Assembly (NCBI GenBank): GCA_963755025.1
Contig: CAVWIH010000026.1
Location: 32,001-96,000, forward strand
Source of the DNA: an uncultured Actinomycetes bacterium
GTDB lineage: Bacteria > Actinomycetota > Thermoleophilia > UBA2241
Reading direction: 5' to 3'
Length of the DNA stretch: 64,000 bases
In this document: one piece after another, positions 1 through 64,000 of the stretch
How the letters are laid out: each line of letters starts with the position of its first letter
How positions within the stretch are numbered: the first letter of the stretch is position 1
Translations under genes and position numbers: made by a program
Notes under the pieces: generated by a model
Told to the model about the DNA's origin: nothing
Database searches by the model: none
The model's input: only the letters and a program-made list of their open reading frames with translations

Positions 1-1307
1 GCCAGGCGCGCGCGCCCGACGGCGAGTAGCGCGCCGCCAGGAAGGTGTCGATATTCTTGCCGACGTCGTAGCCGCCGGTGAAGATGGTGCCGGCCGCGTC
101 GCAGGCGACGTCGTTCCAGACGGCCTGGTGGGTGAGCGAGTCGTAGGCGAGGCGCTGCCAGGTGAGCCTGCCGGTCGCGCTGTAACGCAGCACGAAGGCG
201 TGTTCGCGGGTGACCGGAGTGTCTATGCCGGCGCCGACGACCACGGCGTTGCCGTGCGCGTCGACCGCCAGCGCGCGCGAGTACTCCGCGGTCTTGGCGA
301 GCTCGAGCCAGGTGCGCACCCAGAGCCGCCTGCCGGCCAGCGTGTACCTGGCGAGCACGACGCGCTGGTCGCTCGCGCTCGTGGCCTCGTAGCCGGTCAC
401 CCAGAGCGACGTGCCGCGCAGCGCGATGGCGGTGCCGCCGTCGCTCAGGTGCCTTGGGTCGGCCACGCGCGCGCTCCACGAGACGCGTCCGCTGCCGGCG
501 CCGAAGCGCACCGTGATGAGGTCGAGGTCGCCGCGCGCGCTCTGGCCGACGCCGGTGACGTAGGCGTTGCCGGCGCCGTCGAGCACCAGCTTGCGGCCCT
601 CGTTGAAGCTGTGCGCGGCGCCTGCGTAGCCGCGCTTCCAGATGAGGTGGCCGTCGCTGCCCAGCTTGCGCACCACCAGGGCGCTCACCGGGCCGCCGGG
701 GTGCGTGCCGGTCTGCACCGAGCCGCACACGTAGATCGAGCCGGCGGGCGTGCAGGCGACGTCCCAGGCCTGCGCGTTCCAGCCGACGCCGGCCTTGGCC
801 GGGAAGGTGCGCTGCCACAGGGCCACGCCGGCGGCGCTCCACTTGGCCACGACCCACTCGCGGCCGCTGGTCGCCGTGGCGTTCGTGCCCACGGCGATCA
901 CGCGCGCCGCTCGAGTCGACGGCGATCGCCGCGACGGTGTCGCCGAGGTGCTCGGCGGGGTTGTCCCAGGTGCGGCTCCAGAGCAGGTGGCCGGCGGCGG
1001 CGTCGTTGCCCGAGAAGCGCGCGACCATGAGGTCGGAGGTGCCGGTCGCCAGGTCGAGGTCGGACTCGCCGCCGGCGTAGAGCGAGCCGTTGGCGCCCCG
1101 CGCCACGTCGACCCAGCGCTCGGTGTTGGCGGTGGGACCGATGACGTTCGTCCACAGGCCGCGCGGCGGCAGGGTGGCGGCGCGGGCCGGCGCAGCCGCG
1201 CCCGCGCACACGGCGCAGGCCGCGGCGACGAGCGCCAGCAGCGCGACCGCGAGCGTCCGGCCCGGTACGCAGGTGCGTACGAAGGAACGACGAGAATGCC
1301 CGCGCAT
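1..1307 (-). CDS. Secreted beta-propeller (SBBP-like) repeat protein; runs off the window edge; one apparent +1 frameshift near 900
   Basis: Manual translation from ATG 1307 (G-rich RBS upstream): signal peptide MRGHSRRSF..LAVALLALVAAAC..ARA, then repeats such as 'LVLDGAGNAYVTG', 'ALAVDAHGNAVVVG', 'DVACDAAGTIFTGG' with 'G.L.W.R' strands. The frame at 1307 differs from the frame at the window edge. Not in the ORF track. Confidence 0.75.
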   Translation of the reverse strand, partial: MRGHSRRSFVRTCVPGRTLAVALLALVAAACAVCAGAAAPARAATLPPRGLWTNVIGPTANTERWVDVARGANGSLYAGGESDLDLATGTSDLMVARFSGNDAAAGHLLWSRTWDNPAEHLGDTVAAIAVDSSGARDRRGHERHGDQRPRVGRGQVERRRRGPVAAHLPGQGRRRLERAGLGRRLHARRLDLRVRLGADRHAPRRPGERPGGAQAGQRRPPHLEARLRRRRAQLQRGPQAGARRRRQRLRHRRRPERARRPRPHHGALRRRQRTRLVERARGRPKAPERRRHRHRAARHVALGDRLRGHERERPARRARQVHAGRQAALGAHLARARQDRGVLARAGGRRARQRRGRRRRHRHSGHPRTRLRAALQRDRQAHLAAPRLRLAHPPGRLERRRLRRGRHHLHRRLRRRQEYRHLPGGALLAVGRARL

Positions 1308-1556
1308 GACTGCCCCCCAGCTGTAGCCCACTTCTCCCGACGAGGAGTATACGACTCGGCTCCCACGAAGGACCGAATAGGCAGGACGGCCGCCGTTGCA
1401 GGCGCACGCGAAGAGCGTAGGCAGAATGGGATACGGGGGCCGTGCGACGGGGCCGGGCAAGCCGCCGCGCGACCGCCGGGGTGGGGGGAGCGCCAAAGGT
1501 CGCGCGCCATCTGCTTGATCGGCGCGCAATGGCCGAGCCGAGCCTGTGGGTCCGGC

Positions 1557-2066
1557 CTACTCCGTCAGGTCGATCTGGCGCAGCTCGTCGAGCAGGTCGC
1601 CGCCCTTGTCGGGCGAGAAGCCGCGGCCGTCGAACCAGCGCACCACGCCGTCGGCGTCGAGCAGCACGACCGAGGCGCCCACGAAGCCGTCGTCGCCGAG
1701 GAACTCGTGCACCGGCACGCCCTCGCCGTACAGGGTGACCACCTGCGGCCAGAGCACGCGGGGCACGCCCTTGCGCATGCCGTTGTCGATCCAGCCGGCC
1801 CAGGGCCGGTAGGCGATCGCCGGTATGGTCGGCACCTCGTAGACCGTCAGCCCGGGCTCGCGCACGGCGAGGAACTCAAGCCAGCTCGACACGTCGACCT
1901 GGGCCATGCGCTGGTAGGCGACCAGCAGCACCGAGGGGGCGCCGAACAGGTCGTCGGGAAAGCACACGTTCTCGCCCGACAGCGCCGTGCCGGTGACGGT
2001 CGGAAAGCGGCGGCCGACCGGGTCGGGGACGGGCGTCTCGTCGGAATCGCGCAGTGGAAAGCTCAT
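1557..2066 (-). CDS. Thioredoxin-like fold hypothetical protein (ATP10-like)
   Basis: ORF 1557..2261 with the start trimmed to ATG 2066; 'FPTVTGTALSGENVCFPDD..LLVAYQR.AQ.DV.SW..WIDNGMRKG..VVLLDADGVVRW' resembles bacterial ATP10-like proteins. Confidence 0.6.
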   Translation of the reverse strand: MSFPLRDSDETPVPDPVGRRFPTVTGTALSGENVCFPDDLFGAPSVLLVAYQRMAQVDVSSWLEFLAVREPGLTVYEVPTIPAIAYRPWAGWIDNGMRKGVPRVLWPQVVTLYGEGVPVHEFLGDDGFVGASVVLLDADGVVRWFDGRGFSPDKGGDLLDELRQIDLTE

Positions 2067-2358
2067 AACCCCAGTCTGCCCGCTGACGGCGGTTCCAAGT
2101 ATGGGCCATTCGCCTAGGGGTGGCCCACGCGTGCCGGCAGACGCGGGCCGGCGGCTGAGCGTTGAAGCGCTGGGCGGGCGCCTCGAGGTCCGGGCTGCCT
2201 TTCCCGAGCAGACCGTCGGGCTCGAGGTCGGCAAGGGCGGCAACGCGCGCCGCCGGCGCAAGCAGGCGGACGCCTCGTAGACGAACGCTACACCCGGCGA
2301 GCGCGCGAGGCGCGCTCGCCGTGAGCGGCGCTACCCTGGATCTGGGTCTGCTTGCGGC

Positions 2359-4047
2359 CTACTTCGCCCCGAACTGCTCGAGCTGCCGGCGCAGCTCACG
2401 CGGCGTGATGCGCAGCCAGTCGGCCGCCTGCTCGAGCGGACACGACGCGCGCTTCGAACAGCGCCAGCACCTGGGCGCGCATGCGCCCCGGCACGCGCAC
2501 ACCCTGCGGCGCTATGCGCCACGGGTTCTGCGACTGGCCGGGCCGCGACTCGGCAGTGAGCACCGAGAGCGTGTCGCGCAGGCCGCCCAGAAAGATCTGC
2601 CGCGAGATGAGCCGCGCCTCGCGGGCGCGCAGCTGCTGGTCGAGCAGTCGCAGCTGCGTGGGGCCGGCGAGTATGCCGGCCGCCTTGGCGCGGTAGCGAG
2701 CCACCCAGAAGCTCACGCCAAAGTGGTTGGCCAAACGCACGACGGTGTCGACGGCCTCGGCGGCGGGGTCGCGCGCGACTGCGCGCGACCCCGCCGCCGC
2801 ACCGTCCATCTCATACCAGCGGCGCACCGCGGCGAGCGGCGCGACGAACTCCTCGGCGAAGGCGTTGGCGTCGGTCTCGTGGCGGCTGCGCCCCGACCAG
2901 TCGATGCGCTCGTCGTAGGCCTCGCCGTGGCCGAGCGCCAAGTGGGCGAACTCGTGGGCCAGGGCGAAGCGCTGCATGGCGACCGGCCGCCCAAAGCCGT
3001 TGACGAAGATGAAGGGACGGACGGCGGGTGGGGCCGCGGCGCGGGCGGCCGAGGCGCTGCCCGGCGCGGCGCTGCTCGCGGCGGCGCGGGCTGCCGCGAG
3101 CGTTTGATAGCGCGGCGCCTCGGGCCGCTGCCGCGCCGGGCGCGCCGCCGCCTGCGGCGGCGCCAGCCCGCGGCGCCGCGACCAGCGCGCAGGCGCCGTG
3201 GGGCGTGTCGCGAGTCGAGGCGGGCGTGGACGACGTCGACGCCCGCCGCCTCGAGCAGCGGCACGAGATCGGGCAGCGGGCCTTCGTCGCCGGCGCCCAG
3301 CTCGTGGCGCCAGAAGCGCGCCAGGCGCACCGGGTCGGCGTGCGTGGCGTGGGGCAGGGCGGCGAACGGCGAGGCGCGCTCGAAGTCGGCGTCGTGGGGT
3401 TCGCCGCTGGCGCCGGCCAGCGCCTCGACGTCGAGGGCGTCGCGCACGACCTCGGCGAACAGCGCCGGCTCGAGGCCGCGCGGCCGCGCGCGGCCGCGCG
3501 GCACGTCGGGCGCTTCCATGGCGAGGTCGCCGGGAGGACTCGCGCCGAACGACGGGCCGAACGACGCGGCGCCCAACAAGGTGTCGCCGGATGACAGTCG
3601 CACCGGCGCCGAGGCGGAGCTCGCCGCCGCCGGGCCTTCGTGCCCGGCGGGACCCGCGGCGGGATCGCGTGCGCCTTCGCTCGGGCCGCGCCGGCCTTCG
3701 GCGCGTACCGCCCGAGCATTACTGCGCGGCGCGGCGGGCTCGTCCCACGGTTCCTGCGGCGACCGGGGCGACTGGAGCATCATCTCGGCCGCGTACGGGT
3801 CGCCGGCGCCAGCGTCGGCCGGATCGGGCGCGAGCAGCACGCCGGGGTCGATCGCCAGAATGCGGGCGAGCTGGCTCACCTGCGCCGCCGACAGCCGGCG
3901 CTGGCCCGACTCTATGCGGCTGAGCGCCGACTGGGTCAGCTCCATGCGGCGGGCGAGCTCGCGCTGCGTCAGGCCGGCGGCGTCGCGCAGCCGCGCCAGG
4001 CGGCGGCCGAGCTCGCGCTCGTGTGAGTAGCCCCGCTCGTCGTCCAC
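2359..4047 (-). CDS. XRE-family HTH fused to ImmA/IrrE (DUF955) zinc metallopeptidase; several apparent frameshifts
   Basis: GTG 4047 after GGAGG; N-terminal HTH 'LARLRDAAGLTQRELARRMELTQSALSRIESGQRRL'; C-terminal 'QRFALAHEFAHL..ETDANAFAEEF' (HExxH + ExxAxxFA); ends 'LRRQLEQFGAK*' at 2359. Confidence 0.85.
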
Positions 4048-4122
4048 CGGTCCTCCTTCAGCCTCGGCGCCGCGTCCGACTTTCCCCTGAGTCAAGTCTA
4101 TACCCGTCTTTTCCGTCCGACG

Positions 4123-4145
4123 TGATGTTAGTATGTCATCATACC
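4123..4145. promoter_or_regulatory. Candidate operator in the divergent XRE-ImmA / ARPP-1 intergenic region
   Basis: AT-rich patch with overlapping inverted repeats TGATG-N9-CATCA and GTATG-N4-CATAC. Confidence 0.3.
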
Positions 4146-4213
4146 GAGGAACAATGGTTGCGCGGACGATGTCTCAGAGGCATCGAGCCAGCCGAGCCCA
4201 CGAGGAGGACGCT

Positions 4214-5393
4214 ATGGAAGCTGCGCCAAAGACCGACTACCACGGCCACCCCGGTCGCCCCGGACCGCCCGCCGCCTTCGCGGCTGCGCTGCGGCTGGGC
4301 GCGCCGCAGAGTCACGGCAGCCTCACGGTGGTGCCGCTCGCCTTCTGGCGCGACCGCGGACCGCACTACGACACGCTGGCGGCGGCGCTGCGCGCCGGCA
4401 CCCTCCACGTCACCGAGATCAGCGCCGGCGGCTCGGTGCCCGAGCTGAAGGTGATCAACCAGGGCGCCAGGGCCGTGCTCATGCTCGACGGCGAGGAGCT
4501 CGTGGGCGCCAAGCAGAACCGCGTGTTGAACAGCGCCGTGCTGGTGCGCGAGCACAGCAGCCTCGTGGCACCGGTGAGCTGCGTCGAGGCCGGCCGCTGG
4601 AACTACAGCGGCCACGAGTTCCACGACGAGGAGGTCGTGGTGCACGCCAGGGTGCGGCGCGCCGTGCACGAGTCGGTCTCGATGAGCCTGAGCGCCGCAG
4701 GCGCCCACCGCTCCGACCAGGGCCGCGTGTGGGCCGAGGTCGCCGAACTGCAGGAGTTCGCCGAGCACGCCTCGCATACCGGCGCCCACCGCGACGTCTA
4801 CGCGCAGCGCGCCGGCGACATAGCCGGCTACCTGGACGCCTTCCCGCGGCAGCGCGGCCAGCACGGCCTGCTGGTGCTGCGCGACGGCGCGGTCGTGGGC
4901 CTCGACTTCGTCTCGCGCGCGGCCGCCTACGTCCAGCTGCACGACAAGCTGCTGCGCAGCTACGCGTTCGATGCGGTGACGCGGGAAATGAGCCAGGGGC
5001 GGCGACCGGCCGCGCCGCGCGGCGGTGGGCGGGTGGCCGGTTCGAAGCGCGGGAAGGACACGGGCGCGAGTGGCGGGTCCGGCGGGGGAGAGGGCGAGAG
5101 CGTGGGGCTGCGCCCCGACGCCGCCCTCGCGCGGGCCGCCGCGTTCCTCGAGGCGATCGGCGGGCTGCCGAGCCGCAGCTTCAAGTCGCCGGGGCGCGGC
5201 TGCGACGTGCGCTACTGCGGGCGACGGCATCTCGGGGGCGGCGCTTGAGGTGCGCGGCGTGGTGGTGCACGGAGCGTTCTTTGCGGCTGAGGATGCGCGC
5301 GGCGGCGGCGAGTTGGTCAATGCGGATGCGCAGGCGGAGCTGAGGATGGCGGGGTTCGATCGGAGGAGGGCGTATCTGGAGGGGCTGGTCTGA
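4214..5393 (+). CDS. ARPP-1 (DUF6569) family protein; apparent frameshift near 5220
   Basis: ATG 4214 after GAGGAGG; 'VTEISAGGSVPELKVIN..VLMLDGEELVGAKQNRVLN..VSCVEAGRW..SDQGRVW' is typical of the family; C-terminus 'GAALEVRGVVVH' continues in another frame to TGA 5393. Confidence 0.8.
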
Positions 5394-5641
5394 GAGGACC
5401 GAGCGAGGCCAGCCAGCTTGGTGGTCCTCGCGGCGACTCAGAGAACCGGACTGGTGGGGCGGCGCTGCGCGCCGCCCCACCAGTCTTAGAACAGCGGATC
5501 GCTCCCGAGCACGTGGATCTCGGCGGTGCACTTGGAGCGCGTCGACGTCGAGGGTCGGCTCGGTGTGGAGGGGTGGCGGCACTTCGACGAGCCAGGGTTC
5601 GAGGTCTTTCTCGAGGGCGTGCAGGCGCTGGCTCTCGGCTC

Positions 5642-5968
5642 ATGATCGATTCGCACGACGGCTTCCCCGAATCACTGCGGGCGTTCGTCGACGGGGAGGA
5701 GTGGACCTTTGCCAAGACGATGCCCGAGTGGCCTCACGAATACATAGTCCGCGACCGGGTCGACGGGGAGCTCTTCGAGCGCCTGGTCACCCACATTCGC
5801 GACCACGGCTACGAGGGCCGCTTCTACGAGAGGGTCATCACCTACTACGAAGAGGCGGACCTGGTCTACTGGACGATGGGCGCGCCGCTCCGCGAAACGA
5901 CCATCGTCAACCGGTGTCACAGCGAAGACACTTATGCACACCGCCTCAGCCTCGGCACGCTGCCGTAG
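5642..5968 (+). CDS. Conserved hypothetical protein (WTFAKTMP..PHEY / YWTMG motif family)
   Basis: Globular, aromatic-rich 108-aa ORF with good codon usage: 'WTFAKTMPEWPHEYIVR..YWTMGAP..TTIVNR'. Confidence 0.7.
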   Translation: MIDSHDGFPESLRAFVDGEEWTFAKTMPEWPHEYIVRDRVDGELFERLVTHIRDHGYEGRFYERVITYYEEADLVYWTMGAPLRETTIVNRCHSEDTYAHRLSLGTLP

Positions 5969-6244
5969 CCGGGGGTCTCAGGGTTGCCTCGGCCCTCCGC
6001 CGCGCGGTGGCCCGGCGCCGCTTCGGCGCTCTGTCTACACCCCGCTTGCCTCCGGACGCGGTTTCATCGGCGTCTCGCAGATGCTACGGAACGCAGCCAG
6101 CGCTCGGAGGCAGGCCCTCTTGAAGGCGGAGGGAATTGCTCGGCGGCCGGCGTGAGCGCTCGGAGCAGGGTGGCATAGACCGGGAAGAGCACCGTAGAAG
6201 GAGGGCGGGGCTGCACCCGCCCGCCATGCTTACCCCGACCGTGG

Positions 6245-6328
6245 CTAGGTACCCAACCCCACCCTTCGTAGGCACGCCCCGCACACTTGCCCCGCGTCCA
6301 TCAACTCTGCCCCCGTCGGCGTCGATGA
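6245..6328 (+). promoter_or_regulatory. Repeated upstream cassette with sigma28 (FliA/SigD/WhiG)-like promoter, copy 1
   Basis: GGTAC..CCCCA..TAGGCA(6269)-N5-CGCACACTTG, then TCAA(6301)-N16-GTCGATGA(6321); homologous to 9397-9479 and 16877-16960. Confidence 0.6.
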
Positions 6329-6402
6329 GTTTGGTAACACCCCGGCGACTGGGCGACCTTGGCCATTCGGCCTGACCCTCGAAACCGGCGGCAGCCACAC
6401 CC
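6329..6402 (+). ncRNA. Structured 5' leader resembling a variant c-di-GMP-I (GEMM) riboswitch, copy 1
   Basis: GGUAACA-CCCCG-GCGA-CUGGG-CGACC (GNRA hairpin) followed by GCC..GGCCUGAC..CGGCAGCC, matching the GEMM P2/P3 scaffold but lacking the canonical GCAAAGC junction. Confidence 0.4.
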
Positions 6403-6422
6403 CGCGTTCGAGGAGACAGCCC

Positions 6423-9110
6423 ATGTTCGCAAGCCGCGCAGGCGCCACGTCGCAAGGATTGGCGGCCGTACCGCCGCAAGGGCCGACCGCTCCGCAACGA
6501 TCGTCGACCATCTTGCCGCAGTCGTCGGCCAGCTCACAGGGTCCGTCGGCCGCGCCGCCACGAGCGCCGCACCGCCCCCGCGCCGCGCGCCTGCGGACCA
6601 CCGCCCTGCTCGTCCTCGCCCTCATCGCCCTAGCCTTGGCCGCCGTCTTCCTCGTGGGCCTGGCCGTGCCGAACGCCGCCCTCGCGGCTAACCAGAAGCC
6701 CTCCGTCACGAGCCTCAGCCCGGCGAGCGGCACCACCGCGGGTGGCACCACGGTGACCGTCAGCGGTCGCGCCTTCACCAGTTTCGGGCGCAGCCTGGTC
6801 ACCAGGGTCGTGTTCGGCGCCAAGGTGGCGCACTACCGCGTCGGAGCGCACAGCACGGTCATCTGCACGGCGCCCGCCGGCACGGGCACCGTCAACGTGT
6901 TCGTCACCACGAAGGGCGGCACCACTGCCAAGGTGAGCGCCGACCGCTACGCCTACAAGGCCCCCATCGTGGCGCCCGCCATCACCGCCTTCGCCTTCGC
7001 GGGTCGCGACACGACCATCAGCGGCGTCATCGACCAGAGCGCCCACACCATCGCCGCGACGGTACCCTTCGGCACCAGCCTCACCGCGCTCGTCGCGACG
7101 TTCACGACGACCGGCTCCGCGGTCAAGGTGGGCGGCGTCGCGCAGGTAAGCGGCGTCACCGCCAACGACTTCAGCGCCCCCGTCGTCTACACGGTCTCTG
7201 CCGCCGGCGCCCCCGCGCAGAGCTACACGGTGACCGTCACGGTCGCGCCCAGCTCGGCCAAGGCGATCACCTCCTTCGGTTTCGACGGCCTCGACCCCGC
7301 CGTCACCGGCACGATCGACCAGAGCGCGCACACCATCGACCTGACCGTGCCCTACGGCACGTCGCTCGACGGACTGGTCGCGACCTTCACGACCACCGGT
7401 GCCTCGGTCTACGTCACCGGCGAGACCCAGTCCAGCGGCCACACGGTCCAAGGCTTCAGCGACCCCGTCGTCTACAAGGTGGTCGCGGCCGATGGCTCCA
7501 ACCAGGACTACACGGTGACCGTCACGGTCGCCGCCGATCCCGCCAAGGCGATCACCGCCTTCAGCTTCGGCGGCCTCGATCCCACCGTCACCGGCGCCAT
7601 CGACGAGACGGCGCACACCATCGCCCTGACCGTGCCCTACGGCACCGACCCGAGCGAGCTGATCGCGAGCTTCACGACCACCGGCGCCTCGGTCGCCATC
7701 GGCGACGTCGCGCAGACGAGCGGGGCCACCGCCAACGACTTCAGCGACCCCGTCACCTACACCGTGACCGCGGCCGACGGGACCACGCAGGACTACACGG
7801 TGACCGTCACGGTCGCCGCCAGCCTCGTCGTGGGCCAAAGCTACGGCGGCGGCGTGGTGGCCTGGCTCGCCGATCCCGGCGACCCGGCGGCCGAGCAGAG
7901 CGGCCTGATCGCCGCCACCGACGACCTCGTCGCGCCATGGGCGCCCGACGGCGACGAGACGACCTCTGTGCCGGGTACCGGCACCGCGCTCGGCAGCGGC
8001 TCGGCGAACACCACCCTGATCATGCTCCAGTACGGCCCCGGCGAGTACGCCGCGAGCGTGGCGCGCGCCTACAACGGCGGCGGCTTCAGCGACTGGTACC
8101 TGCCCAGCAAAGACGAGGTGGCCCAGCTCTACGCAAACGAAGACCAGATAGGCGGCTTTGACGGCGACGACTACTGGAGCTCTTCCGAGTACACCGCCGG
8201 CAACGCCTGGGCCGAGTACTTCTATCTGGGCGTCCCGTTCAGCGGCGCCAAGCACTTCGAGGAGAGGCTGCGGCCCGTGCGCTCGTTCCCGGCCGACCCG
8301 GCCAAGGCGATCGGCTCGTTCACGTTCCCGGCCAGCACCGCCACGACCATCGACCAGAGCGCCCACACGATCGCCGTGACCATGCCCTACGGCACCGACC
8401 TGAGCGATCTGACGGCGAGCTTCACCACGACCGGCGCGGTGGTCGCAGTGGGCAACACCCCGCAGGCGAGCGGCACCACCAGCGACGACTTCAGCGACCC
8501 CGTCACCTACACGGTGACCGCCGCCGACGCCTCCACGCAGGACTACACGGTGACCGTGACCGTCGCTCCGGCGCCTCCCCAGATCGAGGCCGTCGACCCG
8601 CCCTGCGGGCCCATGACCGCCGCGACGGGCGTCACGATCACCGGCAGCGGCTTCACCGGCGCCACCGCGGTGCGCTTCGGCGCGGCGGCGGCCACGAACG
8701 TCGTCGTGGTCAACGACACGCAGATCACCTGCACCGCGCCGTCCTCGGCGCAGAGCCACACCGTCGACGTGACCGTGACCACCCCGGCCGGCACGAGCGC
8801 CCTCACCGGCGGCGACACCTACAGCTACCTCCCCGTGGTGCTCGGCCTCAGCTCCTACGTCGGTGACCTCGACGGGGGCGCCACCATCACGATCACCGGC
8901 GAAGGCTTCACCGGCGTTACAGCGGTCGCCTTCGGTGTGAACGACCCGGCCACCGACGTCGTCGTCGTCAACGACACGCACATCACCTGCACCGTGCCCG
9001 CCTGGATCCCCCAGATCTCGCAGCACGCGAGTGTGACGGTGACCGGTCCGGCCGGCACGAGCAACGGCGCGTTCGACGGCGTCTCTTACTACTACTACGA
9101 GATGGACTGA
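6423..9110 (+). CDS. Cell-surface protein: IPT/TIG domains, ~95-aa Ig-like (DUF5018-like) repeats and an internal DUF1566 (Lcl C-terminal, C-type lectin-like) domain
   Basis: GAGGAG RBS; signal/TM segment; IPT 'SLSPASGTTAGGTTVTVSG'; 4 repeats 'AKAITxF..IDQSAHTI..VPYGT..LVASFTTTG..DFSDPVTYTVTAADG.TQDYTVTVT'; DUF1566 'DWYLPSKDE..YWSSSE..AW..F..G..K..RPVRSF'; two C-terminal IPT domains. Confidence 0.9.
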   Translation: MFASRAGATSQGLAAVPPQGPTAPQRSSTILPQSSASSQGPSAAPPRAPHRPRAARLRTTALLVLALIALALAAVFLVGLAVPNAALAANQKPSVTSLSPASGTTAGGTTVTVSGRAFTSFGRSLVTRVVFGAKVAHYRVGAHSTVICTAPAGTGTVNVFVTTKGGTTAKVSADRYAYKAPIVAPAITAFAFAGRDTTISGVIDQSAHTIAATVPFGTSLTALVATFTTTGSAVKVGGVAQVSGVTANDFSAPVVYTVSAAGAPAQSYTVTVTVAPSSAKAITSFGFDGLDPAVTGTIDQSAHTIDLTVPYGTSLDGLVATFTTTGASVYVTGETQSSGHTVQGFSDPVVYKVVAADGSNQDYTVTVTVAADPAKAITAFSFGGLDPTVTGAIDETAHTIALTVPYGTDPSELIASFTTTGASVAIGDVAQTSGATANDFSDPVTYTVTAADGTTQDYTVTVTVAASLVVGQSYGGGVVAWLADPGDPAAEQSGLIAATDDLVAPWAPDGDETTSVPGTGTALGSGSANTTLIMLQYGPGEYAASVARAYNGGGFSDWYLPSKDEVAQLYANEDQIGGFDGDDYWSSSEYTAGNAWAEYFYLGVPFSGAKHFEERLRPVRSFPADPAKAIGSFTFPASTATTIDQSAHTIAVTMPYGTDLSDLTASFTTTGAVVAVGNTPQASGTTSDDFSDPVTYTVTAADASTQDYTVTVTVAPAPPQIEAVDPPCGPMTAATGVTITGSGFTGATAVRFGAAAATNVVVVNDTQITCTAPSSAQSHTVDVTVTTPAGTSALTGGDTYSYLPVVLGLSSYVGDLDGGATITITGEGFTGVTAVAFGVNDPATDVVVVNDTHITCTVPAWIPQISQHASVTVTGPAGTSNGAFDGVSYYYYEMD

Positions 9111-9204
9111 CCGGCGCGCCGCACCGGCCCGCACGCTGGACCGGACCAGAGGGGCGACCGGGGCGTTGGACTCAAAGCAGCCGGCGGTCTCACAGGCGCA
9201 TGAG

Positions 9205-9250
9205 CAAGACGGCGAGGGGGCCCGCGAAAGCGGGCCCCCTCGCCGTCTTG
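9205..9250. terminator. Long GC hairpin after surface protein 1
   Basis: CAAGACGGCGAGGGGGCCCGC-GAAA-GCGGGCCCCCTCGCCGTCTTG, a perfect 21-bp stem; near-identical copy at 11880-11917. Confidence 0.7.
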
Positions 9251-9390
9251 CCGCGCTTGTCCGAGCGCCCGAGCGACGCCGTCTGCCGCGCTTGTCCGAC
9301 GCCCGAGCGACGCCGTCTGCCGCGCTTGTCCGGCGCCCGAGCGACGCCGTCCGCCGCGCCTGTCCGACGCCCGAGCGACGCCGTCTGCCG
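9250..9390. repeat. ~34-bp tandem repeat, about 4 copies
   Basis: Unit GCCGCGCTTGTCCGACGCCCGAGCGACGCCGTCT repeated head-to-tail with 1-2 substitutions and no spacers. Confidence 0.85.
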
Positions 9391-9396
9391 CCAGAC

Positions 9397-9479
9397 CTGG
9401 GTACCCGACCCCACCCTCGCTAGGCAAGCTCCGCACTCTTGTCCCACTCCCTCAACTCCGCTCCCGTACGAGCCGATGA
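9397..9479 (+). promoter_or_regulatory. Repeated upstream cassette with sigma28-like promoter, copy 2
   Basis: CTGGGTAC..CCCCA..TAGGCA(9421)-N5-CGCACTCTTG; TCAA(9452)-N16-GCCGATGA(9472). Confidence 0.65.
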
Positions 9480-9553
9480 GGTTGGTACGACCCCGGCGAC
9501 TGGGCGCACCTCAGCCATTGGCCTGAACTAGGAGCCGGCGGCAGCCAGACCCC
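9480..9553 (+). ncRNA. GEMM-like structured leader, copy 2
   Basis: GGUACGA-CCCCG-GCGA-CUGGG-CGCACC-UCAGCCAUUGGCCUGAA..CGGCAGCCAG; conserved with copy 1. Confidence 0.4.
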
Positions 9554-9572
9554 GCGTTCGAGGAGACAGCCC

Positions 9573-11774
9573 ATGTCCGCAAGCCGCGCAGGCGCCCCGT
9601 CGCACCGATCGGCGCCACCGCCGCACCCGGCGGTCGCGCCACCGCACCCCACTGCCACATCGCCGCACCCGGCGGTCGCGCCACCGCACCCGTCTGCCAC
9701 ATCGCCGCACTCGTCCCACCGCCCGCGCGCGGCGCGCTCGCGGGCCGTGCCCCAGCTCGCGCTCGGTCTGATCGGCTTGGCCCTGGTCGCAGTCTTCCTG
9801 GTGGGCATGGCCGCCCCGAGCGCCGCCTTTGCGGCCAACAAGAAGCCCTCCGTCACGAGCCTCAGCCCGGCCAGTGGCACCACGGCGGGCGGCACCATCG
9901 TGACGGTCGACGGCCGCGCCTTCACCAGCTTCGGCCGCAGCCTGGTCACCAAGGTCACGTTCGGCAAGAAGGCGGCGCGTTACCACGTGAACGCCTATAG
10001 CCAGGTGATCTGCACGGCGCCCCCCGGCAAGGGCACCGTGAACGTGATCATCACGACCAAGGGTGGCACCACCGCCAAGGTGAGCGCCGACCATTACACC
10101 TACAAGGCTCCCATCGTGGCGCCGGCCATCACCGCCTTCAGCCTTCCGGTGGACGACGCCACCGTCCACGGCGTCATCGACCAGAGCGCCCACACCATCG
10201 CCGTGACCTTGCCCTACGGCACCAGCGTCACCGCGCTCGTCGCGAGCTTCACCACCACCGGCTCCGCCGTCAAAGTGGGGGGCGTCGCCCAGGTCAGCGG
10301 CGTCACCGCCAACGACTTCAGCGCGCCGGTCATCTATACGGTGAGCGCCGCCGGCGCCCCGTCGCAGAGCTACACGGTGACCGTCACCGTCGCGCCCAGT
10401 TCGGCCAAGGCGATCACCTCGTTCGGTTTTGCGAACACCGAACCCGGCGTGACCGGCACGATCGACCAGAGCGCTCACACCATCGCCGTGACCGTTCCCT
10501 ACGGCACCCCGCTCGACGGACTGGTCGCGAGCTTCACGACCACCGGCGCCGCGGTCAAGGTCGGCGACGTCACCCAGGTTAGCGGCACGACCCACAACGA
10601 CTTCAGCGACCCGGTCGTCTACACCGTGACCGCGGCCGACGGCTCGACCCAGGACTACACCGTGAACGTCACGGTCGCCCTCAACCCAGCCAAGGCGATC
10701 ACCGCCTTCAGCTTCGACGGCCTCGATCCCGCCGTCACCGGCACGATCGACCAGACCGCGCACGCCATCACGCTGACACTGCCGTTCGGCGCCAGCACGA
10801 GCGGCCTTGTGGCGAGCTTCACGACCAGCGGCGCCTCGGTCGCGGTCGGCGACGTCGCTCAGGTCAGCGGCACCACCGCCAACGACTTCAGTGAGTCGCT
10901 GGTCTACACGGTGACCGCCGCCGACGGCTCCACGCAGGACTACACGGTGACCGTCACGGTCGCGCTCAACCCCGCCAAGGCGATCACCGACTTCGACTTC
11001 TACGGCCCCGATCTTGCCGTCGGCATGATCGACCAGAGCGACCACAGCATCGCCGTGACGGTGCCGGGCGGCACCGACGTGAGCGACCTGGTGGCGAGCT
11101 TCACGACCACTGGCGCCTCGGTCGCCGTGGGCGACGTCGCCCAGGTCAGCGGCACGACCGCCAACGACTTCAGCGACCCCGTCACCTACACGGTGACCGC
11201 CGCCGACGGATCCACGCAGGACTACACGGTTACCGTGACCGCCGTGTGGGCGCGTCCCGAGGTCGACGAGATCGCTCCGTCGAGCGGTCCACTCATCGAG
11301 GGTGGGGACGTCGATGTCTTCGGCCGCGGCTTCACCGGCGCCACCGCGGTGCACTTCGGTACGCAGGAGGCCATGGACTTCTTCGTGATGGATGACTCGG
11401 AGATGATCTGCTTCGCGCCGCCCGCTATGGAGACCGGCAGAGTCGACCTGACTGTGACCTCACCGGCCGGCACGAGCGCCACCTCGAGCAGCGACCAGTT
11501 CACCTACCTGCCCGAGGTCGACCGCGTCAGTCCGAACAGCGGTGACACTGATGGCGGCTACACCGTCACGATCGAAGGCATGGGTCTCGACGGCGCCACC
11601 AACGTCGACTTCGGTGCCAACAACCCGGCCGTCATCACCTACGATGACTATGATGAGATCCAGTGCATCGTGCCCGCCTGGTTGCCGCAAGACCCCCTGG
11701 ACTCGCCGGTCACGGTCACCGTCCCGGCGGGCACGAGCAACGGCTGGCTCACGTTCCACTACGAAGCCGACTGA
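9573..11774 (+). CDS. Cell-surface protein paralog: IPT/TIG + 4 Ig-like repeats, no DUF1566 domain
   Basis: Same RBS/leader (CGCGTTCGAGGAGACAGCCCATG) and architecture as 6423..9110; Pro/His-rich N-terminal repeats before the signal peptide. Confidence 0.9.
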   Translation: MSASRAGAPSHRSAPPPHPAVAPPHPTATSPHPAVAPPHPSATSPHSSHRPRAARSRAVPQLALGLIGLALVAVFLVGMAAPSAAFAANKKPSVTSLSPASGTTAGGTIVTVDGRAFTSFGRSLVTKVTFGKKAARYHVNAYSQVICTAPPGKGTVNVIITTKGGTTAKVSADHYTYKAPIVAPAITAFSLPVDDATVHGVIDQSAHTIAVTLPYGTSVTALVASFTTTGSAVKVGGVAQVSGVTANDFSAPVIYTVSAAGAPSQSYTVTVTVAPSSAKAITSFGFANTEPGVTGTIDQSAHTIAVTVPYGTPLDGLVASFTTTGAAVKVGDVTQVSGTTHNDFSDPVVYTVTAADGSTQDYTVNVTVALNPAKAITAFSFDGLDPAVTGTIDQTAHAITLTLPFGASTSGLVASFTTSGASVAVGDVAQVSGTTANDFSESLVYTVTAADGSTQDYTVTVTVALNPAKAITDFDFYGPDLAVGMIDQSDHSIAVTVPGGTDVSDLVASFTTTGASVAVGDVAQVSGTTANDFSDPVTYTVTAADGSTQDYTVTVTAVWARPEVDEIAPSSGPLIEGGDVDVFGRGFTGATAVHFGTQEAMDFFVMDDSEMICFAPPAMETGRVDLTVTSPAGTSATSSSDQFTYLPEVDRVSPNSGDTDGGYTVTIEGMGLDGATNVDFGANNPAVITYDDYDEIQCIVPAWLPQDPLDSPVTVTVPAGTSNGWLTFHYEAD

Positions 11775-11879
11775 GCTCTGCGTCGGGCTGGACCTGCGCA
11801 GAGGGCCGGCCCTGCGCGTCGGGCCCACCTTGCGCGTCGGGCCGGGTGGGCCGACGGTCTCACAAGCGGCGCGCGTACG

Positions 11880-11917
11880 AACGGCGAGGGGCCCGCGAAA
11901 GCGGGCCCCTCGCCGTT
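11880..11917. terminator. Hairpin between convergent genes (possible bidirectional terminator)
   Basis: AACGGCGAGGGGCCCGC-GAAA-GCGGGCCCCTCGCCGTT. Confidence 0.7.
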
Positions 11918-11988
11918 GTCTTCGCTCGGCTCACATCGCGCGGCGCTCCGCGCCGGGCGGCCGACCCCGCGCCCGCGCGGGGCGCGCG

Positions 11989-13200
11989 CTACCTCACCGA
12001 GAACGTCTTCATCGCGGACTTGCAGGCCGTGCAGCCCTTCGTGCTCGAGTAGGTCACCTGCATCTCCCACGCGCCCGCGTAGGCGAGCTTGCCCGAGGCG
12101 GTGAGCTTGCCCGACGAGCTCGCCCTCATCGTCAGCGTGCTGCGCAGGTGCCAGAACAGTACCTTCTTGCCGTTCACCGTCTTGGTCTCGCGGTGCCAGA
12201 GACGCAGTCTCGACGTGCCTTTGGCGGCCGCGGCGGGCGGCGTCAGCGTGGCCGCGAAGGCGAGCTTCTTGCCGTGGGTCAGCCGGGCCCCCTTGGCGGC
12301 GGACACGCTCGGCCTGGTGAGGCTCGTCGAGACCAGAAGGTTCATGGTGATCGGCGACGCCGTGTTCGACTCGACCTCGAAGTGCCCCACGCCCTTCCCA
12401 GTCGACTGGCCGGCGTCGTCGACGCCCGCCTTGTAGGGCACGCCGCCGAGCCAGACCTTGGCGTAGCCGTCTTCGTCGAACAGCAGGGTGTACCAGCTGT
12501 CGGTCGCCAACGTGGGGTCGGCGGAGTAGGTGAACCGGCCGTTCGCGTCGGTCGTGACCTGGTTCTCGTCGATGGGCGTGTCGCCCACCGTCACCTTGTC
12601 GTAGTGGAAGATCGACACCGTGACGTTCTGAAGCGGCAGGCCGGTGCTCGCGTCGAGCACGGTGCCGTCGATGGTGCCGGCGTAGGGTTCGAGGACGGCG
12701 TCGACGCCGGTCTTGTAGATGCCGGTCGGGGCGACGGCGAAGCTCGACGCGATCTCCTGCGCCTGCCAGTCCCACTGCCAGATGTCCGCCTGGGCGAAGA
12801 AGCCTTCGGCGTTGTCGTACCACTGCGGCCGGTAGATCGTGTCGACCCCCACGGTGGGGGCCCAGAACAGCACGGCGTAGGTGCCTTCGTAGCCGGGATC
12901 GTTCTGGTCGGGGGGTCCCCAATAGCCCGTGTCGTAGGAGAGTGTGTAGTCGCCGTCGATGTCGGTGTACTCGTCGTCGGCGGCGAACCAGGGGTCGTCC
13001 GCGTCGGGGGTGATCGTGTTGCGATAGAGGATCACGTGCACGTCCTGGAGCGGCGCGCCGGAGCCGTCGGTGACCTGGCCGGAGACGTGGAAGGGGGGAA
13101 TGGTGTCGGCGCGGGCCTGGCCCGCCCAGACCGCCATGGCGGCCGCGCCGGCGACCACCAGCGCGACGCACAGGAGCAAATGCATGCGGTTGCCGATCAT
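11989..13200 (-). CDS. Secreted protein with carboxypeptidase-regulatory-like (Cna-B type) domains and a basic C-terminal domain
   Basis: Signal peptide ending AGQARA; 'VSGQVTDGSGAPLQDVHV', 'IDGTVLDASTGLPLQNVTVS..VTTDANGRFTY'. Confidence 0.8.
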   Translation of the reverse strand: MIGNRMHLLLCVALVVAGAAAMAVWAGQARADTIPPFHVSGQVTDGSGAPLQDVHVILYRNTITPDADDPWFAADDEYTDIDGDYTLSYDTGYWGPPDQNDPGYEGTYAVLFWAPTVGVDTIYRPQWYDNAEGFFAQADIWQWDWQAQEIASSFAVAPTGIYKTGVDAVLEPYAGTIDGTVLDASTGLPLQNVTVSIFHYDKVTVGDTPIDENQVTTDANGRFTYSADPTLATDSWYTLLFDEDGYAKVWLGGVPYKAGVDDAGQSTGKGVGHFEVESNTASPITMNLLVSTSLTRPSVSAAKGARLTHGKKLAFAATLTPPAAAAKGTSRLRLWHRETKTVNGKKVLFWHLRSTLTMRASSSGKLTASGKLAYAGAWEMQVTYSSTKGCTACKSAMKTFSVR

Positions 13201-13413
13201 CTTGAACCCCCCAGTCCTGGACCCGATTGACCCTGCTCGAGTCGGCCCCTGCCTCAGAGAGATCCTGAAGCGAAAGGCCCTACGATAATGACCATCTTAT
13301 GTGAGCAGGGAGCGCGGGCGCCAGCGGTCGCCCGGCGGGCCTGACGCACCGGCTCGACAAGCCCATCGCGCCGGCCGTATCGTGGAAGGCCTGCTACGAA
13401 AGGCGTGTCTGGC

Positions 13414-16400
13414 ATGTCCCGCTTGCTCTACCGACTCGGCGCCTGGTGCGCGCGGCGCAAGGTCGTCGTCTTTCTGGCTTGGCTGGCGGTCATCGCCCTG
13501 GTGGCGGCCGGCGTGGTCGCCTTTGGGCTGCGCACCAACAACGACGTCACTCTGCCGGGCACCGGCGCCCAGCACGCCTCCGACATCCTGCGCCAGAGCT
13601 TTCCGCCCCAGCAGAACAGCCAGAGCCCGGTCGTCTTTCACGCAACGCAGGGCAAGGTCACCGACGCCGGCAACAAGCGCGCCATCGAGAGCTCGCTCGC
13701 CGCCATCGCGCACGCCGGCCACGTGGCCACTGTCACGAGCCCCTTCTCGCCGCGCGCCGGCAAGCCGCAGGTGAGCGCCGACGGCACCACGGCCGTCGCC
13801 GAGGTGCTGCTCGACGTCAACGGCTTTCAGCTCACCAAGCAGGTCGCCGCCAGCGTGATGGCCGGCGCCGACCCGGCGCGCAAGGCCGGCCTGCAGGTCG
13901 AGGCCGGCGGGTCGCTGGGCACCGTGATCTCGCAGACCAAGCCGCGCGGCAGCGAGCTGATCGGTACCGTGGCGGCGGTCATCATCCTGGCCTTCACCTT
14001 CGGCTCGCTGGTCGCCGCCGGGCTGCCGCTGGTGACCGCCCTGATCGGGCTGGGGATAGGGCTGGGCCTCGTCGGCCTGCTCGGCCACCTCGTCGCCATT
14101 CCCGACTCGGGGCCCACCGTGGCGGCCATGATCGGCCTGGGCGTGGGCATCGACTACGCGCTCTTCATCGTCTTTCGCCACCGCGACGAGCTCGCCGCCG
14201 GCACGCCGGTCGCCGAGTCGATCGCGCGCACCATGGCGACCTCGGGCAGCGCCGTGGTGTTCGCCGGCTGCACGGTCATCATCGCGCTGCTCGCCTTGCT
14301 CGTGTCGCGCGTGCCGCTGCTGGGGGCGATGGGCTACGCCGCCGGCATCGCCGTGCTGGTGGCGGTGCTGGCCGCGATCACGCTGCTGCCCGCCCTGCTC
14401 TCGCTGCTCGGCCACCGCATCGACGGGCTGCGGCTCGGCGGGCGCCGGGCCGCTGTGCGGCAGGGCGCCGGGGCGGCGACGGTCGCCGCCGGGGCGGCGG
14501 GGGAGGCCGATGCGCAGACCGCCGCTACGGCGGCGGGGGAGACTGGTGCGCAGCCTGCCGCGCGTTCGGGCGCCGACAACGTCTGGGGGCGCTGGGCGGC
14601 GCTCGTCACCCGGCACCCGTGGCTGGCCCTCGGCGCCGCCCTGCTCGTCATGGTGCCGCTGGCGCTGCCCACGCTCACCCTCAAGCTCGGTCAAGAGGAC
14701 GTGGGCGTGACGCCCACCTCGACCACGCAGCGCCGCGCCTTCGACCTGGTCTCCTCGGCCCTCGGCCCGGGCGCCAACGGCCCGCTGGCGATCGCCTCGC
14801 GGTTCGACCCGGTGGCCACGCCCAGCACCGAGTACACCACTGACAACAACAAGGCGCAGGCCCTCAAGCGCCAGATCGACGCCGGCCGGCGCAGCCTGAG
14901 CGCGAAGAGCGCGGCGCTCAAGAAAGAGCACGCCGCGCTGACCGCCGACCAGGCCGCGCTGCAGGCGCAGTCGGCGCAGCTGCACGCCGGCCAGAGCGCG
15001 CTGCAGTCACAGGCGGCCGCCTTGCAGGCACAGAGATCGCAGTTACTCGGCGAGGAGGCGGCTCTGACGGCAAGAAAGGATCGCCTCGCCGCCGAGTCGC
15101 AGGCCCTGGCCGCCAGGGGCAAGGCGCTGGCCGCGCAGATCGCCGCCGTGCAGCAGCAGATCGCCGCCTCGAGCGACCCGGCGCAGGTAGCGCAGCTCGA
15201 GGCGCAGCTCGCCGCGCTCGCGGCGCAGGCCCAATCGGTCCAGGCGCAGAGCGCGGCGCTGCAGAAGCAGGCGGCGCCGCTGGTCGCCCAGGGCAAGCGG
15301 CTCGCCGCTCAGGGCGACGCGCTCGCTGCGCAGGGCGATACGCTCAGCGCGCAGGGCGCGGCGCTGCAGGCCAAGGCGAACGACCTCGCGGCTCAGGGCG
15401 CGGCGCTGAAGCGCCGCGCCGCCAGCCTCACGAGCCGGGCCGACCAGCTCCGCCAGGAGCAGCGCCGTCTCACCGCCCAGGGCAAGCAGGCCGAGGCGCT
15501 CAAGAAGAAGCTCACGGCTATGCTCACCAAGGCGGGCGGCGAGGCGCGCGCCACCGACCCGCGCGTGGTGGCGCTGCAGGACGCGCTGGCGCGCACGGCC
15601 GGCGTGGCCTCGGTCTCCCCGCCGCGCGTCGACAAGGGCGGCGACGCCGTCATGCTCGGCGTCACCGCCACGACGCGCCCGGCCGACCCCAAGACGGTCG
15701 CCCTCGTGCGGCGCCTGCGCGACACTGTGATCCCGGCGGCCACCAAGGGCCAGGGCGTGACCGCCTACGTGGGCGGCAAGACGGCGGCCTTCGTCGACCT
15801 GGCGACGCTCATCGGCGCGCGCCTGCCGCTCGTGATCGCCACCGTGCTGGCGCTGAGCTTTCTCGTGCTGCTGCTCGCCTTTCGCTCGCTGCTCGTGCCG
15901 CTCAAGGCGATCCTCTGCAACCTGCTCGCGGTCGCCGCGGCCTTCGGCATCATCACGGCCGTCTTTCAGTGGGGCTGGGGGCTGAGCCTGGTCGGCCTGG
16001 CCAACCCCTACGGCACCGTGCCGATCGTGAGCTACGTGCCGCTGCTCATGTTCGCCGTGCTGTTCGGCATGTCGACCGACTACGAGGTCTTTCTCATCAG
16101 CCAGATCTTTCAGTTCCACGCGGCGGGGCAGGGGCCGCACGAGGCGGTGCGCTCCGGCGTGGGCACGAGCGCCCGGGTGATCACCGCCGCGGCCGCGATC
16201 ATGGTGACGGTCTTCGCCAGCTTCGTCTTGAACGGCGACCCGGTGATCAAGGAGTTCGGCGTGGGCCTGTCGATCGCCATCCTGCTCGACGCCACCATCG
16301 TGCGCCTGGTCATCGTGCCGGCCACCATGGTGCTGCTCGGCGAGTGGAACTGGTACCTGCCGCGCTGGCTGCAGTGGCTGCCGCGCATCGACCTGCCGCA

Positions 16401-16461
16401 AGAGGCGCCGGCCGGCGGCGCCGGCGAGGCGCCGGCCGGCGAAGCCGCGCCGGCGGGGTGA
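13414..16461 (+). CDS. MMPL (RND superfamily) transporter with a long coiled-coil insertion
   Basis: 'MIGLGVGIDYALFIVFRHRDEL', 'FAVLFGMSTDYEVFL', 'LLDATIVRLVIVPA..LLGEWNWYLPRWL'; ~200-aa Ala/Gln/Leu heptad region. Confidence 0.92.
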   Translation: MSRLLYRLGAWCARRKVVVFLAWLAVIALVAAGVVAFGLRTNNDVTLPGTGAQHASDILRQSFPPQQNSQSPVVFHATQGKVTDAGNKRAIESSLAAIAHAGHVATVTSPFSPRAGKPQVSADGTTAVAEVLLDVNGFQLTKQVAASVMAGADPARKAGLQVEAGGSLGTVISQTKPRGSELIGTVAAVIILAFTFGSLVAAGLPLVTALIGLGIGLGLVGLLGHLVAIPDSGPTVAAMIGLGVGIDYALFIVFRHRDELAAGTPVAESIARTMATSGSAVVFAGCTVIIALLALLVSRVPLLGAMGYAAGIAVLVAVLAAITLLPALLSLLGHRIDGLRLGGRRAAVRQGAGAATVAAGAAGEADAQTAATAAGETGAQPAARSGADNVWGRWAALVTRHPWLALGAALLVMVPLALPTLTLKLGQEDVGVTPTSTTQRRAFDLVSSALGPGANGPLAIASRFDPVATPSTEYTTDNNKAQALKRQIDAGRRSLSAKSAALKKEHAALTADQAALQAQSAQLHAGQSALQSQAAALQAQRSQLLGEEAALTARKDRLAAESQALAARGKALAAQIAAVQQQIAASSDPAQVAQLEAQLAALAAQAQSVQAQSAALQKQAAPLVAQGKRLAAQGDALAAQGDTLSAQGAALQAKANDLAAQGAALKRRAASLTSRADQLRQEQRRLTAQGKQAEALKKKLTAMLTKAGGEARATDPRVVALQDALARTAGVASVSPPRVDKGGDAVMLGVTATTRPADPKTVALVRRLRDTVIPAATKGQGVTAYVGGKTAAFVDLATLIGARLPLVIATVLALSFLVLLLAFRSLLVPLKAILCNLLAVAAAFGIITAVFQWGWGLSLVGLANPYGTVPIVSYVPLLMFAVLFGMSTDYEVFLISQIFQFHAAGQGPHEAVRSGVGTSARVITAAAAIMVTVFASFVLNGDPVIKEFGVGLSIAILLDATIVRLVIVPATMVLLGEWNWYLPRWLQWLPRIDLPQEAPAGGAGEAPAGEAAPAG

Positions 16462-16766
16462 GCGCCCCACCCCGCGTAGGCAGCGTCCGCACACTTGCTG
16501 GCGGTCCCTGAGCGCGGAGTCCGGGGGCAAAGGCGGCGGCGATCTCATCACCATCACTGGGGCGGGCTTTACGGGCGCCACCGAGGTCGACGTTGGCGCG
16601 GGCAACCCGGCCGGCGATGTGAGCGTCGACTCCGATTCGCAGATCACCTGCACCGTCCCCGCCTGGGACCCGAGCGGCACCGAGCTTCCGTACGTGACGG
16701 TGACGGTCCCGGCCGGCACGAGCGGGGGCGCTCGACGGCGTCACCTACCACTACCTGAGGCGCTGA
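16462..16766 (+). pseudogene. Remnant of a third surface-protein paralog (upstream motif fused directly to the last IPT domain)
   Basis: TAGGCA(16477)-N5-CGCACACTTG directly followed by 'SLSAESGGKGGGDLITITGAGFTGATEVDVGAGNPA..DSQITCTVPAW..VTVTVPAGTS', homologous to the C-termini of 6423..9110 and 9573..11774; no promoter, start codon or signal peptide. Confidence 0.7.
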
Positions 16767-16876
16767 CCGGCGGCGGTGAGCGGCCGGAGCGCGCGAAGCG
16801 TGACGCGCGCGCGGAGCGCTCTCGCGCCGCCCGATCGGTCGCAGGCGACGCCGGCAGCGCGGACCAGGCGCCCCCG

Positions 16877-16960
16877 CTGGGTACTGCGCCCCAGCCCTGC
16901 TAGGCACCCTCGGCACACTTGCTCTGGGGCCGTTAACTCCGGCCTGGCGGGGGTCGATAG
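16877..16960 (+). promoter_or_regulatory. Repeated upstream cassette with sigma28-like promoter, copy 3
   Basis: CTGGGTAC..CCCCA..TAGGCA(16901)-N5-GGCACACTTG; TTAA(16933)-N16-GTCGATAG(16953). Confidence 0.6.
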
Positions 16961-16961
16961 C

Positions 16962-17040
16962 TTCAAGTAGACCCCGGCAAGGGGACGGATCGGCCGCTTG
17001 GCAGACCCGCGCGGTTCGAAGCCGGGAGCTAAGCGGCAGG
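16962..17040 (+). ncRNA. GEMM-like structured leader, copy 3 (more diverged)
   Basis: CCCC-GGCAA-GGGGACG hairpin, then a 10-bp stem GCCGCUUGGC/GCUAAGCGGC closing just before the AGGAGG RBS. Confidence 0.35.
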
Positions 17041-17049
17041 AGGCAGATC

Positions 17050-17540
17050 GTGGGCGAGCAAGACGTGGGGCGGGCGGGCCGGCACACGGTACCGGCAGCG
17101 CCGCGGCTCACTCGTTTGGGCGCTCGCGAGGGCGCGTCGTTGGCACGGTCGGGTTCGCGCCGGCCGTCGTCGTCGCCCTTCGGCTTTCATGTAGAGGCCC
17201 CGGCGTTGCCGGGCGCCGGTGAGGTCGTGGCGTGGCTGCCGGGAACCGACGAGCTCGCGCCGTCGCTGTTCGGCGCCGCGGAGCTCGAGCCGGCTTCGCC
17301 GGGCGACCCGAAGACGCGCCCTGTCGCGTATAGCGTCGCTGTTCACCGCGGGCCTGCTCGGTGTCGTCGTGGCGCTCCTGTTCGTGCTCGCCGCGGCCGC
17401 GCCGCGATGACCGTGTCGTTACAGCAGAACGTCGCCGAAACGACGCCCGCGGTGGTACCCGCGGGCGTCGTCGGCGACGCCTGCTTGTGCGCCCGTCTGG
17501 CGGGCGGCTACGTCAGCGCGATCGAGCGCGCACGACTTAG
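17050..17540 (+). CDS. Hypothetical membrane protein, probably frameshifted; end uncertain
   Basis: GTG 17050 after AGGAGG; a TM-like segment 'LFTAGLLGVVVALLFVLAAAA' lies in an adjacent frame. Confidence 0.35.
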
Positions 17541-17550
17541 CGGGAGTCGG

Positions 17551-17643
17551 TCAGTCCCACTTCCACCACGCGCCGCTGGCGACGGCCAGGGCGACGACGA
17601 GCGCCAGGCCGATCACGACTCTGCTGTACATGAACCTTTTCAT
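17551..17643 (-). CDS. Small peptide B, 30 aa: MKRFMYSRVVIGLALVVALAVASGAWWKWD
   Basis: Purine-rich RBS (GAGAGAGGG) before the ATG; paralogous to 17698..17793; below the ORF-track cutoff. Confidence 0.7.
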   Translation of the reverse strand: MKRFMYSRVVIGLALVVALAVASGAWWKWD

Positions 17644-17697
17644 GTTCCCTCTCTCTCGTTCACAGTTCCGCTGTGCGCCTTGGGCTGCAGCCGTGGT

Positions 17698-17793
17698 TCA
17701 GCACCACTTCTTGGCCGCGCCACTCGCCAGGGCGATCGACGCGATCAGCGCCACCATCCCGAGCCTCGGGTACTTGCCGTACAAGACTTTCAT
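17698..17793 (-). CDS. Small peptide A, 31 aa: MKVLYGKYPRLGMVALIASIALASGAAKKWC
   Basis: Strong RBS AAGGGAGG a few nt before the ATG; shares the C-terminal ASGAxxKW motif with peptide B. Confidence 0.7.
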   Translation of the reverse strand: MKVLYGKYPRLGMVALIASIALASGAAKKWC

Positions 17794-17884
17794 CTCAACC
17801 TCCCTTCGGTGACCCTTCCTGCTTGACCCTGTCACCACGCGCCGGGTCTGCGCGCCGAGCATCGACTGGTCCCACCGCTTCTCT

Positions 17885-17912
17885 ATATCGGCATCGCCTC
17901 TGTCGGACTTCA
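17885..17912 (-). promoter_or_regulatory. Sigma28-like promoter for the peptide pair
   Basis: Minus strand TGAA-N16-GCCGATAT; the -10 element matches the SigD/FliA consensus exactly. Confidence 0.65.
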
Positions 17913-18161
17913 CTTTTGAGGCTGGCGGCGTGAGCGCAGAAACTGCCTGCAAAACGCGGGAATCAGCGAAACGCGATACTAACGTGGCAACACGTACGCC
18001 GTTGGGGAGGGGTCGCGTGGGGTGGCCGGCGGCGCCGCGAGCAGCGCGCCGTGGCGTGTCCCCCAACGAGCCGCCGACGAGCGCATCCGAGCCTGCGGCG
18101 GTATGATGCCCGACACGGATGGCGCGCCCGGCGCCCCACGATCTCAGTGAAAGGCGGCCCG

Positions 18162-18560
18162 ATGAAACCCGAGAACCTCGGCGAGTACCGCGGCCACCGC
18201 GTGACGCTGGACTGGCGCGAGGGCGGCATCGAAGAGCTGCGCATCGCCTGGACCGACTGGCTGCTCTCCATCGACGAGCAGACCTTTTACCTGGGACAGG
18301 ACACGCGCTTCGTCGAAGACGTCCTCGACTGCGACTTCGCCGACTTCGTGGCGGCGGCCCACAGGCGCGCCGACCTGATCGTGCCGGTGGGCTCGCCGGC
18401 CGGCACCGACTACGACCACGAGCTGCTCAAGGCGACCCTGGCCGCCGGCGTGCTCGACGCGCTCGAGGCGCTCTACCGCGAGCGCGGCGAGGAGTTCCTC
18501 GAGGTCGTGGGCGAGCTCGACCCCTGGGCGCTCACGGCGAACGCCAACTACGACTCGTAG
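18162..18560 (+). CDS. Hypothetical protein (acidic)
   Basis: ATG 18162 after GAAAGG; typical codon usage; 'FYLGQDTRFVEDVLDCDF'. Confidence 0.65.
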   Translation: MKPENLGEYRGHRVTLDWREGGIEELRIAWTDWLLSIDEQTFYLGQDTRFVEDVLDCDFADFVAAAHRRADLIVPVGSPAGTDYDHELLKATLAAGVLDALEALYRERGEEFLEVVGELDPWALTANANYDS

Positions 18561-18722
18561 GGGCGCCCATAGGGCCCACGGGCCGCAGGAGCGGCAAGCC
18601 TCAGCTTTCGCTAGAGGGTTAGCTCTGCGGTCTCGGGCTGTGCCGGCCGGCTCACGGTCTCGATTCGCGGCAAGCTCAGACACAGAGGTCGTGCCGAGCC
18701 CCGGCGGGGCCCCGATCGCCTG

Positions 18723-19073
18723 CTACTTCAGCCCGAGCGACACCTTGAGCGCCTGATCGACCGCCGCCATCGTGGGGCCGGACAGCGTTGCGAGCCTGTC
18801 TTCGAGCCAGGCGCTGGGCACTGTGCTGATGGTCTCGCAGTGGACGACGGCGGCCTGGCCGGGCTCGGCGGCCGCCAGCCTGACGAGGAAGGGGTAGTCG
18901 GGCCGCGGAGCGGTGGAGACGAGCGCCACGATGGTGCTCGGCGACGAACGGTTGCCGACGTCGTTCTGCACGATGAGCGCCGGACGGCGCCCCACGGGCG
19001 CCGGGAATGTGACCCAATAGACGTCGCCGCGCGCGGGCGCTGCCCGAGGCGCGGCCGGGGCGGCCGGAGTCAC
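18723..19073 (-). CDS. mazF: Type II TA toxin, MazF/PemK family endoribonuclease
   Basis: 'RGDVYWVTF..GRRPALIVQNDVGNRSSPSTIVA..VHCETISTV..MAAVDQALKVSLGL'. Confidence 0.9.
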   Translation of the reverse strand: MTPAAPAAPRAAPARGDVYWVTFPAPVGRRPALIVQNDVGNRSSPSTIVALVSTAPRPDYPFLVRLAAAEPGQAAVVHCETISTVPSAWLEDRLATLSGPTMAAVDQALKVSLGLK

Positions 19074-19155
19074 TCGAGGCCCACTCGCACGGGCGCGCCG
19101 TACGGGCGCGTGTCTGGTACGACGGGCGGGGCTTTGACCGGCGGAGCGGCCGGCA

Positions 19156-19398
19156 TCATTCGGGGAACGCTCGGACGGCGACGTTCGCGAGCGCCGCGAC
19201 GACGTCGAGCTGGCTGGCTCCGACGTCGGCGTAGCCCTGCGCCAGGCGTTCGGCCAGCAGATGGTCGCGCAACAGATCGAGAGCTTCGATCACGATCTGC
19301 GTTTTGCTTTCGTGGCGATCGGCGGCGAGCTGCGTGAGGAAGGCGTTGGCGGTGTCGGGCAGACGCACCTGCACCGGCGTGGTAGCGACACGAGACAT
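19156..19398 (-). CDS. Ribbon-helix-helix antitoxin (MazE/NdoAI-like)
   Basis: 80 aa directly upstream of mazF; RHH 'PVQVRLP..FLTQLAADRHESKTQIVIEALDLL' plus 'LAQGY' as in NdoAI-type antitoxins. Confidence 0.75.
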   Translation of the reverse strand: MSRVATTPVQVRLPDTANAFLTQLAADRHESKTQIVIEALDLLRDHLLAERLAQGYADVGASQLDVVAALANVAVRAFPE

Positions 19399-19646
19399 GA
19401 GCCGACTCCATTCTTCATGACCACAAGTATCAGTCGGCCGCGTGCCGCCTGCAAGCATTGTGCACCGCACGTCTGCATGTCTTCAACCATGCAAAGATGC
19501 TTGCGAGAAGCGGCGCGCGACGGGCGGGAGCGCTTGCACCAGGCCCCGTCACGACCGGCAGAACGGCCCCGACGCCCGATCGACGGCTCGGGCGAGCCCT
19601 TCTGTTAGATTCTGATAGAATCCGACACTCCCGATTTGGAGCGGTC

Positions 19647-20662
<1,016 letters not shown>

Positions 20663-20666
<4 letters not shown>

Positions 20667-22975
20667 GCGCCGCCGGCTGGCTGTTCGAGATCGGCGTCGA
20701 AGAGCTGCCCTACAAGACCTGTCAGTCGGTCCTTGCGCAGCTGCAGGGCAAGGCCACGGCCGAGTCGCCGGGCATGGTCTACGAGGCGCTCGCCGCCGCG
20801 CGCCTGCTGGGCGACGGCGGCGCGGCGGCCGACCGCGCCACCGACCCCGCCGGCTTCGCCGAGGCGCGCCTGAAGGTGATGATCGCGCCGCGGCGCATCG
20901 CCGTGTGGGTCAAGAACGTGCCGCGCGAGCAGACCGCCCAGACGCTGCGCCACCGCGGCCCACTCGCCAAGGTCGCCTTTGGCCCCGACGGCGCGCCGAC
21001 CAAGGCCGGCGAGGGCTTTGCCCGCGGCAAGGGCATCAAGCCCGGGCAGCTCGTGCGCGAGACGGTCGACGGCAACGAGTTCGTGGTCGCCGTGGTCGAA
21101 GCCGAGCGCCTGCCCGCCGAGCGCGTGCTGCCCGACATCTGCCGGCGCCTCATCACCGGCCTGCAGATCCCGCGCGGCATGCGCTGGGGCGCGCGCCCGG
21201 CCGGCGCCGACGACTACCTGCGCTTCTCGCGTCCCATCCGCTGGCTGGTCTGCATCTTCGCCGGCCAGCCCGTGCCCTTCGACTTTTACGACCTGCGCGC
21301 CGGCGCGGTCACGCAGGGCCACCGCGTGCTCGGCCGGCCGCTGATCGTCGACCACGCCAGCCACTACGAGCGCCACCTGCGCGAGCAGCACGTGATCGCC
21401 GACCATAACGAGCGCCGCCGCCTTATCGTCGAGGGCCTGCACGCGGCCGCCGGCCGGCTCGGCGGGCGCTGGTCCGACCCGGCCGGCGTGCTCGAAGAGA
21501 ACATCTACCTGGCCGAGTGGCCCAGCGTGCACTCCGGCGCCTTCGACGAGCGCCACCTGCGCCTGCCGAGCGAGGTCCTGATCACCGCCATGCAGGCCCA
21601 CCAGCGCTACTGCCCGGTCGAAGACGCGCCGGCGAGCTGCGCCCCGCCTTTCTCTACGTCTCCAACGCCGACCCGGCTGCCGCCGCGCTCATCACGCACG
21701 GCAACGAGCGCGTGCTCGAGGGCCGCCTGGCCGACGCCGAGTTCAGCTACGACCGCGACCTGGCCGAAGGGCTCGAGGCCATGGCCGGCCGCCTGGGCGA
21801 GGTCGTCTTTCACGCCAAGCTGGGCTCGCTCGCCGACAAGTCGGCGCGCATGGTGGCCCTCACGCAGTGGCTGGCCGGCGTGGTCACCGCGCGCGACGGC
21901 GGCCGGCCGCGCGCTCGCCGCAGCCGCCGACACCGCCGCCGCGGTCGCCGCGGCCGCCGACCAGGGCCTCACCGTGCGCGTCACCGACGAGCTCGCCGCC
22001 GCCGTGATCGCCGCCAAGTTCGCCAAGGCCGACCTGGTCAGCCAGGTCGTCATCGAGTTTCCCAGCCTGCAGGGCCGCGTGGGCGGCCACTACGCCGACA
22101 AGGCCGGCGCCGCGCCGGCCGTCGCTCAGGCGATCGCCGACCACTACCAGCCGCTCTCGGCCGTGGCGCCGCTGCCCGGCAGCCTGGCCGGCAGCCTGGT
22201 GGCCGTCGCCGACAAGATCGACAACATCGCGGGCGCCTGGCTGGCCGGCAACAAGCCGTCGGGCTCGCGCGACCCCTACGGCCTGCGGCGCGCCGCCATG
22301 GGCATCGTGCGCATCGCCTTAGAGCACGACCTGCGGGTCTCGCCGCGCACCCTTGCCGCGGCGGCCGTGCGCGTCTACGCGCAGCCCGCCGACGCGACCA
22401 AGGCGGTGCTGCCCTCGAAGGCGTCGGGCCCCGACCCCGAGGGCGCCATCGCGGCCTTCATCTGGGAGCGCCTCGAAGCGTTGCTGCTCGACGAAGGCCT
22501 GCCCTTCGCGCTGGTCGAAGCGGCGCTGGGCGCCGCCGCCCAGGGCGCCGACCTGTCGCGCGTGGCCGCGCTCGCGCGCACCTTCGCGCGCGTCGAACAC
22601 GAAGCGTTCTTCAACGACCTCGTGGTGGCCTTCTCGCGCCCGGCGGCCCTGGCCGCCAAAGCCGAGGCCGAGCCCGGCGGCGTGGCCGCCGCGCCCGACC
22701 CTGCGCTGTTCGCAGACGAGGCCGAGCACGCCCTGGCCGCCGCGCTCACCGAGGTGCGCGGCCCCATCGGCACGGCGCTGGCCGGCGGCGACATCGAGGC
22801 GGCGCTCTGCGCCGCCGCCGCCCTGCGCGCCCCGGTCGACCGCTACTTCGAGGCCGTCCTGGTCATGGACAACGACCCCGCCGTGCGCGCGAATCGACTC
22901 GCGCAGCTGCGGCAGGTAACCTTCCTGCTCGGCGGCCTCGGCGATCTCGCCCGGCTGCCCGTTCAGCAAAGTTGA
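20663..22975 (+). CDS. glyS: Glycine--tRNA ligase beta subunit (two compensating indels near 21630 and 21900)
   Basis: '[10 protein letters not shown]', '[13 protein letters not shown]', 'HQRY', '[15 protein letters not shown]' (alternate frame 21517..), '[17 protein letters not shown]', '[12 protein letters not shown]', 'VRANRLAQL'; ATGA overlap with glyQ. Confidence 0.95.
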
Positions 22976-23088
22976 CGAGCGTTCCGTCACAGTCGACGAA
23001 CGCCCGCGTATGAGAAGGCGAGCGCCTCGTCCCATCCGGCGCGCGCTCGCGTTGCACAAACACGAAAGGTGAACACTGCTTCCCAGGC

Positions 23089-23116
23089 GCAAGGCAAGCC
23101 GCGCCTGGGCCGATGA
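23089..23116 (+). promoter_or_regulatory. Possible sigma28-like promoter upstream of ppdK
   Basis: GCAA-N16-GCCGATGA about 60 nt before the start codon. Confidence 0.35.
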
Positions 23117-23174
23117 ATGCCGACGGGGAGAACGAGACAGCCCCGGGACCGTGGTGCTCCAGGAGGAAGAATCG

Positions 23175-25892
<2,718 letters not shown>

Positions 25893-25914
25893 GCCCAGAG
25901 AAGGGGACGGCGCG

Positions 25915-26580
25915 GTGGCCGGCACGAACGTGCTTTCCACGGCCGACGGCCGGACGCTGCTCGTGCGTCCGGGCGTGCGTACCGACGCGCGCGCCGTCCG
26001 CGACCTGATCGACGCGGTCGCGGCCGAGCCCGAGGTGCCGTTGCTCGCCACCCCGGGCAGCATCGCCCTGCACGACATACGGGGCCTCATAGTGAAGAGC
26101 GCGCACGACTCGCGCAGTCTCTTCCTGGTAGCCGAGGTTGCCGGCGTTCTCGCCGGCAACCTCGGCGGTTCCGGGGTCGGTTTTGCGCCTTCGGCCCACG
26201 TCTTCGAGTTCGGCATGTCGGTGGGCGCCGACTACCGCGGCGTGGGGGTGGGCGGCGCCCTGCTCGAAGCGGCCGTCGCCTGGGCGACCGAGCAGCGCTA
26301 CCTCAAGGTCGTGCTTTCGGCCTTTCCCCACAACACGCGGGCCATCGCCTTTTACGAACGTCACCGGTTCACGTTCGAGGGCCGCCGCGCCCGCCAGTTC
26401 CACCGCGGCGACCGCTACATCGACGAAGTCCTCATGGCGCGCCCGATCGGGGCGTGGGCGGCCGAGAGCGGCGGGGCCGGGGTCGGCGGAGGGCCCGCGG
26501 CCGAGCCCGGTGGCGAGCCCGCGGCCGAGACCGGCGGGCAGCTCTCCGAGCCCGGCGGCGAGCCTGCGGCCGGGGCTTGA
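25915..26580 (+). CDS. GNAT family N-acetyltransferase
   Basis: 'FGMSVGADYRGVGVGGALL..LSAFPHNTRAIAFYERHRF..DEVLMAR'. Confidence 0.85.
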   Translation: MAGTNVLSTADGRTLLVRPGVRTDARAVRDLIDAVAAEPEVPLLATPGSIALHDIRGLIVKSAHDSRSLFLVAEVAGVLAGNLGGSGVGFAPSAHVFEFGMSVGADYRGVGVGGALLEAAVAWATEQRYLKVVLSAFPHNTRAIAFYERHRFTFEGRRARQFHRGDRYIDEVLMARPIGAWAAESGGAGVGGGPAAEPGGEPAAETGGQLSEPGGEPAAGA

Positions 26581-26582
26581 CC

Positions 26583-27134
26583 GTGAAACGCTACGGACGA
26601 GTCCTGGTGCCCATCGGCTGGCTCATCCTCATGCCGCTGCCGGCTCTCGCCTTCTACTGGCTGGGGCTGATCAAGATCAGCCGGGCCCACGGCACGCTCA
26701 TCTCGCACGGTGCCCTGCACGACACCACCGCGCCGGGGGTATGGGCGGGGCTTGCCGTCGTGTATCTTGTGTGGATCGTGGCCCTCACGGTGGCCAGCAT
26801 CTGGACGCTCGACCACCTCGGTTACCACTATCAGGCGTACGACCGGCCCAAGCGCCCCACGCGTCGCCAGCGGCGCCGCCAGCGAGCCGGCCTGCGCTAC
26901 CAGGCGGCGCGCCAGCAGGCCAACCGCGACGCGCTCGCCGAGATCGCGCGCGAGTCGCGCAAGGCGGCTCGCCAGGTCGACGACGAGGGAGCCGGGCAGG
27001 GCGGCGGCGCGCCGAACGTGCAGGGCGGCGGCGCCGCAGGCGCCGCCGACGGTGCGAGCGACGGTCCCGGCCACGACGCCGCCGAGAAACGCGGCCACGA
27101 CGCCGCCGACGAAGGCGGCCACGAAAGGAAGTAG
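26583..27134 (+). CDS. Hypothetical membrane protein
   Basis: GTG 26583; two TM helices followed by a basic/low-complexity tail. Confidence 0.6.
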   Translation: MKRYGRVLVPIGWLILMPLPALAFYWLGLIKISRAHGTLISHGALHDTTAPGVWAGLAVVYLVWIVALTVASIWTLDHLGYHYQAYDRPKRPTRRQRRRQRAGLRYQAARQQANRDALAEIARESRKAARQVDDEGAGQGGGAPNVQGGGAAGAADGASDGPGHDAAEKRGHDAADEGGHERK

Positions 27135-27136
27135 TC

Positions 27137-28978
27137 CTGGCGCGCATCGTCAAAGCCAGCATCGAACGGGTCGTGGCCACCGCCGACATGCTCGAGGTGG
27201 TCGGCCAGTACACCCAGCTAAAGAAGGCCGGCGCCAACTACATGGGGCGCTGCCCGTTCCACGACGAAAAGACGGGCTCGTTCTCGGTCAACCCGGTCGA
27301 GAAGCTCTACTACTGCTTCGGCTGCGGCGAGGGCGGCGACCTGCTCTCGTTCGTGCAGAAGAAGGAGAACCTCGACTTCGCCCAGGCGGTCGAAGCCCTG
27401 GCCGACCGCTTCGGCGTGCAGCTCGACTACGAAGAGTCGAGCGGCCGCATCGACGCCGACCGCAAGCGCCGCGATCGTCTCATCCGCCTGCTCGACCTTA
27501 CGCGCGTCTACTACGAACGCGTGCTGTGGGAGGCGCGGGCGGCGCAAGCCGCCCGCGCCTACCTGGCCGCGCGCGGCCTGGGCGAAGAGGTCTGTCGCGA
27601 GTTCCAGCTGGGGTTCTCGATGGCGGGCTGGGCCAACCTGCGCGACTCCGCCGCCAAAAAAGGCTTCAGCGAGCGCGAGCTCATCGACGCCGGCCTTGTC
27701 GTGCCGGGCAAGAAGGGCGGCGTCTACGACCGCTTTCGCGGGCGCCTCATGTTCCCGCTCTCCGACGAGCGCGGCCGCGTGCTGGGCTTTGGCGCACGCA
27801 CGCTGGGCGACGACAAGCCCAAGTACCTGAACTCGCCCGAGACCGCGCTCTACCACAAAAGCGAGGCCCTCTTTGGCCTCGACCGCGCCAAGGCGAGCGC
27901 CGCCAAGCTCGATCGCCTGTTCGTGGTCGAGGGCTACACCGACGTCATCGCCCTGGTGCAGGCCGGCGTGACCAACGTGGTCGCCTCGATGGGCACGGCC
28001 TTCACCGAGGAGCAGCTCAAGCGCCTCACGCGCCACACGCGCAACCTCTTTCTGTGCTTCGACGCCGACGCCGCCGGCCTGGGGGCCATGAACCGTGCCC
28101 TCGAGCTCGCCCGGCGCCTCGGCGCGACCATGCACGTGGTGCGCATTCCCGACGGCTTAGACCCCGCCGACTACGTGCTCGCCGGCAACGACGGCGAGGC
28201 GTTCGGGGCGCTTGCCGCTCGAGCGCAGACTCTGCTACAGTTCCAAACTCACACCGTGCTTGCTTCTCACGACCTTCAGACCGTGGACGGTCGTATGCGG
28301 GCATTTGCCGTCTTGCGGGGCATCCTCGCACAGGCGGCCGGCCCCCTCGAGCGTGACGAAGAGGTCCGGTACGTCGCCGACAGGCTGCAGCTGAGCGAAG
28401 ACAACGTCAGGTTCTTGCTCAGCGACGAAGCGGCCTCCGCCGGCGCGCGGCGCGCGGCCCTCATGGGTGGCGCGACGGGCGGCGGGGCGCGACCGCGTCC
28501 CGAGACCCGTCGCTCAGCCGAGGAGCGCGTCCTGATGGGCACGCACGAGCTCGAGGTGAGTTTCCTCGCCGCCTGCCTGGCGTTGCCCGACCCGGGGCGC
28601 GACTATCTCCTCGCCATCGACGAGGGCTTCTTCTCAAGCGAGCCGTCGCGAGGGGCTTACCGCACCGTCGCTGCGCGGTTAAGCCCCCAAGCTGCAGGGA
28701 AAAAGAGCCAAGGGCACGGGAAGGTGAGAGACGGGGACGCCGCCGACGACGGCACTGTGGCAGCCGTCGTGGTGAGGGCGGCGGGCGAGTCGTTTTCGCC
28801 GGTCGTCTTACAGGAGCTGTTTCTGAGGGTGCAGGAGGCCCAGGTCGGTCGCCTCATCGCGAAACTCAAGGCGACCGTCTCGCATGACGACTCTGAGGAA
28901 GAGGCCAGGCTGATCGAGCTCGAAAGCATGCGCCGCCAGATCCGCGAGGAGCTGCGCGGCCTGCCCGTCGAGGCGTGA
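27137..28978 (+). CDS. dnaG: DNA primase (probable CTG start)
   Basis: CHC2 zinc finger 'CPFHDEKTGSFSV..YYCFGCG', 'YDRFRGRLMFP..PKYLNSPET', TOPRIM 'VEGYTDVI..CFDADAAG..DPAD'; AAAGGA RBS 7 nt before CTG-GCG-CGC-ATC. Confidence 0.96.
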   Translation: MARIVKASIERVVATADMLEVVGQYTQLKKAGANYMGRCPFHDEKTGSFSVNPVEKLYYCFGCGEGGDLLSFVQKKENLDFAQAVEALADRFGVQLDYEESSGRIDADRKRRDRLIRLLDLTRVYYERVLWEARAAQAARAYLAARGLGEEVCREFQLGFSMAGWANLRDSAAKKGFSERELIDAGLVVPGKKGGVYDRFRGRLMFPLSDERGRVLGFGARTLGDDKPKYLNSPETALYHKSEALFGLDRAKASAAKLDRLFVVEGYTDVIALVQAGVTNVVASMGTAFTEEQLKRLTRHTRNLFLCFDADAAGLGAMNRALELARRLGATMHVVRIPDGLDPADYVLAGNDGEAFGALAARAQTLLQFQTHTVLASHDLQTVDGRMRAFAVLRGILAQAAGPLERDEEVRYVADRLQLSEDNVRFLLSDEAASAGARRAALMGGATGGGARPRPETRRSAEERVLMGTHELEVSFLAACLALPDPGRDYLLAIDEGFFSSEPSRGAYRTVAARLSPQAAGKKSQGHGKVRDGDAADDGTVAAVVVRAAGESFSPVVLQELFLRVQEAQVGRLIAKLKATVSHDDSEEEARLIELESMRRQIREELRGLPVEA

Positions 28979-29067
28979 GCGCGAGAGCTCAGGTCGCAGG
29001 CCACGACCGCACACCGCAGGCAGGATCGCCCGGCCGCACACGAGGTTAGAAGGCAGTGAGGAGAACG

Positions 29068-30186
<1,119 letters not shown>

Positions 30187-30321
30187 TGCGGCGCGCGCCG
30201 ACCGATCGCCAGCCGGCTCGCGACGGGCGCACCGCTCGCCGAAGCCGACGACCGCACGCCGAGGCCAGACCGCACCCCTAGGCCAGAACGCTCACCCAGA
30301 CCTACCAAAGGACACACCCGC

Positions 30322-30729
30322 ATGAGCGACTCCGCCGTCACCGGCGCAAGCGAACCTACGCCGGGCGTCGAAGTACCAGTACGCGGTGGCATCTCAGGCA
30401 CGGTGGTCAGGGTGCGGCTCGGGGTGGTCCTCGGGTTCGTCGCCCTGATCGTGGCGTTCGCGCTGCTCGCCGTCGTGATCTCGGGCGAGCATCTGTGGTG
30501 GGGCGTGCCGCTCGCCGTCGTGGCCCTCGCCGTCTCGGGCTACGCCGCCTTTCTGGGTATCTACGGCGTGATCCGCTACGGCCTGTTCACCGAGGGCAAC
30601 ACGGGCAGCGAGGTCGCCGGCGAGCTGCACCTGTCAAAGATCGCCTGGACCGCCGGCATCGTCTCCGAGATCGCCCTGCTGCTCACGGTGGCCCTGTGCG
30701 TGGCGCTCATCGTGAGGGCAGTGGGCTAA
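30322..30729 (+). CDS. Hypothetical membrane protein
   Basis: AAAGGA RBS; three hydrophobic helices. Confidence 0.65.
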   Translation: MSDSAVTGASEPTPGVEVPVRGGISGTVVRVRLGVVLGFVALIVAFALLAVVISGEHLWWGVPLAVVALAVSGYAAFLGIYGVIRYGLFTEGNTGSEVAGELHLSKIAWTAGIVSEIALLLTVALCVALIVRAVG

Positions 30730-30842
30730 AGGCCCCGCCCTGCGGCGCAAAGGCGCCGCCTCGCGGCTGCCCTTGGGCCGCCGCGCTTGCGAGCTGCGGC
30801 TCGGCCGCGTCGCGGCTACGGCTCGCGGCCGCGGGCGCACGT

Positions 30843-30871
30843 TTGAGCGACAGGCTGGCGTGGCCTATACT
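30843..30871 (+). promoter_or_regulatory. SigA-type promoter of the tRNA
   Basis: TTGAGC-N17-TATACT, 18 nt upstream of the tRNA. Confidence 0.6.
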
Positions 30872-30889
30872 TCGTCGGCCGGAGCCCGT

Positions 30890-30965
<76 letters not shown>

Positions 30966-30976
30966 AATTTTGCAGG

Positions 30977-31033
30977 AGTCCCCGCAAGCGGGGAGCGTCG
31001 GCCCAAGGCCGACGCCGCTTGCGGGGACTTTTT
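30977..31033 (+). terminator. Intrinsic terminator after the tRNA
   Basis: AGTCCCCGCAAGCGG...CCGCTTGCGGGGACT followed by a T-run. Confidence 0.75.
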
Positions 31034-31197
31034 GCGCTCCGGTCGTATTCCGACTCCTCAGGCGTCCCGCGCGACGATAGGGCCGCCCGCGGGCGCCGGC
31101 TGGCGACGCGCTGAGGTCGTCGCTGCAGATCCCACCAATGAGCTTCGTCTTGCCGCCACGCGCGGACTGCCGATGGCCGGAGGCGGCCACGTCGTTG

Positions 31198-31938
31198 CTA
31201 TGGGGACGGCGGCGCTTCGAATCTCGTCGTCAGTGACGTAGCCGCCATGGCCGCGACGAGCCTGTCGTAGTCGTACGGCACGCGCACGAATTCGGCCAAC
31301 GTCTCGCCCGTTTCGAGCCTCTCAGGTTGCACGATGGCATAACACACACGCCAGTCACCGTCCTTGGGCCTCCCGCCGCTGCCCACATTGACGAAGGCCG
31401 TGCCGTCGACCTCGCGGACGTAGGGGATGTGGGTGTGGCCAAAGATGATCGCCCGATACGGGTTCGCCGCAGCCAGGCGGGCAAGGCTGGTCTGCGGGCG
31501 ATCCTCGAAGAGGTACTCGTTGATACGCCGCGGGCTGCCATGCACGGCGAGCAGCTCGCCGGCGGGCGTCTCCAGCACGAAACGATCCACGAGGGTGCGC
31601 AGGTAGGCGCGCGTCTCGGGGTTCGTCGTCTGCTCGGTCCAGGCGAGCGAAGCGGCGCCCTCGGCGCGCTGCTCGTCGGTCTTATAGGCGCAGCCGCAGT
31701 CGCCGGTCTCGAAACCGATGCCCTGGTCGTAGTTGCCCATCACGGTGGGGATGGCGCGATCGCGCACCAGTTGGGCGACCTCGTTGGGAGAGGGACCGTA
31801 GCCCACGAGGTCGCCGAGGCAGAGCACGTCGGGCACACCTCGTCGATCGACATCGGCGAGGATGGCCTCGAGGCCGGGGAGGTTGCCGTGCACGTCGGAG
31901 AACACCGCGATCGGCCCGTTCATCGTCAGTCGCTTCAT
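31198..31938 (-). CDS. Metallophosphoesterase (YfcE/calcineurin-like), ars-cluster associated
   Basis: 'SDVHGN..CLGDLVGYG..MGNYD..HGSP..GHTH..NVGSGGRPKDGD'; CGC motif. Confidence 0.9.
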   Translation of the reverse strand: MKRLTMNGPIAVFSDVHGNLPGLEAILADVDRRGVPDVLCLGDLVGYGPSPNEVAQLVRDRAIPTVMGNYDQGIGFETGDCGCAYKTDEQRAEGAASLAWTEQTTNPETRAYLRTLVDRFVLETPAGELLAVHGSPRRINEYLFEDRPQTSLARLAAANPYRAIIFGHTHIPYVREVDGTAFVNVGSGGRPKDGDWRVCYAIVQPERLETGETLAEFVRVPYDYDRLVAAMAATSLTTRFEAPPSP

Positions 31939-31945
31939 GGCACAC

Positions 31946-32381
31946 TCACCGCGCGGCCAGCTCGTCGAGCCATTCGCGGATACGCATCTCGATGGCGTCG
32001 CGGACCTCACGATAGACCGGCAGACGTTCGTCGTGGTCGCCCTGGACGGCGTCCGGATCGGCAAACGGCCAGTGCAGCCGCGTCCCCATCCCGGGGAACG
32101 TCTTGGGACACTCGCGGTTGGCGCGCTCGCAGACCGTGATCACATAAGCCGAAGTGGAGCTTGCCGAGGTACTCGGCGAGGTCCTTGGCGCGCGCGCCGC
32201 TAATGTCGATGCCGCGCTCGGCCATGGCCTCGATGGCGAGGGGGTCGACGGTGGTCGCCTCGAGGCCGGCGCTGAACGCCTCGAAGCGATCGGGCGCCAG
32301 CTCACGCAGGAACGCCTCGGCCATCTGACTGCGGCAACTGTTGTGGACGCACATGAACAGCACCCTGGTCTTGTTGTCCAA
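31946..32381 (-). CDS. arsC: Thioredoxin-dependent arsenate reductase (LMW-PTP fold); one frameshift near 32147
   Basis: P-loop 'CVHNSCRSQMAE', 'VITVCERANREC' resolving cysteines, 'HWPFADP..VRDAI'; split across ORFs 32007..32381 and 31946..32452. Confidence 0.88.
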
Positions 32382-32449
32382 GACCGCCTCCTCCTCGACG
32401 AGTCGATGTCGCAGACTACCCGGCTTGTGTCAGGAAACGATGAGCTCGC

Positions 32450-32496
32450 CAATCATAAACGCACGTTGACCATAAAGCGAAGTGTATGCGATAATC
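32450..32496 (+). promoter_or_regulatory. SigA-like promoter with probable ArsR operator for acr3-arsR-hgcAB
   Basis: TTGACC(32466)-N18-GATAAT with extended TG; AT-rich imperfect inverted repeat CATA-N10-TATG in the spacer. Confidence 0.5.
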
Positions 32497-32536
32497 AGGG
32501 ACGCCAAACCGCTTGGATCTCGGGAGAAGACACCGC

Positions 32537-33727
32537 ATGGTGACCATAGCCAAGAAGCGCCTCTCGTTCCTCGACCGCTACCTGACGGCCTGGATCTTCC
32601 TGGCCATGGCGATCGGCGTGTTTTTGGGCTGGGCCTTTGCCGGCGTGCCCGCCTTCATCGACCGCTTCAACTCGGGCACGACCAACATCCCCATCGCCAT
32701 CGGTCTGATCGTCATGATGTATCCGCCGCTTGCCCGGGTGCGCTACGAGGAGCTCGGCGACGTCTTTCGCGACTACCGCATCCTTGGTCTCTCGCTCGTG
32801 CAGAACTGGGTGATCGGCCCGTTCCTCATGTTCTTCCTGGCGATCATCTTTCTGCACAGCTACCCGCAGTACATGGTCGGTCTCATCATGATCGGCTTGG
32901 CGCGCTGCATCGCCATGGTCATCGTCTGGAACCAGCTCGCCGACGGCGACACCGAGTACGCCGCCGGACTGGTGGCCTTCAACGCCGTCTTCCAGGTGCT
33001 CTTCTACAGCCTCTTCGCCTGGGTCTTCGTGACTAAACTGCCGCCGCTGTTCGGCTTGCACGGCGCGGCGGTCGACGTCTCGATCGGCCAGATCGCAAAG
33101 AGCGTCTTCATCTACCTCGGCATCCCGTTCCTGGCCGGTATGCTGACGCGCTACCTCGGGCTCAAGTACAAGGGCCGTGAGTGGTACGAGAAGACGTTCA
33201 TCCCGCGCATCAGCCCGCTGACACTGATCGCCCTGCTGTTCACGATCGTCGTCATGTTCAGCCTTAAGGGGCATCTCATCGTCAAACTGCCGCTCGACGT
33301 CGTGCGCATCGCCATCCCCCTGCTCATCTACTTCGTCGTCATGTTCTTCGTGAGCTTCTACCTGGGCCGCAAGATCGGCGCCGACTACTCGAAGACCGCG
33401 ACGTTGTCGTTCACGGCGGCCAGCAACAACTTCGAGCTGGCGATCGCCGTGAGTATCGCCGTGTTCGGCATCGGTTCGGGGGTGGCCTTCGCGGCCGTCA
33501 TCGGGCCCCTCGTCGAGGTGCCGGTGATGATCGGCCTGGTCAACGTGGCACTATGGATGGGGCGCAGGTACTGGGGCCTGAGCGATCAGCCCCTGCCGGC
33601 CGCGCTCGCGGCCGCACGCGACGAGGTCGCCTGCGAGCCCCAGAAAGAACACGATCGCCCTGGCGTGCAGGCGGCCACAGATGCGCCCGCACAGCCTCGG
33701 CCTACAGCTAACCCGGAGGCAAGATGA
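32537..33727 (+). CDS. acr3: ACR3 family arsenite efflux transporter
   Basis: '[69 protein letters not shown]'. Confidence 0.96.
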
Positions 33728-34122
33728 ACGTCGTCAAGAACGTTGTCAAAGAGCCCGCGACGCCCGACAGCCTTGTCGATGTGGTGCCGTTCTTCAAGGT
33801 GTTCTGCCACCCGACGCGCGCCCAGATCATCGACTTCCTGCTGAGCGGCGAACGCTGCGTCTGTGAGATGACCGGGCCGCTCGACCAGAGCCAGCCCCTG
33901 GTCTCGCACCACCTCGCCCTGCTGCGCGACGCCGGCATCGTGCGCATGCGCAGCGAGGGCGCGCGTACCTACTACTCCATCGACTGGGAGCGGTTCGACG
34001 GCGAGCTCAAGGGCTTCCTCGACTACGTCGCGCAGCGGCGCAGCGCGCCGCACCCCGCGAGCGAGACCCGCAGCGCCTGCGCGGTCGCCGCCAAGCCGGC
34101 GAAAAGGCGCAACGCCTCATGA
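33724..34122 (+). CDS. arsR: ArsR/SmtB family metalloregulator
   Basis: '[44 protein letters not shown]'; CVC As(III)-type site; ATGA overlap with the acr3 stop. Confidence 0.92.
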
Positions 34123-35415
34123 CGACAGGAAGAGAGTGGGCCATGGCAGACGACGCGACAGGTGTGAAGGAAACCGACGAGCAAGGTCCGGGAGGCGGCG
34201 CCTGCTGTAGTTCGTCGCCGGCCTCCGGCGGATCGTGCTGCGGTAGCACCGTGAAGCCTGTCACGGCGAGCTCGCAGAGCGCCTGCTGTGGCGCGCCGAC
34301 CAAACGGCCGCCACAGGAGCGCCGGCAAAGCTCCTGCTGCGGCGCACCGGCGACGCCCCCGGCCGACTACCCCTACGGCCCCGCTGCCTACGTCGTCGGC
34401 GCCACCGAGACGCCGGTCGGCGCCGTCCCCCGGGTGTCTCGCGAGGTCGCTCGCGGCGATCGCCTGGGCGCCTGGCGGGTGCGCTGGGGCTTCGGGCGCG
34501 ACGACTACCGGGTGAAGCCGGGCCTGTACGCCGTGGGAGCACCGGACGCCGCCGCGCCTGTGCTGGTCACCGCCAACTACAAGCTCACCTTCGACGCGCT
34601 GCGCTCGTCGCTCGCCGATCTCGACGCCTGGCTGCTGGTCGCAGACACGCGCGGCATCAACGTCTGGTGCGCGGCCGGCAAGGGCACCTTCTGCGCCGAC
34701 GAGGTCGCGCGCGTGGTCCACGAGACGCGACTCGCCGAGGTCGTCGCGCACCGGCGCCTCGTGCTGCCGCAGCTTGCGGCGCCGGGAGTCGCCGCTCACC
34801 AGGTCAAAGAAGCCTGTGGCTTTCGGGTGACCTTCGGGCCGGTGCGGGCCGCCGACCTGCCGGCCTTTCTGGCCGCCGGCATGAAGGCCGACTCGCGCAT
34901 GCGCGCCGTCACCTTCGATGCCCGAGAGCGCGCCGTGCTCGCGCCCGCAGAGCTGCAGGTCGCCTGGGACCGCCGCATGATGCTGGCTTACGCCGGCATC
35001 CTGGCCGTCTCGGCGATCGGCCGCGACGGCGTCTCGCTCGGCCGGGCCGCGCGCCGCGGCGCGCCGGTGGTCGGCGCCGCCTGGCTTGCCCTGCTGGCGG
35101 GTGGCGCCGTAACGCCGCTCGCCCTGCCCTGGTTGCCCGGCCGCGCCTTCTCCGCGAAAGGCGCTGTGGCCGGAGGCGTGGCGGCGGTGGGTGCCACGGC
35201 GGCTGTTTCGCCATCGGCTCTCGCCGGCCGCAAAGCTCGCCCTGCTGGCCGGCGTGCCGGCCGTCTCCTCCTATGCCGCCATGAACTTCACCGGCTCCTC
35301 GCCGATCACCTCGCCATCGGGCGTCGAGCTCGAGATGCGCCGGGCGCTGCCTTGGCAGGTCGCGGCATCGGTCGTTGCTGCCGGCGCCTGGCTTGCCAGC
35401 AGAGCGGGAAGGTGA
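34119..35415 (+). CDS. hgcA: Mercury methylation corrinoid protein HgcA with a Cys-Cys-rich N-terminal extension; one frameshift near 35220
   Basis: Cap-helix motif 'DTRGINVWCAAGKGTF' (~34659-34682), 'PGLYAVGAPD..PVLVTANYKLTFD', 'LPQLAAPGVAAH..FGPVRAADLP'; C-terminal TM domain 'LPWLPGRAFSAKG..MNFTGSSPITSPSGVELEM' (last part in ORF 35191..35415). Confidence 0.93.
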
Positions 35416-35420
35416 GTGCG

Positions 35421-35698
35421 ATGCCGAAGCTACGCTACATCGACCAGGCCGTCACCCTGCGAACTCGACGCCGGACTGTTGCAACGGTTGTGGACTGTGC
35501 GTAGCCGTCTGTCCGCGTGCCGTGTTCGCGCTCGTGAACGGCCGCGCTTCGCTGGCGGACCGAGGCGCCTGCATCGAGTGCGGCGCCTGCGCCCTCAACT
35601 GCGTGTCGGGCGCCATCAGCGTCGATCCCGGCGTAGGCTGTGCACAGGCGATCATTCACGGCTGGCTGACCGGCGGCGAGCCGAGTTGCGATTGCTAA
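35421..35698 (+). CDS. hgcB: Mercury methylation 2[4Fe-4S] ferredoxin HgcB; indels near 35460-35480
   Basis: 'MPKLRYIDQAVTL..CNGCGLCVAVCP..CIECGACALNC..PGVGCA..SCDC*'; C(M/I)ECGA and GVGCA signatures; immediately after hgcA. Confidence 0.92.
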
Positions 35699-35861
35699 GG
35701 CGATCGACGAGGCTCCGGCGTGCTCTGAGCTCGGAGCACGACCTCTGAGGCTGGGGCCGGGTCGGCTTTCCGTCAGACCGCCCCGCGCGACAATGGGGCC
35801 GTGAACCGGTCGCGGCCATCCGGGGCTGGGCGTGGCGTCCTACAACGCAGGAGGGGAGAAC

Positions 35862-36708
35862 ATGGGGCCCGAATGGAAGCTCTACGAGCGACTGCTCGCT
35901 GAACTGCCCGACGACGAGCAGGTACGCGCCTGCCTCGTGGGCAGCGCCTGGACGCTGGTCGAGGCTGCAGGGGTGGGCATGGCGATGTCGTTCCACGACG
36001 GTACCTGGCTGTCGTGCCCCACGTCGCCGATCGCCGGTCGGCCACTCGCCGAGGTGGCCGGCCAGCTGACGAGCTGGAACCTGATCGAGGCCGCCATCGG
36101 CCTGGCCGCCCTGAACGCGCACTACAACTACAGGGAGCGCGTCGAGCACTGGCTGGGCCGGCGCATCGGCGACAGCGAGGACAGCCCCGTCTTTCGCTCG
36201 CTGGAAGACGAGCTCGCGGGCACGAAGGTGGGCGTGATTGGCCACTTCCCCGGTCTCGAGCGTCTCGCCGCCCGTTGCGAGCTCACGGTCTTCGAACGCC
36301 GCCCGCAGCCAGGCGATCTGCCCGACTACGCCGAGGACTACCTGCTGCCCTCCATGGACTGGGTGCTCATCACCGGCACGGCGTTGACGAACAAGACCCT
36401 GCCCCACCTGCTCGACATCACGAGCAAGGCGCGTGTGGTGCTGGTCGGCCCGAGCGTGCCGCTCACGCCGCTGTGGTTCGAGCTCGGCGTCCACATGTTG
36501 GCCGGGAGCGTCGTGACGGACCGGGAGCGGCTGTGGCCCGTCGTGCAGGAGGGCTCCTGCTTCGAGGTGTTCAGGAACGGGGTCGCGAGGATCCAGGTCG
36601 CCGTGGACGACCTGCCCGGCGGTCGCGAGGGCGTAGCCCGGGCGGGGTCGACGTGCAGGGTCCGAGGCCGTGGGTGCGCTGCGATCAGAAAGCCGCGCTC
36701 CGTGGCGC

Positions 36709-36731
<23 letters not shown>
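35862..36731 (+). CDS. DUF364/DUF4213 Rossmann-like protein (putative heavy-metal chelation)
   Basis: 'SWNLIEAAIGLAALNAHYN..KVGVIGHFP..GDLPDYAEDYLLP..ITGTALTNKTLPHLL..LVGPSVP'. Confidence 0.8.
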
Positions 36732-38157
<1,426 letters not shown>

Positions 38158-38186
<29 letters not shown>

Positions 38187-39868
38187 CGGAGACCTCCAGC
38201 TCGGGGTAGACGGGCTGCCACATCGCTTCCTGGACGGCTTCGACTGGATCGGAGAGCTTCGCCCGCGCGACGCCCTCGGCGGCGGCCTGTCTCGCGACCG
38301 CGACGGCTACGGTAGCCGAAGCGGCTCGCAGGTTCTCGACGGCGGGCAACAGGCCCGCGCCGGGCCGGCTCACATCGACCAGTCCGGCGATCGCCTCGGC
38401 GGCAGTGAGCAGCATGGCGTCGCTGACACCCCTGGCGCGAGAGACGATCGTGCCAAGGCCGATGCCGGGGTAGACCAGGGCGTTGTTGGCCTGCCCTATG
38501 CGATAGTCGGTGCCTTTGAACGAGACCGGCTCCCAGGGGGTGCCGGTCGCCACCGAGACCGCGGCCCTCGGTCCAGCGGATCACATCGGCCGGTACGGCC
38601 TCGATCCGCTCGGTCGGGTTCGACATAGGAAAGATCATCGGCCGGTCGACGTGCTTGGCCATCTCGCGCAGGATCGGTTCGGTGAAGGCACCGCCGACGG
38701 TCGAGGTGCCGACGATGATCGTCGGACGGACCTCGCCACGACCTCGCGAGATCCGATCGCGTCGTCGCGCCCATTGCGCTCCAGCCGGCCACCTCCGGCC
38801 GCGCGGTCGCGCGTAGGGCTTTTGGAAGTCTCGCAGGTCCGTCATGTCGTCGACCAGCAATCCCTGCTTGTCGACGCACCAGAACTGCGCGGTTGCGGCA
38901 TCGATGCGGTCAGGCCGTCGTTGACCATGATGACCCGGATCTGATCGGCGATGCCGATGCCGGCCGTGCCCGAACCGAAGATGACGACTCGCTGCTCGCT
39001 CGGGGCGGTTCCAGCCACACGCAGGCCGGCCAGTGCGGCGGCGAGGATGATCGCACCGGTTCCTTGGATATCGTCGTTGAAGACGGGAGCAGTGTCCCGG
39101 TACTTGTTCAGGATGCGCCTCGCGTTGGAAGGTCCGAAGTCCTCGAAGTGCAAGAGGGCCTTCGGGAACCGACTGCCTGGCCGTCTTGACGTAGCCGTCG
39201 ATGAACGCGTCGTAGCGTGGGCCGCGCACCCGACTGTGGTGATTGCCGACGTACAGTGGATCGTTGAGTAGCGACTCGCGGTCGGTGCCTACATCGAGCA
39301 TCACCGGGATCACGCGTTCGGGGTCTATGCCGGCCGCCGCCGTGTAGACCGCGAGCTTGCCGATCGAGATGGCCATGCCGTTGGCGCCCCAGTCGCCGAT
39401 CCCGAGGATCTCTTCGGCGTCGGTGGCGACCAGCAGGTCGACGTCGTCGGCGCCGAGCCCGTAGTTGCGAAAGGCGGTCTCGATGCCGGCGTCGTCGTCG
39501 ATGGAGAGGTAGACCCCGCTGGGTCGGCGGTACTCGTGGCTCAGGCGCTCTATCGCCTGGGCGATCACGGGATCGTACACGACTGGCAGCATCTCGGTGA
39601 GATGGTCGGCCAGCAGCTTGTAGTAGAGGACCTGATTGCGCTCCTCGAGGGCGGCCAGAAAGGTGTTGCGCGCCAGGTCGTCGGGCTGAGCCCGATACTG
39701 CGCGTAGGAGCGCTTCGCCTGCTCTTCCAGGGTGAGGACCGCTGCGGGCAACAACCCGTCCAGGCCCAGGACAGTGCGCTCCTCGTCAGTGAACGCCGTC
39801 CCGCGATTGAAGCGCGAGTCGTGCAGCAGAGCCCGTCCGCTGGAAAGCTTCGTCGGTTTCGTCGACAT
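38158..39868 (-). CDS. NAD-dependent malic enzyme; several apparent frameshifts
   Basis: '[18 protein letters not shown]', '[13 protein letters not shown]', '[14 protein letters not shown]', 'G.GTAGIGIA', 'FPMSNPT', '[16 protein letters not shown]'. Confidence 0.9.
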
Positions 39869-39966
39869 GGTGGCCCACTCCCTTGGGCGCCACCCTGCGG
39901 CACTTCACGTGGCCGCCCGTCGTGGTCTTTTGGGATTTTCGGTCTGGGTACCCAGACGGGCACGCC

Positions 39967-41028
39967 TTAGGCCGCGGCCTCCGTCGTCGCCTCCTGTGCC
40001 AGCGGCTGCGCCGGCACGACGTACGGGAAGCGGCCGGCGCGAAGATGCCGGGCCACCGAGGGCGTGAGGCCCGAGGGCACGGCGGCGTTGGCGACGAGGG
40101 ACAGCATGACCTCCGGCGCGTTGTCGGCCAGCGTGCGCCCGTTGAAGGCGGCGAAGCCGTACATCGCCGGCGTCCCGATCACGTAGGGCAGGACGTCGGG
40201 GAACAGGCGCCGCGCCACGGTCTGGCCGTAGCCCTCGGGGTCGTCCGAGGTGCCGCTCGCCGACACGACAGCCGCGACCTGCTTGCCGATGTACTCCGCG
40301 GCCGCCTCGACGTCGGCCGACGGGTGCCGGGTGTTGGCGGGGTTGGAGAAGTCGGTGTCGTGCGGCCAGAAGATCGGCCACATCATGGGGTGACCGGCGC
40401 GGTTGATCTGTCGCCAGCCGCCCGCATCGGTGGCGAGCTTAGTCGCGGCCCAGACGCCGATGCGGCGGCCGGGGCGCAGCTGGCCATCCCGGTGCGATAT
40501 CTCCAGCACGATCGATTCGACCGTCGTGTCGGCAAAGCTGTTGCGCGCGGTCTCGGGGCGCCACGCCGACAGGTCGACGGCAGTGCCGTTCTTGATCGCG
40601 GCGTCCACGATGTCCAGGAGCGAGAGGTCGATGTAGAACGAGTCGTTGATGCGCCCGGCCCAGATCCGCGCGCCGCTTGCCGTCGCCGGCTCGCCTGTGC
40701 GGCCTTTGAGCACAAGCTCACCGGCCTCGGCGTCGTCGCGCGCCTGGTCGCCGGTGATGGCGTGCAGTTGCAGGTACTGTCGACCATCCGCCTCTGGTGC
40801 GCCAAAGGACACGCGGTAGGTCAGCGCCTCGAACTCGGCTCCGTCGATGTGCACCTTGAACTCGTACCGTGCCTCGTGGTGAAAACCCGGCTGCACGTGG
40901 ACCCCAGTGACGTCGGAGTTGACGTCCATCACGAACACCGTGCTGTTGTCGCCCTGAAAGACGTACAGGTCGTCGAGGTAGAGCTGGCCGTTCTGACTTG
41001 CAAGAGGCGTGTCGAGATGATGCGACAT
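39967..41028 (-). CDS. DUF4331 family protein
   Basis: 'MSHHLDTPLA..LYLDDLYVF..IWAGRINDSFYID..WRQINRAGHP..LFPDVLPY..NGRTLADN..FPYV'; AAGGAGG RBS. Confidence 0.8.
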   Translation of the reverse strand: MSHHLDTPLASQNGQLYLDDLYVFQGDNSTVFVMDVNSDVTGVHVQPGFHHEARYEFKVHIDGAEFEALTYRVSFGAPEADGRQYLQLHAITGDQARDDAEAGELVLKGRTGEPATASGARIWAGRINDSFYIDLSLLDIVDAAIKNGTAVDLSAWRPETARNSFADTTVESIVLEISHRDGQLRPGRRIGVWAATKLATDAGGWRQINRAGHPMMWPIFWPHDTDFSNPANTRHPSADVEAAAEYIGKQVAAVVSASGTSDDPEGYGQTVARRLFPDVLPYVIGTPAMYGFAAFNGRTLADNAPEVMLSLVANAAVPSGLTPSVARHLRAGRFPYVVPAQPLAQEATTEAAA

Positions 41029-41315
41029 GGGGCCCTCCTTCTCCGTTTGTGCTTGCGAGGCTTGTGCGTGGCTCGACGGCGGGCCACGTAGTCGGTCGGC
41101 GACCATGACTGAGTCTCTTTAGGACGGCCCGAGCGGGCGGTCGATAAACAGGTCTGCCGTTGCCCTCCCGCCGCGCGTCCGGCCCCGAGCCGGCGCGCTG
41201 ACGAGCGTCGGGTAACGGGGTTTGCCGTTTGCCCAAGGGGTAGCCAAAACCGTATGGGCCAAGCGAAGTCCCGAGGGGAAGTTCCTGCAAACGGTAGTAA
41301 AAGGAGGTCCGTCTG

Positions 41316-42549
41316 ATGGGCCGTGAGGAGGATTCCTCTATTCGTCCGTTTTCGGCTGAGAACGTGCCGGAGGCAGAGCTCTCGGAACTGCGCAGGCGCA
41401 TCGACGCGACGAAGTGGCCTGACCGGGAAACGGTCACAGACGCATCCCAAGGCGTGCAGCTCGCGACCATGCAGGCACTCGCGCGCTATTGGGCGACAGA
41501 TTACGACTGGCGCAGGTGCGAGGCGCGGCTGAGCGCCCTGCCGCAGTTCATCACCACCATCGACGGGCTGGACATCCACTTCATCCACGTGCGCTCCCGG
41601 CACGAGGATGCGCTGCCGCTCATCGTCACACACGGCTGGCCCGGCTCAGTGGTGGAGCAGATGAAGATCATCGAGCCGCTGACCGATCCCACGGCGCACG
41701 GCGGCAGCGCAGCCGACGCGTTCCATATCGTGGTTCCGTCGCTGCCGGGCTACGGCTACTCCGGCCGACCCACCAGCCCCGGCTGGGACGTGGCCCACAT
41801 CGCTCGCGCCTGGACCGTGCTGATGAAGCGCCTCGGGTACAAGGAGTTCGTGGCGCAGGGCGGCGATTGGGGGGCACTCGTCACCGAGCAGATGGGTGTG
41901 CAGGCGCCCCCGGAGCTGCTCGGCATCCACACCAACATGCCCGGCGTCTTTCCGGCCGAGATCGACAAGGCGGCTCTTGCCGGCGACCCGCCGCCGTCGG
42001 GTCTCTCAGCCGATGAGAAGCGCGCCTACGATCAGCTCGAGCTTCGTCTATGAGAAGGGCATCGCCTACGGGTCGAGATGGGATTGCGCCCGCAGACGCT
42101 GTACGGGATCGCGGACTCACCCATCGGCTTGGCCGCGTATATCCTCGACCACGACGCGCGCAGCTACGCGCTGATCGCGCGCGTCTTCGAGGGAGAGCCT
42201 GAGGGCCTCTCGCGCGACGACGTCCTCGACAACATCACCATCACCTGGCTGACGAACACGGCGCTTTCCGGCGCTCGTCTCTATTGGGAGAACTGGGGCA
42301 AACTCGGCTATTTCAATGTCAAAGGCGTGAAGATCCCGGTCGCAGTGAGCGTCTTTCCCGACGAGCTCTACCCGGCCCCGCGGAGCTGGGCCGAGCAGGC
42401 GTTCCCCAAGCTCGTGCACTACAACAGGGTCCCTAAGGGCGGCCACTTCGCGGCCTGGGAGCAGCCGGCGCTGTTCTGCAGCGGAGGTGAGGGCGGGGTT
42501 CAGGCCGGTGAGACAGGCCGCCCGAGGCGAGGAGCGGGCCGCCGCCTAG
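41316..42549 (+). CDS. Epoxide hydrolase (EHN + alpha/beta hydrolase); frameshifts near 42045-42075 and 42478
   Basis: '[70 protein letters not shown]'. Confidence 0.88.
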
Positions 42550-42632
42550 CGGCGACCGCGAAGACCGGCGTTCCACGCTCCGAAGACCGTCAGAGCTTCG
42601 CGCTCCGAGTGGCGGGCCTCGCAGCGGCGACC

Positions 42633-44908
42633 TCAGGCCTCTTCAAAGGCGAAGCGCCCTTCGCGCATGAGGCGCAGGCAGGCCGCGCAGACCGCGGTGT
42701 CGTAGCGGCGGCCGCTGCCCTTCTCGATCTCGGCGAGGGCGGCCTCGAGCGGCAGGCGCGGGGCGGTAGGGCCGGTGGCTGACCATCGCCTCGACGATGT
42801 CGGCCACCGCCAGGACGCGCGCCTCGGGAAGGATCTCCGCCGCCCTTCAGACCGGCCGGGTAGCCCGAGCCGTCGAGGCGCTCGTGGTGCTGGCGCACCA
42901 TCGCCGCGACGTCGCCGCCGAAGTCGATGTCGGCGAGGATCTCGGCGCCGGCCGCGGCGTGCTGGCGGATCAGCAGGAACTCGGTCGCGTTCAACGTGCC
43001 CGGCTTGCTCAGGATCTCGGCCGGCACGATGATCTTGCCGAGGTCGTGGAGCAGCGCGGCGATGCGCAGCAAGGCGATCCGCTCCTCGCTCCCAGCCGAG
43101 CTCGGCGGCGAGCGCGCAGGCGAGCTGCGGCCACGCGGCGCTGATGACCGGCGGTGTAGGGGTCGCGCAGCTCGGCCGTCGTGCCCAGCGCGGCGACGCC
43201 GGCCTGCAGGGTGCGCTCGAGCCGCGCCGTCGTGTGCGCGAGCTCGCGCTCGGTGCGCTTGCGGGCGGTCACGTCGCGGACCACGCTCAGCAGGAGGGTC
43301 TCGCCGCCGAGCGTGGCGACGCCGCGGGCGCTCACCTCGACGGGGAACACCGAGCCGTCCTTGCGGCGATGCTCGGTCTCGAAGAGGACGCCGCCGGCCG
43401 CCGCCGCGCTCGATCTGCTCCGCGAGCAGCGGGCTCGCGGCCCATCGGTGCGCAGGGCGCGAGATGTCGAGCTCGCAGGAGCTCCTCGCGCGTGTAGCCG
43501 TAGGCCGCCTCGGCGGCCGCGTTGGCCTCGACGATGCGGCCGTCGGTGGCGCGCACGAAGAGCATGATGTCGCGCGCCTCGGCGAACAGCAGCCGGTAGC
43601 GCGGCAGCAGGTCGTCGGCCCGGCGGCGCTCGCTCACGTCGACGTCGGCGACGTAGACGCGATCGAAGGTGTCCTCGTGACCGGGGGCGACGATGCAGGT
43701 CTCCATCACGTGCAGCGCGCGGCCGGCGAGCGTCAGGTTGATCTCCTCGTAACTGGCGTGCGCCCGCCGGCCAGCATCGCCGCCCAGAAGACGGCAAGCC
43801 CCCGGGAGCCGGGCGGATAGAGTCGGCCTGGCGCTCGAGCAGCTCCTCGCGGCTCGACGCCTCGAGAGCGCCACGGCGGCGTGGTTCACGTCGAGGGTGC
43901 GGGCCAGCGACACGCAGCGGCGTACTCGGCCGGGTGCTCGCGCAGGAAGCTCGCGAGGTCGTCGACCCCCGAGGCCATGAGCTGCTCGAGATAGGCCTTG
44001 GCCGCCGAGTGGTCCTCTTCCCACAGGGCCACCGGCGAGTCCTCGAAGAGCGGAGCGGTAGCGGCGCTCGCTCTCGGCGAGCGCCTCCGGTCGCGCACTC
44101 TGCGGGCGGTGACGTCATGTGTGACGCCGAGCACCGCCATGATCTGATCGTCGTCGTCGAAGCGCGACAAGCCGCGTGTTCACCCAGCGCTCGCCGTTGG
44201 GGTAGACGATCTGCGATTCGGTCTCGTGGGGTTCGCCGGTCGCCAGCACGTTCTCGACGGCCGCCATGATCCGGGTCGCGGTCGGGCCCTGGAACATGGT
44301 CGTGAGCGGCGTGCCGACGAGCTGCTCGGCGGGCACGCCGAAGCTCGTGCGCCGCGGTCGTTCACGAACTGCACGCGGCCGTCGGCGCCGACCAGGTAGA
44401 TCATGTCGGGCGAGGCCTCGGTGACCAGGCGGTAGCGCTGTTCGCTGACGCTCAAACGGCGCTCGCTCAGCACGCGGTCGGTGACGTCGCGGGCGCTGAT
44501 CAGGATGCCGCGCACGGCTTCATCGTCGAGGTGGCTGCTGGCCGTCCACTCGATCCAGTGCAGTGAGCCGTCCTTCGCGCGGATGCGCGTGGTCCCCGTG
44601 CTGGGCGCCGGGTCGGTCGCCGCGCTCGCCCGCGGATGGAGGGCCGCGAGCTGCGCCAGATCGTCGTCGGGGATGAGCTCGTAGGCGATCAGGCCCGTGA
44701 CTTCGTCCTGGCTGTACCCGATGAGGCGCTCCACCGAGGGGCTGCAGTACGTCACCCGGGCGTCGGCATCGACGATGAGAAGCAGGTCGGAGCTGTGCTC
44801 CACGAGCAGCCGTAAGCGGCGTTCGTCGGCGCTTGCACTCGCGCTCGCCGGCGCGCCGCCGTTCGGCGGGCGCCTGGACGTCCCTGGACCTGTGCTGCTG
44901 CGGCCCAA
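42633..44908 (-). CDS. Multi-PAS/PAC HD-GYP cyclic-dinucleotide phosphodiesterase; many apparent frameshifts
   Basis: Several PAS/PAC segments ('LVEHSSDLL..RIRAKDGSLHWIE..RDVTDR', 'HRRKDGSVFPVEVS'); 'RDPYTAGHQRRV', 'LLHDLGKI.VPAEILSKPG.L', 'QHHERLDGSGYP', 'VADIVEAMVSHRPYR'. Confidence 0.85.
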
Positions 44909-44956
44909 GTGGGAACCACCTCTCCGACACCAGCCGTTTTAGAGCCTGCACGCCCA

Positions 44957-44984
44957 CTATCGACAAGGGCGCGGTTTTTCTGAA
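44957..44984 (-). promoter_or_regulatory. Possible sigma28-like promoter of the HD-GYP gene
   Basis: Minus strand TTCA-N16-GTCGATAG about 50 nt upstream of the TTG start. Confidence 0.45.
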
Positions 44985-45011
44985 CCGCAAGGCCGCCGGC
45001 GGAGGGCGGAC

Positions 45012-45097
45012 GTACAGGCGTCTACCTCGGCGGCTCGAGCCACCTTCGGTCGGAAGTACAGGCGTCTACCTCGGCGGCTCGAGCCACCTTCGGTCGG
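45012..45097. repeat. 42-bp direct duplication (period 44)
   Basis: GTACAGGCGTCTACCTCGGCGGCTCGAGCCACCTTCGGTCGG at 45012-45053 and 45056-45097, covering the 3' end of the cytochrome gene. Confidence 0.9.
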
Positions 45098-45845
45098 TCG
45101 CCGGCGGCCCCTGCAGGGTCTGGAGAAAGGCGATCAGCTGCGACTTCTGCTGTTCGGTCAGGCCGAGCGGCTTGATCAGGCTGCGCCCGATCGGGGGGTC
45201 GGGCGCGCGGCTGTAGAAGTCGATCACCTGTTCGAGAGTCGCGAACTGCCCGGCCTGCATGTAGGGAGCGAGCTCGCCGACGTTGCGCAGCGAAGGCGTC
45301 TTGAACTGGCCGGCAAGGCTCGGGCTGTGGACGATCATCGTGTCGAGCTTGGCGGAACCGGCACCCGGCGCGTCGCTGTAACGACCCGCGCCGTTGAACT
45401 CGTTCTGCAGCACCAGCTTCACGCCGTTCTGCCTTCCCGGGGCGGGCGGCAGGCCGGGGGCGGCGGGTACGCCGACGTTCTCAAAGGCGTGGTTTGTGAG
45501 GAGCGGGCCGTTGTGGCAGGCGATGCACCCCGCCGCTCCGATGAACAGACGCAGGCCTGCGACCTGGTCGCCGTCATAGATGGTCTTCGCCCGGCCCAGG
45601 TGGCCGGTCAGGACGGCTTGAGCGTAGCGGTCGAAGCGGGCGGGCCCCGGGTTGATCTTGCGCTCGTAGGCTTCGATGGCCTTACCGAGGTTGGCCAGCA
45701 CCCGCGAGACCGCCCCGCGGTCGGCGCTCGACAGGTGGCCCCAGTTCGCCCGTGTCGTGGCGTCGCCTTCTGGCCCGGCGTGAGCCGGCAGACGAGCGAG
45801 ATCGGCCGGCAGGGGGCCGAAGAGGGCCTCGTACTGCCGCCGCCG
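45066..45845 (-). pseudogene. C-terminal half of a di-heme cytochrome c peroxidase (MauG/MbnH-like); 5' half missing
   Basis: 'LGKAIEAYER..RFDRY..GLRLFIG..GCIACHNGP..FKTPSLRNV..APYM..TLEQVIDFY..LIAFLQTL'; only one CxxCH, no start or signal peptide before the divergent gene at 46006. Confidence 0.7.
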
Positions 45846-46005
45846 TTCAGCGGCTGCCGGCGTCGCGCCCCGACCGTGACCGGACAGACCTTCGGACGGG
45901 CGCCGGTCCGCGGTTCCAGACGGGCCCGCGCTGGGTAGAACGAGGTGCCGCGTCGCTCGTCTGGAGCCGGCGACGTTCGAGGCGCAACCAGGGGGGTCTG
46001 ACACG

Positions 46006-46644
46006 ATGGATCGCAAGTTCGGGCGGCGGCTGGCCGTACTCGTCGCCGTGGCGACGATCACGCTCCTGCTCGGGGCTGCGCCTGCCTGGGCTCACGAAGC
46101 GCGCGACGTGGGCGCCTACCACTTTCTGGTGGGCTGGGGTAGCGAGCCCGCGTTCGTCGGACAGGAGAACAGCATCCAGCTCGTCCTCACCGACCGCGCG
46201 ACCGGCAAGCCGGTGCTGAACCTCGGCACCCTCAAGGTAACGGCCGTCTTTGGCTCGCAGACCATGGTGTTCGCACTCGAGCCGACGTTCGACCCGGACA
46301 CCGGCCTGGGCACGCCCGGCGACTATCGCGCCTGGCTGTTCCCCACGGCGCCGGGCGACTACACGTTCCACTTCACCGGCACGATCGGATCGCAGAAGGT
46401 CGATCAGAGCTTTACGAGCGGCCCCACCACGTTCAACCCGGTACAAGACCCCACGACGGTCGAGTTTCCGCTGCAGATGCCGACCATGACCGAGCTCTCG
46501 CAGCGGGTCAGCGTTGCGCTGCCGCGTCTGGCGAGCTCCTCGCAAAGCTCACGCGCACAGCTGTTCGGCATCGTCGGCATGGTCGTCGGCGCGCTTGGCC
46601 TGGCCGTCGCGGTCGTCGCGCTCGCCACCAGCAGAAGAGCCTGA
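46006..46644 (+). CDS. Secreted membrane-anchored protein, likely copper-binding (mature N-terminal His)
   Basis: Signal peptide ending APAWA|HE, C-terminal TM helix; directly upstream of copC/copD. Confidence 0.7.
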   Translation: MDRKFGRRLAVLVAVATITLLLGAAPAWAHEARDVGAYHFLVGWGSEPAFVGQENSIQLVLTDRATGKPVLNLGTLKVTAVFGSQTMVFALEPTFDPDTGLGTPGDYRAWLFPTAPGDYTFHFTGTIGSQKVDQSFTSGPTTFNPVQDPTTVEFPLQMPTMTELSQRVSVALPRLASSSQSSRAQLFGIVGMVVGALGLAVAVVALATSRRA

Positions 46645-46651
46645 GGTCGGG

Positions 46652-48319
46652 GTGCGCGGCCGGGCCGCGGTGGCTCTTCGCGTCGGTGCGCTCGCCGTGC
46701 TGCTCGCGGTCGGCTGGCTTGCGCTACGCCCGCCCCCGGCCACGGCGCACGCCCTGCTGATCCGCGCGGTCCCGGCCGTCAACGGCACGGTAGCGACGTC
46801 GCCGACAGAGCTCTTGCTGACCTTCACCGAGCCGGTCGACCCGACCCTGTCACACGTGCAGGTGGTCGACACGCGCGGGCGGGCGGTCCCCGGCGTACTC
46901 CCGTCGCGGGCCGTGCCCGGCGACGCGCAGCAGCTCCGGGTGCCACTGGCCCGCGCCCTGCCTCACGGCGTCTACACGGTCGATTGGCAGACGGTCTCAG
47001 CGCTCGACGGTCACCTCGCCGGGGGCGCCTACGCCTTCGGGGTCGGCGTCGCCAACGTCGGCGCCGTGGCGCCCTTCGGCAAGTACGTGCGCACCTCCCG
47101 CTGGTTGACGGGGACCGCCGCGGCGGGCCGCTGGTCGCTGTGGACGGGGCTCGTCTTGTTGTTTGGTGCGGCCTGTGTGTGTCTGATCGTGTGGCGAGGC
47201 TCGCTGCCGGCCGGTGGCGGAGCGCTCCTCGGGCTGGGCTGGCTGCTCGCCGCGGTGGGCGTGTCGACCGTCATCCTCACCGAGCGCGCCATCGTACGGG
47301 CGCCATCGCTGCTGCCGCTCTTCGAGACGCACGAGGGGATGGTGCTGCTCGGACAGGGCGCGGCCGTGCTCGTCGCCTGCGGCCTTGCCGTGTACGCGGT
47401 GAACGCGCTGCCGCGGAGCGCCACGCTGGTCGGGCTCGCCGCCGCGGCCGCCGTGGCTATGCTGTCCGTCGTCTGGGGGAGCCACGCCAACGGCGTCTCC
47501 GTCTACCGGCCGGTCGACCTTACCTTGCAGTGGCTGCACGTCGTCGCCGTCGGCGCCTGGATCGGCGGACTGGCCTGGCTCCTGCTCGGGCTGCGGGGGC
47601 TGGGACGATCCGACCGGGCCGCCGCCGCCCGCCGCTTCTCGGCCGTCGCCACGGTGAGTCTGGGCGTGGTCCTGCTCACCGGCCTCGCGCGGGCCGTGGC
47701 CGAGGTCGGCACCCTGGCGAATCTTGTGCACACGAGCTTTGGGACGCTTCTCCTCGTCAAACTGGCGCTGTTCTGCGTGCTGATCGCGCTCGGAGCTCGC
47801 AACCACTTCGTGCTCGTCCCTGCCCAGGCGCGCGACGACGCGGCGGCTCCCTTTCGACGCACGCTACGCGGCGAGCTGGTCCTGGGGGTGGGCATCATCG
47901 CCGTGACGGGCGTGCTCGGCGGGCTCGCCCCGGCGACGTTCAGCGCCGCGGCGGCCAAGGCTGCGGCCTCGAGCCGTGTCGTGCTGGCGGGCAGCGACTA
48001 CGCCACGACGGTCCGCGTGCGACTCGTCGTCAGCCCCGGGACCGTCGGTTCCAACCAGTTCACCGCGACCGTCGACGAGTACGCGACGGGGCGGCCGCTG
48101 AGCGGAGTGCGCAGCGTCGACCTTGGCTTCTCCCTACCGGGCCAGGTCGTGGTGCAGCCCTCGTCGCTGGCCCTCGGCGGAGGCCCGGGCGGCGTCTGGC
48201 GAGGGTCCGGGCTCGAGCTTTCGGTCGAGGGGCGCTGGAACGTCCGCGTGTTGGTCGAGCAGGCGACGTCGGCGGTCGAGGTGCCGCTCGTGATCGACGT
48301 CGCCCGGCCGGGCGGGTAG
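46652..48319 (+). CDS. CopC/CopD (YcnJ-like) copper transport protein with a C-terminal Ig-like domain
   Basis: 'AHALLIRAVPA..LLLTFTEPV..YTVDWQTVSALDGH..G..AFGVG'; CopD 'SHA..WLHVVAVGAWIGGL..RRFS..LLLVKL'. Confidence 0.88.
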   Translation: MRGRAAVALRVGALAVLLAVGWLALRPPPATAHALLIRAVPAVNGTVATSPTELLLTFTEPVDPTLSHVQVVDTRGRAVPGVLPSRAVPGDAQQLRVPLARALPHGVYTVDWQTVSALDGHLAGGAYAFGVGVANVGAVAPFGKYVRTSRWLTGTAAAGRWSLWTGLVLLFGAACVCLIVWRGSLPAGGGALLGLGWLLAAVGVSTVILTERAIVRAPSLLPLFETHEGMVLLGQGAAVLVACGLAVYAVNALPRSATLVGLAAAAAVAMLSVVWGSHANGVSVYRPVDLTLQWLHVVAVGAWIGGLAWLLLGLRGLGRSDRAAAARRFSAVATVSLGVVLLTGLARAVAEVGTLANLVHTSFGTLLLVKLALFCVLIALGARNHFVLVPAQARDDAAAPFRRTLRGELVLGVGIIAVTGVLGGLAPATFSAAAAKAAASSRVVLAGSDYATTVRVRLVVSPGTVGSNQFTATVDEYATGRPLSGVRSVDLGFSLPGQVVVQPSSLALGGGPGGVWRGSGLELSVEGRWNVRVLVEQATSAVEVPLVIDVARPGG

Positions 48320-48329
48320 GGCTGACTGC

Positions 48330-49529
48330 ATGAGGTTCCGCGGTCTTAGCGAGCTCGCCCTCCGCGATCTCGCCGGCAACGAGCTGCGCAGCTGGTTGCT
48401 CGGCTTGTGCGCTCTGTGCATCGCCGCGTTCGCGGTCGCCACCGTGCTCGTCGTGCACGGCGCCCAGGAGAGCCTGCACCTGGCCGCCGATCGCCTGGGC
48501 GCCGACGTCGTCGTGGTGCCGCGCGGCGCCGAGACCCAGGTCGACGGGGCGCTGCTGATGGGCACCGTCTCCAGGGTCTGGATGCCGAGCTCGACGGTCG
48601 CCCGAGTCGCTGCCGTGCGCGGCGTCGCTGTGGCCTCGCCACAGATCTACCTGGAGTCGCTCCCGCACGCGTCGTGCTGCGCCGTGAACCACCTGTTCAT
48701 CGTCGCCTACGACCCGCGGACGGACTTCACCGTGGGGCCGTGGCTGCACCGGGGGTTGGGCGGCGATCTGGGCCTGGAGCAGGCCGTGGGCGGCTGTCGC
48801 GTGACCGTGCCCGTCGATCACAACGTCATGCTCTACGGCTACACGATGTGGCTGCGCGGCAAGCTCGAGCCCACCGGCACCAACCTCGACCACACCCTGT
48901 TCATCACCCTGCCCACGGCCTACGCCATGGCGCGCAGCTCGCGCACGACGGCGGTGCGTGCGCTGGTCATCCCAAAAGACAGCGTCTCCTCGGTCATGGT
49001 AAAGGTGAGGCCCGGGGCCGATCCGGGCGCCGTCGCCCGTGCCATCTCCGCCACGGTCCCCGGTGTGGCGGCGATCGTCAGCCCGCGGATGTTCGCCACC
49101 TACCGGGCGCAGATCGGCGACCTGCTGCACCTGATGCTCGTGGTGCTCGGTCTCCTGCTGGTCATGGCCGCGGCCGTCACGGCCGCCCTCTTCGCCATGG
49201 CCGCCAACGAGCGGCGCCGCGAGCTCGGCGTGCTGCGCGCCCTGGGCGCCACCCGCGGCGCCGTCCTCGCTTCGCTGCTGGGAGAGGCACTGATCCTGGC
49301 GCTGGCCGGCGGCCTGGCCGGCGCCGTCGTGGCCGCAGCCGGCGTTGCGCTGTTCCACACGCTGCTCGCGTCAGTGCTGGGCTTTCCGTTCCTGTTCCCC
49401 TCGTTCGGCCGGCTCGCCGGCGAAGTCGCGCTGGGGCTCGCCCTCGCGCTGGCCGTGGTCGGCGCCGCGGCCGCGCTGCCGGCCCTGCGCGTCAGCCGCC
49501 AAGAGCCGGCCGTCGCCATGCGCGAATGA
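48330..49529 (+). CDS. ABC transporter permease (FtsX/MacB type) with a periplasmic SCC motif
   Basis: 'RLGADVVVVP..YLESLPHASCC..YDPRTDFTVGPWL..NERRRELGVLRALGA'. Confidence 0.88.
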   Translation: MRFRGLSELALRDLAGNELRSWLLGLCALCIAAFAVATVLVVHGAQESLHLAADRLGADVVVVPRGAETQVDGALLMGTVSRVWMPSSTVARVAAVRGVAVASPQIYLESLPHASCCAVNHLFIVAYDPRTDFTVGPWLHRGLGGDLGLEQAVGGCRVTVPVDHNVMLYGYTMWLRGKLEPTGTNLDHTLFITLPTAYAMARSSRTTAVRALVIPKDSVSSVMVKVRPGADPGAVARAISATVPGVAAIVSPRMFATYRAQIGDLLHLMLVVLGLLLVMAAAVTAALFAMAANERRRELGVLRALGATRGAVLASLLGEALILALAGGLAGAVVAAAGVALFHTLLASVLGFPFLFPSFGRLAGEVALGLALALAVVGAAAALPALRVSRQEPAVAMRE

Positions 49530-50299
49530 GCGCGACGATCTGCCTGCGCGGCGTCGCCAAGCGCTACGAGACCGGTCGCGACCGACCTGTCGAAGCCTTG
49601 CGCGCGATCGACCTCGACATCGATCGGGGGGAGTTCGTCGTCGTCACCGGTCGTTCGGGGGCGGGCAAGACCACCCTGCTCAACGTGGTCGCCGGCCTCG
49701 CGCGACCGACCAGCGGCACGGTCACGGTCGACGGGGTCGACCTCTGGCAGCTTTCCGACCGGCGACTCTCGCGCCTGCGCAACCGGCGCATGGGCTGCGT
49801 CTTTCAGTTTCCCAGCCTGCTGGCATCGCTGCCCGTCCTGCAAAACGTGCTGCTACCGCTCTCGTTTGCCGGCGCCGCAGACGGCGCTGGGCGAGCGCGG
49901 GCCGTCGAGCTGCTGACCATGGTCGGTCTCGGTGACAGGCTGACGGCGTATCCGCGGCAACTGTCGGCGGGCCAGCAGCAGCGCGTCGTCGTCGCCCGGG
50001 CGCTCGTCAACCGTCCCGCGCTGTTGCTGGCCGACGAACCAAGTAGCGACCTCGACGAGGGGACCGAGGCCGAGATCATGGACCTGTTCCGCCGCGTGCA
50101 CGCGGAGACCGGCGTGACGATCGCCCTGGTCACCCACACCACGCAGCTCGTCGCTTACGGCACGCGCCACATCGCCATGGCGGAGGGGGCGATCGCCGCC
50201 GCCGCATGTCCTGGGGGCGGCGCGCGCCTGCCGGGCGCGGCCGACGCGCCGGCCGATGTCCGTTGGGCCTCGCCTGCGGGGAAGACTGCAGACCTATGA
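49526..50299 (+). CDS. ABC transporter ATP-binding protein (LolD/MacB-like)
   Basis: Walker A 'GRSGAGKTT', 'LSAGQQQRV', 'LLADEP'; ATGA overlap. Confidence 0.92.
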   Translation: MSATICLRGVAKRYETGRDRPVEALRAIDLDIDRGEFVVVTGRSGAGKTTLLNVVAGLARPTSGTVTVDGVDLWQLSDRRLSRLRNRRMGCVFQFPSLLASLPVLQNVLLPLSFAGAADGAGRARAVELLTMVGLGDRLTAYPRQLSAGQQQRVVVARALVNRPALLLADEPSSDLDEGTEAEIMDLFRRVHAETGVTIALVTHTTQLVAYGTRHIAMAEGAIAAAACPGGGARLPGAADAPADVRWASPAGKTADL

Positions 50300-51125
50300 T
50301 CGCCTACATCACCATCAATATCGACCCCATCATCGGCCACCTCGGTCCCTTCGCCGTGCGCTGGTATCCGCTGATCATGGTCCTCGGGGTCATCGTCGGC
50401 GCCTTCATCTTCGCCGGTCAGCTGCGCCGTAAGGGCATCGAGTCGGGGCACGTGACCGCCATGCTCGCCGTCGTCGTGCCCAGTGCGATCGTCGGCGCCC
50501 GCCTCTTCAGCGTGCTCGACAACTGGAGCTACTACTCGCACCACCTGCTCGCCATCGTCAAACCGCCCTACGTGGGCCTGGCGATCTACGGCGTGCTCAC
50601 CGGCGGCCTGCTCGCCCTGGCCATCTACTGCCGCGTGAAGAAGCTCCCCGTGCTGCGCGTGCTGGACTGCCTCGCCCTGGCCATCCCGGTCGGCCAGATC
50701 ATCGGTCGATGCGCCAACATCATCAACGGCGACACCTGGGGCTCGCCCACACGGCTGCCGTGGGGCTTTGTCTACACCAATCCGCACGCCTGCTGCCGGC
50801 CGACCTGCTCGGCGTGCCGACGCACCCCACGCCGGTCTACGAGCAGCTCTGGCTGGCAGTCATGGTCGCCATCCTCTGGTATGCCGTGCCACGACTGAAG
50901 ACCGACGGCATGGCCATACTGCTCTATCTCGGTCTCTACTCGTTCGGCCGCTTCTTCATCTCGTTCTACCGGGTCAACAACATCATCGTGCTCGGCCTGA
51001 GGGAGGCGCAGATCGTCGCCCTGGTCGTGCTCGTGGCGGTGGGACCGGCGGCGTGGCTGCTGCGCCGCCGCGCCCGGCGAGCGGGTGCCGCGGCAGCCCC
51101 CACACAACGGCGACGCGCCGCCTGA
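50296..51125 (+). CDS. lgt: Prolipoprotein diacylglyceryl transferase; frameshift near 50790
   Basis: 'IDPII.HLGPFAVRWY..GARLF..GLAIYG..GQIIGRCANIINGD.WG..LPWG..HPTPVYE..YSFGRFFI..R'. Confidence 0.85.
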
Positions 51126-51158
51126 CCCGATCGCGTCGCGCCGCCGCGACGTTGCCGG

Positions 51159-52637
51159 CTATCGCACCGCGACGCCCTTCTCGGCGGCTGCGGCGGCGAT
51201 GACGTTTTCGATGTGCTGGGCGGCGCCGTCGGGCAGCGGCAGGGGGTGGTGGGTGGCGAGGATCTCGTCGACCCTGTCGGTGACGCGTTGCGCTTCGGAT
51301 CTGCCCTCGGCCACCCAGCCGTCGTACGAGCCGCGCACGAAGAGCTGCGGCAGCTGCAGCTCGCCGCTGCGCAGGAAGCGGCGCGTCTCGCGGGCGGCCA
51401 GGAAGTGGCCGCCCGGCCCCACCCGCGCCGTGACGTCGAACATGACGTGCTCGTCGTCGAAGGCGACGCCGGCCATGAGGCGCTGGCCCTGGCGGATGAG
51501 CTCGGCGTCGAGCAGCATCTTGGGCAGGTAGAGCAGCTGGGCCGAGTCGAGCATGCCGACGCCGGTCAGCAGGTCGGCTCCGGCGAGCATGGTGCAGTAC
51601 GCCATCGGCGCGCCGTCGGAGCCGACCTGCACGCAGAGCTCCTTGGCGTCTGACGACAGGCCGCAGGAGAGCACCGGCACGCCGTAGTGGCGCCCCATCT
51701 CGGTGAGCGCCAGGTTGAGCAGGACCTCTTCGGGGCCGGCCGAGGTGTAGGTCGAGGTGCGCATGTCCATGATGCCGGCGTTGCCCACGTAGATCAGCGG
51801 GCAGCCCGGCACGGCGAGCTGCAGGATGGCGAAGGCGGCCAGGCCCTCGGCGTTGGTCTGCACGGCGGTGCCGGCCAGGGTGAGCGGCGCGGTGGCGCCG
51901 GCCATGGCCAGGCTGTAGACGGTGATGGGCACGCCCTGCTCGGCGAGCAGGATGGCCGCCTCGAGGCTGTCGGCGTCGTGCTGCAGCGGGCTCACCGGGC
52001 AGTAGACGATCGAGAAGATGGGGCGCTCGGGCCGCCACACGCCGCCCGGGCTCGCGGCCGCGAGGATCTCCATGACGTAGGGCACGTCGGCGGGGTCGGT
52101 GACCTCGCCCTGCACGTGCTTGGCGCTGCCGGTGAGCATGGCCTGCAGGCCGCGCAGCGACTGCAGGTCGGGCTCTTCGTCGCAGGGGTAGGCGGTGTAC
52201 CAGAGCACGCCGACCTCGTCGAGCGCGTCGGCGACGGTCATGGCCTCGCGCAGGTCGCGGGCCGTCGAGGGGCGCCGCTCGCCGGTACGGTGGTCGAGGC
52301 ACATGGCGCCCATGCCGTCGTGGGTGGCCCAGGTGCGCGTGTGGTCGAGCAGCGCGTCCTTTTCGGGGTCGCGCGCGGCCAGCAGCACGTGCTGGGGGGC
52401 GCGGGCGAGGGCCGACTCGACGAGCTCGCGCGGCAGGCGCACGATCTGCGTCTCTTCGTCGACCGCGGCGCCCGCGTCGCGCAGCAGCGCCTGGGCGCGG
52501 GCCAGCGGCACGCGCACGCCGACCTCGGCGAGCAGCCGCAGCGACTGCGCGTGCACGTAGTCGATGGCCGCTTCGTCGAGCATGCTCAGTCGCGGGCGCA
52601 GCACGCCGGCGAAGCCGCCGCCCGTCGGGGAGCTCAT
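51159..52637 (-). CDS. Trimethylamine methyltransferase (MttB) superfamily protein, non-pyrrolysine type
   Basis: 'VHAQSLRLLAEVGV..LARAP..LAARDP..PVSPL..MAGATAPLTLAGT..NAE.LA..DMRT..GPGGHFL..T'; no in-frame TAG. Confidence 0.9.
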   Translation of the reverse strand: MSSPTGGGFAGVLRPRLSMLDEAAIDYVHAQSLRLLAEVGVRVPLARAQALLRDAGAAVDEETQIVRLPRELVESALARAPQHVLLAARDPEKDALLDHTRTWATHDGMGAMCLDHRTGERRPSTARDLREAMTVADALDEVGVLWYTAYPCDEEPDLQSLRGLQAMLTGSAKHVQGEVTDPADVPYVMEILAAASPGGVWRPERPIFSIVYCPVSPLQHDADSLEAAILLAEQGVPITVYSLAMAGATAPLTLAGTAVQTNAEGLAAFAILQLAVPGCPLIYVGNAGIMDMRTSTYTSAGPEEVLLNLALTEMGRHYGVPVLSCGLSSDAKELCVQVGSDGAPMAYCTMLAGADLLTGVGMLDSAQLLYLPKMLLDAELIRQGQRLMAGVAFDDEHVMFDVTARVGPGGHFLAARETRRFLRSGELQLPQLFVRGSYDGWVAEGRSEAQRVTDRVDEILATHHPLPLPDGAAQHIENVIAAAAAEKGVAVR

Positions 52638-52761
52638 GCGAGCACCAGGCCGAAGCCGCCGCTGCGCGGCCGGCCGGCGAACAGGTTCCGTTTCACGCGG
52701 TGACCTCCGTTCGGGGAGCGAGCATACCGGCGACCGCGTGGGGCGGGGCCGGTGACTGCGC

Positions 52762-52822
52762 TGATTAAGTCAGTCGGATGAATCATTCTGTGGTAGTCTA
52801 CGAGCCTGTAGCGGACTGTCAA
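52762..52822 (-). promoter_or_regulatory. SigA promoter of the mttB-like gene with candidate TetR operator
   Basis: Minus strand TTGACA-N16-TAGACT (52822-52795); imperfect palindrome TGATTAAGTC-AGTC-GGATGAATCA (52762-52785) just downstream. Confidence 0.55.
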
Positions 52823-52879
52823 GCGGTGCCGCGGGCGGTCCGGCTGCCGAGTCGTCACGCCGTCAACGGGGGGTCGTCG

Positions 52880-53563
52880 ATGTCACAGGAGAAGAACGCG
52901 CGTCGCTGGGAGGTCGGCGGCCGTCCGGCGCCGGGCGCCGACCCTGCCGCCGACCTCGCGCCGACGGCGGCGCGCATCCTCGAGGCCAGCAAGCGCTTGC
53001 TCGACGAAAAAGGGTTCACCGGCCTCACCTTCGAGGCGATCGCCGCCGAGGCCCACGAGAACAAGGGGAGCATCCGCTACCACTTCGGCAACAAGGCCGG
53101 GCTGATCGAGGCCCTGGCCGACTCGGTGGTCCACGACGACAACGTCGCGCTGCTCAAGGCCCTGCGCAAGCCCGGCGCCGGCGGCGCCGACCACGTGGCC
53201 ATGCTGCTGGCCATGCACCGGCGCTCGACCAAGGCGCAGCTGGGCTACCGGCGCTTCTGGGACCTCTTTCCGCAGCTCATTCGCGACGAGGAGCTGCGGC
53301 CGCGCATGGCCGAGCTGTACCGCTGGTATCGCGACCTCGACGAGTGGGCGCTGGCGCCCGACGCCGACGCGCGCCTCAAGCGCGAGCTCGACCCGCTGGC
53401 GGCCCTCACGGTGGCCGTCTGCGACGGCCTCGCCGAGCAGGTCGCCGCCGACCGCGACTTCGACGTCGACGCCGTGTTCGACTACTGGGAGGTCGTCGTG
53501 CGCGAGCTGCGCGACCGGGCCTTTCGCGCGGCCGGGCTCGAGCCTGGAGAGCCGCGGCCGTAG
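52880..53563 (+). CDS. TetR/AcrR family transcriptional regulator
   Basis: 'TAARILEASKRLLDEKGFTGLTFEAIAAEA..GSIRYHFGNKAGLIEAL'. Confidence 0.92.
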   Translation: MSQEKNARRWEVGGRPAPGADPAADLAPTAARILEASKRLLDEKGFTGLTFEAIAAEAHENKGSIRYHFGNKAGLIEALADSVVHDDNVALLKALRKPGAGGADHVAMLLAMHRRSTKAQLGYRRFWDLFPQLIRDEELRPRMAELYRWYRDLDEWALAPDADARLKRELDPLAALTVAVCDGLAEQVAADRDFDVDAVFDYWEVVVRELRDRAFRAAGLEPGEPRP

Positions 53564-53571
53564 TCGCGAAG

Positions 53572-53648
53572 GCGAGCCGCGGCTCTCGTGCCGGCGTGAG
53601 CCGTGGCCCCTGTGCCGGCGCGAGCCGCGGCCCCCGCGCGCGGCTCGC
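53572..53648. repeat. ~24-bp degenerate tandem repeat ending in a hairpin between convergent genes
   Basis: GCGAGCCGCGGCTCTCGTGCCGGC-like unit x3; the last copy pairs with CGCGGCTCGC. Confidence 0.55.
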
Positions 53649-53656
53649 CGGCCGGT

Positions 53657-54498
53657 CTACCCCAGGATGAGGCGCTGCGGGTCGACCTCGTCGCGCAGGA
53701 TGCGCAGCTCGTCGGCGGTCGGCGGCACGGCGTCGACGGCGCGCGAGGTGTCGAGCGCGAATCCCGTGTTGTCGGCGATGTGGGCGTCGCTCACGCCGGG
53801 GTAGCGCTCGGCCAGGTACATCTCGTGGCTGGTCTCGTCGAACTTGAGCACGCAGAGGTCGGTGACCACGGCCAGCGGGCCGCCGCGGCGAAAGCCGGCC
53901 TTGTGGCGGCTGTCGCCGCCCTCGAGCCAGCCGGGGCTCGTGAGGTAGTCGAGGCGTCTCCACGAACTTGCGCCGTCCGTGCTGCATGAAGACGATGAAG
54001 GCCGAGGCCAGCGAGGCCGCGTCGCTGGCGCCGCCGCTGCCCGAGAAGCGCACGGTGGGGTGCTCGTAGTCGCCGATGCAGGTCGAGTTCAGGTTGCCGT
54101 AGCTTGTCGATCTGGGCGGCTCCCAGAAAGGCGATCGTGTGCAGCCGCGGGCTGGCGATGTACGAGAACGCCTCGATGATGCCGGCGTTGATGCAGGTGC
54201 CGTCCATGACGCGCGGGTCGGCCACCGCGAGCGGGATCTCGTCGAGCGACGGGTCGATGCCGCCGGTCTCGACGAACACCACGGCGCCCGGCGCGTGGAT
54301 GCGCTTTGCGCAGCCGGCGGCGAGCAGCGCCACGCCGGTGCCGGCGAACAGGATGTCGCCGTCCGACACAAAGCGCCCGGCGGCGATCGCCATCATCTCG
54401 CGCGGGGTGAAGGGTTGCGTGTTGGCCACGGGCTGCGCGTCGGCCAAAGGCTGCGCGTCGGCCGTTCGCTGCGCGTCGCTGTCGAGTCGCTCGCTCAT
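53657..54498 (-). CDS. Family I CoA-transferase beta subunit (GctB-like); frameshifts near 54100 and 53955
   Basis: 'EMMAIAAGR..GDILFAGTG..FLGAAQIDK/YGNLNSTCIGDYEHP.VRFSGSGGASD..TSPG..VVTDLCVLKFD..PPTADELRILRDEVDP'. Confidence 0.88.
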
Positions 54499-54502
54499 CG
54501 CC

Positions 54503-55496
54503 TCACCGCCTGTCCAGTCCGATGGCGTAGCCGCGCACCGGGTCGGCCTTGATGCGCGCGAGCTGGTCGGCGCCGATCTCTGGCCACGTACTCGTCGTGG
54601 CCGGCGAGCGCCGTAGACCCACTCGTCGAGAAACGCCGCCCAGGCCTGGTCGTCGCGCGCGGCGCGCGCGTAGTCGTTCAAAAAGCCGGGGTCGTAGTCG
54701 TAGAAGAAGCGGCAAGCGGTGGGGTGGGCGCCGTAGTGGCACGCACACGATGGCGTCGACCAGGAACGGCGGCAGCGCGTTCTGGTCGGGGTCGGCGCGC
54801 AGCGTCGGCGGCCGGCACGATCTCCTCGCAGGTCACGACGACCGCCTTGGCGGCCTTGGCCTGCTCCAAGTCGGCGAAGGTCAGGCCCTTGATGCGCACG
54901 GTGCCGTCGTCGCCCACGGTCTGCACGTGCAGCACGGTCAGGTCGGGCGTGAGGGCGGGCAGCAGCACGAGGTCGCCGCCGTCGGCCTCGCCGTCGCCGT
55001 CAAACGGGTCGGGCATGACGACGAGCTTCTGGGCGGGCAGGCCGTGGGCGGCTCGGTAGGCCGGCGAGAAGCCCTGACGGGCGACGAGGTCGGTGTGCAG
55101 GCCCGACTTGGTGGGGATGAAGGGCACGTTCAGCGCGCCCGCCAGAAAGCGCAGCGCCATGTGGTAGTTGGAGTAGTCCTCGACAGCGACCTCGCCGCGC
55201 TCGGCCGCGCGGCGAAAGCGCACGCAGGTGGGGGCGAAGCGGCCGTTGCCGCCGTAGGCCACCTCGATGCGGCTCACGCAGCCGGCCCCGACCAGCGTGT
55301 CGAGCGCCTGGCCGTTGGAGTGCGCCACGAGGTGCAGGCCGCGCACGCGGCGGCGCGCCATCTCGTAGACGAAGGCCATGGGGTTGCGGTTGATGGTGAA
55401 GCCGCCCAGGGCCACCACGCCGCCGTCGTGCGCAAAGCGCTCCACGGCGTCGCCTAGGGTCGTGAGCTTGCCGCCGATGTCTGACGCCGCAGTCAC
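54503..55496 (-). CDS. Family I CoA-transferase alpha subunit (GctA-like); frameshifts in the 3' third
   Basis: 'KLTTLGDAVERF..VALGGFTINRNPMAFVYE..RFLAGALNVPFIP..PALTPDLTVLHVQ..VVVTCEEIV'. Confidence 0.88.
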
Positions 55497-55750
55497 TGCC
55501 GTGCCTTTCGATCGCCACCGCTGTCGCTCCGGGCGCCCGGGTGGTCGCGAGAATGCGAAAGCCCCCAGGCAGCCGTGTGCGCTCGCTGGGGGCCCGTGGC
55601 CGCGCTGGACGGCCGGTGAAGCGGCGTCGTCCGAGCTACGGAAGCAGCGCTGCCATCCTATCGCGCAGCGGCGGCGGCGCAAGGCCGGGTCGGGTAGACT
55701 ACGGGCGTCGTGGCGCGGCCCCCGGGGCCGCGCGCGCCGGAGGTGACGCT

Positions 55751-56112
55751 CTGCAGACGTATCTGTTTTCGGGTTACGCACGCCTGCCGCAAGACGTCTC
55801 GCACCAGAACGTCAATCGCCGCGTGGGCATCGTGGTCGAGCTCGACGAGCGCGGCGTGGTCACCGCCTGCTCGAGCACGCTCCTCATGGACCTCGCCCGC
55901 GACTTCTTCGCGCGCCTGCTGACCGGCCGCTCGCTCGTCACCGAGCGCGCCGAGATCGAGGCGACATCCACACCTTCTACCTGGGCCACTCCCAGGCCGC
56001 TCTGCTGTTCGCCCTGCATCAGGTCTTCGAGGCCGTCGACCTCTCGACGGCGCCGTTCGCGGCCGGGGGCGCCACGCCGAGGGCTCGGCGCCGACCGGCG
56101 GTCGGCGAGTAG
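55751..56112 (+). CDS. DUF3870 family protein (probable CTG start; frameshift near 55965)
   Basis: GGAGGTGA RBS before CTG; 'TYLFSGYARLPQD..GIVVELD..VVTACSSTLLMDLARDFFARLLTG..YLGHSQAALLFAL'. Confidence 0.65.
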
Positions 56113-56461
56113 CCCGAAGGGCCGCAACGACAGGCGGAGGCGAGTAGCCCGAGGGGCTCGGCGCCGACGGGCGGCGGGTTGCCACGGCGCCGGAGGCGTG
56201 GCCCGAGGGGCCGCGACGGACCAGTCGCCCGGCCGGCGCGGGACACGCCGTCACGTTGTCGGCGGCGCGGCGGCGCGTATATGATTCGTGGTGCTGCACA
56301 CATGGCTCGGCGCGGCCTTTCCGGTCGGCGCCGCAGCGGCCATGAGCCCCCAGCGAGCGCACACGGCGCGTCTCTGGGGGCGTTCTTGCTTTTCGGGGGC
56401 GCCGGACGCGCGATGGCGAGCAAGAGCGCGGCCGGTCGCCGGTCGCGACGAGGAGGAGCGC

Positions 56462-57697
56462 ATGGACTTCAGGTACTCGACCGAGCAGAACCTTTACCGC
56501 CAGGCCATCCGCGAGTGGCTCACCAAGAACCTCGAGCCGCGCGCCCGCGCCATCGACGCCGCCGAAGACGGCATTCCCGACGACATCACGGCCGGCATGG
56601 CCGAGCTCGGCATCTTCGGCGTGACCATCCCCGAGGAGTACGGCGGCCTGCCGCTGCCCGACGACGAGCGCCTGATCTACGCCATGATCACGGTCCACGA
56701 GATCGCCCGCGCCGACCTAGTCGATGAGCACGCCGGTCTACACGCTGCTCACCATGGGCTGGTCGTACATGATCAACCGCTACGGCACCGAGGAGCTCAA
56801 GCAGGAGGTCCTGCCGCTGGCCGCCCAGGGCAAGACCTTCGTGGGCATCAACACCACCGAACCCGGCGGCGGCTCCGACCTGGGCGCCATCAAGACCACC
56901 GCCATCTGGAACGACGACAAGCAGGTCTTCATGCTGAACGGCGAGAAGGCCTACGTCTCCGGCCCCAAGGAGTGCGCCAAGCTGGGTCCGCCCAGCGGCC
57001 ACTGCACGCTGGTCAAGACCGACCCCGACTCGGGCCACAAGGGCATGACCTTCATCTGGGTGCCCGCCCACCTGCGACGGCATCCAGTGACACGTCTACG
57101 ACGACATGGGCCGCATGGGCCTGTCGACCGGCGGCTGGATCTACAACGACGTCGAGCTGCCCCGCAAGTACGTGCTGGGCGAAGAGGGCAAGGGCTTCTA
57201 CGCCGTCATGGACGGCTTCAACACGGCGCGCGTGCTGGTCGGCGGCCGCCTGTCTGGGCGGCGCCGAGAAGGCGCTCGAGATCAGCGGCGAGTACACCGC
57301 GCAGCGCACCACGTTCGGCAAGCCGCTCGGCAAGAACGAGGGCATCTCGTTCGAGATGGCCGACGACTGGATGATGCTCGACATGGTCAAGCTCAACCTG
57401 CTGCGCGGCGCCTGGATGATCGGCCAGGAGCACACCAACCCGGGCACGTTCTCGCGCAAGGAGATCAACAAGGTCATCAGCACCTGCAAGTGCCAGGCGC
57501 CGCCGCTGGCCCACGAGATCGCGCGTCACGGCATGATGTACCACGGCGCCTTCGGCTACACCAAGGAGACGCCGCTCGAGATGATGCTGCGCGGCGTCAT
57601 GAGCTACGAGGTCGGCGCCGAGGGCGGCCTCATGGTCATGCGCGGCGTGATCGCCCGCGACGAGTGGGGCGAGACGCACAACCCGTTCAAAGACTAG
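56462..57697 (+). CDS. Acyl-CoA dehydrogenase; several frameshifts
   Basis: 'MDFRYSTEQ..IPEEYGG..TEPGGGSDL..LNGEKAYVSG..GEEGKGFYAVMDGFNTARV..QRTTFGKPL..HGAFGYTKE'. Confidence 0.92.
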   Translation: MDFRYSTEQNLYRQAIREWLTKNLEPRARAIDAAEDGIPDDITAGMAELGIFGVTIPEEYGGLPLPDDERLIYAMITVHEIARADLVDEHAGLHAAHHGLVVHDQPLRHRGAQAGGPAAGRPGQDLRGHQHHRTRRRLRPGRHQDHRHLERRQAGLHAERREGLRLRPQGVRQAGSAQRPLHAGQDRPRLGPQGHDLHLGARPPATASSDTSTTTWAAWACRPAAGSTTTSSCPASTCWAKRARASTPSWTASTRRACWSAAACLGGAEKALEISGEYTAQRTTFGKPLGKNEGISFEMADDWMMLDMVKLNLLRGAWMIGQEHTNPGTFSRKEINKVISTCKCQAPPLAHEIARHGMMYHGAFGYTKETPLEMMLRGVMSYEVGAEGGLMVMRGVIARDEWGETHNPFKD

Positions 57698-57852
57698 GCG
57701 CGCAACGCAGTCGCGCACGCCTGAGCGGCGACGACGGAGTCGGTCGACGGACTAGGCGCGCAACGAAGTAGCGCAGCCTGAGCGGCGACGACGGAGTCGG
57801 TCGACGGACTGAGCGGCGACGACGAAGTCGATCGACAGACTGAGCGGCGACG
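57694..57852. repeat. Composite intergenic repeat (A-B-A-B-B-b)
   Basis: A ~ CTAGGCGCGCAACGxAGTxGCGCA (57694, 57752); B = CTGAGCGGCGACGACGGAGTCGGTCGACGGA, 31 bp (57721, 57778, 57809 variant, 57840 partial). Confidence 0.85.
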
Positions 57853-57873
57853 CAACCCGAGGAGGCGGGCGAC

Positions 57874-59163
57874 GTGGAGAAGGTCGAATGCATCGTGGTG
57901 GGCGGCGGCCTCGCCGGCCTCGCGGCCGCCTACGGGCTGGCCCGTGACGGCGTCGAGGTCATGGTGCTCGAGCGCGGCAACTACTCGGGCTCAAAGAACG
58001 TCACCGGCGGCCGGCTCTACGTGCGCGCCTTGCGCCACGTCTTTCCCGAGCTCTGGGACGACGCGCCCTTCGAGCGGCCGGTCGCACACGAGCTGATCAC
58101 CCTGCTCGGCGACGGCGCGGCCACCACGGTCGAGCTCGCCTCGCAGCGCCTCGCGGGGCCGTCGCCGCAGTCCTACACGGTGCAGCGCGCCCGCTTCGAC
58201 CAGTGGTTCGCCGACAAGGCGACCGCTGCCGGCGCCATGGTCGTCAGCGACATGAAGGCCGACGAGCTGCTGCTCGACGGCGACCGGGTGATCGGCGTGC
58301 GCGCCGGCGGCGACGAGGTCGGCGCCGACGTGACGATCGTCGCCGAGGGCGTGCTGGGCTTGCTGGCGAGCGGGGCGGGGCTGCGCGAGCAGCCCCGCCC
58401 CGCCGACCACGCCGTCGGCTTCAAAGAGATCATCGAGCTGCCGGCGGGTGTCATCGAAGACCGCTGGCGCCTGAACGAAGGCGAGGGCGCCGCGCAGCTC
58501 TTCATGGGCGAGGTCAGCCGCGGCATGACCGGCGGCGGCTTTCTCTACACCAACCGCGACTCGATCGCCCTGGGCGTGGTGGTCGCCATGGACCAGCTGC
58601 GCACGCGCACCGACGGCCTCGAGTCGTGGCAGCTGCTCGACGCCTTCAAGGAGACCGCCCAGATCAAGCCGCTGGTGCGCGGCGGCACGCTCGCCGAGTA
58701 CTCGGCGCACGCCGTCTTCGAGGGCGGCGCCGACCGCCTGCCGCGGCCCTACGGGGCGGGCTACCTGCTGGCCGGCGAGACCGCCGGCTTTGCCCTGAAC
58801 GCCCTGGTCACCGTGCGCGGCATGGACCTTGCCATCGCCTCTGGGTGGGCGGCGGCGCGGGCGGCCCTGGCCGCCCGCGCCGCCGGCGACTCGTCGGCCG
58901 CCACGCTGTCGGTCTACGAGCGCTTTCTGCGCGAGACCTTCGTCACGGCCGCCATGCAGGCCGGGCGCGGCGTGCCGCAGGCCATCGAGAACCGCCGCCT
59001 GTTCACCGAGTACCCCGGCGCCGTGGCGCGCCTGCTCGAGGGCTTCTTCGCGGTCGACGACGATAGCCAGGCGACGCTGCTGCGCACCAGCCTGCGCGGC
59101 GCGCGCCGCGAGTTCCTGAAGGTCGACACGCTCAAGGACCTCTGGTCCTTGCGCAAGGTCTAG
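57874..59163 (+). CDS. fixC: FixC-like FAD-dependent ETF oxidoreductase
   Basis: 'IVVGGGLAGLAAA..LERGNYSGSKNVTGGRLY..APFER..GGGFLYTNRDSIALG..EYSAH..VRGMDLAIASG'. Confidence 0.92.
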   Translation: MEKVECIVVGGGLAGLAAAYGLARDGVEVMVLERGNYSGSKNVTGGRLYVRALRHVFPELWDDAPFERPVAHELITLLGDGAATTVELASQRLAGPSPQSYTVQRARFDQWFADKATAAGAMVVSDMKADELLLDGDRVIGVRAGGDEVGADVTIVAEGVLGLLASGAGLREQPRPADHAVGFKEIIELPAGVIEDRWRLNEGEGAAQLFMGEVSRGMTGGGFLYTNRDSIALGVVVAMDQLRTRTDGLESWQLLDAFKETAQIKPLVRGGTLAEYSAHAVFEGGADRLPRPYGAGYLLAGETAGFALNALVTVRGMDLAIASGWAAARAALAARAAGDSSAATLSVYERFLRETFVTAAMQAGRGVPQAIENRRLFTEYPGAVARLLEGFFAVDDDSQATLLRTSLRGARREFLKVDTLKDLWSLRKV

Positions 59164-59176
59164 AGGTGATGCCGTC

Positions 59177-59545
59177 GTGAGCGAGCCCACCGATCGCGCG
59201 CCCGACAGCGGCGCCCCCGAGAACGCGGCGCCCGGCGGCGCATCGAGCGGCGCCGCGGGTCAGCCGCCGGGTGGCGTCGACGCCAAGCTCGGCGCCGACG
59301 TCTTCAAGCTCGACACCGAGCCGCACATCGTGATCGACGTCGAGAAGTGCCGCACGGTCTGCACGCAGCGCGCCTGCCTGCTGGTCTGTCCGGCCGACCT
59401 GTACGAGCTGAACGACCAGGGCGACATGACGGTCAACTGGGAGGGCTGCCTCGAGTGCGGCACCTGCCTGATCTGCTGCGACCCCCAGGCCCTGAGCTGG
59501 CAGTACCCGCGCGGCGGCTTCGGCGTGCAGTACCGGATGAGTTAG
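59177..59545 (+). CDS. fixX: FixX-like ferredoxin
   Basis: 'PHIVID..C..C..RACLLVCPADLY..CLECGTCLICC..WQYPRGGFGVQYR'. Confidence 0.92.
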   Translation: MSEPTDRAPDSGAPENAAPGGASSGAAGQPPGGVDAKLGADVFKLDTEPHIVIDVEKCRTVCTQRACLLVCPADLYELNDQGDMTVNWEGCLECGTCLICCDPQALSWQYPRGGFGVQYRMS

Positions 59546-59559
59546 GAGAGGTGAAGGCT

Positions 59560-60369
59560 GTGGAGATCGCCGTGTGCGTGAAGACCAACCCCGACCTGCA
59601 GCTCATGCGCGTCAAAGACCGCGTGCCGGTGCTCGAGGCGGTGCCCTTCAAGGTGGGCGACCTCGAGAAGAACGCCCTCGAGGCGGCCCTGCAGCTGCGC
59701 GACGCCGCCGGCGGCGGGCGCATCGTGGCGGTCGCCGTGGCGCAGGGCGACCGCAAGATCCGCGAGACCATGAAAGAGGCCCTGGCGATCGGCGCCGACG
59801 AAGCCGTGATCGTCGCCGACCCGGCTCTCGACGAAACGGATCAGGCCGGCGTCGCGCTCGCCCTCGCGCGCGCGCTTGAGAAGTCGGGGCCGTTCGACCT
59901 GGTGCTGTTCGGCGAGGGCTCGACCGACGGCTACTCGGGTCAGGTGCCCTCGCGGGTCGCCGAGCTGCTCGGCCTGCCCGAGCTCGGCTACGCGCGCGCC
60001 CTCGAAGTCACAGGCGTCGGTCCCGACGCCGGCGGCTCCGGCGCCGTGCTGCGCGCCGAGCGCACCATGGGCGACACGCTCGAGACGCTCGAGGCGGCGC
60101 TGCCCGCCGTGGCCACCGTGGTGAGCGAGATCAACGAACCCCGCATTCCCACCCTCATGAGCATCATGAAGGCCGGCAAGAAGCCGGTGGCCGAACTCAC
60201 CCTGGCCGACCTGTCCCTCGACGCCGCGGCGCTGGCGCCGCTGCGCGCCGTCAAGTCAAACCTGGCCGAGGAGCAGTCACGCAAGCGCGTGCTGTTCGAC
60301 GGCGAACCGGCCGCCCAGGCCGAGGCCCTGATCAACGCGCTGGTCGCCGAAGGCGTCCTGGGAAGGTGA
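59560..60369 (+). CDS. fixA: Electron transfer flavoprotein beta subunit
   Basis: 'IAVCVK..NALEAALQL..ALAIGADEA..DLVLFGEGSTDGYSGQV..INEPRIP..IMKAGKKP'. Confidence 0.9.
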   Translation: MEIAVCVKTNPDLQLMRVKDRVPVLEAVPFKVGDLEKNALEAALQLRDAAGGGRIVAVAVAQGDRKIRETMKEALAIGADEAVIVADPALDETDQAGVALALARALEKSGPFDLVLFGEGSTDGYSGQVPSRVAELLGLPELGYARALEVTGVGPDAGGSGAVLRAERTMGDTLETLEAALPAVATVVSEINEPRIPTLMSIMKAGKKPVAELTLADLSLDAAALAPLRAVKSNLAEEQSRKRVLFDGEPAAQAEALINALVAEGVLGR

Positions 60370-60374
60370 GGGCG

Positions 60375-61334
60375 ATGACCGCGATCCTCGTGTATTCGGA
60401 ACAGCTCGACACGGCCCTCGAGCTGCTGGGCGCCGCCCAGACGCTCGCCCCGCAGCTCGACCTGACGGTGAGCGCGGCGGTGCTGGGCGCCGAGGCGGCC
60501 GCGCAGGCGGCCGCCCTGGCCGCCCGCGGCGCCGCGCCGGTCTACCTGTGCACCGAGCCCGCCCTCGAGGGGCTCGACACAGGCGTAGCCGCCCAGGCGC
60601 TCGCCCACATCGCCGAACAGGCCGGCGCGAGCCTCGTGCTGCTCGGCTCGACGCGCCGTGGCCGGGCGCTCGCCGGCCGCCTCGCGCAGCGGCTGGGCGC
60701 CGGCTGCGTGACCGACGCCGGCTCGCTGGCCGTCGAAGACGGCCTGCTCGTGGCCGGCCGCTACAACCTGGGCGGCGCCACCGTGCAGCGCGAGGCGCTC
60801 ACCTCGGCCGTGCAGGTGGTGGCCGTCATGCCCAAGGTCTTCGCCGCCGACGAGGCGGGCGCCGCCGCCGCGGGCGCCGACGCCATCGTCGAGGTCTCGC
60901 CGGGCCTCGCCGCGCCCGCCGTGCGCGTCGTCGACCGCCGGCCCAAAGAGGGCGAGGCCGTCGACCTGGCCGCCGCCGCGCGTATCGTGGGCGTGGGCCG
61001 CGGCCTCGCCAAGCGCGACGACGTGACGCTCGGCGAGGGACTGGCCGCGGCCCTCGGCGCCGAGCTGGCCTGCACCAAGAGCCTGGCCGATTTCGGCTGG
61101 ATGTCCGACGACCGCATCGTCGGGCTCTCGGGCGCCAAGACGAGCCCCGAGGTCTACCTGGCGGTGGGCATCTCGGGCCAGGTGCAGCACACCGTCGGCA
61201 TGGCGCAGGCGCGGGTCGTGGCGGTCGTCAATCAGGACAAGGACGCGCCCATCTTCGCCTTGGCCGACTACGGCGTGGTCGGCGACCTCTACCAGATCGT
61301 GCCCGCGCTGATCGAGCGCCTCAAGACGCTGTAG
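60375..61334 (+). CDS. fixB: Electron transfer flavoprotein alpha subunit
   Basis: 'ARIVGVGRG..VGLSG..PEVYLAVGISGQVQHTVGM..AVVNQDKDAPIFALADYGVVGDL'. Confidence 0.92.
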   Translation: MTAILVYSEQLDTALELLGAAQTLAPQLDLTVSAAVLGAEAAAQAAALAARGAAPVYLCTEPALEGLDTGVAAQALAHIAEQAGASLVLLGSTRRGRALAGRLAQRLGAGCVTDAGSLAVEDGLLVAGRYNLGGATVQREALTSAVQVVAVMPKVFAADEAGAAAAGADAIVEVSPGLAAPAVRVVDRRPKEGEAVDLAAAARIVGVGRGLAKRDDVTLGEGLAAALGAELACTKSLADFGWMSDDRIVGLSGAKTSPEVYLAVGISGQVQHTVGMAQARVVAVVNQDKDAPIFALADYGVVGDLYQIVPALIERLKTL

Positions 61335-61503
61335 CGCCCCCGCGCGCCGTCGCCGCCGCTTGGCATAGACTCTGGTTGCGGCGCGTCGGCTGCGCTCGTC
61401 TGCGGGCCGGCGGCCGCCGGTGGCGGCCATTCACGGCAGGCCGTGCGCCGACGTTCCGATCGGATACCATCGAGCCAGTCGATCAGGCCACGGGCAGGAG
61501 GTC

Positions 61504-63699
61504 ATGGAGCTCATGGAGCTCTCGCAGCAGCCCCCCGAACGGGCGTCGCAGATCGTCGCGGGAGCGCTGGCGGCGGGCCGTGGCGCTCTCGACGAGCACG
61601 AGGGCAAGGCTCTGCTCGCCGCCTACGGCGTGTCGGTGCCGGCCGGCGGCCTCGCTCACTCGCGCGACGAGGCCCTCGCCCTGGCCGCCTCGATCGACGC
61701 CCCCGTGGCGCTCAAAGCAGTGGGCGAGAAGGTCCAGCACAAGACCGAACGGCGCCTGGTGCTCCTCGGCCTGCGCAGTCCCGACGAGGTGGCCGCCGCC
61801 TACGACGGTCTCACCGAGCGCGCCGGCGACGCCCTCGAAGCCATCCTGGTCGAAGAGATGGTGGCCGGCGCGCGCGAGTTCATGGTCGGCATGAAGCGCG
61901 ACGCGGCCTTCGGCCCTGTGGTGGCCTTCGGCGTGGGCGGCGTGTTCACCGAGGCCCTCGCCGACGTGGCGCTCGCCCTGGCGCCGGTCGACGAACACGA
62001 GGCCGCCGACCTGCCCGGACTGATTCGCGCCAGGCGCCTGCTGGGCCGGTTCCGCGGCTTGCCGGCGGTCGACCAGCGACGACTCGCCCAGGTCATCCAG
62101 GCCGTGGGACGCATCGCCGTCGATCACCCCCAGATCGCTGAGATCGACCTGAACCCGCTCATCATCTCGGGCGACCGGCCGGTGGCGGCCGATGCCCTGG
62201 TCGTGCTCTCGAGCGCGCCGGCTGCGCCGGCGCCTGCGGAGCGCCCCGTCGCCGACCTGCGGGCCGTCTGTGCGCCGCGTTCGGTGGCCATCGTGGGCGC
62301 CTCAGACGACGTCGGCAAATGGGGCGGCTCCGCCTTGCGCAACATCTTGGACGGCGGCTTCGAAGGCGCCATCTACCCGGTCAGCCCCCACGGCGGCGCC
62401 TTCTTCGGCCTGCCCGTGTACGCGAGCCTCGCCGACCTGCCCCAGGCCCCCGACCTGGCCCTGCTGGCCGTCGGCGCATGGCAGGCCGCCGGCCTGGTCG
62501 AGCAGTGCGGACGGGCCGGCGTGCGGGCCGCCGTGGCCATCGCCGCCGGCTTCTCTGAGACCGGCGACGAGGGCGGCCAGGCCGAGCTCGAGCTGGCCGC
62601 GGCGGCCGCCGCCGCCGGCGTCACCCTGATAGGCCCCAACTGCATGGGGCTGGTCACCAACGAGACCCACCTGCACGCCACCGGTTTCATCACGCTGCAC
62701 CCGCCCGAGGGTCCACTCAGCCTGGTCTCGCAGTCGGGCAACCTCGGCGTGCAGCTGGTCAAAGCTTCCGAGCGGCGCGCCATAGGGCTCGACAAGTTCA
62801 TCGGCGTGGGCAACGAGGCCCGCGTGAGCGCCGTCGACGTGCTCGACTACCTGCGCACCGACGACCGCACCCGCTGCGTCCTCATGTACCTCGAGGGCAT
62901 CGACGACGGCCGCCGCTTCACCGAGGTGGCCGCCCGCACGACCGCCGTCAAGCCGGTCGTCGTGATGCGCGGCGGCCTGACCGACCAGGGCGGCCGGGCG
63001 GCCGCCTCGCACACCGGCGCCCTGGCCGGTTCGGCCGCCGTGTACGAGGCCGCCGCCCGCGAGGCCGGCGTGATCACCTGCACGGCATCAGACGACGCGC
63101 TCGACCTGGGCGTCGCCCTGGCCTACCTGCCGCCGCCGCGCGGCCGCCGCGTGGCGGTCATCACCAACGGCGGCGGGGCCGGCGTGCTGGCCGCCGACGA
63201 AGTGGCCCGTCACGACCTGACGCTCGCCGACCTGCCCGAGGCGCTGCTCGCCGAGCTCGACGCCCTGCTGCCGCCGTTCTGGAGCCGCCGCAACCCGCTC
63301 GACCTGGTGGCGTCGGCCGGCGGCGACGTGGCCCGGCTCGTGCTCACCGCCGTCGCCGGCAGTGACTCAGTCGACGCCGTCATCATGCTCTCGGTACTGG
63401 GCGTGTCGAACACCGGCGACGACCAGCGCCCCGAGAGCGCCGGCGGCGAGTACGACGGCTTCAGCCCCTGGGAGACCGAGTTCCTCGCCTGCGCCGCCGC
63501 GCTCATGGAGACCACCGGCAAGCCCATCATCAACGTGCCCGACCTGCCGATCCGCCAGGCCGTGCCGGCCGGCGACGGCCGCTACGCGCCGGTCGTGCTG
63601 CCGTCGCCGCGGGCCGCCGCGCAGGCGCTCGACCGCCTGGCCTGGTACGGCGACCATCGCCGGCGCCACGCGGCGGGCTTGCCTCACGATCGCGAGTAA
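61504..63699 (+). CDS. ADP-forming acyl-CoA synthetase (acetate--CoA ligase family), beta-alpha domain order
   Basis: N-terminal ATP-grasp ('LDEHEGKALLAAYGV..HKTE..FGPVVAFG.GG..EIDLNP') precedes CoA-binding 'PRSVAIVGAS..GPNCMG..SQSGN..AAASHTGALAG..TNGGG.GVLAAD..NPLDL'. Confidence 0.92.
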   Translation: MELMELSQQPPERASQIVAGALAAGRGALDEHEGKALLAAYGVSVPAGGLAHSRDEALALAASIDAPVALKAVGEKVQHKTERRLVLLGLRSPDEVAAAYDGLTERAGDALEAILVEEMVAGAREFMVGMKRDAAFGPVVAFGVGGVFTEALADVALALAPVDEHEAADLPGLIRARRLLGRFRGLPAVDQRRLAQVIQAVGRIAVDHPQIAEIDLNPLIISGDRPVAADALVVLSSAPAAPAPAERPVADLRAVCAPRSVAIVGASDDVGKWGGSALRNILDGGFEGAIYPVSPHGGAFFGLPVYASLADLPQAPDLALLAVGAWQAAGLVEQCGRAGVRAAVAIAAGFSETGDEGGQAELELAAAAAAAGVTLIGPNCMGLVTNETHLHATGFITLHPPEGPLSLVSQSGNLGVQLVKASERRAIGLDKFIGVGNEARVSAVDVLDYLRTDDRTRCVLMYLEGIDDGRRFTEVAARTTAVKPVVVMRGGLTDQGGRAAASHTGALAGSAAVYEAAAREAGVITCTASDDALDLGVALAYLPPPRGRRVAVITNGGGAGVLAADEVARHDLTLADLPEALLAELDALLPPFWSRRNPLDLVASAGGDVARLVLTAVAGSDSVDAVIMLSVLGVSNTGDDQRPESAGGEYDGFSPWETEFLACAAALMETTGKPIINVPDLPIRQAVPAGDGRYAPVVLPSPRAAAQALDRLAWYGDHRRRHAAGLPHDRE

Positions 63700-64000
63700 G
63701 GCATGGCGAAGGGTCTGTCGGCGGCCACACCCTGACCGTCGACGGGTTCGGTTGTCACGGCTTCGGGTAGCAACCCCGAAATCGCCGGGTGGATCGCGTG
63801 GCGCGGCGACGATCACTATCGTCAGTTGGTCAAGGGGGGCGAGGCGGTGCTCGGCCGATCCAGGGGAAGCGGCGTCGGGTCGATGGATGACGGACAGCCC
63901 GGACGGCCCCTCGATACGGTCGGGCACATCGGTGTGCCCGACGGCGTTCGACTCAGCACGATCCTGCCCGGCGACTCGACTGGTGTCGCCCGCCACCGTG

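Follow-up and report, generated by a model that had tools for sequence, protein, structure and literature searches.

The window analysed here is a 64,000-nucleotide stretch (positions 32,001 to 96,000, forward strand) of contig CAVWIH010000026.1 from an uncultured bacterium. The host is a soil or peat actinobacterium of the class Thermoleophilia: an actinobacterial origin had been proposed from the letters alone, and the nearest named relatives are indeed Thermoleophilia metagenome-assembled genomes (loci L033-L035; protein P0090). We know of no cultured actinobacterial methylator. At 32537-35698 the genes acr3, arsR, hgcA and hgcB share one strand, while arsC and a phosphoesterase gene are transcribed the opposite way, out of an intergenic region common with acr3. 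The locus is a Thermoleophilia arsenic-resistance operon with the mercury-methylation pair hgcAB appended, in the order P(ars)-acr3-arsR-hgcA-hgcB. Its features are as follows.

31198..31938, minus strand: metallophosphoesterase gene (Metallophos_2, Pfam match), downstream of arsC
31946..32381, minus strand: arsC, arsenate reductase of the low-molecular-weight phosphatase type (LMWPc, TIGR02689 and TIGR02691 match the N-terminal half only)
32451..32495, plus strand: promoter and probable ArsR operator (sigma-70-like site and conserved boxes)
32537..33727, plus strand: acr3, arsenite efflux permease (TIGR00832 equivalog), with a C-terminal tail of ~50 residues
33724..34122, plus strand: arsR, ArsR/SmtB repressor (HTH_5, NF033788)
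34143..35415, plus strand: hgcA (NF040863); ATG 34119 is a second possible start in the same frame
34143..34424, plus strand: HgcA N-terminal extension with four Cys-Cys pairs, conserved in homologues
34659-34682, plus strand: HgcA cap-helix motif NVWCAAGK, from direct translation
35421..35698, plus strand: hgcB, ferredoxin (NF040864), lying in three frames in the window
35701..35833, no strand: stretch of ~133 nt between hgcB and the DUF364 gene, missing in the related genome G011 (DNA alignment)
35862..36731, plus strand: DUF4213 and DUF364 gene ("putative heavy-metal chelation", Pfam)

The gene identities and tight packing proposed by the sequence-only reading were supported by profile scores and by direct reading of the junctions. 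Acr3 scored 455.9-456.5 bits against TIGR00832 (cut-off, 282.8) over profile positions 1-327 of 327. Its gene probably starts at ATG 32537, which has GGGAGAAG upstream as a Shine-Dalgarno sequence, both being conserved in five genomes, and it stops at TGA 33725-33727. ArsR has the winged-helix fold (HTH_5, 8.6e-15; NF033788, 81.9 bits versus a cut-off of 55). For HgcA, profile positions 1-255 of NF040863 alone gave 342.9-343.7 bits (cut-off, 275), and positions 263-323, which sit in the next frame, gave 57.6-60.9 bits. We weighed the HgcAB-like fusion and CdhD/AcsC as paralogues against the NF040863 equivalog; the HgcAB_like profile scored 202 (cut-off, 285) and PRK04165 scored 87 (cut-off, 306), both lower than NF040863 and under their own cut-offs, and the assignment as HgcA stands. 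The cap-helix motif N(V/I)WCA(A/G)GK holds the cobalt-ligand cysteine; the copy in the window is intact, as had been claimed, and its residues are invariant in the homologue alignment.

The largest frame piece of HgcB alone scored 94.3 bits against NF040864 (cut-off, 99), with the first 11 profile positions in other frames. Its intact orthologue in G011, 93% identical, scored 113.7 bits versus the same cut-off of 99, and the intact HgcA orthologue of that genome also exceeds its curated cut-off. Both of the CxxCxxCxxxC motifs attributed to HgcB were found, as CNGCGLCVAVC (35480-35512) and CIECGACALNC (35570-35602). The protein ends in ...EPSCDC, with two cysteines one residue apart and no terminal Cys-Cys pair; a CDC or CDCG tail also occurs in the HgcB proteins of the Thermoleophilia-clade relatives compared.

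At the first junction, the stop of acr3 overlaps the start of arsR in the ATGA at 33724-33727, and this junction, together with the Acr3 tail, is conserved in G011 and G009. The stop of arsR likewise overlaps an in-frame hgcA start in the ATGA at 34119-34122, which is conserved in G011, G009 and G001 and is GTGA in G014. Gene calls in homologues begin one start codon later, at ATG 34143, with AGGAAGAG ahead of it, such that the arsR/hgcA junction is either the overlap or a 21-nt gap. The hgcB start (ATG 35421) lies 5 nt past the hgcA stop (35413-35415). All three junctions had been described correctly.

The Cys-rich extension of HgcA and the core share one frame in 10/10 metagenome contigs. 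We considered a phase-variable switch at the C5 run at 34428-34432, where extension and core join, but it found no support: all 10 contigs read through in frame, and several of them lack the run. Nor is the extension a new feature: at least one CC pair is present in 58 of 90 homologue rows (two of the rows being duplicates), and such extensions have been described (10.1101/2022.07.06.499078).

The DUF4213 and DUF364 gene may close the unit. In G011 it begins ~28 nt past hgcB, and this is the only one of the related loci in which it was found after hgcB. The ~133-nt stretch that separates the two genes in the window has no further copy elsewhere in the genome, and we dropped a reading of it as a mobile repeat. 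A riboswitch in the intergenic stretch that holds it (35699-35861, 163 nt) was also rejected: folding was ordinary (z = -0.31 versus shuffles), and the sole Rfam match fell under the gathering score.

Three genes of the locus carry single extra bases in the window, at ~35211 in hgcA, where the last 68 codons are pushed into the next frame, at ~35460 and ~35479 in hgcB, and at 32148 in arsC. Four frame breaks across three genes might mean that the indels are real and that hgcA, hgcB and arsC are decaying pseudogenes, a reading that we consider very unlikely, since close relatives lack the single extra base found at each break. The extra G in hgcA is missing from three relatives and the extra bases in hgcB from four. 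We also compared the window with contigs from four public runs of four studies (X1-X4), which are stored as assembled contigs and whose library type is unknown. Every contig piece across ~35211 (four runs) is one letter shorter than the window, and all pieces over 35211, 35460 and 35479 lack as many letters as the window has extra bases there; the extra hgcB bases are missing from contigs X2 rec13 and X3 rec20. Base 32148 is missing in the contigs of X1, X2 and X3, which are all three of the runs covering it, and in G011. Protein P0065, 100% identical to HgcA of the window, continues intact through 35211. Further, at least six other, unrelated genes at 37-58 kb of the window are split likewise (fumarase, malic enzyme, lgt, CoA-transferase, acyl-CoA dehydrogenase and an HD/PAS gene), while genes before 31 kb are whole. 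Pseudogenisation would gain from a further one-letter difference: the X1 and X4 contigs lack a letter somewhere in 34368-34587, which would break the frame, and the gene call for P0065 starts at an internal GTG (34479). The window is colinear with homologues in that interval, and the Cys-rich extension may be out of frame in the X1/X4/P0065 population. Because relatives and contigs lack the breaks and at least six nearby genes are split in the same way, the indels that had been flagged in hgcA and hgcB, which are present in the window, are, like that in arsC, almost certainly assembly errors.

A single promoter/operator patch had been proposed ahead of acr3, and one recognisable promoter is what we found. 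The region 31900-37000 has a single sigma-70-like site, the promoter-like TTGACC-18-GATAAT (-35, 18-nt spacer, -10) at 32466-32495; shuffles of the region average 0.1. Two CATAAA(C/G)NNNA(C/A)GT boxes, 17 nt apart, overlap its TTGACC and lie in the operator-like patch. No exact inverted repeat was found in 32370-32545, and the operator is proposed from conservation and the two direct boxes. The patch is conserved in 5/5 genomes compared (the window, G011, G009, G014 and G003), and G003 keeps it though its acr3-arsR is not followed by hgcAB. The promoter core, TTGACCATAAA, has just two occurrences in the 3.37-Mb genome, both upstream of an acr3. The same genome has a second acr3-arsR module, on C14, with the same operator and without hgcAB; the metallophosphoesterase gene adjoins acr3 modules in relatives and in this paralogue. 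These observations suggest that ArsR binds the patch at 32451-32495.

The probable sensing site of this regulator can be read from its metal-binding region. ArsR has ERCVCEM at the alpha-3 metal-site position, where its CVC aligns with ELCVGD of SmtB (1r1t). A CVC in the first helix of the helix-turn-helix is the As(III) site as defined in work on the ArsR of plasmid R773. The motif is kept in the C14 paralogue and in all six ArsR orthologues from six relatives (59-91% identity). By comparison, the products of the arsR genes directly ahead of hgcA at 13 loci, of Desulfobacterota and others, are 33-41% identical to ArsR of the window; in place of CVC they have CxCG in alpha-3, and their wing holds CYC. 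Judged by these alignments, the window ArsR differs in type from the ArsR that accompanies hgcA in Desulfobacterota.

Several uncultured Thermoleophilia of soil and peat share the arrangement. We found acr3-arsR-hgcAB on one strand in 6/13 unique Thermoleophilia-clade loci, and the loci with acr3 upstream of hgcAB include L033 and L034. Junction geometry (overlap or at most 21 nt) is conserved across two genera. In the remaining 7/13, hgcAB does not stand behind acr3-arsR. It lies beside a different ArsR-family gene in G004, G003 and L037, and the regulator of the window is therefore not required for hgcAB. Even within one genus the context varies, with hgcAB beyond the phosphoesterase gene in G003, with a divergent ArsR-family gene in G004 and with arsC only in G016. 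On the HgcA tree, the acr3-arsR-hgcAB arrangement is scattered and needs at least two changes. The description of the mercury-methylation genes as "hard-wired" into the arsenic operon thus fails, since close relatives hold hgcAB elsewhere or beside another type of ArsR.

On balance, we think it probable that this arsenic operon with hgcAB appended is controlled by ArsR and gives a single As(III)-released transcript from acr3 through hgcB. In the mechanism that we infer, ArsR would sit on the patch overlapping the -35 and spacer and would leave the DNA once As(III) is bound at the CVC site; one transcript would then span acr3 through hgcB, and HgcAB would be produced when the cell meets arsenite. 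Co-transcription, translational coupling and As(III) induction of acr3-hgcB are all predicted here from gene layout and motifs. It is also conceivable, though in our estimate unlikely, that the genes are adjacent and not co-regulated, in a metal(loid) neighbourhood that rearranges often, with hgcAB transcribed from a promoter of its own, either within the 3' portion of arsR or in the 21-nt gap. The several contexts of hgcAB within one genus and the scatter on the HgcA tree are in keeping with this, as is L033, where a thioredoxin-like ORF stands between arsR and hgcA and hgcA is directly preceded by a retained copy of the arsR 3' tail, as if that stretch mattered for hgcA expression. Against an independent hgcAB promoter, the sigma-70 consensus scan found no promoter-like site in 32496-37000, the locus yielded no terminator-like site, and the stop/start overlaps or spacings of at most 21 nt are conserved across the two genera. 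The scan detects sigma-70 consensus sites only, and a promoter inside arsR could escape it; actinobacterial promoters often match the sigma-70 consensus more weakly.

A single ArsR-controlled transcript might also answer to another signal, if the repressor senses Hg(II) and soft metals generally, not As(III) specifically, the unit then being a response to thiol-reactive metals with methylation as a means of handling mercury. The sensing site of ArsR is a cysteine pair, cysteine pairs also bind Hg(II), and the N-terminal tail of HgcA has its four Cys-Cys pairs; yet the companion genes acr3 and arsC are arsenic-specific and the same operator precedes the second acr3-arsR module, which lacks hgcAB. 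We regard general metal sensing as quite improbable. Of similarly low probability is a bolder extension of arsenite control, that in this Thermoleophilia clade HgcAB is a working part of the As(III)-repressor operon, its native substrate being arsenite. On that view HgcAB would act as a corrinoid-dependent arsenic methylase replacing ArsM, and mercury methylation an arsenite-switched side reaction in peat and soil. ArsM appears to be missing from the genome (84% complete), where the best match in a profile search scored 49.9 bits versus a cut-off of 263.

The purpose of HgcAB and the control of its expression bear on where methylmercury forms. With a CVC-type ArsR, one promoter with an operator-like patch, and hgcAB at most 21 nt from arsR, the locus offers an uncluttered natural setting in which induction of mercury methylation by arsenite can be put directly to the test, and the second acr3-arsR module provides a built-in comparison within the same genome.

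Canonical ArsR-repressed ars operons carry acr3 and a thioredoxin-type arsC. Like them, the window has a repressor, an efflux permease and a reductase, and its promoter overlaps a conserved operator-like patch. Unlike them, it has hgcA and hgcB after arsR, possibly followed by the DUF364 gene, and its arsC is divergent, not downstream. The closest experimental parallel that had been invoked is ArsR control of hgcAB in Pseudodesulfovibrio mercurii ND132, where, in the relevant passages of Gionfriddo et al. (10.1101/2022.10.17.512643), arsR2 shares a transcript with hgcAB and is arsenic-responsive. As in the window, the gene immediately ahead of hgcAB, on their strand, is of the ArsR family, and this part of the parallel stands. 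As those passages describe it, the ND132 locus has no other ars gene, and its authors call the regulator distinct in its metal-binding region. The window ArsR has the CVC site and follows acr3, unlike the kind linked to hgcA in Desulfobacterota, to which it is 33-41% identical and whose cysteine pattern differs (the sequence from ND132 itself is outside the loci compared). The ND132 experiment speaks to the window locus by analogy and not as work on an orthologue.

Passages of Haft et al. (10.1101/2022.07.06.499078) describe CC or CU (Cys-selenocysteine) motifs in N-terminal extensions of HgcA, and a terminal Cys-Cys in nearly all HgcB. The last pair of the window's extension, SSCCGAP, stands at the place of the PCUGP motif given there; unlike the extensions of those passages, that of the window is all-cysteine with four pairs, and its HgcB ends in Cys-Asp-Cys, not Cys-Cys.

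Passages of four papers from 2020-2025 (PMC7438021, PMC11984097, PMC10349881, 10.1101/2022.10.17.512643) place hgcAB beside acr3, arsC or arsR. Among them, McDaniel et al. 2020 (PMC7438021) report hgcA-positive Thermoleophilia metagenome-assembled genomes from permafrost and lakes, and that mercury methylation is linked to arsenic handling is already hypothesised in passages of that paper and of Peterson et al. 2025 (PMC11984097). The earlier proposal that the native role of HgcAB is tied to arsenic thus agrees with the hgcAB-ars linkage seen here and, given these passages of the four papers, is not new. The window locus refines the published arsenic-hgcAB idea with detail and adds no new idea. 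The metagenome-assembled methylators in PMC7438021 and PMC11984097, as those passages present them, have hgcAB flanked by acr3, arsC, arsM or arsR, and the same gene families adjoin hgcAB in the window; unlike in those passages, gene order, junctions and promoter/operator are here resolved to the base, and recurrence of the arrangement is given as 6/13 loci.

The locus lies in a bin of 3.37 Mb (39 contigs, 70.7% G+C, 84% complete, 5% contaminated), on contig C26, and comprises the following genes.

31198-31938, minus strand: metallophosphoesterase gene
31946-32381, minus strand: arsC
32537-33727, plus strand: acr3 (TIGR00832)
33724-34122, plus strand: arsR
34143 or 34119 to 35415, plus strand: hgcA (NF040863)
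35421-35698, plus strand: hgcB
35862-36731, plus strand: DUF4213+DUF364 gene

Acr3 scored 455.9 bits against TIGR00832 (cut-off, 282.8). The sequence-only reading had recognized HgcA by an intact NVWCAAGK cap helix and proposed a profile search; in that search, HgcA reached 343 bits with NF040863 from profile positions 1-255 alone (cut-off, 275), while the models for HgcAB-like fusions and for CdhD-type paralogues did not reach their own cut-offs, and the cap-helix motif lies at 34659-34682. The other features it described were also recovered, namely two CxxCxxCxxxC motifs in HgcB (35480-35512 and 35570-35602), two overlapping stop and start codons (ATGA, 33724-33727 and 34119-34122), and a 5-nt gap between hgcA and hgcB.

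The gap between hgcB and the DUF4213+DUF364 gene ("putative heavy-metal chelation") is 163 nt in the window and ~28 nt in the related genome G011 (where the gene occupies 9447-10214 of the hgcA locus, L024); the gene adjoins hgcAB in these two and was not found in the other related loci. Upstream of it, the L31-Actinobacteria ribosomal leader (RF03158) gives a sub-threshold hit (35753-35815, minus strand; 32.9 bits, E = 0.0013; gathering score, 35), which sits within a ~133-nt stretch absent from G011, has no L31 gene downstream, and is probably due to chance. An intact gene of the MttB family (trimethylamine methyltransferase-like), a corrinoid-dependent methyltransferase family, is located 16 kb from hgcAB (51165-52640, minus strand).

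Alignment with the same genes in four relatives revealed single extra bases in the window at four sites.

32148: in arsC
about 35211: in hgcA
about 35460 and 35479: in hgcB

We compared 31000-40000 with Logan contigs from four public runs (X1 to X4) from four studies, which are stored as contigs with the library type unspecified. Base 32148 was missing from the single covering contig in each of X1, X2, and X3, and X4 gave no cover. The hgcA and hgcB sites were judged by the length of the contig pieces relative to the window, and every piece crossing them was shorter by the number of sites crossed: one letter for X4 rec29 and X3 rec19 (35211), two for X2 rec13 (35211 and 35460), and two for X3 rec20 (35460 and 35479). 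P0065, a database HgcA protein 100% identical to that of the window, also runs uninterrupted through 35211. X1, the run that holds the window best, may be its own sample and is therefore not independent support.

Frame breaks are dense in 31900-57700 compared with 1-31000; no split segments were found before 31 kb, where long genes are whole, and between 37 and 58 kb six genes are broken up, each into two to four fragments that lie in different frames.

37080-37810: fumarase, split
38170-39830: malic enzyme, split
42750-44810: HD/PAS gene, split
50296-51077: lgt, split
53660-54504: CoA-transferase, split
56444-57688: acyl-CoA dehydrogenase, split

The second acr3 of the genome, on contig C14, is likewise split. 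The frame damage is thus not specific to the ars and hgc genes, and the quality of the assembly seems to vary with position on the contig. Together, these comparisons indicate that the frame breaks are assembly errors and that the acr3-arsR-hgcA-hgcB unit is real and, in nature, almost certainly intact.

Two of the public contigs (X1 rec4 and X4 rec27) have one further letter fewer within 34368-34587, a region that contains a C5 run (34428-34432) and in which the window is colinear with all homologues; the P0065 gene call begins at GTG 34479, not at the upstream ATG. As 10 of 10 metagenome contigs examined keep the N-terminal extension and the HgcA core in one frame, we take the window's reading across this region to be the normal one. 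Residues 1-94 of HgcA contain four Cys-Cys pairs, and Cys-Cys-bearing N-terminal extensions occur in 58 of the 90 HgcA rows examined (two rows being duplicates). Such extensions, along with a selenocysteine version, PCUGP, were described in the 2022 Haft preprint (10.1101/2022.07.06.499078). In many Desulfobacterota loci (L061, L066, L067, L085, L087, L097, L099, and L109, among others), the frame upstream of the hgcA core opens with GP… just past a stop codon, as would be expected if that stop were the selenocysteine codon of the PCUGP motif.

The acr3 start is most likely ATG 32537, preceded by GGGAGAAG, both of which are conserved in five genomes. For hgcA, the related genomes G011, G009, and G001 keep the ATG within the 34119 ATGA, whereas G014 reads GTGA there. 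The same genomes also conserve another possible start 24 nt further on (ATG or GTG, with a purine-rich stretch before it), and homologue gene calls open at this downstream codon. With either start, the arsR-hgcA gap is at most 21 nt.

A single promoter/operator patch had been claimed ahead of acr3, and a consensus scan of 31900-37000 supports this: its sole promoter-like hit, at 32466-32495 (TTGACC-18-GATAAT, the -10 preceded by TG; 0.1 sites on average in shuffled sequence), falls within a conserved 45-nt patch (32451-32495). No terminator-like site was found in the same interval. G011, G009, and G014 conserve the patch, as does G003, although no hgcAB follows acr3-arsR in that genome. Within the patch are two CATAAA(C/G)NNNA(C/A)GT boxes at a distance of 17 nt. 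The genome has exactly two copies of the patch core, TTGACCATAAA: one at this locus and one ahead of the second acr3, on C14. That second module (about 205650-207900) consists of a phosphoesterase gene, acr3-arsR, and then a convergent gene, without arsC or hgcAB, and its promoter region shares the core and has two perfect CATAAACAGAAGT boxes. The ArsR encoded there, which ends in CAC-Gly, shows 56% identity to that of the window; the two repressors may cross-regulate both promoters. ERCVCEM in the window ArsR aligns with ELCVGD of SmtB, a position that we take to be the As(III) site of classical ArsR. From the promoter scan, the conserved patch, the distribution of its core, and the ERCVCEM motif, we infer that acr3 through hgcB would form one transcript, repressed by ArsR and induced by arsenite.

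The description of the host as a deep-branching actinobacterium is a fair one, as the nearest HgcA proteins (loci L033 to L038 and database protein P0090; 72-87% identical in the core) come from records labeled Thermoleophilia or Actinomycetota/Actinomycetes bacterium. The next tier (45-60% identity) is mostly Desulfobacterota. HgcA was above the cut-off in 10 of the 61 genomes of the class searched, including the window's own, and additionally, in two pieces, in G003. After removal of duplicates (L036 = L023, L038 = L029), the Thermoleophilia clade comprised 13 unique loci besides the window, six of which (G014, G011, G009, G001, L033, and L034) carry acr3-arsR-hgcA-hgcB on a single strand. 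In L033, a small thioredoxin-like open reading frame (…GSGCANCQKL…, about 5430-5820) lies between arsR and hgcA, and the final ~60 nt of arsR have been duplicated, with the copy retained immediately before hgcA. Three other loci have different layouts.

G003: hgcAB beyond a phosphoesterase gene that adjoins acr3-arsR
G016: divergent arsC only
L037: acr3 on the opposite strand

None of the window's neighbor genes were found in the hgcAB flanks of G004, G031, G017 (1.9 kb upstream available), or L035. Another ArsR-family type, GRxCC…P…G(I/V)CVCEF, stands beside hgcA in G004, G003, and L037, in either divergent or co-directional orientation. In G016 and L034, this type is found at a distance of about 5-6 kb from hgcA. 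On the HgcA-core tree, the acr3-arsR label changes four times, with at least two changes forced by well-supported branches. Among 75 loci outside the clade, at least 13 have a same-strand arsR within 1 kb upstream and at least two a flanking acr3 (L087, opposite strand; L106, acr3-arsC-hgcAB), counts that are lower bounds because nine loci had <1 kb upstream and window proteins served as queries (E ≤ 1e-5).

Earlier publications already cover this kind of linkage, the lineage, and the hypothesis. McDaniel et al. 2020 (PMC7438021) reported hgcA-positive Thermoleophilia MAGs and acr3, arsC, arsM, and arsR flanking hgcAB regions across diverse methylators; the exact Thermoleophilia neighborhood may already be drawn in published figures or supplementary tables. 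Peterson et al. 2025 (PMC11984097) found that hgcA is often preceded by an arsR-like gene, in the vicinity of acr3 or arsC, and tied this to lower hgcA expression; in another count, 14 of 31 confirmed methylators had arsR upstream of hgcA (PMC10349881). Our analysis adds a description of the unit at base resolution, with a repressor of the canonical CVC type and an operator-like patch that the genome's other ars module shares, and shows that the arrangement recurs within the Thermoleophilia clade. The locus is well suited to testing directly whether arsenite can induce mercury methylation.

Two known systems offer comparisons. Terminal Cys-Cys is near-universal in HgcB according to the Haft preprint, whereas HgcB of the window ends in Cys-Asp-Cys (35690-35698), as it does across the clade, sometimes with an added Gly. 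In strain ND132, an ArsR-like regulator governs hgcAB and is arsenic responsive (Gionfriddo et al., preprint 10.1101/2022.10.17.512643). This precedent, invoked in the sequence-only reading, applies to the window by analogy only, because the arsR genes of the 13 loci outside the clade are 33-41% identical to the window ArsR and differ from it in the arrangement of their cysteines (CxCG, CYC). The ND132 locus described there has no further ars gene, whereas the window contains acr3 and arsC.
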